NCBI GenBank assembly: GCA_001777995.1
Contig: MFFV01000027.1
Coordinates: 26,419 to 59,935, forward strand
Origin: Candidatus Falkowbacteria bacterium RIFCSPLOWO2_02_FULL_45_15
Lineage (GTDB): Bacteria; Patescibacteriota; Patescibacteriia; Patescibacteriales; XYC2-FULL-47-12
DNA length: 33,517 nt
Reading direction: 5' to 3'
Numbering within the stretch: the first letter of the stretch is position 1; each line of letters begins with the position of its first letter. The position numbers and the translations under genes are program-made. Under the pieces are notes generated by a model. That model was given only the letters and a program-made list of their open reading frames with translations. It searched no databases and was not told the DNA's origin. This document shows, in pieces, positions 1 through 33,517 of the stretch.

Positions 1-405
1 GGAGAAAAATATACCGGCGTCACCCTGCACTGGATGGATTCCGGGATGGATTCCGGGCCAATCATTATGCAAAAAAAAGTAAAAATAGCCGAAAGTGACA
101 CTGGCAAAACGCTGTACGAAAAAGTGCTTAACGAAACCGGAACGGAATTATTTAACGGCTTTTTAAATCTTTGGTTAAGCGGCCAAAAAATTCATAGCCG
201 CCGACAAGATGAAAAAAAAGCTACCTATTTTCCCAAAGGCCTGCCTAATAACGGACAAATTGACTGGTCTTGGAGCGGCCAAAAAATAAAAAATTTTATC
301 CGCGCCCTGACTTTTAAGCCCTTCCCCCCGGCGGCTTTTAATATCGGCGATGAAAAAATGGTTATTATAAATAAAAAATATTTTAAAGGTTTTGACCGCA
401 AATGA
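1..405 (+). CDS. Formyltransferase-family protein, 3' part only (gene starts upstream of the window); probable sugar N-formyltransferase, Fmt/ArnA-N-like
   Basis: Frame 1 is open from base 1 (GEKYTGVTLHWMDSGMDSGPII...) to TGA at 403-405. TLHWMDSGMDSGPII aligns without gaps to the catalytic-loop region of formyltransferases (E. coli Fmt TIMQMDVGLDTGDML). A short Fmt-C-like tail follows (IDWSWSGQKIKNFIRAL). It lies directly upstream of a sugar C-methyltransferase and a DegT aminotransferase. Confidence 0.7.
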   Translation, partial: GEKYTGVTLHWMDSGMDSGPIIMQKKVKIAESDTGKTLYEKVLNETGTELFNGFLNLWLSGQKIHSRRQDEKKATYFPKGLPNNGQIDWSWSGQKIKNFIRALTFKPFPPAAFNIGDEKMVIINKKYFKGFDRK

Positions 406-417
406 TTTTAGCGGCGC

Positions 418-1677
418 GTGATTATGCCCAATAAAATTCCTCTCGGCCATATTGACGAATGCCAAATCTGCTCTGACAAAAACTTAGAGACTATTTTGAC
501 TTTCGGCCACCAGCCGATTGTTCAAAATTACCTATCCGCCGAACAGCGACACGAGCCGGAAACAACTTATCCGCTTAATTTTTGTCTTTGCCCTATCTGC
601 GGGCTGGCGCAGCTTGATTATATTATTGATCCGCAACTCGTATTTCCGCCTCATTACCCTTACCGTACCGGTTTAACGGATATGTTAATCCGTAACTTCC
701 GCGCCCTAGCTGATAATTTAGAACAACGCTATCAACTAAAAAGCGCGGATCTTGTCGTTGATATCGGCTGCAACGACGGCACGCTGTTAGAAGGGTTTAA
801 AGCAAAGGGTTTGCGTGTTTTAGGCATTGAACCGACTAACGCCGCCGCAGTGGCGAATAAAAAAAACATCCCCACCATTCAAGCTTATTTTAATGAAGAT
901 GTCGCACGCCAAGCAGTATCGCAATACGGCAAAGCGAAAATAATCGTGATGACTAACTCTTTCGCCCATATCAACAATCTTTTTGCCATTATGCGCGGGA
1001 TAAAGTTGATGCTAGATGAAGACGGCGTTTTTATTTCCGAATCGCAATACTTATTGGATATGATGGCCACGCTTGAACTGGACACAATTTATCATGAACA
1101 TCTGCGGTTTTACTCGGTGCGGCCATTGCGAGAACTGTTTGCCCGCAGCGGTTTTAGTTTGGTAAACGCGGAAAGAATAGCGGCGGCCGGCGGTTCAATC
1201 CGCGCTTATGCCATGAAAGGGCAAAGAGCGGAAAGCCCGCGAATTGAAGAACTTATCGCCGCGGAAAAACAAGCCGGACTTTACGATATCGCTGCGATGC
1301 GGCAATTCGCCGCTCAAATGATTAAAGCCAAAAATGACCTGCAAATGCTCTTATTAAGCTGTAAAAATTCGGGAGCTCGTCTGGCAGGCATCGGTAGCCC
1401 GGGTCGATCCAACACCCTGCTAAATTTCGCTAAAATTGACCCTTACCTCTTAGATTATATCTGTGAAAAATCCCGCTCCCCTAAAATTGGTATGTTTACT
1501 CCCGGAATGCATATTCCAGTGGTTGATGAAAAAAAATTATTTTTGGAACAGCCGGAATATGCTTTAATATTGTCATGGCATATCGGTGAAGAAATGATGC
1601 AATTAATGAGAAAGTTAGGTTATAAAGGTAAGTTTATTATGCCCCTGCCTAAAGCCCGCGTGGTGGATAATATCTAA
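418..1677 (+). CDS. NDP-hexose C-methyltransferase family (TylCIII/EvaC-like: zinc ribbon + class I SAM MTase + C-methyltransferase C-terminal domain)
   Basis: N-terminal four-Cys zinc ribbon typical of this family (CQICSDKN...GHQP...YPLNFCLCPICGLAQL), SAM motif VVDIGCNDGTLL, and a long C-terminal domain; 419-aa ORF. GTG 418 is the ORF-track start; ATG at 424 (MPNKIP) is equally plausible. Confidence 0.8.
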   Translation: MIMPNKIPLGHIDECQICSDKNLETILTFGHQPIVQNYLSAEQRHEPETTYPLNFCLCPICGLAQLDYIIDPQLVFPPHYPYRTGLTDMLIRNFRALADNLEQRYQLKSADLVVDIGCNDGTLLEGFKAKGLRVLGIEPTNAAAVANKKNIPTIQAYFNEDVARQAVSQYGKAKIIVMTNSFAHINNLFAIMRGIKLMLDEDGVFISESQYLLDMMATLELDTIYHEHLRFYSVRPLRELFARSGFSLVNAERIAAAGGSIRAYAMKGQRAESPRIEELIAAEKQAGLYDIAAMRQFAAQMIKAKNDLQMLLLSCKNSGARLAGIGSPGRSNTLLNFAKIDPYLLDYICEKSRSPKIGMFTPGMHIPVVDEKKLFLEQPEYALILSWHIGEEMMQLMRKLGYKGKFIMPLPKARVVDNI

Positions 1678-1680
1678 TTT

Positions 1681-2793
1681 ATGCAGCGTAAAAAAATATC
1701 TAAAAAAATACCTTGGTGGCAAACTCAAGTCGGTACTGCAGAATACACTTTAATTAAAGAGGTTTTGGACAGCAATTACATCAACGAGGGCGAAGTGACA
1801 AAAAAATTTGAGAAAAAAATAGCTGCTTTAGTGGGCTGTAAACACGCTATTGCCGTAACTAGCGGCACGGCGGCTATTTTTTTATCCTTAAAAGCGCTAA
1901 ACATAAGGCCGGGTGATGAGGTTATTGTCCCGGATATGACTTTTATCGCTACGGCTAACGCGGCTGAATTATGCGGCGCCAAACCGGTGTTGGTTGATAT
2001 TAATCCAATTGATTTAAACATAGACATTAATTCGCTTGCCAAAGCAATAACTGACAAAACTAAAGCAATAATTCCGGTTCATGTTACAGGAAGAGCGGCA
2101 GATATGAAAACCATTAGAGAAATTGCTAATAAAAAAAATTTGGCGGTAGTTGAAGACGCAACCGAAGCTTTAATGTCAAAATACAAAGGAAAATATTTAG
2201 GCGCTTGGGGCGATGCGGGCTGTTTTTCATTTTCGCCTAATAAAACTATCACAACCGGACAAGGCGGAATTATTGTTACTAATAGTGATGAACTGGAAAT
2301 AAAATTACGCGCTTTAAAAGACCAAGGCCGACCGACCAGAGGTACGGGCGGTAATGATATCCATAACACTATCGGTTACAATTTTAAAATGACTAACATT
2401 CAAGCTGCGCTGGGGTTGGGACAGCTACGCTATTTAACCGCCCGAGTAAAGCGCATGAGAAGAAATTATAAGTTATATACTGCTCAATTAAAAAATATTC
2501 CGGGCTTATCAATCTTTCCTTGCGATTTAGCCGGCGGAGCAGTGCCGCAATGGACCGATATTGCTACCGATGAGCGGGATGCGTTAGAACAATATTTACG
2601 CGCGCGCAATATAGACAGCCGCAAGTACTGGTTCCCTCTGCATACGCAACCACCATATTTCCTGCCGTCAGGCCAATTCCCCAATAGCGAAAAAATGTCA
2701 CTTCGTTCGCTTTGGCTGCCTTCCGCCTTTACCCTTACCGATGAGGATGTGGCAGCGGTTTGCCGAGAAATAAAAAATTATTTTGGCCGCTAG
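1681..2793 (+). CDS. DegT/DnrJ/EryC1/StrS-family PLP-dependent nucleotide-sugar aminotransferase
   Basis: 370-aa ORF with family signatures AVTSGTAAIFLSLKAL, GDEVIVPDMTFIATANA and VVEDATEAL. The PLP-lysine motif CFSFSPNKTITTGQGG retains Lys, so it is a transaminase rather than a ColD/E1-type dehydratase. Only a 3-bp gap from the upstream gene. Confidence 0.9.
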   Translation: MQRKKISKKIPWWQTQVGTAEYTLIKEVLDSNYINEGEVTKKFEKKIAALVGCKHAIAVTSGTAAIFLSLKALNIRPGDEVIVPDMTFIATANAAELCGAKPVLVDINPIDLNIDINSLAKAITDKTKAIIPVHVTGRAADMKTIREIANKKNLAVVEDATEALMSKYKGKYLGAWGDAGCFSFSPNKTITTGQGGIIVTNSDELEIKLRALKDQGRPTRGTGGNDIHNTIGYNFKMTNIQAALGLGQLRYLTARVKRMRRNYKLYTAQLKNIPGLSIFPCDLAGGAVPQWTDIATDERDALEQYLRARNIDSRKYWFPLHTQPPYFLPSGQFPNSEKMSLRSLWLPSAFTLTDEDVAAVCREIKNYFGR

Positions 2794-2930
2794 TTTAGGG
2801 CAAAATTAAGCGGCTTGGCAATGCTTGAACTTTTTCGCCGTTATATTATGGTGTTTTGTAGACGAAGCCTTTTTATAAATTTAGGACGCCAAACGCGTAA
2901 GTCCTAAAATTAATAACTACCTTATTTTAT
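2794..2930 (+). promoter_or_regulatory. Largest plus-strand intergenic gap; possible internal promoter and/or weak terminator hairpin
   Basis: 137-bp AT-rich gap. TTGAAC (2825-2830) and TATGGT (2847-2852) are 16 bp apart; better -10-like hexamers (TATATT 2842-2847, TATTAT 2844-2849) have poor spacing. There is an 8-bp inverted repeat TTTAGGAC (2880-2887) / GTCCTAAA (2901-2908) with a 13-nt loop and no following T-run. None of these is a strong consensus match. Confidence 0.2.
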
Positions 2931-4796
2931 ATGAAAGCTGTTATCCTGGCCGGCGGTTTTGGCACCCGATTAGGAGAGGAAACTAATCTGAAGCCAAAAC
3001 CCATGATTGAGATCGGTGGCAAACCACTGCTCTGGCATATTATGAAAATTTATTCTTATTATAACATCAATGAATTCATAATATGCTGCGGTTACAAAGG
3101 GTACTATATTAAAGAATACTTCTCAAATTATCATCTCCACACTTCAGATGTGACTTTTAATTTAAAAAAAAATGTCATGGAAATGCACCGCAATGATGCC
3201 GAGCCCTGGCAGGTAACTTTGGTAGATACCGGTCTCGAGACAAGAACCGGCGGCCGAATAAAAAGAATTCAACAATATGTCAAAGATGAAACATTCTGTT
3301 TAACCTACGGCGACGGAGTCTCCGACATTAACATTGCTGACCTGATTAATTTTCACCGTCATAAAAATCTCTCCGCTACCGTAACCGCCGTGCGAACGCC
3401 CGGGCGTTTTGGATCCCTAAATATTGATGCTGACAAAGTGATTAATTTTACAGAAAAACCAGCTGAACCAAGCAACAGAATAAATGGTGGTTTTTTTGTG
3501 CTTGAGCCAACCATTTTTGATTTTATAGAAGGCGATGAGACTGATTGGGAGAGACAGCCGCTGGAAAACTTGGCCAAAAAAGGCGAGTTAGGCGCCTACT
3601 TACATGACGGTTTTTGGCAACCAGTGGACACTCTGCGGGAAAAAAATTATCTTGAGGAGCTCTATAACGCCAAACAAACGCCCTGGCTAAAAAATACCCC
3701 GACTAAATTGACGCCTAACGCTGACTTTTGGAAAAATAAAAAAGTATTTATCACCGGACATACCGGGTTTAAAGGGTCATGGCTGTCTCTTTGGCTGCAG
3801 CAACTGCAGGCGCAGGTTATCGGTTATTCACTGCCGGCGCCTACCGAACCAAATTTATTTACTGTTGCCGATGTAGGAAAGAACATGACTTCTGTCATAG
3901 GTGACGTCCGCAATTATAACGCTTTGGCATCAGCTCTCAATCAATTCAGCCCGGAAATAGTCATTCATCTGGCCGCCCAGTCACTAGTGAAACGTTCCTA
4001 TGCCAACCCCGATGAAACATACTCAACTAACATAATGGGCACGTTCAATCTCCTGGAAGCCGTTCGTCATACGTCGTCCGTCAAAGCGGTAGTTGTAGTT
4101 ACGTCCGATAAATGTTACCAAAATTCAAACCAACCATCGGGGCGCACTGAAACTGACGCTTTAGGCGGTTTTGATCCGTACAGCAGCAGTAAAGCCTGCG
4201 CCGAATTAGTGGTGTCTGCGTTTAGAAATTCTTTTTTTAACTCTGACGACTTTGAAAAACACGGCGTGGCCGTGGCTTCAGCCCGAGCGGGAAATGTTAT
4301 TGGCGGCGGCGACTGGGCGGCGGACAGAATTATTCCGGATTGCATAAAATCTTTAGTAAAAAATGAGGCTCCCTTTCTACGCTATCCCAACGCTATTCGC
4401 CCCTGGCAACATGTGCTGGAGCCGCTTAGCGGCTACTTAACCCTAAGTGAAAAACTGTACGAAGCGGGTCCTGAATTTGCGGAAGCGTGGAATTTTGGAC
4501 CGCAAGAATCCGATGAAAAACCGGTGAAATGGATTGCCGAACAAATGGCGTTAAGCTGGGGCGCTACTGCCGGCTGGACAACGGATGATCAGCCCCATCC
4601 CTACGAAACAGCCTACCTAAAATTAGACTGCGCCAAAGCGCGTAGCCGTTTACTCTGGCATCCGGTCTGGGATATACAAAAAGCCCTGGCCCAAACTGTT
4701 GATTGGTATAAAACATATTTTAATGACGCCGGTCAGATACGAGAAAAAACTATTGAGCAAATAACTGAGTACGCTCGTGCCGCAGCCAAAAATTAA
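2931..4796 (+). CDS. rfbF-rfbG: Bifunctional fusion: glucose-1-phosphate cytidylyltransferase (RfbF-type, N-terminal) + CDP-glucose 4,6-dehydratase (RfbG-type, C-terminal)
   Basis: Single uninterrupted 621-aa ORF. Residues about 1-255 are RfbF-like (MKAVILAGGFGTRLGEET..KPKPMIEIGGKPLLWHIMK, CCGYKGYYIKEYF, LTYGDGVSD, INGGFFVLEP). Residues about 265-621 are RfbG-like extended SDR (FWKNKKVFITGHTGFKGSWLSLWL, VVVTSDKCY, YSSSKACAEL, GNVIGGGDW, IRPWQHVLEPLSGYL). Linker NTPTKLTPNADF lies at about nt 3690-3730. Confidence 0.9.
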   Translation: MKAVILAGGFGTRLGEETNLKPKPMIEIGGKPLLWHIMKIYSYYNINEFIICCGYKGYYIKEYFSNYHLHTSDVTFNLKKNVMEMHRNDAEPWQVTLVDTGLETRTGGRIKRIQQYVKDETFCLTYGDGVSDINIADLINFHRHKNLSATVTAVRTPGRFGSLNIDADKVINFTEKPAEPSNRINGGFFVLEPTIFDFIEGDETDWERQPLENLAKKGELGAYLHDGFWQPVDTLREKNYLEELYNAKQTPWLKNTPTKLTPNADFWKNKKVFITGHTGFKGSWLSLWLQQLQAQVIGYSLPAPTEPNLFTVADVGKNMTSVIGDVRNYNALASALNQFSPEIVIHLAAQSLVKRSYANPDETYSTNIMGTFNLLEAVRHTSSVKAVVVVTSDKCYQNSNQPSGRTETDALGGFDPYSSSKACAELVVSAFRNSFFNSDDFEKHGVAVASARAGNVIGGGDWAADRIIPDCIKSLVKNEAPFLRYPNAIRPWQHVLEPLSGYLTLSEKLYEAGPEFAEAWNFGPQESDEKPVKWIAEQMALSWGATAGWTTDDQPHPYETAYLKLDCAKARSRLLWHPVWDIQKALAQTVDWYKTYFNDAGQIREKTIEQITEYARAAAKN

Positions 4797-4825
4797 AGGG
4801 TGCGGGCGGCATAAAAACAATCATT

Positions 4826-5725
4826 ATGCGAGTAGTTATCACCGGAGCACAAGGGTTTATCGGCACTAATTTGGTCACTCGGCTGGCAAAAAAAAATTTT
4901 GACATTATCGCCGTGGACAAAAATCAGCCTCCAGACAAACCTCTAGGGGGCGTTATGTATCATCAAACCGACCTCTCTCATCCGGCCGATCTCATGCCTG
5001 ATCATGAAGAAGGGCGACAGTTTATACTTATTCATTTGGCGTGGAACACGCAAAGAAATGCTTTGTTCCAGCCCCAGTCAGAGCAGATTAGCTATCTAGC
5101 CGGAATATTAGATTATTGGAAAGATAAAGGGCTTACTTACTTAATAGTCACCGGATCGGCTGAAGAATATGGCCAACGGGCAGGTACTTTAAAAGAAGAT
5201 GATGGGCCGAGCGGGGAGCTTTCTCCTTACGGCTGGAGCAAACATGCCGCATATCTTCTCACTAAAACATGGGCGCAACAAAATAATATCCCCGTTACCT
5301 GGTTTCGCCCGTTTACTGTTTATGGCGCCGCCGGTCAAACCGGCCAGATGCTTATCCCCTACGCGCTTAACAAAGCGCTCGCCAAAGAACCGGCGCAATT
5401 TACTGACGGGCGGCAAAAACGTGATTTTATACATATAGATGATGTTATATCCGCGATCATACTTGCTCTGCATAAAAGTCCGAAGAAATTTAATACTATT
5501 AATCTTGGCAGCGGGCAACCAACCCAAGTGAAAGACATTATAGAATCTATCGCCGTACATTTTCAAGTTCAATCTTTATTTGAACTGGGGGCTATCGCCC
5601 AAAAACCAAATGCCCCACCTATACAAATAGCTGATATTAATAAAGCTATTCAGATACTCAATTGGCAACCAACTATCTCTATCAAAAAGGGGCTATCCTT
5701 GCTGTATAAAGAATATATTAAGTAG
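4826..5725 (+). CDS. NAD(P)-dependent extended-SDR nucleotide-sugar reductase/epimerase (size and motifs like CDP-abequose/paratose synthase or 4-ketoreductase)
   Basis: 299-aa ORF with Rossmann motif VVITGAQGFIGTNL, catalytic YxxxK (SPYGWSKHAAYLL) and RDFIHIDDV. It immediately follows the CDP-glucose dehydratase fusion. Substrate and stereochemistry cannot be read from sequence. Confidence 0.8.
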   Translation: MRVVITGAQGFIGTNLVTRLAKKNFDIIAVDKNQPPDKPLGGVMYHQTDLSHPADLMPDHEEGRQFILIHLAWNTQRNALFQPQSEQISYLAGILDYWKDKGLTYLIVTGSAEEYGQRAGTLKEDDGPSGELSPYGWSKHAAYLLTKTWAQQNNIPVTWFRPFTVYGAAGQTGQMLIPYALNKALAKEPAQFTDGRQKRDFIHIDDVISAIILALHKSPKKFNTINLGSGQPTQVKDIIESIAVHFQVQSLFELGAIAQKPNAPPIQIADINKAIQILNWQPTISIKKGLSLLYKEYIK

Positions 5726-5731
5726 CTTAAA

Positions 5732-7021
5732 ATGGAAAACGTTATTATTTTAGGAGCAGGTCTTTCCGGATTGGGCTGTGCCGGCTCCCTGCCGCAAGCG
5801 CGCATCTTTGAAGCCTTACCGCACCCCGGCGGGCACGCTTATTCACACCCGGTTGGAGGCGTTTTTTTTGACGAAGGCGCTCATATTTCACATTCCAAAG
5901 ATAAAGACTTTGTTGATTTAATTTGCAATCGAGCAAAAAAGGTAGAGGAAATCAGGTCAAGCCGGGTTGCTAATTATCGGGACACAAGATGGATGACGTA
6001 TCCAATACAAAATAATATAAACGAGCTTCCTCTTAAGGACAGAATATTCGCTTTAACAAGTTTCTTGGCAGCTCGCATAAAAAATAAAAAAGAAATTAAT
6101 AACTATTCAGACTGGTGCCAAAATCAATATGGCAATTATTTAACTAAAAATTTTTATACTAAATTTACTAAAAAATACTGGCGCGTTGAAATGGAGCAAC
6201 TAGCCACCGATTGGCTGTCCGGACGGCTAATCCCATCACAGATCTCTAATATTATACTAGGCGCCTTTAAATCAAGGCCGGAAAAACAAGCTGTCTTCAC
6301 GACCTTCCGTTATCCTGCCCAGGGTGGGTTTTTTAATTTTTTTAAATTACTCTATGACACGCACCTCGTCCAATACAACCAACGCGCTAGAGAAATTGAT
6401 TTGGAAAAAAAGTGTGTCAACTTTGAATCCGGCCGGAGCGAATCTTTTGAAGTTATCGCCAGCTCCATCCCGCTACCGAAGCTTGTCGCAATGATTAAAC
6501 AAACCCCTTCGCAAGTACGCGAAGCGGCTAAACTACTGCGCCACACCCAGCTTTTATGTGTAAACATACTAATCAATAAGCCCAAAGTAACTCCCTACCA
6601 TTGGTTTTACATTTATGATCAAGCTATCCGCGCAGCCCGGGTATCTGTTCCCAGCAATCTTGCTCCCCATTCAGTGCCGCCAAACATAACCGCTATCCAA
6701 GCTGAGATCTTTTACAGGTATAATGAGATAATAGATAGCGAGGCCGTGTGCAATCAAACCGTAAAAGATATGGCAAAAATATTAAAATTTGACAGTAAAG
6801 CTGATGTTATATCTGCCACTTCAGTTCATGTTCCCTATGCGTACGTAATTTCCGACCACAACCGAAAAAAGGCGGTGGAACATATTACTGCTTGGTTAAA
6901 AAATAACAATATCTATACAATGGGATTGTATGGTAATTGGAAATATATGTGGTCCGACGCTGCCTTCCGTTCTGGTGAACAAACGGCCGACATGATAAAA
7001 AATTACTTAAAAAAATCTTGA
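5732..7021 (+). CDS. FAD-dependent flavoprotein, UDP-galactopyranose-mutase / amine-oxidase-like
   Basis: 429-aa ORF with N-terminal dinucleotide fold VIILGAGLSGLGCA. HPGGHAYSH..GGVFFDEGAHISHSK resembles the UGM pattern (R.HIGGN.Y....G...H.YGPHIFHT). The C-terminal MGLYGNWKYMWSDAAFRSG resembles the UGM GR.G.Y.Y.NMD motif. Assignment rests on motif resemblance only. Confidence 0.55.
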   Translation: MENVIILGAGLSGLGCAGSLPQARIFEALPHPGGHAYSHPVGGVFFDEGAHISHSKDKDFVDLICNRAKKVEEIRSSRVANYRDTRWMTYPIQNNINELPLKDRIFALTSFLAARIKNKKEINNYSDWCQNQYGNYLTKNFYTKFTKKYWRVEMEQLATDWLSGRLIPSQISNIILGAFKSRPEKQAVFTTFRYPAQGGFFNFFKLLYDTHLVQYNQRAREIDLEKKCVNFESGRSESFEVIASSIPLPKLVAMIKQTPSQVREAAKLLRHTQLLCVNILINKPKVTPYHWFYIYDQAIRAARVSVPSNLAPHSVPPNITAIQAEIFYRYNEIIDSEAVCNQTVKDMAKILKFDSKADVISATSVHVPYAYVISDHNRKKAVEHITAWLKNNNIYTMGLYGNWKYMWSDAAFRSGEQTADMIKNYLKKS

Positions 7022-7023
7022 TT

Positions 7024-7752
7024 ATGGAAACCGAACAAATGCCTCCTGAAATAAGTCTTGTCCTGCCGGCGTATAATGAAGGAGAAAATATCGCCATTGT
7101 ATTAAAAAATTCGGCTCGTTATTTGAATGCAACGAATCGCCCGTGGGAAATAATAGTCATTGACAATTGTTCCAACGACAACACTGTGTCGGTAGTACGC
7201 GCCTTCATTGCCAAAGAAGCAAGAATAAGAATAATCCAACACACCAGTAATTTTCTGTATTCCGGCTCCTGCAGAACAGGCATCCAGAATGCTAAAGGTA
7301 AATACGTAGCCATTATGGATTCAGATGGCCAAGCTACAGCTGAAGATCTGCCCCAATTTATTGATAAGCTCGAAAAAGAAGGAATGAACCTTGTCTTTGG
7401 GTGGCGCTACGCGCGCCACGATTCCAAAATTAGGCTGTTCATATCTTTCGTATTTAATATGCTGGGCAAACTATGGATCCGATTCCCATTCCATGACCTC
7501 AACGCTGGTTTTCGCATGTTTGACAGGAAATTTATGGCTGTCGCTACCATTAACTACCGGATAAACATGGTCAACCCGGAGCTGTATGCCCGCGCCAAGA
7601 AGGCTCATCTTAAGATAACCGAGATAAAAGTACAACATTTTGAAAGAAATAATGGCAAAACCAGCCACAATTTCATTAAAATATGGAACATTTTTATAGA
7701 AATAAATAAATATCTCTTTAATCTGCATAAAGAACTTAAAAAGCCAGATTAA
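7024..7752 (+). CDS. GT2 glycosyltransferase, Dpm1-like (polyprenyl-phosphate sugar synthase type, no C-terminal membrane anchor)
   Basis: ISLVLPAYNEGENI, VIDNCSNDNT and MDSDGQATAEDL (DxD) are GT2 / dolichyl-phosphate-mannose-synthase-like motifs. The ORF track starts at TTG 7018, overlapping the upstream TGA; ATG 7024 (METEQM) is preferred here. Confidence 0.85.
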   Translation: METEQMPPEISLVLPAYNEGENIAIVLKNSARYLNATNRPWEIIVIDNCSNDNTVSVVRAFIAKEARIRIIQHTSNFLYSGSCRTGIQNAKGKYVAIMDSDGQATAEDLPQFIDKLEKEGMNLVFGWRYARHDSKIRLFISFVFNMLGKLWIRFPFHDLNAGFRMFDRKFMAVATINYRINMVNPELYARAKKAHLKITEIKVQHFERNNGKTSHNFIKIWNIFIEINKYLFNLHKELKKPD

Positions 7753-7771
7753 TACACTATTTTTAAGCAAC

Positions 7772-9646
7772 ATGACAAGAAAAATTTTTTGGAGCGCTGT
7801 TATAGGCGCATTGGCAGTTTCTTTTATTTATGGCCTGCCATATTTGCTGATTAAAAAAGAATTGGCGACACAAAATATTTCGTATCATCCTATTTCCGTT
7901 TTTGCCGACTGGGACGAGGCTTTAGTCTATGTGCCGCTCACGGCAACGGCCTCCCGTATGTGGCGACAAACTGACCCGGCGCTATTGGAACATCAGTCTA
8001 CGCCGCTGATGCTCCCCCCGGCCAACCCGATTATTTTTGGCGCTTTAACGCGCATAATAGGCATTGAATCTCTCTGGATTGGCGTTGATTTTATTCTGCC
8101 TCCCCTTATATTTTTACTCTTTTTGGCCATCATGTACCGTATCAGCGCCAATATCTGGCTGTCATTTCTATTAAGCGTTATTTTTATATTTACCCGCAAT
8201 CTCGCGGCTTTAATCCCTTTCTCTACCCTAGAACAGCTGCGGCAATTTTTGATTTTTTTTAAACCTTTTCTTTCCCGTCCCGTTAATTCGTTTTTGCCTT
8301 TTGACCGCATGTTTTCGCCGGAATGGACATTTATTCCTTTAGCCGTCTTTTTCCTCTTGTTAGTTACGGCGCTAATAAAAAATAAAAAAATATTTTATAT
8401 AACAGCCGGTTTAGCCTATGGCTTTTTATTTTATACTTACTTCTACGATTGGGTGATAACAACTATTGTCTTAGCTGTGATGTTAATAATCGCCGTTTTA
8501 AGGCGCGATAAAGAATTGGCAAAAAAAATTCTGCTCACCGGCATCATCGGGCTGGCGGTATCAGTATTTTATTGGCTGAATTTTTGGCGCGTGCTGCAGC
8601 TGCCGCAATACCCAGATATCAGCCTGCGCGCCAGTCTTGAAGTCGGACGAGTATTCCGCTGGTCACATTGGCCTCATTATCTCTTCTGGGCGCTATGGGC
8701 GGGTTGGATATTATTTAAACGTTACCGCGACCCACTGCTTTATCTGGCGGCAGCGATTTTTATCGCCTCTATTGTTTCGCTTAATACACAGCTTGTAGTC
8801 GGCTATGTCCCCCAACCTTACCATTTTTTAGAATTTAGCCTCGCTATCCCCCTTTTTATCGCTTATTATATCTGCGGTCTAAAATTATGGGAAGAATATA
8901 GAGAGCGTTTTAAAAAATATGGCAAATGCCTCGTGGCCATGGCTGGCATTGGGGCACTGCTGGTATCAACGCGAGCGGTGCAATCCCAAATAAGTTATGC
9001 TCAAAATAACGAATGGCGCTATATAAACGCTAAAACAATTGATGAGTCGTTTAATTGGCTGCGAACTAATTTATCGGCAACTGACGTCGTCTTAAGCCCG
9101 TCTTTTATCACTAACTCCTACCTAATGACCGCCACGCCGGTCAAAGTTTTTTATCCTCCGACCGGCTTGGTAACTTCAGCCCCTAACCGCGAAATTGTTG
9201 AACGCTATTTGATTGCGGCTAAACTATTCGGCGCAACCGACAGCCGCTTACAGGAGCTGTTCAACCCTAATTACATCAGCGCCATCTTAGCGCAATCAAC
9301 CGGCGAGCCTGAAAACGAACAAGCTACCTTAGAGAACTTAGTTGCCAAAGCGCTATTGCATGGTGGCTTTAATGTCCAAAATCCGAGCCTCATATATAAT
9401 AATGCTACTGCTTATCGTCAACTTGAAGTGGTAGAGAAAACATTGGATAATTTTACCAAAAGCTGGGATAGTGATAAAGCTAGCTGGCTAAAAAAATACT
9501 CCTGGCAATATGTTTACTTTGGCCCCTATGAAAAAAAATTTTTTTCTTTTACAGCCAAAAACTTTCCCGGCTGTCTAAAAACCGTATACCAAAACGAGGA
9601 CGTGACTATTTATAAAATTTGTTCCGATACAGTAAACGAATCTTAA
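7772..9646 (+). CDS. Large polytopic membrane protein with C-terminal non-membrane domain; GT-C-like architecture, unassigned family
   Basis: 624-aa ORF with many hydrophobic helices in residues about 1-400. An acidic/aromatic first loop (FADWDEALVY) follows helix 1, and a polar domain of about 200 aa ends in DVTIYKI. It starts 19 bp after a Dpm1-like GT2. Architecture matches the 9658-11562 and 14602-16407 products. No canonical PMT_2 motif recognised. Confidence 0.6.
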   Translation: MTRKIFWSAVIGALAVSFIYGLPYLLIKKELATQNISYHPISVFADWDEALVYVPLTATASRMWRQTDPALLEHQSTPLMLPPANPIIFGALTRIIGIESLWIGVDFILPPLIFLLFLAIMYRISANIWLSFLLSVIFIFTRNLAALIPFSTLEQLRQFLIFFKPFLSRPVNSFLPFDRMFSPEWTFIPLAVFFLLLVTALIKNKKIFYITAGLAYGFLFYTYFYDWVITTIVLAVMLIIAVLRRDKELAKKILLTGIIGLAVSVFYWLNFWRVLQLPQYPDISLRASLEVGRVFRWSHWPHYLFWALWAGWILFKRYRDPLLYLAAAIFIASIVSLNTQLVVGYVPQPYHFLEFSLAIPLFIAYYICGLKLWEEYRERFKKYGKCLVAMAGIGALLVSTRAVQSQISYAQNNEWRYINAKTIDESFNWLRTNLSATDVVLSPSFITNSYLMTATPVKVFYPPTGLVTSAPNREIVERYLIAAKLFGATDSRLQELFNPNYISAILAQSTGEPENEQATLENLVAKALLHGGFNVQNPSLIYNNATAYRQLEVVEKTLDNFTKSWDSDKASWLKKYSWQYVYFGPYEKKFFSFTAKNFPGCLKTVYQNEDVTIYKICSDTVNES

Positions 9647-9657
9647 AATAACTCTGA

Positions 9658-11562
9658 CTAAAATTGATAAACGTAAACGTCGTTAAATTTATTGATAAAT
9701 TCAATTTGCGGCAATTGCGCCGCTACCTGCTCGCGCAATGGACCGACGGAAACGATATAATCAAGACGATAGGCGCGCAACGCATCCGCAAAATCCCGCC
9801 GCATAAAATTCCGATAGTCATCGGGCAAGCGCTGTAAGCTCTCCGCCAGCGTTGTAGTGGAAAAATCAGGAAACTGCGGCGCGCCATGAACATCTTTCCA
9901 ATTAGTAAAAAGATTGCTAACCACCTCCGGCTGATTATCAGCTAAATATGCCTCAATGGTATCCGATGTTACCCCTTTCATTCGCAATAAAATCAGGTAG
10001 CTGTGGTAGCGGCGGGCGGGGTCTAAGAGATTGTAAGCCCAAGTTGAGCTGTAAACATTGCAGTGCGTAAAGGCAGGCACCAGACCAACTAAATTATACA
10101 TATCGTTGGAATCATCAATCACCAGCACCACGCAGTCCTTTTCCCGCTCGTTCAGCCAAGCAAAAACCGCTCCGTACTCCTGCAGGCCGGCATAATAATT
10201 AAAATGAACGCGGTAAGCGTTTGCCTGCGTAAATACTCCCCAGGCGAGTGAAGATGCGGCTGCAAGCGCTATTACTGCAAACCACAATTTAGGCATGACC
10301 TTGCCCACTACAACATACCCCGAAACAAAAGTAACGATAATTGCAATCGGAATGGTATACTGAACGAAATGAAACGGCCAAACGGCCCGGCCAGTAATGA
10401 CTTGCTGGTTTAATGCCCATAGACCGCCCAAAATTAAAGCTAAACAAAAGAGATGCCAATCTTGCAGGCGCGTTTTGTACGCTAAATTAACAACTCGCTC
10501 TCGCCATAACGGCCAAGAGTTTCTCTGCCAAAATAAAAATAAGAGCAGCGCTCCATAAAAAAACAAAGCCGCCAATAAAACCTTGTTAAGCAAAGGGTAG
10601 TGAGTGTAAAGCAACCCGTTGCGCAGCATCGCGTCTTCATACCACTGGTTATCGCGCAACCGCAGCATAATATACCAATAGGGCGCCGTCAGCAGCGTAG
10701 CCGATACGCCTATAGCCAATAAACGCTTAACGGGCACATATTTTTTTTCTATAACATATACAATAAATAGTATCCCCATAACTGACACCGCCAACCCCCA
10801 GCTGAAAAAATAATTGCCTACCATCAGCGCCAACAGCACGCCGGCAACGCCAACGAATGTTTTGGCATGTTGATGATTTTGCATGATGCGCCAAAGACAC
10901 AGTAAAAAAGCAAAGAACAAAACGCCGCCGATAATTGGGTTAACCGGACGCGACCATACCAAAAACGAACTGCTATGTATTTGACCGGTTAAAAACAGCC
11001 AAACGGTCCGATAGTCTATCAAATCGTAGCCCAAGGTAACTAACAACGCGCCGGCAACGGCATTTAATCTCTTTGACACCTCACTATCATAGATAGTTAA
11101 GTTATATATTAAAAAATAAATTAGCACAAACAACGCCGCCGGCAAGACGAACCGGTTAACGGTGACGACTGTAATTAAGGGCAGGCGCAAAGCCATACTG
11201 GGCAGAGCATAAAACATCTCGCCCAAAGACGGCGTTAAAGGCCACTGGTCCTTGCCTTCATAAAAAGCGAATGAACCTAAACTGGGATGCCCGTCCATAA
11301 TCTCCTGCATTCTGGCGATATAAAAATCTTCATTGGCTGTCTCCATCATGGGGATACCCTGATATTTATCGCCTAAAGACCATACAAAAAAAATATGAGG
11401 CGCCAGATAAATGAGCCCCACGATTAAAGCGCCGGCTAATGCTAATTTGTGCTTGGCAACCACTGTTTGTAGATAACCAAAAAATGTTTTTATGCTATCC
11501 ATATAATCATCCCCAATAAAAATTGCAATATTTTTTTGTCTTAGGCGCTTTATCTTTTTCAT
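9658..11562 (-). CDS. Large polytopic membrane protein with C-terminal non-membrane domain; GT-C-like architecture, paralog of the 14602-16407 product
   Basis: 634-aa ORF. First-loop motif EDFYIARMQEIMDGHPSLG (about nt 11275-11331) and mid-protein GLLYTHYP are shared with the 14602-16407 protein. About 12 hydrophobic segments, and a polar C-terminal domain ending DVYVYQF. An alternative start at Met21 (MDSIKTF) is possible. Confidence 0.6.
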   Translation of the reverse strand: MKKIKRLRQKNIAIFIGDDYMDSIKTFFGYLQTVVAKHKLALAGALIVGLIYLAPHIFFVWSLGDKYQGIPMMETANEDFYIARMQEIMDGHPSLGSFAFYEGKDQWPLTPSLGEMFYALPSMALRLPLITVVTVNRFVLPAALFVLIYFLIYNLTIYDSEVSKRLNAVAGALLVTLGYDLIDYRTVWLFLTGQIHSSSFLVWSRPVNPIIGGVLFFAFLLCLWRIMQNHQHAKTFVGVAGVLLALMVGNYFFSWGLAVSVMGILFIVYVIEKKYVPVKRLLAIGVSATLLTAPYWYIMLRLRDNQWYEDAMLRNGLLYTHYPLLNKVLLAALFFYGALLLFLFWQRNSWPLWRERVVNLAYKTRLQDWHLFCLALILGGLWALNQQVITGRAVWPFHFVQYTIPIAIIVTFVSGYVVVGKVMPKLWFAVIALAAASSLAWGVFTQANAYRVHFNYYAGLQEYGAVFAWLNEREKDCVVLVIDDSNDMYNLVGLVPAFTHCNVYSSTWAYNLLDPARRYHSYLILLRMKGVTSDTIEAYLADNQPEVVSNLFTNWKDVHGAPQFPDFSTTTLAESLQRLPDDYRNFMRRDFADALRAYRLDYIVSVGPLREQVAAQLPQIEFINKFNDVYVYQF

Positions 11563-11646
11563 CTATTGGATATAACAGACAGTAAAATGGTAAATTATTC
11601 CATCTTAAACAATCATTCCCCGAAAGGCATCTTTTAGTAAATAGCC

Positions 11647-11689
11647 AAAAACATGGGGAGTCGTTGCAACAACCGTGATGCCCGCATGT
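11647..11689 (-). terminator. Putative intrinsic terminator-like hairpin downstream of the 11761-12846 gene
   Basis: On the minus strand, ACAUG-C-GGG (11689-11681) pairs with CCC-CAUGU (about 11658-11651), giving 8 bp with one bulge. The loop of about 22 nt contains a GUUG/CAAC mini-stem. UUUU (11650-11647) follows directly. It lies about 70 nt after the upstream stop, inside the largest intergenic gap (198 bp). The long loop makes it non-canonical. Confidence 0.35.
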
Positions 11690-11760
11690 CCCTTTTCTTA
11701 ATAAAATCTGCTTAATAACATACTAATGTCTCATAAAACTTCTTAAATGTTCCATAAAAT

Positions 11761-12846
11761 TTAAATAAACCTATTAATAATAGCTGAAATTTTTTTAACT
11801 TCAGCGTCGGTTAAAAACGGATATAACGGTAAAGAAAGCAGTTCCTTGGCATACTTCTCTGCCCGCGGAAAAAAACCATGCGCATACCGCTTGAAAGCCG
11901 CCTGTTTATTTAACGGCTTAGGATAATGGACTAAAGTCTCTACCCCGTTTTTTTGTAAAAATTTCCTTAGCTTGTCCCGCTGTTTTGAACGAATCACGAA
12001 TAAATGGTAAACATGTCTGCTATTGCTTGCCGTTGATGGCAAAGTAATATTGAGATTATTGATTGATTTTCTGTATAATTCAGCGATTTGCTGGCGCCGC
12101 TTATTCCAACGGTCAAGATATTTTAATTTTACTCGCAAGATGGTTGCCTGCAATTCGTCCAAACGGCTGTTAATGCCGAATCTTACGCTCTCCGTTCTAT
12201 TTTTCTGACCGTAAAAACGAAGTTGCAATAACTTTTTATAATAATTTTGATTATTAGTAACAATTGCCCCCCCATCGCCGTAAGCCCCTATATTTTTTGT
12301 CGGATAAAAACTAAAACAGCCAAAGTCTCCCCATGCCCCCACTATTTTTTCCTCCCAATAAGCGCCGTTAGCCTGAGCGCAATCCTCAATTAATAAAAGA
12401 TGGCGCTTTTTAGCTAAGGCGCGTAAGGCACGCAGGTTGCATGCTTGGCCGTATAAATGAACCGCAATAATCGCTTTAGTCTTTTTTGTTATCACTTTTG
12501 GTATCTGCTCTATATCAATTAAAAAAGAATTGTCGCAATCAACCAAGACTGGAATAGCGCCGCTCATTAAAACCGCTATGGCGGTGGGGATAGCGGTATT
12601 CACCGGCACAATGACTTCATCTCCTTGACCAACACCGGCGCTTAATAAACTTAAATACAAAGCATCGGTACCGGAATTTACGCCTACGCAATATTTTGCC
12701 CCACAATAGCGGCTGAATTCATCTTCAAATTTTTTTACTTCTGGACCTAAAACATACCAACCGCCTTTAAACATCATGGTCAATGCCCGACTTATTTCTT
12801 TGCGCAAATAGCTATATTCGCGGACGAAATCGATAAATTTAATCAT
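11761..12846 (-). CDS. DegT-family nucleotide-sugar aminotransferase (FdtB/QdtB/TylB-like by context)
   Basis: 361-aa ORF with GVNSGTDALYLSL, GDEVIVPVNTAIPTA, LIEDCAQA and PLP-lysine motif CFSFYPTKNIGAYGDGG. Its start overlaps the stop of the upstream ketoisomerase gene by 8 nt (ATGATTAA). Confidence 0.9.
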   Translation of the reverse strand: MIKFIDFVREYSYLRKEISRALTMMFKGGWYVLGPEVKKFEDEFSRYCGAKYCVGVNSGTDALYLSLLSAGVGQGDEVIVPVNTAIPTAIAVLMSGAIPVLVDCDNSFLIDIEQIPKVITKKTKAIIAVHLYGQACNLRALRALAKKRHLLLIEDCAQANGAYWEEKIVGAWGDFGCFSFYPTKNIGAYGDGGAIVTNNQNYYKKLLQLRFYGQKNRTESVRFGINSRLDELQATILRVKLKYLDRWNKRRQQIAELYRKSINNLNITLPSTASNSRHVYHLFVIRSKQRDKLRKFLQKNGVETLVHYPKPLNKQAAFKRYAHGFFPRAEKYAKELLSLPLYPFLTDAEVKKISAIINRFI

Positions 12847-13267
12847 TTTTTATATATTTTAGAAAATGCTGATAATCACGGATATAATCGCTTTCCCGAT
12901 AATAATCACTGGCAACTACCAAAATGACGCAATCCGATGAAAATTTTTTCATCACCCGCCAAACTGCCGCTCTTAAATAAACACCGGTGTAGGGGTCATT
13001 CATTAAAATTTTTTGTTTTGTCTGCCCATCGTCCAAGTGCAGTTCAAACGAACCGTTGATGCACAAAATTATCTGCTGTAATTTCTTATGGGCGTGCAAA
13101 CCGCGAATGGCTTTTTTATTGAATAAACTATTAATAAAATAAAAACGCTTAATGGGAAACGGCACGCTCTTTTTTTCTTCGCCGATCACTAAATTACCGT
13201 CGGGAAAGTCATTAAAAAATTGCAGCTTGATGATGCTGGCATTTTTTACTTTTATTTTTTTAACCAT
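12839..13267 (-). CDS. FdtA/QdtA/WxcM-type NDP-4-keto-6-deoxyhexose 3,4-ketoisomerase (cupin)
   Basis: 142-aa ORF. FPIKRFYFI...IRGLHAHKKLQQIILCINGSFELHLDDG...GVYLRAAVW matches the FdtA/WxcM cupin pattern, with the His pair in RG.HAHK. Size is typical for this family. Confidence 0.8.
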   Translation of the reverse strand: MVKKIKVKNASIIKLQFFNDFPDGNLVIGEEKKSVPFPIKRFYFINSLFNKKAIRGLHAHKKLQQIILCINGSFELHLDDGQTKQKILMNDPYTGVYLRAAVWRVMKKFSSDCVILVVASDYYRESDYIRDYQHFLKYIKND

Positions 13268-13276
13268 ATGTTTACA

Positions 13277-13864
13277 TTAAGCCAAAATAAAAACTTGGTA
13301 ATCACAAACGCCTGTCCGCAAGGGATATTCCTTTTGCACTAAAAATTGTTCCGCTAGCAAATTACGATATCCCTGCGGCGTACGAATGTGTTCCCCCGCG
13401 TCTAAACTCCGAACAAACCGAGAGATGATTTGTTGGGCTGGTATATCTTCCATTACTACTGCTTTTCCTCCCGGTTTTAATAGCCGCTTCATCTCGGCTA
13501 CTACCAAACTAACAGCAGTATCATTAAGATGATGGAGAACACCATTAACCCAAATAGCGTCAAAAGATTGGGCCGGAAATTGTATTTTGCCTGCATCCAT
13601 CACCTGAAATTGTTTACTAGGATAACGCCAGCGAGCATAGTTAATATAAGGTTGGGAAATATCAATCCCTACATAGCCTGGCCCAAACCAAGGAGAAAAT
13701 ACGCCGGTACCGCACCCTAAATCCAATACTATTTGCGATTGACGCTCCGGCAATTCTTGGGAGATTACTTCCTTCTCGCCCTGATGATTATTTTCTAATA
13801 TCCGGCGGACAAAATCTAAAATTACCGGCCGTTGCACTACCCAATCAATAATTTTATTAACCAT
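13277..13864 (-). CDS. Class I SAM-dependent methyltransferase (Methyltransf_11/25-like)
   Basis: 195-aa ORF with SAM motif I VLDLGCGTGVF, acidic loop GIDIS, post-II FDAIWVNGVLHHL and LKPGGKAVVME. It lies directly upstream of the ketoisomerase/aminotransferase pair. Confidence 0.8.
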   Translation of the reverse strand: MVNKIIDWVVQRPVILDFVRRILENNHQGEKEVISQELPERQSQIVLDLGCGTGVFSPWFGPGYVGIDISQPYINYARWRYPSKQFQVMDAGKIQFPAQSFDAIWVNGVLHHLNDTAVSLVVAEMKRLLKPGGKAVVMEDIPAQQIISRFVRSLDAGEHIRTPQGYRNLLAEQFLVQKEYPLRTGVCDYQVFILA

Positions 13865-13869
13865 AAATA

Positions 13870-14589
13870 TTATTTCGCTTTACCTAATAACACCAGCTCC
13901 CACCATAATTTAAATAAAGTCATTAGTGTCCGACTCACTCGCCGTACCGTAAAAAACTGCGACTGACCATAAGTGCGAGAATAATGATGCACCGGTACTT
14001 CGCGGATAACAACACCGGCATTCTGCAAACGCCGTGACAACTCAACACACATACTACCATCATCACTTTTGAGCGTTATTTGGTCTAGTTTTTCTTTTTT
14101 AAACAAACGATAATCACAGTCTACATCTCTAATTTTAAGCAAAAAAACAACTTTCATTGCCCATTGATAAATCTTACCGATAATAATTCTATCAAAAGTA
14201 TCCTGGCGCTTAATTTTATAACCGTTTACCAAATCAACTTCTGGCTCGGCGGCTTGAGCTAATAAAACTAATTCTTTAACATCGTATTGCGCGTCCCCGT
14301 CGGTGTAAAAAATCCATTCCTTGGTAGCTTGAGCAAAACCACTCTTGAGCGCTGCGCCATACCCTTGGTTATGTTCATGGAAGACGACTTTAAGACGAGG
14401 GTTGGTCTCTTGCAATGACGCTAATAGTTCCCGAGCGCCATCGATTGAGCCGTCATCAGTTACAATAATTTCGTAATCATTAATGTTTAAGTTATGGACA
14501 GTTTCCGTGGCGTCATCTATAAGTTTCTTTATTGTACCTTTATCATTATAGCAAGGGAAAAAAATGGATATAGAATTTATGTTAGACAT
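13870..14589 (-). CDS. GT2 glycosyltransferase, Dpm1-like (polyprenyl-phosphate sugar synthase type)
   Basis: 239-aa ORF with ISIFFPCYNDKGTI, VTDDGSIDGA and YTDGDAQYDV (DxD). It starts 12 bp downstream of the stop of the large membrane protein gene (14602-16407). Confidence 0.85.
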   Translation of the reverse strand: MSNINSISIFFPCYNDKGTIKKLIDDATETVHNLNINDYEIIVTDDGSIDGARELLASLQETNPRLKVVFHEHNQGYGAALKSGFAQATKEWIFYTDGDAQYDVKELVLLAQAAEPEVDLVNGYKIKRQDTFDRIIIGKIYQWAMKVVFLLKIRDVDCDYRLFKKEKLDQITLKSDDGSMCVELSRRLQNAGVVIREVPVHHYSRTYGQSQFFTVRRVSRTLMTLFKLWWELVLLGKAK

Positions 14590-14601
14590 AAATCTAACTA
14601 T

Positions 14602-16407
14602 TTATCCGTTAGTTAATTTATAAATGGTAAATCTTGAATCTTGATACCCAATATCAGCCTGAATACCGATGATAATAATATTAGTCTGCAACGCTGGATA
14701 GTATAAATTATCAACTAAAACATAGGAAACATGGTATTGCCGCAATTTCTCGCTGATGTTAGGCTTAATTTCCTGCGTGTACTGTTGATATAAATTACTG
14801 AAAAAATTCTCTCCACGGAAAGTAACAGCATTAGCGACAAGCTCCCCACAATTGTAACCTAATTTATCCAAAAATAGCAAGCGGCAAACGCGCACGCGGC
14901 GGTTATAAACTTTATATTGATGGACAGCGTTAGCTACTCCGGCATATGACCAAAAATCAGCTTCAATGTCTGCTTGAGTTAGGTCGTCAAAATAATGAGA
15001 TGTCAAATAACGTTGCACCTGCTCCGTATCTGGAAATAAGTAGTCCGACCCAGAAGGCGCGAAAAGTACATAGTGCTTTGTCAATATGGGAATGTAATTA
15101 TTAATATCGTCAGTGCCCAGCGTCCAAATAACAACCGATTCGTTTCTCTGTTCTTCCAGCCAATTTAACGGCGCTGCGTAAAATTGCCTCTCTACCACAG
15201 TTTGCCGATTTTCTCGCACCATAGTCACCAGACTGAATCCTTCGCGGGCATATAACAAAACCCCTGCTGAAACTATCAATAATAATGCGCTTAATGTTAT
15301 TTTTTTTCCTAAGCCGTTTGTTTTTATTTGCTGTCGATATTTAAGAGCGTACGCCACCAAAATAGTAAAAACTGCTGCCAGCCACACTACCATAAACCGC
15401 TCAATATGCTGGGAATTTTCCGACTCTTTACCGCTTAAAATGTTACTGCCAGAGGTAATGAGCATGGCGACGCCGCTTAAAGCATAAAGTGGCAATGTCT
15501 TTTTGTATGTTTCGTCCTGCCTGATAATTTCCACCCAACGCCATAAGAAAAACCATAGACCTAGCGCCGCCGCCACCCAAAAGCCGGAAGTAAAAAAATT
15601 AGTGGCTGGCAGGTGGGTATAAACAAGACCGACACGCCTCATTGATTCCCAAAAATATGGCGATTGTATCTGCTGCCAAGTATATGCCAGAAAAGGAATG
15701 GAGGCAATGAATGCTAAAGCGCAAGCCGCTGCTAAATACGTTGCCTCCCGACGACGATGTTTGACGGATAAATATACAATCATCAGCGGCATAAAAACCG
15801 CTATAATCTGCGTCAAGTAGGTATATACGTACACGGACAGTGTGGCGGATATAGCTACCAGCCACACTGCCTTTTTGCTGGTGGGGTATTTTTGCCAGAT
15901 AATTATCGCCAGCAAAAAAATCAAAAATACTGGCAGAACTGTCTGCAAGGAAACCGCTCTGGCTAAAATGGAAAAGGAGGTGACATAGCCCAATAAGGCG
16001 CCAATCAAACACAATTTTTCTGGCACGGCGCAGCATCGCAGCACAAAATAAAAAATAGCCGTGAACAACCATGACCAAAAGAACAGATTAAATATTACCG
16101 TGCTGCTGATAGAAAAACCTAAAAATAAAGGCCAAGCCGCCAGCCAGTCGGCGACGAAAAAAGATAGTGCTAACTCGCCATTATGTTCAAGATAAAACGG
16201 ATTGCCAACAAATGGGTGACCATCAAATATTTCTTTCAGGCGGGCATAATAAAAATAGCTATCGCCGGTGAACTGCAGAGGCACCCCCTCCCAATTATGA
16301 CCGACGACTGAAAAAATTAAACCCAAGGCTGTGGCCGTCAGAATGGTAATAACCGCCAAAAGGGCAATCAGATAGCGGTACTTTTGAAACTGTGCGCGCA
16401 ATTGCAT
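14602..16407 (-). CDS. Large polytopic membrane protein with C-terminal non-membrane domain; GT-C-like architecture, paralog of the 9658-11562 product
   Basis: 601-aa ORF. First-loop motif DSYFYYARLKEIFDGHPFVG (about nt 16204-16263) and GLVYTHLP are shared with the 9658-11562 protein. Multiple hydrophobic helices, and a polar C-terminal domain ending RFTIYKL. Flanked on both sides by Dpm1-like GT2 genes. Confidence 0.6.
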   Translation of the reverse strand: MQLRAQFQKYRYLIALLAVITILTATALGLIFSVVGHNWEGVPLQFTGDSYFYYARLKEIFDGHPFVGNPFYLEHNGELALSFFVADWLAAWPLFLGFSISSTVIFNLFFWSWLFTAIFYFVLRCCAVPEKLCLIGALLGYVTSFSILARAVSLQTVLPVFLIFLLAIIIWQKYPTSKKAVWLVAISATLSVYVYTYLTQIIAVFMPLMIVYLSVKHRRREATYLAAACALAFIASIPFLAYTWQQIQSPYFWESMRRVGLVYTHLPATNFFTSGFWVAAALGLWFFLWRWVEIIRQDETYKKTLPLYALSGVAMLITSGSNILSGKESENSQHIERFMVVWLAAVFTILVAYALKYRQQIKTNGLGKKITLSALLLIVSAGVLLYAREGFSLVTMVRENRQTVVERQFYAAPLNWLEEQRNESVVIWTLGTDDINNYIPILTKHYVLFAPSGSDYLFPDTEQVQRYLTSHYFDDLTQADIEADFWSYAGVANAVHQYKVYNRRVRVCRLLFLDKLGYNCGELVANAVTFRGENFFSNLYQQYTQEIKPNISEKLRQYHVSYVLVDNLYYPALQTNIIIIGIQADIGYQDSRFTIYKLTNG

Positions 16408-16429
16408 ATTAGTGTTATTTACGATGAGA

Positions 16430-17134
16430 TTAGACTTTTTTTCTTCGTATATGCCAAGGCGCCAATAATCCTTCCTTAATAATGTGGCGGGATATTTTTG
16501 ATTTTCCCTCCGTACGGTTCTTAAAAAGAATGGGCACTTCGGTGATGCGCGCGCCGGATTTCCACAGGAGGTATTTTAGCTCAATTAAAAATGCGTACCC
16601 TGACATATCAAGATCGTCTAAATTTATTTTTCTAAAGGCGACTGCTCGCATCGCATTAAAACCGCTTGTGCAATCGCGTACCGGCAAACCGATAACCCAT
16701 CGCGCGTACCGGTTGCCGTACCGGCTCAAAAAACGCCGCCATGTTTCCCAGCCTTCGATACTGCCATCCAGTGCGTATCGGGAGCCGACGGCCACATCAA
16801 AATATTTCAATGTTTCCAATAATTTTGGTATATACTTCGGGCTATGTGAAAAATCAGCGTCCATCATAATTATATGTTCCACCTCGGAATCGCGCAGCAC
16901 GTTCTCAAATGCCTGTACGTATGCTTTGCGCAAGCCCTCTTTTTTTTCCCTCAACAAAAGCGTTAAACCAGGAAACCGACGGCTAAGCTCGCGCACTGCT
17001 TCGTAAGTTTTGTCAGGCGAATTATCGTCCACGACCATAATATGTATGTCTGGAGCGGTAGAAAAAATTTCTTCAATCAGGGGGACAATATTCTTTCTTT
17101 CATTGTAGGTTGGAATAATAACTACATTCTTCAT
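16430..17134 (-). CDS. GT2 polyprenyl-phosphate mannose/hexose synthase (Dpm1/Ppm1-like)
   Basis: 234-aa ORF with VVIIPTYNERKNIVPLIEEI, VVDDNSPDKT, MDADFSHSPKYIP and SGFNAMR, a close match to the DPM1/Ppm1 catalytic domain pattern. Its ATG directly abuts the TAA of the upstream GT4 gene (no spacer). Confidence 0.9.
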   Translation of the reverse strand: MKNVVIIPTYNERKNIVPLIEEIFSTAPDIHIMVVDDNSPDKTYEAVRELSRRFPGLTLLLREKKEGLRKAYVQAFENVLRDSEVEHIIMMDADFSHSPKYIPKLLETLKYFDVAVGSRYALDGSIEGWETWRRFLSRYGNRYARWVIGLPVRDCTSGFNAMRAVAFRKINLDDLDMSGYAFLIELKYLLWKSGARITEVPILFKNRTEGKSKISRHIIKEGLLAPWHIRRKKV

Positions 17135-18250
17135 TTATTTGCTTATAAAATCTATGATGCGCCGCGCGCGCTTTTGCCACGTATACTGCGTGACGTCGCG
17201 ACGCGCTTGTTGCGACACGCTGATAGCTCTTTGGCCATCATCCAAAACTTCTTTCAAGCCATTGGCTAACTCCCGCGCGTCATTAGGTTTTACCAACCAG
17301 GCATTTTTTTTATTTAAAATTTCCCTCAACGAAGGAAGATTAGAGGCGACAATCGGCCGGCCGGATGCCATATATTCAAATAATTTTAAGGGCGAGGTGT
17401 ACTTTTCCGAATGGGCTTCGCCGGACGTGTTTGGCAATACTAAAATATCGGCCGCTTGCAGATAATCAGGGATTTCCTGATAAGGTCTTCGGCCAATAAA
17501 TATTATATTCGTTGCCTTAGCTTTTTGCTTTAACGGCTCTATTTCAGAATTGGTGCCGCCAACTAAAACTATTTTTACGTCTGGGGATAGGTAGCTCGCG
17601 GCCGCTAACAATACATCCACCCCTTTCCAGCCATATAGATAAAGACTGCCGGCATACATAACTATTTTTTTATCAAGCGGTAAACGCAATTTTTTTCTAA
17701 CTTCATTGACCTTAACGCTTGGCGAAAATTGTTCTAAATCAACTCCGTCCGGAGCTACCATTATTTTAGTTTTAATTTTATTCTCTTCTAAAATAGTTTT
17801 CATTATATCGGTTAATACTATCAGCCTGGCGGCTTTTTGCCAGATGTTAATATGAAAATTTTTTAGGCGTTGCGGGATGACATGGAGCTCTAGAATAAAA
17901 TTTTTAAAAAAAAATCCGGCTAAAGTCTCGCGCGTATATATAATATCGTATTGCTTAAATAATAAATAAAATTTAGCCGAAATAAAAAAACTGAATTTTT
18001 CCAGCAAAAAAATAAATTTGCCGGCTCCCAGCGGCATTAAATCAACGCACGGCAATCTGGTAATTTTAAATTTTTGCCGCACGTTGTAGTAGGCAAAAGG
18101 ATCTTTTTTTATTTTATTAAAACGACGAGGCACTACCAACTCCACCGCTAAACCGGTTTTGGCAAAAGCCTCGCACATCTTCATTATTTGGATACCATGC
18201 GCCCAGTCGGTAGGCAGTCGAGTATTGGATAGATACATTAACTTCATCAT
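17135..18250 (-). CDS. GT4-family (GT-B fold, Glycos_transf_1) glycosyltransferase
   Basis: 371-aa ORF with the C-terminal EX7E-type region GEAHSEKYTSPLKLFEYMASGRPIVASN and VMYAGSLYLYGWKGVDVLL. Its start overlaps the upstream stop (ATGA). Confidence 0.85.
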   Translation of the reverse strand: MMKLMYLSNTRLPTDWAHGIQIMKMCEAFAKTGLAVELVVPRRFNKIKKDPFAYYNVRQKFKITRLPCVDLMPLGAGKFIFLLEKFSFFISAKFYLLFKQYDIIYTRETLAGFFFKNFILELHVIPQRLKNFHINIWQKAARLIVLTDIMKTILEENKIKTKIMVAPDGVDLEQFSPSVKVNEVRKKLRLPLDKKIVMYAGSLYLYGWKGVDVLLAAASYLSPDVKIVLVGGTNSEIEPLKQKAKATNIIFIGRRPYQEIPDYLQAADILVLPNTSGEAHSEKYTSPLKLFEYMASGRPIVASNLPSLREILNKKNAWLVKPNDARELANGLKEVLDDGQRAISVSQQARRDVTQYTWQKRARRIIDFISK

Positions 18251-18972
18251 TGCTTATTTTTTTGAGCAAAATTAAAAATATTGCTGTCAATTTTTTGTTG
18301 TATTAATTCCGGTATTTTATCCGGCAAAAAAATGTTAACTCCCTTATCTTGTAAAATTTTAAAAAATTTATCTTCTATTTTGCGTCCAAACTCCCGCTCT
18401 TTGTCAAAATAGCGACCGCCAAGCGCTTGAGTAAATTTAGGGTCTTCGTTTAACTGCGGATCATGCTTTTCAGAGCCGTCTATCCGTTCTTGCAAGGTAA
18501 CAATGCTGCTGCCGGAACAAATATCATCAACATATAACTGCACTTCCTGTAAAAACATCCATTTCTTCTTAAACCACTCCGGGAAAAAATCAAAAGTTAG
18601 AGCCTTCATTTGCTCTTCATCGGGGTTAACGGCTTTTAAAAATTGTTCAGCTTTTGCCCTTTCTTCTTTGTTAAAATCATTAGGAAACTTTTCCAACCGC
18701 TTAGCCCAATCATGGCAAGCCGCGACCTTCATCATCTTTTCTTTATCCTCTTCAGGGATGCCTAGCAGATCGCTAAAAGCATCGGCGGCGGCAATTTCAG
18801 TAAGACAATGCTCAACCACATTGCGCCAGCTATCTCTTCCCCACAATTTTCCGCCACGAAATAAAAGACGCATTTCTGGCAAATAGCTAAACGCTAAATG
18901 CTCAAAATATTTTCTCTTATTTTCTGGAAAAATTTCAAAATTACTAGCATTGGCTATTATTTCTTGAATCAT
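18247..18972 (-). CDS. HD-domain superfamily protein (metal-dependent phosphohydrolase-like), function unknown
   Basis: H...HD...D spacing is seen in VVEHCLTEI, AACHDWAKR and YVDDI. I chose the ATG at 18972-18970 (MIQEII...), 1 nt after the upstream TAA. The ORF-track start at 19122 would overlap the TylF-like gene by 149 nt. Confidence 0.5.
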   Translation of the reverse strand: MIQEIIANASNFEIFPENKRKYFEHLAFSYLPEMRLLFRGGKLWGRDSWRNVVEHCLTEIAAADAFSDLLGIPEEDKEKMMKVAACHDWAKRLEKFPNDFNKEERAKAEQFLKAVNPDEEQMKALTFDFFPEWFKKKWMFLQEVQLYVDDICSGSSIVTLQERIDGSEKHDPQLNEDPKFTQALGGRYFDKEREFGRKIEDKFFKILQDKGVNIFLPDKIPELIQQKIDSNIFNFAQKNKQ

Positions 18973-18973
18973 A

Positions 18974-19714
18974 TTAATTCTTATGCATAATAAATGAATT
19001 GCCTTTCCAATTAAATTTTTGGTATTCGGTTTCTCTAAGCTGCGGATTCCTTGCCAGCCATTCCGCAAAAGCTTTTTGTTCGCCTTTCGCTGGATCGCCC
19101 TTAAAACAGAACCAATCGTCAAAAATTAAAATAGTGCCGTCCTCAACATAATCAGTAATAAAATTTAAAACCGACACGGCCGAATCATAAAGGTCGGAGT
19201 CAATAAAAATAATTGCGGCTGATTTTATGCCTAAGCTTTGCTTAGTCTCATTGTTTAAAATTTTATCGTACCATCCTTTTGTGGTTATTACTTTATTTAA
19301 ATCAACTCCTCTGCCAGCAATGATTTTTTTAAACTCGTCCTCGCTGCATGAGTACTGGCCTTTAGTAAATTCTCCGGTTGCCTTATCTTCAGCGCTCGTT
19401 ATCTCCGGCAAGCCGGCAAAAGAATCAAAGGCATAAAATTTCATGCCTTTAAGCCGGTTGCTGTTTTTACTAATCCATTTCCAAATGTTAAAGGCCCGGG
19501 CAAAAGAACGGCCCTTCCAAACGCCAAATTCCAAATAGTCTCCTGCTAAGTTTGCGTGCGCTGCAAACTCCAGCGCATTTTTTAGCATAATTTCGTCTGG
19601 ATGGGCATTAATGACATCAGAAAAAATAAGTTTATTTCGCACCCAAGGATGGTTCAAAAATAACTTTAACGGAGTGGTGATAATGGCGCCCACTTTTATT
19701 AAGATGGTTTTCAT
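18974..19714 (-). CDS. TylF/MycF-family (macrocin O-methyltransferase-like) SAM-dependent sugar O-methyltransferase
   Basis: 246-aa ORF with GDYLEFGVWKGRSF, FYAFDSFAGLPE, TKGWYDKIL and AAIIFIDSDLYDSAVSVLNFI..DGTILIFDDW, matching the TylF family pattern including the metal-binding D.D..Y.S region. ATGA overlap with the upstream gene. Confidence 0.8.
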   Translation of the reverse strand: MKTILIKVGAIITTPLKLFLNHPWVRNKLIFSDVINAHPDEIMLKNALEFAAHANLAGDYLEFGVWKGRSFARAFNIWKWISKNSNRLKGMKFYAFDSFAGLPEITSAEDKATGEFTKGQYSCSEDEFKKIIAGRGVDLNKVITTKGWYDKILNNETKQSLGIKSAAIIFIDSDLYDSAVSVLNFITDYVEDGTILIFDDWFCFKGDPAKGEQKAFAEWLARNPQLRETEYQKFNWKGNSFIMHKN

Positions 19715-20805
19715 AGCGCTCCCTTTACTTTTTTTATAATATAGCCCTGCTGCTCCATTGTCAGGGCGGGGTAAAGCGGCAAAGTAATAGTTGAAAAACC
19801 AAGTTTTTCGGCAATGGGAAAATCGCCTCTCTGATAATTAAATTGCTTGCGGTAATACGGTTCCAAATGGATGGGGTCGTAATGAATTGAGGTGTCAATG
19901 CCGGCTTTAGCTAAAAATTTTCTGATTTTATCTCTTTTTTTAGGATCAATCCAAACCACAAACATGTGGCAGGCGTGCTTCGTGCGAGGCGCAATTTTAG
20001 GAAAATCAACTCCCATCCCACTGAAGGCTTTAGCATATCTTTGAAACAATAAATTTCTTTTTTGGTGCTGTTGCTCTATTCTTTTCAACTGACTAAGCAG
20101 CATCGCGGCTTGAAACTCGGTAGCATCGTATTTATAACCAAGCTCGAACATATGCCTCTTTCCATTGACATTACGCACGCCGTCTCTTCGCAATAACTCG
20201 GCCCTTTGAGCGTAACCGCCATTACTCGTTACTAAAGCGCCCCCCTGCCCCGAGGTAATGTTTTTTGCCACATGAAAGCTCAAAGCGGCGCTGAAACTTA
20301 ATTGCCCCGGGCGAACGCCATCTCTTTGCGCCTCAATGGCATGGGCGGCATCTTCAATAATAATTAAATTATGTTTAGTCGCTATTTTTTTTAACTTCTT
20401 CATATCAACCATCTGCCCGTAAAGATGCACCGGTAAAATAATCTTGGTTTTCTTAGTTATTTTTGCCGCAACTTTATTTAAATCTAATAAGCCGGTTTCG
20501 GCGTTAACATCAACAAAAACCGGAACTGCCCGCTGGTATAAAATAACGTTACTGGTAGCTACATAAGAGAGAGGCGTGGTAATCACCTCATCCCCCTCTT
20601 GCACTCCGGCCATAATTAACGACAAATGCAAAGCGGCGGTGGCGCTGCTGGTCATTACCGCGTGTTTTATTTGCAGGTAGCGAGCTAATTTACTTTCAAA
20701 TTCTTCGGTTACTTTTCCGGGCGCAAACCAACCCGACCGAATAATTTTATTCATGACCTTGATGTCTTGATTGGTTATGGCTGGTTTTAAAAAGCCTATT
20801 TTCAT
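19711..20805 (-). CDS. DegT-family nucleotide-sugar aminotransferase (ArnB/PseC/PglE-like)
   Basis: 364-aa ORF with VMTSSATAALHLSLIMAGVQEGDEVITTPLSYVATSN, IIEDAAHA and PLP-lysine motif LSFHVAKNITSGQGG. Confidence 0.9.
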   Translation of the reverse strand: MKIGFLKPAITNQDIKVMNKIIRSGWFAPGKVTEEFESKLARYLQIKHAVMTSSATAALHLSLIMAGVQEGDEVITTPLSYVATSNVILYQRAVPVFVDVNAETGLLDLNKVAAKITKKTKIILPVHLYGQMVDMKKLKKIATKHNLIIIEDAAHAIEAQRDGVRPGQLSFSAALSFHVAKNITSGQGGALVTSNGGYAQRAELLRRDGVRNVNGKRHMFELGYKYDATEFQAAMLLSQLKRIEQQHQKRNLLFQRYAKAFSGMGVDFPKIAPRTKHACHMFVVWIDPKKRDKIRKFLAKAGIDTSIHYDPIHLEPYYRKQFNYQRGDFPIAEKLGFSTITLPLYPALTMEQQGYIIKKVKGAL

Positions 20806-20815
20806 AATATAGACT

Positions 20816-22114
20816 TTAATTTTTATTATTAATTAACTGCAAGGCCTCTTGATAAATCTGTTCGGCTGTTTTTTTAATATCAAATAAACGGCCGGCCTTT
20901 TCATTATTAGCCAAACGCATTTTGTCTTTTTCTTCAGCCGACAAATTAAAAACTGAAAGGATTGCCGAAGCCAGAGCTTTGCGGTCGTCAATCGGCGCCA
21001 AAAAACCGTTAATTCCTTCGGTAATAGCTTCGCCGATACCGCCAGCATTATAAGCGGCCACTGGCAGGCCGACAGACATTGCTTCTTTTAGGGCAAGGCC
21101 CATGCATTCCCGCGGCGTTACTGAAGGAAAGCAGAAACAATCTGAAGCGGCATACAACTGCGCCAAATCATCTTCTGATAAACCATGTAAAAAATTTATT
21201 TTATTCCGGGGAAACTTTAATTCAGCTATTTTTTGCTCTATCTCCTCCATGTTGCCCGTGCCGCATAAAACAAGGTGTATTTTATCTAAATAATCCGGCA
21301 ACTGTAGTAAGGCTTCAAATAATTGATCATGCCCTTTGCGCACTCGTAAAGCGCCAACGGCGGTAATTATAAATTTATCTTTGGGCAAACTAAATTTATT
21401 ACGCAACATTTTTTTATCACTCACAGAGCAGTAATGGTTAAAAACAGCAAAATCAACTCCGCTGTACACAATTTTTAAGCGGGAAGTGTCTCTGAGATAT
21501 TTCTTTGGACCTTGAGAACAATGCTCACTGGAAGATATAACTAAATCAACTTCATTCAACAGCTTGCGCCAGAGTTTGTGGTATCGGTCAGCAATATTTT
21601 CTCCGCCCTTGCCTAATTTATAAACAACTTCGGCTGAATTAATAAGAATAACTGGCAATTTATTTCTCCTCGCAATAATTAAGGAAACTAGGCTCTGGTA
21701 ACCAGCGGTTTCAGTAATAATAATATCCGGCCTAACTAGCTTGAGCTGCTTTTCTAGAAATACTCCACGACCAGCGCAAAATAAAGGGAGAAGCTGAAGT
21801 TTTGGCGATACTTTAATCTGAACCCAAAGTAACTTTAAAAATAACCAAGGGTTCCTTAAAAAATTTTTGCCGACAAAAAAAACTTTATCAAGCCGAGAAG
21901 GTTTAGTAAAAAAATCGTAAATGTAATTTACTTTAGCACCTAAATCATCTTCCTGTTCATGCCGATGATAAACATGCAAATACACTTCAGCGCTTCTTGA
22001 CCGCCAATGTTTAGCGTGCATTAGACAACGCTTCATAATTCCGCCGTAAGGGGGTGGTAAGCTATAACCATTATCGCCAGTAACAAAGATTATAGGATTT
22101 GTTGGATTTTCCAT
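20816..22114 (-). CDS. GT4-family (GT-B fold) glycosyltransferase
   Basis: 432-aa ORF. The C-terminal Glycos_transf_1 region has FIITAVGALRVRKGHDQL, CFCFPSVTPRECMGLALKEAMSVGLPVAAYNAGGIGEAI. Confidence 0.85.
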   Translation of the reverse strand: MENPTNPIIFVTGDNGYSLPPPYGGIMKRCLMHAKHWRSRSAEVYLHVYHRHEQEDDLGAKVNYIYDFFTKPSRLDKVFFVGKNFLRNPWLFLKLLWVQIKVSPKLQLLPLFCAGRGVFLEKQLKLVRPDIIITETAGYQSLVSLIIARRNKLPVILINSAEVVYKLGKGGENIADRYHKLWRKLLNEVDLVISSSEHCSQGPKKYLRDTSRLKIVYSGVDFAVFNHYCSVSDKKMLRNKFSLPKDKFIITAVGALRVRKGHDQLFEALLQLPDYLDKIHLVLCGTGNMEEIEQKIAELKFPRNKINFLHGLSEDDLAQLYAASDCFCFPSVTPRECMGLALKEAMSVGLPVAAYNAGGIGEAITEGINGFLAPIDDRKALASAILSVFNLSAEEKDKMRLANNEKAGRLFDIKKTAEQIYQEALQLINNKN

Positions 22115-22160
22115 AAAAAAGTTAACTATTATTAAATAATAATGCCACTAACTACTGCTG

Positions 22161-23912
22161 TCAATTATTAAATAAATTTTTATCCCCTGCCCGGCAATCA
22201 AACAAATAACCGTTTATTTTCTTACTCTGCGTTTGAAAAACAGTTCCACAGCTCTGCAAATACTTCCAGAATATAGAGTATTTATTAATTTCCGGAAAAT
22301 CAACTACGGTATAATATCCTTGATACTGTTGCATTTTTCGGCGGCTGGAATCCTCAAATAGCGGCTGAGTATAAAAACGTCCCCCGTGTTTGCCAGCCCT
22401 GTCTAGTTCATAGGTGCCAGTATCATTGTAAGTGGTGACTTTTCCTACATCATTATTATTAACTACCTCCTCAAATAAACTATTAGCAACTTTATCCGGG
22501 GAACCATATAACCAGCCGTAAGCCAATTCAGCGTTAAAGAATACACAATATATCAAGGCGGCTGTGAAAAACACGCTATTGGCTATAATTTTAAACTTAG
22601 CTGACTTATAGATGTCCCAAAAAACCATCGCTACTAAGGAAGTGAGCCAAAATAAAACAATAAACTTAACCGACATATAAAATCCTAACGGGCCGGAACC
22701 GCTGGAAAACGGCAACAGAAAACTAAAATCTAAATTTTTTATCTGTTCAAGGTAAGCGATTTTGGGCACGAGTGGCAGGATCTTATTATAAGATAAAGCC
22801 AGCCACGCCCCGAGCGGTAATAAAACTATGCCGCTGGCTATTAAATTTTTTGTTATGAAAGAACGCCCAGCTGAATTCTTTGCTTCATTAAACCAATGCG
22901 CTAACACATCTCCACCGATAAACACTAACGGTAAAATCAAAAACATCATGTAGCGGTCAATGGTGCGGTTGCTGAAATCAAACAGCACCAAATAAAAAAA
23001 CAACCCGGATATAATATACCATGCCCAAAATTCGTGCCGCCGCCCAAAATTTTTTAAGTTTAACAGCAACAACAAAAAAGGAGACAAAAGCAGTATGGCT
23101 TTGGTGACTAAAAATAAAACTTGGAAATAATTGCGGCTCGAAAAATTAAACCAGGAAAAATTTCTGGTATACTCCAAAAATCTGACCGGTGAAAGCGGCG
23201 GGTACAGCCAATGCAGTAGTAATAAAATTATGGTTAATGCGGCCAGTACGGCCAAACTGACATAAAACACCCGCGCGAACAAACGGCGGTTAATAGCTGC
23301 TTGGTAACGGTGTAAATAATAAAAAAATAATCCCGGCGCTATCAGAATAAAACTGATTTTTGATAGCAGCCCGCCCAAAATGGCTATACTAAAAATTATC
23401 AGCCAGCGGCGATTAGCAACGCTCTGATTAAAATTTGGCCAATCAATTTTAGCAAAACTCCAAAGCGTCAACAAAATCCAAAACGGCAAAATGGCGCCGT
23501 CAATATCAATCTGGATGGAGGCAATTACGCTGTAAGGAGCTATGGCAAATAACAATAGTGAGCATAAAGCTGCCTTGGGGCCATAGTGTTCGCGCGCGAT
23601 TGCAAAGATCAGCCAAAAGCAGGCGGCGGCGAACAACAATATCAGCCAGCGCAGATGATCATAACCAAACAACTCGCCAAAGTAATAGAAGGTGATCTCC
23701 GTTAGGGGCGGATGCACGCTTTCTCCCTGTAAACTAAAAACCGGATTAACTATGCGCGCCCATTTATGTTCATCCTGATGATAAATAAAATCAAGCAGCG
23801 GCAATCGGAATAGTAAAAATAAAACAAACAAGCCCAAGACGATGCTTATTTCTTTTTTGCCACTATTAACAAAGAAACTCCGAACGGATAAGAAATAATT
23901 TTTAATAGCCAT
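22161..23912 (-). CDS. GT-C fold glycosyltransferase, PMT_2 / ArnT-like (GT39/GT83-type)
   Basis: 583-aa ORF. The first periplasmic loop HQDEHKWA...VHPPLTEI, followed by LRWLILLF...IAREHYGPKAALCSLLLFAIAPYSVIASIQIDIDG, follows the ArnT/PMT_2 pattern (DE...hPPL...R...P....s....D). More than 10 hydrophobic helices and a polar C-terminal domain. The ATG start overlaps the upstream methyltransferase gene by 67 nt; a TTG at 23837 would remove the overlap. Confidence 0.8.
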   Translation of the reverse strand: MAIKNYFLSVRSFFVNSGKKEISIVLGLFVLFLLFRLPLLDFIYHQDEHKWARIVNPVFSLQGESVHPPLTEITFYYFGELFGYDHLRWLILLFAAACFWLIFAIAREHYGPKAALCSLLLFAIAPYSVIASIQIDIDGAILPFWILLTLWSFAKIDWPNFNQSVANRRWLIIFSIAILGGLLSKISFILIAPGLFFYYLHRYQAAINRRLFARVFYVSLAVLAALTIILLLLHWLYPPLSPVRFLEYTRNFSWFNFSSRNYFQVLFLVTKAILLLSPFLLLLLNLKNFGRRHEFWAWYIISGLFFYLVLFDFSNRTIDRYMMFLILPLVFIGGDVLAHWFNEAKNSAGRSFITKNLIASGIVLLPLGAWLALSYNKILPLVPKIAYLEQIKNLDFSFLLPFSSGSGPLGFYMSVKFIVLFWLTSLVAMVFWDIYKSAKFKIIANSVFFTAALIYCVFFNAELAYGWLYGSPDKVANSLFEEVVNNNDVGKVTTYNDTGTYELDRAGKHGGRFYTQPLFEDSSRRKMQQYQGYYTVVDFPEINKYSIFWKYLQSCGTVFQTQSKKINGYLFDCRAGDKNLFNN

Positions 23913-24577
23913 ATTTCCAATAAAAATATATTTTTGAGGACATAATTTATTAACTTATTGTTAATGTCAAAATCGGAACGACGGCGCAGCGGCATTATTT
24001 TAGCGGCCTGCCGTACTAAATAAATTAGCGGGAAAAGAAAAAAATTAAAGTAACCCACGCGCTCTATGCTAAAGCCGGCTGCTTGTATTTTAACTAATAA
24101 TTCCTTTTTTGTATACCGGCGAAAGTGATGGGAAATTTCGTCCTGCAGACCCCATAAAAACATAAAAGCGGGGACCGTAACGATGGCAATTCCGCCCGGT
24201 TTTAAAACTCTGCCTATTTCCCTGATAGCCAGTTTATCGTCCCGAATATGCTCCAAAGTATCAAGGCACAGCACGGCGTCAAATTGTCCATTTGGATAAT
24301 GTAACTGGGGCAAGACGCATACTGATAGCCCCCTTCTGCCCTGATTTTGCCCGTAACTGACGGCTTCCGCCGATATGTCGCAGCCGGCAGCGTCATATCC
24401 TGCCGCCTGCAGCTGCGCCACCAAAAAGCCGCTGTTGCAGCCGACATCAAGTATCACCGCTTTTTTGCCAGAGCCGTAATATTTTTTTAATAGCTGCCAG
24501 ATAAGCAATCGCCGGCCGACAAACCACCAATGTCTTTCTTCTACTTCTTGATAGGTTGTATGCAAAATTTCGTCCAT
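23846..24577 (-). CDS. Class I SAM-dependent methyltransferase (Methyltransf_23/11-like)
   Basis: 243-aa ORF with HWWFVGRR at the N-terminus, SAM motif ILDVGCNSGFL, GCDIS, FDAVLCLDTLEHI and LKPGGIAIV. Confidence 0.8.
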   Translation of the reverse strand: MDEILHTTYQEVEERHWWFVGRRLLIWQLLKKYYGSGKKAVILDVGCNSGFLVAQLQAAGYDAAGCDISAEAVSYGQNQGRRGLSVCVLPQLHYPNGQFDAVLCLDTLEHIRDDKLAIREIGRVLKPGGIAIVTVPAFMFLWGLQDEISHHFRRYTKKELLVKIQAAGFSIERVGYFNFFLFPLIYLVRQAAKIMPLRRRSDFDINNKLINYVLKNIFLLEIWLLKIISYPFGVSLLIVAKKK

Positions 24578-24597
24578 AGCTAAATATTGTCATTCTG

Positions 24598-24627
24598 GTT
24601 AGACTGGGTTTTAAAACCCAGTCTAAC
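24598..24627. repeat. 30-bp perfect palindrome (potential 13-bp stem / UUAA loop hairpin or dimeric protein binding site)
   Basis: GTTAGACTGGGTTTT|AAAACCCAGTCTAAC read directly from the sequence. It lies in the 84-bp gap between two minus-strand methyltransferase genes, 20 nt upstream of the ATG at 24577. No T-run follows on either strand. Confidence 0.9.
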
Positions 24628-24661
24628 TCAAGTCTATACAAGTAGCTCTACCTATTGCTGG

Positions 24662-25489
24662 CTACTTAACGCGTCCCCCGAATTTCCAGGAATTGCCGTT
24701 ACGACTAATAATGTAAACGCTGTCTTGATCTACGCGCCGGTTATTTTTAAGCCAACTCTCAATAGTTTCGCGGCTTAAATAAGTTGTCTGCGGCGTTATG
24801 AGTTGGTCAAAGGCAACATGGCGAAAAAAAGAAAATTCGCGCTTGGCTATCCAAAGGCAGTATTGATAAAGCGGCAACCTGCGCAGCCAAGTTAAGCGCG
24901 GCAGATAAAATAACAGCTTAGCGTATAAAAAAAATGGCACCGCCAGTGGTGTAGCTATTCCGTATTTTATCATCCACCAAGGCAGGCAACGGGACACTAT
25001 TTTGCGCAATGGGTCAACTAAACATATAATCACGCCGTTGCCTTCGCGCGCGTAAACCCAAATATGGAATTGGCCGCCCGGCTTAACATTACGAATAACG
25101 GCGGCAAATCCCGCCCGCGGCTCTTGCAAATGATGCAGCACGCCAATACAGTATACCACGTCAAAGCCATCACTTTGCCATTCAACCAAATCGGCTTTGA
25201 TGATTTGCCAATGCTTGAACGGCAAAGCCGCCAGATTTTTTTTGGCCGCCGCCACTGAATCGCCCAAGTCAACGCCGACCAACAGTGACGGCTGCCAATT
25301 AGCCATGTGCGTAAGCAAGCTGCCGTTGCCGCAGCCTAACTCTAACACTTTTTTTCCTTGAGCGTCATCTTTAGTTAAAGGCGTGAGCCAGTCAATAAAT
25401 TGCTCATGAGTATAAATTGATCCCGCCGGCAGATTATTCCATGATTGGGCAAAAGCGGCGGCGGTTGATTGGTCAGTGGTGAAGGTCAT
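24662..25489 (-). CDS. Class I SAM-dependent methyltransferase with hydrophobic C-terminal extension
   Basis: 275-aa ORF with SAM motif VLELGCGNGSL, GVDLG, FDVVYCIGVLHHL and VKPGGQFHIWVY, then a hydrophobic stretch GIATPLAVPFFLYAKLLFYL. Confidence 0.8.
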   Translation of the reverse strand: MTFTTDQSTAAAFAQSWNNLPAGSIYTHEQFIDWLTPLTKDDAQGKKVLELGCGNGSLLTHMANWQPSLLVGVDLGDSVAAAKKNLAALPFKHWQIIKADLVEWQSDGFDVVYCIGVLHHLQEPRAGFAAVIRNVKPGGQFHIWVYAREGNGVIICLVDPLRKIVSRCLPWWMIKYGIATPLAVPFFLYAKLLFYLPRLTWLRRLPLYQYCLWIAKREFSFFRHVAFDQLITPQTTYLSRETIESWLKNNRRVDQDSVYIISRNGNSWKFGGRVK

Positions 25490-25492
25490 AAG

Positions 25493-26071
25493 TTACTTAA
25501 CGCAAATAAAATTAAATTCTACTTCATCAAAGCCTCCCACCCAATAGCACCAAATTCGGCTGCAAAATCCTTGATTCAAGTTAGCTAGAAAAGAAATTAT
25601 TGCATTAATCATCCGCAGAATAAAAATGCTGATTTTCCCGTAGCCCAAATATGGTAAGAGGTGAAAAAAGGCGAGCCAGTGCAAACGCATTTTGGCTAAT
25701 TTAAACTCCACGCCGTAAAAGCCGGAGCGAGTGAATTGCCGATTAAAATAAAGCGGAAAAGTAACGTCAAAACCGTGCGCGTGCTCGGCGTGCGTAAAGC
25801 CGCGGCTGAAATGCGGCACTTTAATTAACAATTTGCCGCCGGGCTTTAAAATACGATGCAATTCCTTCATTACGGCGAATGGCTTGTCTAAATGTTCTAA
25901 AATGTGCGAGGCCTCAATCAAATCAAAGGTATTATCCGCGAACGGGTAAGGAAATTTGTTTAAATCATGTCTGACGTCCGGCTCTGTCAGCGACTGCCAA
26001 TCTAAATTAACATAGCCGGCTTTTTTTTCTTCGCCGCAGCCTAAGTTTAATTTGGTTAAATTATTATCCAT
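25493..26071 (-). CDS. Class I SAM-dependent methyltransferase (Methyltransf_11-like) with hydrophobic C-terminal segment
   Basis: 192-aa ORF with LNLGCGEEKKAGYVNLD, FDLIEASHILEHL and LKPGGKLLIKVPH, then LAFFHLLPYLGYGKISIFILRMINAIISFL. 3-bp gap to the downstream gene. Confidence 0.8.
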   Translation of the reverse strand: MDNNLTKLNLGCGEEKKAGYVNLDWQSLTEPDVRHDLNKFPYPFADNTFDLIEASHILEHLDKPFAVMKELHRILKPGGKLLIKVPHFSRGFTHAEHAHGFDVTFPLYFNRQFTRSGFYGVEFKLAKMRLHWLAFFHLLPYLGYGKISIFILRMINAIISFLANLNQGFCSRIWCYWVGGFDEVEFNFICVK

Positions 26072-26078
26072 ATTATTT

Positions 26079-27965
26079 TTATTTTAACCACCTTTTCTGC
26101 CACAACTGAAAACAAAGTAATGTCCAAAGCGGCTTTCTATTATCCGCCCGGCGCTCAATATGGTCTTTGACTAATTTAGAAACAAAAACGGAATTAAACA
26201 AACCTTGTCGCCGTAGATAACCTTCCGATAATAATTCATCCAGCAGCGGCCGCAAATCTGCCGTTAGCCATTGCGCCAGCGGAATGCCAAAACCTTTTTT
26301 TGGACGGCGCACAATTTGGGGCGGCAATTTATCTTGCATTAATTTCTTTAAAATAAACTTGGTCGTCAGCCCCCTGATTTTCAAATTAAGCGGCAGGCTA
26401 TTAACAAGATCAACAACTTGAAAATCCAAAAAAGGCGCCCGCACCTCCAGCGCGTTGCCCATGCTCGCGCGGTCAACTTTTACCAGTATATCATCCATTA
26501 GATATGTTCTCAAATAAGCATAAATCAACTTATTCCAGTCGGGCTGCTGCCTGACGTTTGCCTCATAAGCATCCAGCTCTTCGTATTCGTTAACTGCTTG
26601 CAGTTCGCGCCAAACTTCGGGGGCGAAAAGCTGCGCGCGTTGCTCGCGGCTAAAAGAGCCAAGCCAACTTGCGTGGCGCCGCAGGATGTTTTTTTCTCCG
26701 TCACCGGCAATAAATTTTTTTAGTTTAAAATCAAAACTGATATTTTTAAAAGAAACAGGCCAATTGAGCGCAATTGCTTCAATTATTTTCTGCCTGATAA
26801 ATATGGGAATTTTTTCGTAAATTGCCGCGAATTTTTCAGCCGGAAAAGTATCATAGCCGCAAAATAATTCGTCGCCGCCGTCCCCGCCCAAAGCTACCGT
26901 TACTCTTTCTTTGGTAAATTCAGACAATAAATAGGTCGGCAGTATTGAAGCGTCCCCGAGCGGCTCATCCAATAAATCAGCGATGCGCGGGATTAAATCC
27001 AAAGAATCTTTAGCGCTTAATATTTTTTCATAATGCTCGGTGCCTAAATGTTTGGCGGCTAAGCGGGCGTATTTTGATTCGTCAAAGCTGTCTTCTTTAA
27101 AGCCGATAGAAAAAGTTTTTATTGGCTTGACGCTGTTTTGTTGCGCGTAGTAAGCAATGGCTGAACTGTCAATGCCGCCGCTTAAAAAAATTCCTAACGG
27201 CACGTCGCTCACTAATCTTGTTCTAACTGCTTCATTTAGCCGCTTATCTAATTCATTAATGACTTCTTCAATTCGTAATTCGTAATTCGTAATTCGTAAT
27301 TCAAAAATTATGTCCCAAAATTTTGTTTTAACAACTTTTCGACCGTCATAAGATAAATAATGCCCCGGCTCTAATTTATAAATGCCTTTGAAAATTGAGT
27401 GCGGCGTCGGCACATACTCATAAAGCAAGTATTTATTTAATGATTCTAAGTTAATCTCCCGCCGGCAATCAGGATGTTGCAGTAATGCCTTTAACTCCGA
27501 GCCAAAAATTAAAGTAGTGCCAAAAATTCCCCAATACAGCGGCTTTTTGCCTAAGCGGTCGCGCGCTAAAATAAGCTTATCTTGGCGCGCATCATATAAA
27601 GCGATAGCGAACATGCCGTTTAATTTTTTGAATGCCTCAACGCCAATGGCAGCGTATAAATTAATAATGACTTCGGTGTCGGAATTACCCCTGAATTTAT
27701 ATCCTTGGTTAACAAGTTCCAGTCTTAATTCCTGAAAATTATAAATTTCGCCGTTAAAAACCAGCCAGATGTCTTGGCTGTCGTTAGTCATGGGCTGATG
27801 CCCGGCGGGAGATAAATCAATAATAGCGAGCCGCCGGTGCCCCAAACCGATTGGGCCGTCTAAATAAAAACCTTCGTCATCGGGTCCGCGATGGCGAAGC
27901 GCGTTTGTCATCTTTGCTAAAATTTCCTGATTGCCACTACCAAAATAACCGGCGATGCCGCACAT
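26079..27965 (-). CDS. asnB: Asparagine synthase (glutamine-hydrolysing) family amidotransferase; in this context probably a glycan or precursor amidotransferase
   Basis: 628-aa ORF. Ntn nucleophile MCGIAGYFG, glutaminase-domain motifs HRGPDD, HRRLAIIDL, VFNGEIYN and DTEV, and synthetase-domain PP-loop GIFLSGGIDSS. It contains the 7-bp tandem repeat at the domain junction. Confidence 0.9.
   Translation of the reverse strand: MCGIAGYFGSGNQEILAKMTNALRHRGPDDEGFYLDGPIGLGHRRLAIIDLSPAGHQPMTNDSQDIWLVFNGEIYNFQELRLELVNQGYKFRGNSDTEVIINLYAAIGVEAFKKLNGMFAIALYDARQDKLILARDRLGKKPLYWGIFGTTLIFGSELKALLQHPDCRREINLESLNKYLLYEYVPTPHSIFKGIYKLEPGHYLSYDGRKVVKTKFWDIIFELRITNYELRIEEVINELDKRLNEAVRTRLVSDVPLGIFLSGGIDSSAIAYYAQQNSVKPIKTFSIGFKEDSFDESKYARLAAKHLGTEHYEKILSAKDSLDLIPRIADLLDEPLGDASILPTYLLSEFTKERVTVALGGDGGDELFCGYDTFPAEKFAAIYEKIPIFIRQKIIEAIALNWPVSFKNISFDFKLKKFIAGDGEKNILRRHASWLGSFSREQRAQLFAPEVWRELQAVNEYEELDAYEANVRQQPDWNKLIYAYLRTYLMDDILVKVDRASMGNALEVRAPFLDFQVVDLVNSLPLNLKIRGLTTKFILKKLMQDKLPPQIVRRPKKGFGIPLAQWLTADLRPLLDELLSEGYLRRQGLFNSVFVSKLVKDHIERRADNRKPLWTLLCFQLWQKRWLK
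27270..27302. repeat. Heptanucleotide tandem repeat, (AATTCGT)x4.7 on the plus strand, inside the asnB-family CDS
   Basis: Read directly: aattcgt aattcgt aattcgt aattcgt aattc. On the coding strand it encodes ELRITNYELRI (three units = 21 nt = 7 aa), at about residues 222-233 between the glutaminase and synthetase domains. Confidence 0.95.
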
Positions 27966-27974
27966 ATTAATCTC

Positions 27975-29660
27975 TTAATTAACTTTATATATTTCCACAA
28001 ACGGCCCTGTTTTTTCAACCTGCCGCAAGTCAGCGTAAGGATGAAGCATGTTGTTGGCGATGTCGGCTGCGTCTGCCGGCGCCGGTAAAGGATAGTATGC
28101 CTGCAGTAAATTCATGTTCAGCACGGCTGCGTTGCGCCTAAAAACTGCGCGCTCCTCATTATTCCAAAAAGAAATAACGGCGTACTGAAAATCCGGCAAA
28201 ATATCTTTAAAACTATCGATGCCGCCGAACCCTTGCGCCGTGACAACAAAATAGCGCGGCTGGGGCAAATCTATCTGGTCAGCGGCAATGATAAACCGCC
28301 GCTCGACCGTGTCTTTTTTAGGGCTCAAACCCTTAAGATAGAGCGCTGCCGCTTTATTTTCCGGCAAATCAAGATAAGGGTTGCCTGATAGTATCACCGT
28401 ATCAGCGGGAACATTATTAAAAATCCATTGCCGCGCCAAGAGCAAAGTATTCGGCTTAAGTATATTTTTTGTCCATACTAGCGGCAGATACATTATTATC
28501 ACTATCACCACTAAATACCATAATAAACGTTGCCATGATTTTGCCAATCTATCCGCCAGCCAAACTAGGAAATAACTCACTGGCAAAATCAAAAAAGGAA
28601 TGGTCGCAATGATAAAGCGCGGCTCCGAATGGATTGAATAGGAAATAGAAATCACCCACGCCAAAATGAAAGCGATAAAACCAAGGCAAAGCGCTGGGTA
28701 TTTTTTATAAAATAAAATTAAAGCTGGCATGGCTGCTACCGCTAACAAGGCGTCATAATTAAATAATACTTTGCCGTAAAAAGCGATGTTGCTCCATAGG
28801 GTCCAGTCGCGGTTTACGCTTTCAATGCCGGGTTGCTGGAGATAAATAAGAAATCCGGTGGGGTTAAGATAATACCAAAACCCAAGCCAAACTACCAGAT
28901 AAAATTGTAAATAAATAAACTGGCGATACCTACTCCACCACCCCCTACCAAAGCTTATAAAATCCCTCAAATTATATTTATAAAAATATAAAATTAAAAA
29001 AACTAAGTAAATTAAAGCGCTCGCTAAATGTACCCCCAGCGCCAGAGCGGTGACTAGGCTGATAAAAAAATAGTCCTTCGCTTGGGGTTTATCTTTGGTG
29101 AAAAAAACATAATAAACATAGACGGCTGTCAATAACAACAAAATCTGCAAAGCCCAGGCGCGGGCAAAATGCGTTACCTGAAAAAACATTAAATTAAAAG
29201 AGAGTAAAAAACTCGCCAGTATGGCTACTTTTTTATTTACAAAAATGCGGTTCGCTAATTTGTACATTAGGTAACCGGCCGCCGTGGCGAATAAAGCGGT
29301 AATAAGCCGCGCGAACGGCAAAAAGTAGCCGTAATCCAAAATCACAAATTTTTTTAATTCCGTAAAATCAGCGAATAACCCGGAAAACTTCAAAAACAAA
29401 ACCAGCGCGGCGTAAAACGGCAACTGCGCGTAAGCGGTTACCGGCAGATGATAAAACGATTGGTAATTGGGACGCAAACTTTGGTCGTTCATCATTTTAA
29501 AAATCGCACCCATGGTCGTTACTTCGTCGCCAACGGTATTTTTAAGGGGGAAGCTATAAAATAGACCAGGAAGATGCAACAAAAATGCAATTGCCAATAT
29601 AGCAATCAAAGCCGTATGATAATTTATGTATTTAGCAACGTATTGACGAATAGCAAACAT
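27975..29660 (-). CDS. GT-C fold glycosyltransferase, PMT_2 / ArnT-like
   Basis: First loop NTVGDEVTTMGAIFKM...YHLPV, then ARLITALFATAAGYLMYKLANRIF..KKVAILASFLLSFNLMFFQVTHFARAW, follows the ArnT/PMT_2 pattern. More than 10 hydrophobic helices and a polar C-terminal domain ending FVEIYKV. I chose the ATG at 29660 (MFAIRQY), 4 nt after the upstream stop. The ORF-track start at 29717 would overlap the GT2 gene by 53 nt. Confidence 0.75.
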   Translation of the reverse strand: MFAIRQYVAKYINYHTALIAILAIAFLLHLPGLFYSFPLKNTVGDEVTTMGAIFKMMNDQSLRPNYQSFYHLPVTAYAQLPFYAALVLFLKFSGLFADFTELKKFVILDYGYFLPFARLITALFATAAGYLMYKLANRIFVNKKVAILASFLLSFNLMFFQVTHFARAWALQILLLLTAVYVYYVFFTKDKPQAKDYFFISLVTALALGVHLASALIYLVFLILYFYKYNLRDFISFGRGWWSRYRQFIYLQFYLVVWLGFWYYLNPTGFLIYLQQPGIESVNRDWTLWSNIAFYGKVLFNYDALLAVAAMPALILFYKKYPALCLGFIAFILAWVISISYSIHSEPRFIIATIPFLILPVSYFLVWLADRLAKSWQRLLWYLVVIVIIMYLPLVWTKNILKPNTLLLARQWIFNNVPADTVILSGNPYLDLPENKAAALYLKGLSPKKDTVERRFIIAADQIDLPQPRYFVVTAQGFGGIDSFKDILPDFQYAVISFWNNEERAVFRRNAAVLNMNLLQAYYPLPAPADAADIANNMLHPYADLRQVEKTGPFVEIYKVN

Positions 29661-29664
29661 TATT

Positions 29665-30660
29665 CTAAAAATTAATTTTAGCTTTAATTTGATATGGCTT
29701 TTTATCCTGCGCTTCATAGTACACGCGCATAATCATTTCGGCGATAATACCTAAAACAACTAACTGAATGCCAATAATGAGCAAAAGCGCGGAAAATGTC
29801 GGCAGAGGCGTCGCTACCAAATCGCGGATATGAAAGAGTTTAAGCGCGACTGAAGCGATGCCGGCAACTAGACCGAGAAAAAAAGAGATGAAGCCAATAC
29901 CGCCAAAAAAATGCATCGGGCGATTAATATACTTTGATAAAAAAATAATCACGACTAAATCTAACAGCACTTTAAAGGTGCGCGATATCCCGTAGTGTGT
30001 TTGTCCGCTGCCGCGCGGGCGATGGTTAACCACAATTTCTTCTACTCTGCCGCCGTGCCAAGCCGCGTACGCCGCGATAAAACGATGCATTTCGCCATAT
30101 AAGCTAACTCCCTGGATTACGCCCCGGCGATACGCTTTCATAGTACAACCGTAATCGTGGATTTTAACGCCAGTAATAAGACCGATTAACCAGTTAGCGA
30201 TTTTAGAAGGAATGACGCGGGAAAATAATTTATCCCGGCGATGCTTGCGCCAACCGGAAACTACGCTCGCTCCCGCCGCAATTTTTTCTAAAAAATGAGA
30301 GATGTCGCGCGAGTCATTTTGTCCATCGGCATCCATGGGTATAATGACCGCACCCTGGGCGGCGCTGATTCCCGCCGACAGTGCCGCGGTTTGGCCAAAA
30401 TTATGCTTAAAAACAATCACTTTGAACGACGGGTCAAACGATGATAATTTCTTTAAAATTTCAAGGCTGCTGTCTTGAGAACCGTCTTCAACACAAATTA
30501 TTTCGTAGCTTTTTCCTAACGCATTTAAAACATCTTTAGTCTCTTGGTATAATAAGTTAATATTTTCAGCTTCATTATGTATCGGCAAGATAATGGAAAT
30601 ATCTATCGCGCTGTCGGTTTGTTCATCTGCAAGATAATTTTTGGATGATAATTTATCCAT
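29665..30660 (-). CDS. Membrane-anchored GT2, GtrB/ArnC/DPM1-type polyprenyl-phosphate sugar synthase
   Basis: 331-aa ORF with ISIILPIHNEAENI, VEDGSQDSS and MDADGQNDSRDI. Two C-terminal transmembrane helices end in the family-typical GIIAEMIMRVYYE. Its ATG lies inside the upstream YdjC stop region (ATGGATAA, 8-nt overlap). Confidence 0.85.
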   Translation of the reverse strand: MDKLSSKNYLADEQTDSAIDISIILPIHNEAENINLLYQETKDVLNALGKSYEIICVEDGSQDSSLEILKKLSSFDPSFKVIVFKHNFGQTAALSAGISAAQGAVIIPMDADGQNDSRDISHFLEKIAAGASVVSGWRKHRRDKLFSRVIPSKIANWLIGLITGVKIHDYGCTMKAYRRGVIQGVSLYGEMHRFIAAYAAWHGGRVEEIVVNHRPRGSGQTHYGISRTFKVLLDLVVIIFLSKYINRPMHFFGGIGFISFFLGLVAGIASVALKLFHIRDLVATPLPTFSALLLIIGIQLVVLGIIAEMIMRVYYEAQDKKPYQIKAKINF

Positions 30661-31423
30661 GGTGGTGATTTTTTAATAGCTCAAACTCTTGCTGCCAATG
30701 ATAATTGCCCCAATGTTGGTATTTTTTTCTTAATGCTTCGTCCTCAATGCCCGGATGGCATCCCAGTTCAACCGTTGCGTTAGGATATTGGTTAGCGATA
30801 TGATTGGCATATTCTAGGTAGCTTTTATCTAAATTGCCAGCGTTCACAACGCCTACGAAAAAATCGTTAATTTGCAGGCCGGCTGTTTTTATTTTAATTT
30901 TAGCCGACCTTGACAGCCAGCGCAGAAACAATAGTTGAAACTTTCTAAATAACTTACCGCCCCCAAAATTAATCGGTTCGTTCACGGTTCGAATATAGGC
31001 GATGTTATATTCTTGGGCAAGCTTAATGACAATATTTGTAATACTTGGCAGTAAATGTAAATGTTGATGGCTATTAATAAATTGGGGCTTAATTCCACTA
31101 GCAATAATTTTATCTAACTGGACCCTTGCTTCTTGTTCTATCTCCATCAACTTGATTAATCCTAATATATACTTAATAACAAATAATTTATAATTGCCGG
31201 GCAACTTTACGCCGCTTAGAGATTTTTCTTCCACCCAAACTAAATGCGCTCCGATATTTAAATTGCTGACTGCTCCGGATTTTATTTTGGAAACCGCGTC
31301 GTCAAAAGCAGCGCCGTTAGCCATTAAAGCTGCTCCGTTAATTTTACCTGCTGTTAATAAATAGATAATCCCGTCGTTAACGCAAGTAGCAAGACCAAAG
31401 TCATCAGCAATTATTTTTAACAT
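30653..31423 (-). CDS. YdjC-family carbohydrate de-N-acetylase-like protein (ChbG/HpnK family)
   Basis: The N-terminus MLKIIADDFGLATCVNDGIIYLLTAGKINGAALMANG matches the YdjC family signature (ADDFG...N.gI......G.....s.M.n); later HLVW and INSHQHLHLLP (His cluster). I chose the ATG at 31423, the typical family start. The ORF-track start at 31486 overlaps the upstream GT2 gene by 50 nt. Confidence 0.8.
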   Translation of the reverse strand: MLKIIADDFGLATCVNDGIIYLLTAGKINGAALMANGAAFDDAVSKIKSGAVSNLNIGAHLVWVEEKSLSGVKLPGNYKLFVIKYILGLIKLMEIEQEARVQLDKIIASGIKPQFINSHQHLHLLPSITNIVIKLAQEYNIAYIRTVNEPINFGGGKLFRKFQLLFLRWLSRSAKIKIKTAGLQINDFFVGVVNAGNLDKSYLEYANHIANQYPNATVELGCHPGIEDEALRKKYQHWGNYHWQQEFELLKNHHHG

Positions 31424-31436
31424 ACCATTGACGATT

Positions 31437-32423
31437 TTAAAAGTTGTGTATGCCGTAGAGGCTGCGCTCTGCCTGCCCTCGTTCAATATTCATAGTCTCG
31501 GATATTATATATAAAGGGCGGCCTTTGATTTCATAAAACATTTTATAGAGATATTCTCCGATTACGCCCAGAACTATTAATTGAATGCTGCCTAAAAATA
31601 AAACTAATACCACCAGTGTCGCCCAGCCGGCAATGAGCGGGTTGGGGCGAGTATAATGGTCCCAAATTACATAAGCTGCAAAAAAGATGCTGGCCACTAA
31701 AACCAACAACCCCGCCCAAAAAGCGAGCCGCAACGGGGCGGCAGAAAAAGAGGTTACCCCGCTCAAAACTAAGCTGGTTAACCTTTTGAAAGTATATTTT
31801 GCTTCGCCGGCTTGCCTGGCTTGCACCGCGTAGGGAATATAATATTTCTTAAAACCGACCCATTGCACTATCCCCCTTAAAAATCTTTCTTTTTCCGGCA
31901 ATTGCTTTAAAACGGCGACCACCTGCCGGTTATATAAAGCAAAGTCGGAAGAATTTTTAAATTGCAGGCCGGACATGGCGCTTAACGCCCGATAGATTGT
32001 CTTACCGATTATCTCCCGCAACCAAGAATTCTGCTGGTTTGACGTCCGCTCGCCGATCACGATGTCGAAGCCGGCTTGGGCGTGTTTAATAAATTCAGGA
32101 ATTAAGGACGGCGGGTGCTGCAAATCTCCATCCATGGTGACGACCACCTCTCCTTGGGCAAAATCAATCCCGGCGTTAAAAGCCGCCTGATGGCCAAAGT
32201 TTCTGGAAAACTTTAAAACTTTAAAGCGGCTGTCTCTGGCGGCCGCTTCTTTTAATAATAACGGCGTCCGGTCGTTAGAGCCATCGTCAACCAAAATAAT
32301 TTCGTAGCTTTGCCCTAAGGAGTCGCAAACCGCGCCCAACTCCGGCAATAATTTAGGCACGACTTCTTCTTCGTTGAAAAGAGGAATAACTATTGATAAA
32401 TATGGATTGCTTATTTCGTTCAT
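31437..32423 (-). CDS. Membrane-anchored GT2, ArnC/GtrB-type polyprenyl-phosphate (amino)sugar transferase
   Basis: 328-aa ORF with LSIVIPLFNEEEVV, LVDDGSNDRT, NFGHQAAFNAG and MDGDLQHPPSLIP. Two C-terminal TM helices carry GVIGEYLYKMFYEIKGRPLYII, a very typical ArnC/GtrB ending. Confidence 0.9.
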   Translation of the reverse strand: MNEISNPYLSIVIPLFNEEEVVPKLLPELGAVCDSLGQSYEIILVDDGSNDRTPLLLKEAAARDSRFKVLKFSRNFGHQAAFNAGIDFAQGEVVVTMDGDLQHPPSLIPEFIKHAQAGFDIVIGERTSNQQNSWLREIIGKTIYRALSAMSGLQFKNSSDFALYNRQVVAVLKQLPEKERFLRGIVQWVGFKKYYIPYAVQARQAGEAKYTFKRLTSLVLSGVTSFSAAPLRLAFWAGLLVLVASIFFAAYVIWDHYTRPNPLIAGWATLVVLVLFLGSIQLIVLGVIGEYLYKMFYEIKGRPLYIISETMNIERGQAERSLYGIHNF

Positions 32424-32446
32424 TTGGTAATTGTTATAAATAAAAC

Positions 32447-33451
32447 TTATTGTCGTTTACTTTGTAAAGATGCTAAAGTTTTATCTAAACCTTCAGCTAA
32501 GCTGACTTGCGGCTCGTCTTTCAGCATTTTTTTCATAAAACTAACGTCCGGCGTGCGGTATTTTATTTCTCCTTTGTTTCTCGCGGGTTGAAATAATATT
32601 TTAACTTTGGGGAATTTTTTCTTTACTGCGTTAGCCAAATCAATTATCCGCATTGAGTGCCCGGAGCCGATATTCATCGGCCGGCCGTTCACTTTGTCGT
32701 TGCAGAATGATTTTAAAGTTAATCTGATATTATCATCGGCATAAACAAAATCTCTCGTCTGCCCCCCGTCGCCATAAATTAGTAAGGGTTTGCCAGCTAA
32801 GCCGTTGCGCAGAAATATGGAAACGACAAAGCCGGAATCGCCAAAATCCTGCCTCGGCCCGTAGACATTAAAAAACCGAACAATCGTTACCGGTATGCCG
32901 TAAGTTTCGTAATATGCCTGGAAATACTGTTCGCCTAATATTTTAACCAAACTATAAGGCCATCGGCCGTTAAAAGTATCGTCTTCCGCTATCGGCAATT
33001 TAACCGGCTCGCCGTAAACCTCCGAAGATGAGGTAAACAGTATTTTTTTAACTTGATATTGTTTTGAGCATCCGGCAATATTTTTAATCCCTTCTATATC
33101 CTCAAAGACCGCGAGCGGATTATTGGCCGTCCTCTTGACGCCTACCATCGCCGCGTAGTGCATCACGTAATCCGGCCGCTCTCGCTTAAAAACCGGCTTA
33201 AGCTGTTTAATATCATTAACATTTTTTTTATAAAATTTAAACTGGCGATTGCTTTTTAAATGAGTAATATTGGCTAATTTGCCGTTGGATAAATCGTCAA
33301 CGCAAATTACCGAGGCGCCTTGATTAACCAACGCATCGCACATATGAGAGCCTAAAAATCCGGCGCCGCCGGTAACTAAAAATTTTTTATTTAAAATTTT
33401 TAAAGACCCGTTGTTAAATGCGCCTTTATTTTTCTTTTTCTGCATAAACAT
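32447..33451 (-). CDS. Extended-SDR nucleotide-sugar epimerase/dehydratase/decarboxylase (UXS / GalE / ArnA-C-like)
   Basis: 334-aa ORF with LVTGGAGFLGSHMCDAL, VDDLSNGKLANI, SSSEVYGEP, YxxxK in PYSLVKILGE, RFFNVYGPR, YGDGGQTRDFVYADD and the C-terminal R.PD....L...P..L.EGL pattern. The exact reaction cannot be told from sequence. Confidence 0.85.
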   Translation of the reverse strand: MFMQKKKNKGAFNNGSLKILNKKFLVTGGAGFLGSHMCDALVNQGASVICVDDLSNGKLANITHLKSNRQFKFYKKNVNDIKQLKPVFKRERPDYVMHYAAMVGVKRTANNPLAVFEDIEGIKNIAGCSKQYQVKKILFTSSSEVYGEPVKLPIAEDDTFNGRWPYSLVKILGEQYFQAYYETYGIPVTIVRFFNVYGPRQDFGDSGFVVSIFLRNGLAGKPLLIYGDGGQTRDFVYADDNIRLTLKSFCNDKVNGRPMNIGSGHSMRIIDLANAVKKKFPKVKILFQPARNKGEIKYRTPDVSFMKKMLKDEPQVSLAEGLDKTLASLQSKRQ

Positions 33452-33517
33452 TATTGTTTAAAATGGATAATATTTTTTTTATAAATTCCGGCAAACTGTG
33501 CTTTTGCACTACTATCT

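What the first reader, a model, noticed from the sequence alone, without database searches (positions are those of the whole stretch)
7024..17134. Repeated GT2 plus large membrane protein modules, including an unassigned family of about 600-aa polytopic proteins
The 33.5 kb window holds five GT2 enzymes of the polyprenyl-phosphate-sugar synthase type (7024-7752, 13870-14589, 16430-17134, 29665-30660, 31437-32423). It also holds five polytopic membrane proteins of 560-634 aa, each with a large polar C-terminal domain (7772-9646, 9658-11562, 14602-16407, 22161-23912, 27975-29660). Three times a GT2 is immediately adjacent to a large membrane protein: 7752/7772, 14589/14602 (with a second GT2 at 16430), and 29660/29665. 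Two of the membrane proteins carry recognisable ArnT/PMT_2 GT-C motifs. The other three do not, but they look related to one another. The 9658-11562 and 14602-16407 products share a first-loop motif (EDFYIARMQEIMDGHPSLG vs DSYFYYARLKEIFDGHPFVG) and a mid-protein motif (GLLYTHYP vs GLVYTHLP). The 7772-9646 product has RVFRWSHWP at a comparable position. Four of the five end with a similar strand-like tail (DVYVYQF, RFTIYKL, DVTIYKI, FVEIYKV). In known systems (GtrB/GtrC-type, ArnC/ArnT, GacI/GacL, CsbB/YfhO, Ppm1/PMT) such a pair performs one extracytoplasmic monosaccharide decoration. Five pairs in one locus would imply a combinatorial surface-decoration system. The three unassigned proteins could be a divergent or new GT-C-like transferase family.
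Basis: partly seen in the sequence, partly recalled or inferred. Interest (0 to 1): 0.8.

Follow-up and report, generated by a model that had tools for sequence, protein, structure and literature searches.

The report
New GT-C glycosyltransferase family in Patescibacteria
Three unannotated 600-residue membrane proteins in this Candidatus Falkowbacteria sugar-biosynthesis island belong to a large, previously unnamed family with the fold of lipid-sugar-dependent (GT-C) glycosyltransferases, and each travels with its own lipid-sugar synthase, so they most likely decorate the cell surface from the outside.

Summary
The window comes from Candidatus Falkowbacteria (Patescibacteria). It carries five GT2 enzymes and five polytopic proteins of about 600 aa at the stated coordinates.

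Three of the membrane proteins have no Pfam, NCBIfam or PDB sequence match: A 7772-9646(+), B 9658-11562(-) and C 14602-16407(-). They are full-length paralogues (hhalign E 6e-44 and 3e-25).

AlphaFold models of B (pLDDT 90.6) and A (95.4) match only GT-C glycosyltransferases in the PDB: AftA, STT3/PglB, DPY19 and ArnT. The conserved acidic first-loop motif and the C-terminal domain are predicted to lie outside the cell.

The superfamily has at least 1300 clusters at 50% identity. Every named member is from Patescibacteria.

Some members are fused to a GT2 domain or to a GtrA flippase domain. Specific GT2 orthologues sit upstream of specific family members in other genomes.

Best reading: these are lipid-phosphate-sugar-dependent extracytoplasmic glycosyltransferases, a new sequence family of a known kind. 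The acceptor, the sugar and the flippase remain unknown.

The parts
7018..7752 (+). Short GT2 (244 aa, no C-terminal TM helices), polyprenyl-phosphate-sugar synthase type. Proposed donor-maker for family member A.
   Evidence: PF00535 E 1e-31. Best PDB matches are ArnC (7e-17) and GtrB (6e-14) over residues 11-229. A GT2 also lies next to the A homologue in L055.
7772..9646 (+). Family member A: 624-aa membrane protein with 11 predicted TM helices, GT-C fold and an extracytoplasmic C-terminal alpha/beta domain.
   Evidence: No Pfam or NCBIfam hit. AF2 pLDDT 95.4, pTM 0.94. Foldseek top 21 hits are all GT-C enzymes; AftA 8if8 has E 2.9e-6 and TM 0.49. hhalign to family B gives E 2.8e-25.
7907..7993 (+). 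A, first extracytoplasmic loop motif DWDEALVY...TDPALLEH. D48/E49 is the candidate catalytic acid; E73 is conserved across the superfamily.
   Evidence: D48 is >=90% conserved in A4. Columns; coordinates.
9658..11562 (-). Family member B: 634-aa GT-C-fold membrane protein. The true start is probably M21, at 11502.
   Evidence: More than 265 homologues at 42-60% identity across Parcubacteria lineages, all 'hypothetical' and without Pfam. AF2 pLDDT 90.6, pTM 0.91. Foldseek top 23 hits are all GT-C enzymes; AftA has E 2e-7 and TM 0.50. Topology.
11254..11334 (-). B, first-loop motif NEDFYIARMQEIMDGHP...FYEG. Conserved residues: E78/D79, Y81, R84, D90, G91, E102.
   Evidence: Invariant and near-invariant columns of A1. 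The motif sits at the N-terminus of loop helix 78-89 in the model. The loop is predicted to be outside. Coordinates.
10594..10623 (-). B, RNGLLYTHYP motif in the long extracytoplasmic loop between TM7 and TM8. Equivalent to C 15607-15636 and A 8627-8674.
   Evidence: R314, G316, T320, H321 and P323 are conserved. The Arg is conserved across the superfamily. Coordinates.
10366..10410 (-). B, NQQVITGRAVWPFHF motif in the short outer loop before TM10. Equivalent to A 8783-8827 and C 15403-15450.
   Evidence: Q387 and G391 are conserved across the superfamily. Coordinates.
11761..13864 (-). Tailoring cassette between GT2 13870 and B: SAM methyltransferase (13277-13864), FdtA-type 3,4-ketoisomerase (12839-13267) and DegT aminotransferase (11761-12846).
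   Evidence: Pfam. The same GT2-MT-FdtA-DegT-B order occurs in L001/L008, L013 and L018.
13870..14589 (-). Short GT2 (239 aa), ArnC-like. It is the conserved upstream partner of B.
   Evidence: PF00535 E 1e-25. ArnC E 1.4e-18 over residues 4-219. Orthologues scoring 220-420 bits lie upstream of B homologues in 8 loci.
14602..16407 (-). Family member C: 601-aa paralogue. The GT-C fold is assigned by full-length homology to B.
   Evidence: hhalign B-C 100% probability, E 6e-44. 21 homologues. No Pfam hit across 17 members.
16183..16266 (-). C, first-loop motif GDSYFYYARLKEIFDGHP...FYLEH. Conserved residues: D49, Y53, R56, G63, E74.
16430..17134 (-). Short GT2 (234 aa), resembling dolichol/polyprenol-phosphate mannose synthase. 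It is the conserved immediate upstream partner of C.
   Evidence: Pyrococcus DPMS 5mlz E 2e-34 over residues 1-223. Orthologues lie directly upstream of C homologues in L004, L006, L007 and L050.
22161..23912 (-). PMT_2-type GT-C protein (583 aa), unrelated in sequence to A, B and C. It ends a GT2-AsnB-MT-MT-MT cassette.
   Evidence: PF13231 E 1.2e-8, above the gathering score. No relation to family B. In other genomes the same cassette ends with a B homologue.
23846..27965 (-). Tailoring cassette: AsnB-type glutamine amidotransferase (26079-27965) and three SAM methyltransferases.
   Evidence: Pfam, NCBIfam. The cassette recurs upstream of B homologues in L009, L020, L041-L043 and L046.
27975..29717 (-). 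Fifth large membrane protein. It gives a marginal GT22 (Alg9-like, GT-C) signal.
   Evidence: PF03901 E 3.5e-5, 23.6 bits against a cut-off of 23.8. No relation to family B. No PDB sequence hit.
29665..32423 (-). Two long GT2 enzymes with C-terminal TM helices, of ArnC/PgfS/GtrB type (29665-30660 and 31437-32423), flanking a YdjC-family deacetylase (30653-31486).
   Evidence: Pfam. NCBIfam ArnC and PgfS models give E 6e-50 to 4e-82, below the equivalog cut-offs.
2931..7021 (+). Precursor supply and possible A-module tailoring: fused glucose-1-P cytidylyltransferase / CDP-glucose 4,6-dehydratase (2931-4796), an epimerase (4826-5725) and an FAD amine-oxidase-like protein (5732-7021).
   Evidence: TIGR02623 (421 bits) and TIGR02622 (488 bits) are both above their cut-offs. 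The Amino_oxidase + epimerase + GT2 trio also flanks the A homologue in L055.

Best explanation
A, B and C are three paralogous members of a large sequence family of GT-C-fold (GT-C_A class) integral-membrane glycosyltransferases. The family is not annotated in Pfam or NCBIfam. As far as sampled, it is confined to Patescibacteria.

**Proposed mechanism**
1. The island's enzymes build CDP- or dTDP-type 6-deoxy, amino, C-methyl or O-methyl hexoses in the cytoplasm.
2. A dedicated short GT2 transfers one such sugar onto polyprenyl phosphate.
3. The lipid-linked monosaccharide is flipped to the outer face. No flippase is identified in the window. In some relatives a GtrA domain is fused to the GT-C.
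4. On the outer face the GT-C protein binds the donor. The conserved acid at the tip of the first loop helix (A D48/E49, B E78/D79, C D49) activates the acceptor. This acid is paired with a conserved Arg on the same helix, as AftA D128 is paired with R132.
5. The sugar is transferred to an acceptor that is held with help from the C-terminal alpha/beta domain.

**Shown here**
- Fold, predicted topology and motif conservation.
- GT2 type.
- Orthologue-specific GT2 to GT-C synteny, and domain fusions.

**Inferred**
- Catalysis, donor identity and flipping.
- The acceptor, which could be a polysaccharide, an S-layer protein or pilin, or a lipid.

**Module assignments**
- GT2 7018 -> A
- GT2 16430 -> C
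- GT2 13870 -> MT / FdtA / DegT -> B

With two further modules built on the long GT2s, the PMT_2 protein and the GT22-like protein, the island holds five lipid-sugar synthases and five GT-C-type transferases.
For: **Fold**
- The AF2 models of B (pLDDT 90.6, pTM 0.91) and A (95.4, 0.94) were searched separately; their input alignments are both drawn from the one superfamily.
- Foldseek hits at probability 1.0 are exclusively GT-C enzymes: AftA, STT3, PglB, AglB, DPY19, ArnT, ALG12, ALG3, AftD and Pmt4.

**Homology.** C is tied to B over its full length (E 6e-44).

**Architecture.** It matches the GT-C hallmarks listed in PMC10265970:
- an 11-TM core;
- a first long outer loop of two helices carrying a conserved acid plus Arg;
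- a long helix-containing loop between distal TMs;
- a C-terminal alpha/beta domain with five strands (DSSP).

**Topology.** Short predicted inner loops are rich in K/R. Short predicted outer loops have almost none.

**Conservation.** It concentrates in the outer loops.

**GT2 partners.** They resemble ArnC, GtrB and DPMS over the whole catalytic domain.

**Fusions.** Nine of the 150 listed superfamily representatives (all those >=714 aa) carry an N-terminal extension.
- Four carry GT2, two carry GtrA, two carry a methyltransferase and one carries GT4.
- The fusions recur on 8 to more than 24 contigs.
- One GtrA::GT-C gene is followed by an overlapping short GT2.

**Synteny**
- 27 of 37 loci have a GT2 upstream against 6 of 37 downstream.
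- The GT2 to GT-C pairs are orthologue-specific.
- In other genomes a B homologue occupies the cassette slot that the PMT_2 protein holds in this window.

**Against an LLO pathway.** No initiating phosphoglycosyltransferase or Wzx/Wzy gene is present in the window.
Against: - There is no biochemical evidence of any kind.
- Whole-chain TM-scores to solved GT-C enzymes are only about 0.4-0.5.
- The first-loop acid is not in a single strictly invariant column. It is 70% conserved in family C, and the alignment register shifts by one residue between families.
- No GtrA-like or other flippase gene was found in the window.
- A GT2 is directly adjacent to a B homologue in only 2 of 39 loci, and about a quarter of loci have none within 5 kb.
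- The sampled loci are phylogenetically related, so the synteny statistics overstate independence.
- OST structures score nearly as well as AftA in Foldseek, so fold alone does not fix the donor class.
Confidence: 0.72

Rival explanations
1. A, B and C are oligosaccharyltransferase-like enzymes (functional analogues of PglB, AglB or STT3). They would move a pre-assembled glycan en bloc from a polyprenyl-diphosphate carrier onto surface proteins. The GT4 enzymes of the island would build the glycan.
For: STT3, PglB and AglB structures rank just behind AftA in both Foldseek searches. The island holds two GT4 glycosyltransferases. The proteins have a sizeable extracytoplasmic C-terminal domain, as OSTs do.
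Against: There is no STT3 Pfam match. No WWDYG-like motif occurs in any of 143 members. The window and the inspected related loci contain no initiating phosphoglycosyltransferase and no intact Wzx flippase; only a 125-aa Polysacc_synt_C fragment appears in L055. The fusions are to GT2 (lipid-monophosphate-sugar synthase type) and GtrA, which are the partners of monosaccharide systems. The GT2 pairing is orthologue-specific.
Confidence: 0.12
2. They are GT-C-fold proteins with another role: a glycan polymerase or ligase (Wzy/WaaL-like), a lipid-linked-sugar scaffold or flippase, or catalytically dead paralogues.
For: Function is untested. Three paralogues in one locus could include non-catalytic copies. 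The first-loop acid is less conserved in family C.
Against: Foldseek did not retrieve WaaL, RodA/FtsW or any GT-C_B structure among the 50 best matches listed for each model. Polar residues in the outer loops are strongly conserved in each family. Each paralogue keeps its own conserved GT2 partner.
Confidence: 0.08
3. They are ordinary, highly diverged members of an existing GT-C family (PMT_2/ArnT-like GT39/GT83, or AftA GT85) rather than a separate family.
For: 4 of 63 members of the A-centred alignment give weak PMT_2 hits (best E 8.5e-4). AftA is the top structural match for both models.
Against: None of the 143 scanned members reaches a Pfam gathering score. A family-B profile finds nothing among PDB sequences, including AftA, ArnT and the Pmts. 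hhalign against the window's own PMT_2 protein gives 2% probability.
Confidence: 0.08

Closest known systems
AftA, the priming arabinofuranosyltransferase of Mycobacterium tuberculosis (CAZy GT85; PDB 8if8; PMC10265970)
   Same: It is the best structural match for both models (E 2e-7 and 3e-6, TM about 0.5). Both have an 11-TM GT-C core. Both carry an acid plus Arg on the first long outer-loop helix (AftA D128/R132; here E78-D79/R84 in B). Both have a C-terminal extracytoplasmic alpha/beta domain with five strands. AftA uses a lipid-monophosphate monosaccharide donor.
   Different: There is no detectable sequence similarity. AftA has two extra N-terminal TM helices and forms a dimer. Its donor, decaprenyl-P-arabinofuranose, is made from PRPP and not by a GT2. 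The taxa differ (Actinobacteria versus Patescibacteria).
Three-component extracytoplasmic glycosylation systems: GtrA/GtrB/Gtr*, CsbB/GtcA/YfhO, ArnC/ArnE-F/ArnT, and the GT136 system (PMC11127046)
   Same: Both encode a GT2 polyprenyl-phosphate-sugar synthase together with a GT-C transferase. GtrA domains are fused to members of this family elsewhere. Sugar-tailoring enzymes lie between the synthase and the transferase, as in the arn operon (the arn comparison is from my own knowledge).
   Different: The GT-C component is a different sequence family. The window encodes no small flippase gene. The GT2 partners of A, B and C lack the C-terminal TM helices of GtrB and ArnC. Up to five modules are packed into one 33-kb island.
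PMT_2 / ArnT-type GT-C proteins (Pfam PF13231; CAZy GT39/GT83)
   Same: The fold class is the same (GT-C_A). ArnT 5f15 is a significant Foldseek hit. A PMT_2 protein fills the same cassette position in this window that a B homologue fills in other genomes.
   Different: There is no Pfam match above threshold in any member scanned. Profile comparison with the window's own PMT_2 protein is null.
Oligosaccharyltransferases STT3 / PglB / AglB (CAZy GT66)
   Same: The GT-C_A fold is shared, with strong Foldseek hits. Both have a large extracytoplasmic C-terminal domain.
   Different: There is no WWDYG motif and no STT3 Pfam hit. The genomic partners point to monophosphate-linked monosaccharide donors.

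Membership tests
GT-C fold glycosyltransferases (GT-C_A structural class) | Polytopic membrane core whose helix arrangement matches solved GT-C enzymes | tested here: met
   High-confidence AF2 models of B and A. The top 21-23 Foldseek PDB hits are all GT-C enzymes at probability 1.0. Non-GT-C hits have probability <0.15. C is linked by hhalign, E 6e-44.
GT-C fold glycosyltransferases (GT-C_A structural class) | First long extracytoplasmic loop formed by two helices and carrying a conserved catalytic Asp/Glu | tested here: met
   The loop after TM1 has two helices: B 78-89 and 113-125, A 47-63 and 84-96. A conserved acid sits at the start of the first helix (A D48 >=90%; B E78 and D79 90%; C D49 70%) with a conserved Tyr and Arg downstream.
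GT-C fold glycosyltransferases (GT-C_A structural class) | Conserved residues and soluble domain on the extracytoplasmic face, with the N-terminus inside | tested here: met
   Helix parity plus K/R counts over 63 sequences. Mean K+R over mean loop length: inner loops 2.7 of 12.7, 1.9 of 5, 1.8 of 3 and 4.7 of 16; short outer loops 0 of 4 and 0.5 of 11. No dedicated topology predictor was available.
GT-C fold glycosyltransferases (GT-C_A structural class) | Long outer loop between distal TM helices containing a membrane-parallel helix (donor gate) | tested here: inconclusive
   The loop at B 292-326 has helices 293-303 and 308-314. The loop at A 264-296 has helices 265-275 and 280-285. Helix orientation could not be measured without coordinates.
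GT-C fold glycosyltransferases (GT-C_A structural class) | Use of a lipid-phosphate-linked sugar donor, and glycosyl-transfer activity | not testable with these tools
   Evidence is indirect only: GT2 and GtrA fusions and orthologue-specific GT2 synteny.
Three-component Gtr-type glycosylation system | Polyprenyl-phosphate-sugar synthase (GT2) encoded with the GT-C transferase | tested here: met
   GT2 genes flank A and C and head the cassette that ends in B. They match ArnC, GtrB and DPMS. The association is conserved in other genomes.
Three-component Gtr-type glycosylation system | Small GtrA-family (or other) flippase encoded in the locus | tested here: not met
   phmmer with two GtrA domains found no GtrA-like ORF in the window. 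The window is densely packed with assigned genes. GtrA is fused to family members in other genomes.
Pfam PMT_2 / PMT (GT39, GT83) | Match to PF13231 or PF02366 above the gathering score | tested here: not met
   A, B and C give no hit at E<=1. Only 4 of 63 relatives give sub-threshold PMT_2 hits. There are none among 63 B and 17 C relatives. hhalign against the window's PMT_2 protein gives 2% probability.
GT85 (AftA) | Sequence similarity to AftA / AftA_N | tested here: not met
   phmmer and profile searches of all PDB sequences, which include 8if8, return nothing. There is no Pfam AftA hit. The resemblance is structural only.
GT66 oligosaccharyltransferases | STT3 Pfam domain and a WWDYG-type motif in the C-terminal domain | tested here: not met
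   No PF02516 hit. 0 of 143 members carry WW[DE][YWF]G, or any WW[DE], in the C-terminal part.

The most novel reading that the evidence does not exclude
A, B and C would be founding members of one or more new CAZy-level GT-C families that are specific to, and greatly expanded in, Patescibacteria/CPR. The families would be organised as exchangeable cassettes: a lipid-sugar synthase, then tailoring enzymes, then a GT-C. The terminal GT-C could be swapped between unrelated GT-C families. Several cassettes per genome would generate combinatorial, strain-variable surface glycans. In these episymbiotic bacteria such glycans could govern host attachment or phage evasion.
Probability: 0.35. Interest if true: 0.65.

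Novelty: new member of a known kind. Interest (0 to 1): 0.5.

Why it matters
Patescibacteria/CPR make up a large share of bacterial diversity. Most live attached to host cells, yet their surface chemistry is almost unknown.

This work assigns a fold and a testable biochemical role to a family of at least 1300 protein clusters (50% identity) that currently carries only 'hypothetical protein' labels. It supplies three things for experiments:
- candidate catalytic residues;
- matched donor-synthase partners for in vitro reconstitution;
- natural fusion proteins that could simplify expression.

If activity is confirmed, the family would become a new CAZy GT family. That would improve annotation of CPR genomes and show how these small genomes invest in surface glycan diversity. 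The mechanism itself, a lipid-linked sugar plus a GT-C transferase, is well established, so the gain is in breadth rather than in principle.

Tried and rejected
- **Sequence searches of PDB.** Single sequences and a 63-sequence profile of B found nothing useful.
- **Profile comparison with the window's other membrane proteins.** hhalign of family B against the PMT_2 and GT22-like proteins was null. The idea that all five membrane proteins, or four of the five tails, share ancestry at the sequence level is not supported.
- **Pfam over the families.** Scans of 143 family members gave only scattered sub-threshold hits (PMT_2, DUF6798, DUF7654, DUF7657, Dpy19) and no family assignment.
- **Flippase search.** A search of the window and all loci with two GtrA domains found none in the window. 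The 198-bp gap upstream of B has no ORF.
- **Literature.** Searches for Patescibacteria or CPR together with GT-C returned no papers.
- **Taxonomy.** Cluster look-ups for distant members gave few names; all named ones were Patescibacteria.
- **OST reading.** Rejected as the main reading because there is no WWDYG motif and no LLO pathway genes.
- **Transporter, polymerase or ligase readings.** Rejected because no such fold appears among confident Foldseek hits.

Full report
**Source and layout**

The product of 9658-11562(-) is 100% identical to a hypothetical protein of Candidatus Falkowbacteria bacterium RIFCSPLOWO2_02_FULL_45_15. The window is therefore from a Patescibacteria/CPR genome. It is a tightly packed glycan-biosynthesis island. 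It contains:
- a fused glucose-1-P cytidylyltransferase / CDP-glucose 4,6-dehydratase, with both halves above the NCBIfam cut-offs;
- three DegT aminotransferases;
- an FdtA ketoisomerase;
- a C-methyltransferase, a TylF-type O-methyltransferase and several other SAM methyltransferases;
- epimerases;
- an AsnB-type amidotransferase;
- a YdjC deacetylase;
- two GT4 enzymes;
- five GT2 enzymes and five large polytopic membrane proteins.

**Checking the observation**

All five GT2s match PF00535.

The two long GT2s (about 330 aa) align end to end with the ArnC and PgfS models.

The three short GT2s (234-244 aa) best match solved polyprenyl-phosphate glycosyltransferases across the whole catalytic domain:

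| GT2 | Best solved match | E-value |
|---|---|---|
| 7018-7752 | ArnC | 7e-17 |
| 7018-7752 | GtrB | 6e-14 |
| 13870-14589 | ArnC | 1.4e-18 |
| 16430-17134 | Pyrococcus Dol-P-Man synthase | 2e-34 |

Of the membrane proteins, 22161-23912 is a clear PMT_2 protein. 27975-29717 misses the Glyco_transf_22 gathering score by 0.2 bits.

The other three are A (7772-9646), B (9658-11562) and C (14602-16407). They have no Pfam or NCBIfam hit at E<=1 and no hit among PDB sequences.

**Are A, B and C related?**

Yes, over their full length.
- Pairwise BLAST gives B-C 1e-11, A-B 1e-9 and A-C 1e-3.
- Family alignments were built: 63 sequences for B, 17 for C and 3 for A.
- hhalign gives 100% probability (E 6e-44, 567 columns) for B versus C, and 99.7% (E 2.8e-25, 550 columns) for B versus A.
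- The two recognisable GT-C proteins of the window show no relation to this superfamily (probability 2% and 1%). The tail resemblance of 27975-29717 is therefore unsupported.

**Fold**

| Model | Alignment used | pLDDT | pTM |
|---|---|---|---|
| B | 63 sequences | 90.6 | 0.91 |
| A | 63-sequence superfamily alignment | 95.4 | 0.94 |

Foldseek against the PDB gave only GT-C glycosyltransferases as confident hits for both models:
- AftA 8if8 ranked first (E 2e-7 and 3e-6, TM about 0.5).
- STT3, PglB, AglB, DPY19, ArnT, ALG12, ALG3, AftD, Pmt4 and GPI-mannosyltransferase I followed.
- Transporters and other membrane proteins appear only at probability <0.15.

DSSP of the models shows:
- eleven TM helices;
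- a first loop with two helices;
- a long helix-bearing loop between TM7 and TM8;
- a C-terminal alpha/beta domain with five strands.

These correspond to the GT-C hallmarks summarised in the AftA structure paper (PMC10265970).

**Topology and conserved residues**

I took helix boundaries from the B model and counted K+R over the 63-sequence alignment.
- Predicted inner loops are basic: 2.7 K+R in a mean 12.7 residues, 1.9 in 5, 1.8 in 3 and 4.7 in 16.
- Short predicted outer loops are not: 0 in 4 and 0.5 in 11.

This puts the N-terminus inside. All conserved loops and the C-terminal domain fall outside.

A merged 143-sequence alignment shows these superfamily-wide conserved residues:

| Feature | A | B | C |
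|---|---|---|---|
| Acid at the start of the first loop helix | D48/E49 | E78/D79 | D49 |
| Tyr and Arg on the same helix | Y (R replaced by Leu in the window's A; Arg in about half of A-type sequences) | Y81, R84 | Y53, R56 |
| Near-invariant Glu | E73 | E102 | E74 |
| Arg preceding GLxYTHxP | R286 | R314 | R258 |
| N/Q-x3-G motif before TM10 | Q340, G344 | Q387, G391 | N322, G326 |

An 'E..DG' element is present in B and C. The acid-plus-Arg arrangement parallels AftA D128/R132. The acid column is less conserved in family C (70%), and the alignment register shifts by one residue between families.

**Size and spread of the family**
- B alone has more than 265 homologues at 42-60% identity in Falkow-, Komeili-, Niyogi-, Portnoy-, Lloyd- and Taylorbacteria. 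All are 'hypothetical' and none has a Pfam domain.
- An exhaustive HMM search with the A profile found 1300 cluster representatives (50% identity) at E<=1e-3, and 261 at E<=1e-30.
- Every member that carries a name, and all 47 genome loci retrieved, come from Patescibacteria-type MAGs.
- Pfam scans of 143 members gave no consistent family. Four members gave sub-threshold PMT_2 hits.
- No paper in the held library links Patescibacteria or CPR with GT-C enzymes.

**Functional links**

*Fusions.* Nine of the 150 listed representatives (all those >=714 aa) have N-terminal extensions:
- four carry GT2;
- two carry a GtrA/DPMS flippase domain;
- two carry a SAM methyltransferase;
- one carries GT4.

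The fusions recur on many contigs. P0181 (UniRef A0A1G2DGL1, Lloydbacteria) is on more than 24 contigs, P0216 on 8 and P0232 on 14. The GtrA::GT-C gene P0232 is followed by an overlapping short GT2. All three components of a Gtr-type system are thus encoded in two genes.

*Synteny.* Among family-B loci with at least 5 kb on both sides, a GT2 lies within 5 kb upstream in 27 of 37. It lies within 5 kb downstream in 6 of 37 (Fisher 1.5e-6). The loci are not independent, so this value is indicative only.

The pairing is orthologue-specific:
- 13870-type GT2s (220-420 bits) head cassettes that end in B homologues in eight loci.
- 16430-type GT2s sit directly upstream of C homologues in four loci.
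- The A homologue in L055 is flanked by a GT2, an amine-oxidase-like flavoprotein and an epimerase, as in the window.

*Cassette swap.* The cassette 'long GT2 - AsnB - MT - MT(-MT)' ends in a B homologue in at least seven genomes. In this window it ends in the PMT_2 protein. The two GT-C types therefore occupy the same slot.

- Direct GT2/GT-C adjacency is uncommon for family B (2 of 39 loci). Tailoring genes normally lie in between.
- GT2 13870-14589 is next to C, but its conserved partner is B. The conserved partner of C is GT2 16430-17134.
- No flippase gene is present in the window.

**Mechanism and rivals**

The best-supported reading is a set of lipid-phosphate-monosaccharide-dependent extracytoplasmic glycosyltransferases. 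Each is fed by its own GT2 synthase, in the manner of Gtr, Arn, CsbB-YfhO and GT136 systems (PMC11127046).

The CAZy survey of GT-C families lists GT-C_A families as inverting enzymes that mostly use lipid-P-monosaccharide donors (PMC10920833).

Rivals:
- An OST-like en bloc transferase is the main rival. It lacks the WWDYG motif (0 of 143 members), an STT3 domain and any lipid-linked-oligosaccharide initiation or flipping genes.
- Polymerase, ligase or non-catalytic roles find no support in the fold matches.
- The proteins could be very diverged PMT_2 or AftA relatives. That does not change the mechanism and fails the sequence tests run here.

**Verdict**

It is a new sequence family of a well-known kind of enzyme, embedded in an unusually dense island with five synthases and five transferases.

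It is useful for annotation and for opening CPR surface glycobiology to experiment. It is not mechanistically surprising.

The sugar identities, acceptor, flippase and catalytic activity all remain untested.

Noticed in passing
window 27975-32423 (-): A long GT2 (31437-32423), a YdjC-family deacetylase (30653-31486), a second long GT2 (29665-30660) and a GT22-like membrane protein (27975-29717) lie in a row. From my own knowledge this resembles the Francisella FlmF2/NaxD/FlmK route, in which a lipid-linked N-acetyl-hexosamine is deacetylated before a GT-C enzyme transfers it.
   Followed up: partly
window 22161-30660 (-) compared with L009, L020, L041-L043, L046: The cassette 'long GT2 - AsnB amidotransferase - two or three methyltransferases' ends in a family-B protein in other genomes. 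In this window it ends in a PMT_2 protein. Unrelated GT-C families therefore seem to be swapped at the same cassette position.
   Followed up: partly
window 2931-4796 (+): A single 621-aa protein fuses glucose-1-phosphate cytidylyltransferase and CDP-glucose 4,6-dehydratase. Both halves are above the NCBIfam equivalog cut-offs. This points to CDP-activated 6-deoxyhexoses as precursors for the island.
   Followed up: partly
window 5732-7021 (+) and L055 10644-11924: An FAD/NAD-binding amine-oxidase-like protein has only weak N-terminal similarity to UDP-galactopyranose mutase (E 4e-7, far below the cut-off). It travels with the GT2 and the family-A protein in both genomes. Its role is unknown.
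   Followed up: partly
L053 1520-2500 and L054 232-1592: A reverse transcriptase (RVT_1) lies 2-3 kb upstream of the GtrA::GT-C fusion gene. In L054 it is accompanied by a bAvd accessory protein, the signature of a diversity-generating retroelement.
   Followed up: no
window 18247-19122 (-): A 291-aa ORF with no Pfam or NCBIfam hit overlaps the TylF-type methyltransferase ORF by about 150 nt, so its true start is probably further downstream. Homologues appear in the related islands L006 and L018.
   Followed up: no
window 11502-11562 (-): Homologues of B align only from about residue 14-37 onward. The annotated N-terminal 20 residues (MKKIKRLRQKNIAIFIGDDY) are probably not translated, and the start is likely M21.
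   Followed up: partly
L007, L015, L036, L038, L040, L047 and the 'Saccharibacteria' loci: Several MAG records holding family-B loci are titled 'uncultured Gammaproteobacteria' or 'Candidatus Saccharibacteria'. Their gene content is nonetheless the same as in the Parcubacteria-type islands. The titles look like automated mislabels.
   Followed up: no
L055 6192-7994; L056 10875-12695: Further 600-aa proteins without Pfam domains sit beside family members. They are probably additional paralogues, so tandem expansion of the family may be common.
   Followed up: no
window 34-405 (+): The first ORF is the C-terminal fragment of a formyltransferase cut by the window edge. The island therefore extends beyond the window, possibly towards N-formylated amino sugars.
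   Followed up: no

Follow-up and report, generated by a model that had tools for sequence, protein, structure and literature searches.

The locus considered here raises the question of whether five adjacent genes, all on the minus strand (27975-33451), constitute a single pathway for adding an amino sugar through a carrier lipid, comparable to the Arn (PmrHFIJKLM) system of lipid A modification, as a preliminary description had proposed. The stretch of DNA analysed, hereafter the window (33,517 nucleotides of contig MFFV01000027.1, Candidatus Falkowbacteria bacterium RIFCSPLOWO2_02_FULL_45_15), comes from a CPR/Patescibacteria host, and the five genes appear to lie in a closely packed operon for envelope glycosylation that exceeds 30 kb. 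An ORF check of the window confirmed the five ORFs and their coordinates, and the families assigned to the first four agree with their Pfam matches (Table 1). Nevertheless, our analysis leans towards two separable carrier-lipid glycosylation modules lying side by side, rather than one Arn-like pathway. To this reading, taken jointly with the composition of the first module (module A: GT2-A, YdjC and usually SDR33, plus GTC2 with MT3) and its proposed NaxD/LgmC-type mechanism, we would give about an even chance.

Table 1. Genes of the two proposed modules, in order of transcription (window coordinates).
Gene	Coordinates	Strand	Family evidence	Assignment
SDR33	32447-33451	-	PF01370 2.7e-55	extended SDR
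GT2-A	31437-32423	-	PF00535 2.4e-33	GtrB/PgfS/ArnC-type anchored putative polyprenyl-phosphate glycosyltransferase
YdjC	30653-31423	-	PF04794 2.8e-46	YdjC-family metal-dependent de-N-acetylase
GT2-B	29665-30660	-	PF00535 6.9e-30	second anchored putative polyprenyl-phosphate glycosyltransferase, nearer ArnC
GTC1	27975-29660	-	predicted fold	GT-C glycosyltransferase (predicted)
AsnB	26079-27965	-	PF00733 3.2e-99 + GATase domains	AsnB-type glutamine amidotransferase
MT1	25493-26071	-	PF08241 1.6e-11	class I SAM methyltransferase, module B
MT2	24662-25489	-	PF08242/PF13489	class I SAM methyltransferase, module B
MT3	23846-24577	-	PF08241 3.4e-19	class I SAM methyltransferase, hydrophobic C-terminus
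GTC2	22161-23837	-	PF13231 35.8 bits (cutoff 26.1)	ArnT-like (PMT_2) GT-C glycosyltransferase

YdjC scores 159 bits against PF04794 (cutoff 29.7), and the sensible start is the ATG at 31423, from which the protein begins MLKIIADDFG. All five catalytic and metal-binding residues of ChbG (D10, D11, H61, H125 and H206) are kept, as D7, D8, H60, H119 and H223. Its best named relatives are HpnK (105 bits, cutoff 232.6) and ChbG (94.7 bits, cutoff 227), both far below threshold, and it falls under every NCBIfam equivalog cutoff. No transmembrane helix or signal peptide is predicted in YdjC. We propose that it is cytoplasmic and, by analogy with NaxD and LgmC, would convert a polyprenyl-P-HexNAc to the corresponding polyprenyl-P-HexN.

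The gene directly upstream of YdjC is GT2-A in all members of a comparison set of 23 species-level Patescibacteria loci, which were collected by means of peptide patterns derived from this clade and group closely in the phylogeny, so that they are not independent samples. GT2-A matches GtrB (5ekp, 3.7e-72) and ArnC (2.8e-50) over its full length, membrane region included, and two C-terminal transmembrane helices are predicted; its best NCBIfam match is PgfS, at 276 bits under a 500-bit cutoff. It is thus a putative polyprenyl-phosphate glycosyltransferase and probably the first enzyme of module A, but the similarity to GtrB, which itself carries glucose, does not fix the sugar. SDR33 appears most similar to UDP-hexose 4-epimerases, its best PDB match being a UDP-glucose 4-epimerase (4zrm, 7.5e-52; UXS about 1e-39), and every NCBIfam equivalog match is far under its cutoff. 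An orthologue precedes GT2-A in L007, L008, L009 and L042, and L025 has a more divergent orthologue 4.4 kb upstream. SDR33 may possibly provide the nucleotide sugar used by GT2-A, for example UDP-GalNAc. Together, the conserved residues of YdjC and its invariant adjacency to GT2-A speak for the core logic of the preliminary description, in which the product of a carrier-lipid GT2 would be de-N-acylated by YdjC before transfer by a GT-C enzyme.

The gene neighbourhoods, called with our own script combining longest ORFs and phmmer best hits, suggest that this GT-C enzyme is usually not GTC1. In 20 of the 23 YdjC loci the cluster contains a GTC2 orthologue, which may precede or follow the GT2-A/YdjC pair; MT3 is present in 12, whereas GT2-B and GTC1 occur in two loci each. 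MT3 adjoins or overlaps GTC2 in 11/23 YdjC loci, and likewise in L036, L038 and L042, so that the two seem tightly coupled; in a PDB search MT3 gave generic matches only. The MT3-GTC2 pair is also found beside module B in loci without YdjC (L036, L038), indicating that GTC2 is not strictly dependent on a deacetylated donor.

The remaining genes behave as a second unit. GT2-B is always directly before a GTC1 orthologue, also in loci without YdjC, and AsnB follows GTC1 in every locus examined, the GT2-B-GTC1-AsnB order being conserved in L007, L008 and L036-L042. MT1 orthologues follow AsnB in L036 and L040, and MT2 orthologues are found in L036, L038, L040 and L042. In three organisms (L036/37, L038/39 and L040/41) GT2-B, GTC1, AsnB and methyltransferases occur with neither YdjC nor GT2-A. 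We therefore regard GT2-B, GTC1, AsnB, MT1 and MT2 as a probable module B, apparently independent of YdjC and placed between the halves of module A in this lineage. GT2-B matches ArnC (4.9e-44) and GtrB (1.3e-38) over its full length, including the membrane region, and has predicted C-terminal hydrophobic helices; both GT2s are thus anchored, as originally described, and GT2-B is probably the first enzyme of module B. AsnB reaches 598 bits against TIGR03108, under the 817-bit cutoff, and our guess is that it amidates a carboxylated sugar.

The two GT-C enzymes are themselves dissimilar, and a profile comparison of GTC1 with GTC2 detected no similarity. The AF2 model of GTC2 (pLDDT 91.2) has ArnT (5ezm) as its best Foldseek match (5.2e-10, TM 0.56), about five orders of magnitude ahead of the next (about 1e-4); H20-Q21-D22-E23 are conserved and D111-x-D113-G114 invariant. 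For GTC1 (pLDDT 86.5) the best PDB matches of the model are STT3, ArnT, DPY19, AftA and Pmt4, led in Foldseek by STT3 (6.4e-7; ArnT 3.5e-6), and by sequence it has no match in the PDB. GTC1 was initially described as ArnT/PMT_2-like: the GT-C fold with ArnT among the matches stands, but STT3 is nearer, and in Pfam GTC1 has no PMT_2 match of its own, PF13231 being matched by GTC2 and not by GTC1. Its GT22 match is sub-threshold (23.6 bits against 23.8), some GTC1 homologues carry PMT/PMT_2, and G44-D45-E46 after TM1 is invariant. We take GTC1 to be a GT-C enzyme of a small CPR-specific family and the likely partner of GT2-B, and GTC2 is the proposed transferase for the de-N-acetylated sugar made by GT2-A and YdjC.

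The original alternative, in which a polyprenyl-P-N-acyl-aminosugar made by one GT2 or by both is de-N-acylated by YdjC and then transferred by GTC1, is in our view unlikely, although it is the best placed of the competing explanations. The five genes are contiguous, and their order, found on six independently assembled contigs with an identical YdjC (of 15 contigs carrying it), is repeated in relatives, namely L007, L008 and, at a greater distance, L042 (YdjC identity 57-93%; 57-58% for L042), and is thus not a chance arrangement. The stop of YdjC overlaps the start of GT2-B by 8 nt (ATGGATAA), and given this translational coupling, seen in the window and in L042, YdjC may have some functional connection with module B. 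The GT-C fold of GTC1, for which ArnT is one of the matches, also suits its proposed role, and Francisella offers a case of a single GT-C supplied by two carrier-lipid GT2s. Against this, GT2-A and YdjC occur without GT2-B or GTC1 in 21/23 species loci, the reciprocal case is found in the three organisms mentioned above, and both Pfam and structure single out GTC2, not GTC1, as the ArnT-like enzyme. Furthermore, the whole run is tightly packed with overlaps, so that one overlap is not enough to delimit a pathway, and promoter-like and terminator-like sites are not enriched relative to shuffled sequence.

In the two-module reading, GT2-A would load polyprenyl phosphate at the cytoplasmic face with an N-acetylhexosamine taken from a UDP-sugar, and the soluble, metal-dependent YdjC would then remove the N-acetyl group. 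The lipid-linked amino sugar would be flipped across the membrane, and GTC2 would transfer the cationic sugar to an extracytoplasmic acceptor, for example a protein or a wall glycopolymer. The preliminary description reported no flippase, and indeed there is no GtrA or ArnE/F family match among the 30 main window ORFs scanned; however, the closest relatives have, some 5 kb upstream in the same orientation and past the window edge, a gene that joins a GtrA domain to a GT4, so that its absence is probably a window-edge effect and the GtrA-domain protein is a candidate for this step. The analogy with lipid A does not hold, since lipid A genes are absent from the CPR group and the acceptor must be something other than lipid A. 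A Parcubacteria genome described in the work cited for the absence of lipid A genes lacks an isoprenoid pathway, which makes the origin of the carrier lipid unclear and counts against our preferred explanation.

The preliminary description knew of no account of this enzyme combination, but it has precedents. In Francisella, FlmF2 and FlmK act together with NaxD, a deacetylase of the YdjC superfamily whose substrate is undecaprenyl-P-GalNAc and which is also present in A. baumannii, and Bordetella LgmA/B/C provide an equivalent route with GlcN. FlmF2 and FlmK are encoded by adjacent genes, and we take naxD to be the next gene after this pair. FlmF2/NaxD/FlmK and LgmA/LgmC/LgmB share with module A the enzyme families and logic, a likeness drawn from their description: an ArnC-like GT2 forms undecaprenyl-P-HexNAc, a YdjC-superfamily enzyme frees the amine, and an ArnT-like GT-C carries out the transfer outside the cytoplasm. 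The novelty here lies in the CPR host and the non-lipid-A target; the present system also differs in having, in roughly half of the loci, a methyltransferase in tight association with the GT-C, and in the interleaved second GT2/GT-C module. The Arn system shares the carrier-lipid GT2, on-lipid de-N-acylation and a GT-C, GT2-A and GT2-B matching ArnC over their full length and GTC2 being nearest to ArnT, but its deacylase ArnD has the CE4 fold instead of the YdjC fold, and ArnC matches here reach 170-181 bits against an equivalog cutoff of 529. ArnA is also missing (SDR33 reaches 75 bits where the cutoff is 777), as are ArnE/F and lipid A. Another comparison is offered by the Pgf system of Streptococcus mutans (PgfS, PgfE, PgfM1, PgfM2) and by GtrB/PgtC2 protein glycosylation, with a GT2 and an epimerase-like SDR encoded alongside two GT-Cs in an organism that has no outer membrane. 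In the cited study, PgfS and PgfM1 were required for adding GalNAc to extracytoplasmic Ser/Thr-rich protein regions via a lipid carrier, with PgfE and PgfM2 in the same operon; however, Pgf lacks a deacetylase, the GT-Cs it uses are of the YfhO and not the PMT_2 type, and the PgfS match of GT2-A is under cutoff.

Somewhat less likely than the single five-gene pathway is that YdjC deacetylates another cytoplasm-facing substrate of this locus, such as a polyprenyl-PP-linked oligosaccharide assembled by its numerous GT4 and GT2 enzymes, a nucleotide sugar or a free oligosaccharide. Several soluble GT4/GT2 enzymes and NDP-sugar pathways are encoded in the window, the characterised ChbG, which shares the fold family and catalytic residues of YdjC, acts on soluble chitobiose, and in Pseudomonas a Wzx-type polysaccharide cluster includes a predicted YdjC protein, PapP; the low equivalog scores of the window YdjC would also be compatible with a different substrate. 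Yet its invariant neighbour is an anchored GtrB/ArnC-type GT2 and not a GT4 or short GT2, and the window contains no chb/PTS genes and no family match for an initiating phosphoglycosyltransferase, Wzx or Wzy. Very improbable is that the joint product of GT2-A and YdjC is a cationic aminoglycolipid that remains in the membrane as an end product and is no donor for a GT-C: glycosyltransferase-deacetylase pairs with such products are known (HpnI/HpnK of hopanoid glucosamine formation, with HpnK of the same fold and adjoining a GT2; GpgS/GpgD and HexS/HexD for GlcN-lipids), HpnK is the best NCBIfam match of YdjC and three of the 23 loci have no GTC2 orthologue nearby, but the terminal-glycolipid systems use GT4 or MGDG-synthase glycosyltransferases and other deacetylase families, the HpnK score is far below cutoff with no hopanoid genes or HpnJ/HpnI-type context detected in the window, GT2-A is a full-length homologue of polyprenyl-P transferases, and a GT-C orthologue is linked in the other 20 loci.

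The window also encodes the DegT aminotransferase (19711-20805) and the C-terminal fragment of a formyltransferase (1-405) that had been counted as the remaining Arn-type functions. Both are present, but neither is specifically Arn-like; with their neighbours, FdtA, a C-methyltransferase and a nucleotidyltransferase, they look like ordinary NDP-aminosugar synthesis.

The window is a single long glycan-biosynthesis locus with a GC content of about 42%, and an ORF and Pfam search recovered all five minus-strand genes that the preliminary description had joined into one Arn-like pathway, running from an extended SDR to the membrane protein GTC1, at the coordinates claimed for them. The overlap between the YdjC stop and the GT2-B start (ATGGATAA) is likewise present in the sequence, and the YdjC start, an ATG at 31423, yields MLKIIADDFG, the canonical N-terminus of the family. 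The gene order is conserved, being the same in six independently assembled contigs out of the 15 that carry an identical YdjC. Promoter-like and terminator-like sites were not enriched over shuffled sequence, leaving internal transcription units without evidence; this is consistent with a single packed operon, and therefore gene overlaps alone do not delimit the pathways encoded in it.

Genes of the minus-strand run (GT2, polyprenyl-phosphate glycosyltransferase; GT-C, polytopic membrane glycosyltransferase; MT, class I SAM methyltransferase)
Feature	Position	Strand	Module	Family match
Extended SDR	32447-33451	-	A	PF01370, 2.7e-55
GT2-A	31437-32423	-	A	PF00535, 2.4e-33
YdjC-family protein	30653-31423	-	A	PF04794, 159 bits (cutoff 29.7)
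GT2-B	29665-30660	-	B	PF00535, 6.9e-30
GTC1, large polytopic membrane protein	27975-29660	-	B	sub-threshold GT22 only in Pfam
AsnB	26079-27965	-	B	
MT1	25493-26071	-	B	
MT2	24662-25489	-	B	
MT3	23846-24577	-	A	
GTC2, GT-C	22161-23837	-	A	

One genome per species was scanned with peptide patterns of the YdjC clade, and the neighbourhoods were annotated by phmmer with the window proteins as queries. In the 23 loci found in Patescibacteria (CPR), which are phylogenetically clustered and were located with patterns derived from the clade itself, a GT2-A orthologue lies immediately upstream of YdjC in every case (23/23), and a GTC2 orthologue belongs to the cluster in 20, on either side of the GT2-A/YdjC pair and often immediately adjacent to it. 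MT3 is present in 12 of these loci, adjoining GTC2 in 11 of the 12; orthologues of GT2-B and of GTC1 are found in two loci each, both from the closest relatives. Contigs of GTC1 homologues, fetched as a second entry point, provided three different organisms with GT2-B, GTC1, AsnB and the methyltransferases and no YdjC or GT2-A within 9 kb, as well as a more distant relative (L042) with the full window arrangement, and the MT3-GTC2 pair was also observed beside module B where YdjC is absent. From the linkage in the 23 loci and the YdjC-free GTC1 loci, the run is therefore composed of three separable blocks: (a) GT2-A and YdjC, (b) MT3 and GTC2, and (c) GT2-B, GTC1, AsnB, MT1 and MT2. In the lineage of the window, block (c) lies between (a) and (b). 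Module B forms a second GT2/GT-C pair that stands on its own, with an AsnB-type amidotransferase as its constant companion. The alternative of a single five-gene pathway, as first proposed, would accommodate the translational coupling of YdjC to GT2-B seen in the window and in L042; set beside the separable blocks, we regard it as unlikely.

Along their full length, membrane hairpin included, both GT2 proteins align with polyprenyl-phosphate glycosyltransferases of solved structure, and both have hydrophobic helices at the C-terminus. GT2-A is closest to GtrB (3.7e-72), followed by ArnC (2.8e-50), and GT2-B to ArnC (4.9e-44), followed by GtrB (1.3e-38). Membership of the ArnC and PgfS equivalogs was rejected on the NCBIfam cutoffs: PgfS is the closest named relative of GT2-A, at 275.9 bits against a cutoff of 500, and for the ArnC equivalog (NF007986) the scores were 180.6 bits for GT2-A and 170.1 bits for GT2-B against a cutoff of 529.

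Sequence and profile searches of the PDB with GTC1 and GTC2 returned nothing significant, and the two proteins were classified solely by structure prediction followed by Foldseek. GTC1 had been labelled PMT_2-like, a family that it does not match, its sole Pfam match being GT22 at 23.6 bits against a threshold of 23.8. The GTC1 model (15 homologues, pLDDT 86.5) matches GT-C enzymes only, namely STT3 (6.4e-7) and ArnT (3.5e-6), then DPY19, AftA and Pmt4, and an invariant G-D-E motif follows directly after TM1; judged from the predicted fold, GTC1 is a GT-C, but not specifically an ArnT-like one. GTC2, which shows no profile similarity to GTC1 (hhalign), matches PMT_2 above the Pfam cutoff, its clade keeps an H-Q-D-E motif after TM1 and an invariant D-x-D-G, and its model (pLDDT 91.2) has ArnT as the best Foldseek match (5.2e-10, TM 0.56), the runner-up being weaker by about five orders of magnitude. 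By Pfam, motifs and structure it is thus GTC2, 6 kb downstream, and not GTC1, as had been assumed, that is ArnT-like, and the gene linkage also points to it as the partner of GT2-A and YdjC.

The PF04794 match of the YdjC protein covers residues 3-251 of 256 and places it within the Pfam family. In ChbG of K. pneumoniae, D11, H61 and H125 are the metal ligands, and D10 and H206 have been proposed as general base and general acid; in the alignment all five are kept, with D11, H61, H125, D10 and H206 corresponding to D8, H60, H119, D7 and H223 of the window protein, so that the loss of metal and catalytic residues named in the preliminary description as grounds for refuting its proposal was not found. 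Across the clade the H119 position is at times Asn, and H121 and H123 are invariant. The protein has neither a hydrophobic TM helix nor a signal peptide. The HpnK equivalog (105.5 bits, NCBIfam cutoff 232.6) and the ChbG equivalog (94.7 bits, cutoff 227) were both rejected, and Pfam scans detected no hopanoid or PTS genes within the window.

The enzyme combination had been thought undescribed, when it is already established in Francisella and A. baumannii (NaxD) and in Bordetella (LgmA/B/C). According to a review, NaxD is a YdjC-superfamily deacetylase that acts on undecaprenyl-P-GalNAc, turning it into the galactosamine form ahead of transfer to lipid A. In Francisella the carrier-lipid GT2 FlmF2 (FTN_0545) adjoins the GT-C FlmK (FTN_0546), as described in the paper on FlmF and FlmK, and FlmK is also supplied by another GT2, FlmF1; in Bordetella, LgmA, LgmB and LgmC carry out the equivalent modification with GlcN. 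As in the NaxD/LgmC pathway, a YdjC deacetylase and an ArnC-like polyprenyl-P GT2 are here encoded together, with an ArnT-like GT-C in the cluster, a likeness of enzyme families and gene linkage. As for Arn itself, the SDR scores 75 bits against the 777-bit cutoff for ArnA and Pfam scans of the window gave no CE4 (ArnD) or EamA-type (ArnE/F) match. In the Pgf system of S. mutans, PgfS and the GT-C PgfM1 place GalNAc onto Ser/Thr-rich extracytoplasmic protein regions, and genes for an epimerase and another GT-C lie in the operon as well; the GT-Cs there are of the YfhO type, whereas those described here are PMT_2-type or unclassified. Of the components of a GtrA/GtrB/GtrC-type system, a GtrB-like GT2 and a GT-C are present, and Pfam scans gave no GtrA within the window. 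The preliminary description had reported that a flippase gene is missing, which holds for family searches of the window itself. In three related loci (L007, L008 and L042), however, the first gene of the same operon, some 5 kb ahead of the SDR, encodes a GT4 with a fused GtrA domain (80.7 bits). The absence is probably an effect of the window edge.

The host is a member of the CPR by the taxonomy of its homologues: the YdjC homologues that are named come from Candidatus Yanofskybacteria, a Candidatus Falkowbacteria MAG gives the closest genome match (93% identity), and Patescibacteria supply nearly all of the related loci. CPR genomes are without lpxC and kdsA, and a genome-resolved study of Parcubacteria found no lipid A/LPS genes and called the envelope of all CPR studied unclear. 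The lipid A acceptor required by the analogy with Arn would therefore be unavailable, and lipid A phosphate is very probably not the acceptor of module A.

We consider the chances about even that module A follows a route of the NaxD/LgmC kind. GT2-A would load an N-acetylhexosamine onto polyprenyl phosphate, the cytoplasmic YdjC would remove the acetyl group, and, once flipped, the lipid-linked amino sugar would be transferred by GTC2 to an extracytoplasmic acceptor other than lipid A. The SDR beside GT2-A most closely resembles UDP-hexose 4-epimerases, and from this and the kinship of GT2-A with PgfS we infer, as plausible, a HexNAc donor and an acceptor that is a protein or a wall polymer. 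We advance more tentatively the wider proposal that the CPR module, comprising GT2-A, YdjC, an ArnT-like GT-C and often a coupled methyltransferase, equips an acceptor other than lipid A, for instance a wall glycopolymer or a surface protein, with a hexosamine whose amine is free; this sugar would be cationic and conceivably N-methylated. A role of MT3 as the N-methylase of the freed amine found no support, as MT3-GTC2 also occurs without YdjC and MT3 matches generic methyltransferases only. That the cytoplasmic substrate of YdjC is instead a different one, for example a lipid-PP-oligosaccharide (compare PapP), leaves its constant GT2-A neighbour to be explained; we rate this rather improbable. 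A terminal aminoglycolipid as the product of GT2-A and YdjC is very improbable, since known systems of this kind use other glycosyltransferase and deacetylase families.

The preliminary description is confirmed as an observation and borne out in part as an interpretation. The enzyme combination itself brings no new enzymology; the novelty lies in the occurrence of a module of the NaxD type, interleaved with another carrier-lipid module, in bacteria that have no lipid A. The route would extend to such bacteria a mechanism otherwise known from the lipid A remodelling of pathogens alone. If true, the wider proposal would supply the first cationic sugar decoration of the NaxD type on a molecule other than lipid A, and a defined chemical feature of the CPR envelope. 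CPR live attached to hosts, so that surface charge and glycans likely matter; a conserved cationic-sugar route would give a concrete handle on their surface chemistry. Our literature search found no paper joining Patescibacteria with YdjC.

Outside the CPR, a YdjC gene directly follows a GT2 gene in Thermoanaerobaculia (L029), where the GT2 is short and soluble, and in Pirellulales (L035), where it is an 863-aa multidomain protein, and the GT2-YdjC pairing therefore appears widespread. A tblastn search of plasmids and chromids for a proteobacterial NaxD/LgmC locus gave just ChbG/HpnK-annotated relatives at <30% identity; the Azospirillum locus was uninformative owing to spurious ORFs at high GC content, and a Sphingomonas locus has GT-A, YdjC and GT87 together. 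In the latter (L044, S. parapaucimobilis plasmid, 3335-6792), a GT87-annotated gene is divergent from the genes for the GT-A and a ChbG/HpnK-family deacetylase; in a Pfam scan the GT-A gene showed its GT2 domain, as expected, and the protein annotated as GT87 had no match. With another family of membrane transferase, the three-part logic may thus recur here. Sphingomonas makes glycosphingolipids instead of LPS.

Several features of the run and its relatives deserve mention. In all loci examined (the window and L036-L042), the gene after the GTC1-type GT-C is AsnB, with gaps of 1-38 nt. The contig L008 (CAYHIM010000008.1), with full ten-gene synteny and 79% YdjC identity to the window, is labelled 'uncultured Gammaproteobacteria', a bin label that is probably wrong. 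The GtrA/DPMS TM domain (PF04138, about 80 bits) lies at the GT4 N-terminus in L007:573-2219, L008:583-2208 and the first gene of L042, and a flippase-type domain fused to a Leloir glycosyltransferase is an unusual architecture. The sole sizeable intergenic gap of the run, the 84 nt between MT2 and MT3 (24578-24661), falls exactly at the border of module B and MT3-GTC2 and contains a perfect 14+14 nt palindrome at 24599-24626 (TTAGACTGGGTTTT/AAAACCCAGTCTAA), with a folding energy of -26.7 kcal/mol (z = -4.6 against shuffles); in L007, whose YdjC is 93% identical, this gap is just 2 nt.

Elsewhere in the window, a DegT aminotransferase (19711-20805) and a formyltransferase fragment had been assigned Arn functions, an assignment that found no support: the first has similar scores for ArnB, QdtB and perosamine synthetase, as has the second for a GDP-perosamine N-formyltransferase and ArnA, so that neither is specifically Arn-like. 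With FdtA, a sugar C-methyltransferase and a nucleotidyltransferase-SDR fusion as neighbours, the two seem to belong to the usual synthesis of NDP-aminosugars and not to Arn. The regions 1-2793 (+) and 11761-13267 (-) hold the formyltransferase fragment, the C-methyltransferase (PF08421/PF08484), three DegT aminotransferases and the FdtA 3,4-ketoisomerase, a set that suggests N-formylated and/or C-methylated 3-amino-3,6-dideoxyhexoses, unusual for a CPR surface. The fusion, a 621-aa ORF at 2931-4796 (+), consists of a nucleotidyltransferase part (PF00483) and an extended SDR part (GDP_Man_Dehyd/Epimerase), and would combine sugar activation and dehydration within one polypeptide.

Three further polytopic proteins of 601-634 aa with 8-9 predicted TM helices, at 14602-16407 (-), 9658-11562 (-) and 7772-9646 (+), have no Pfam or NCBIfam match and no profile relationship to the GTC1 family (hhalign). 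Short soluble GT2 genes flank the first (16430-17134 and 13870-14589) and precede the third (7018-7752), L015 has an orthologue of the 601-aa protein after YdjC, and L024 has one after a short GT2; these proteins may form further undescribed GT2/membrane-transferase pairs. Finally, a 291-aa ORF at 18247-19122 (-) has no Pfam match, and its long form overlaps a TylF-type methyltransferase gene (18974-19714) by 149 nt.
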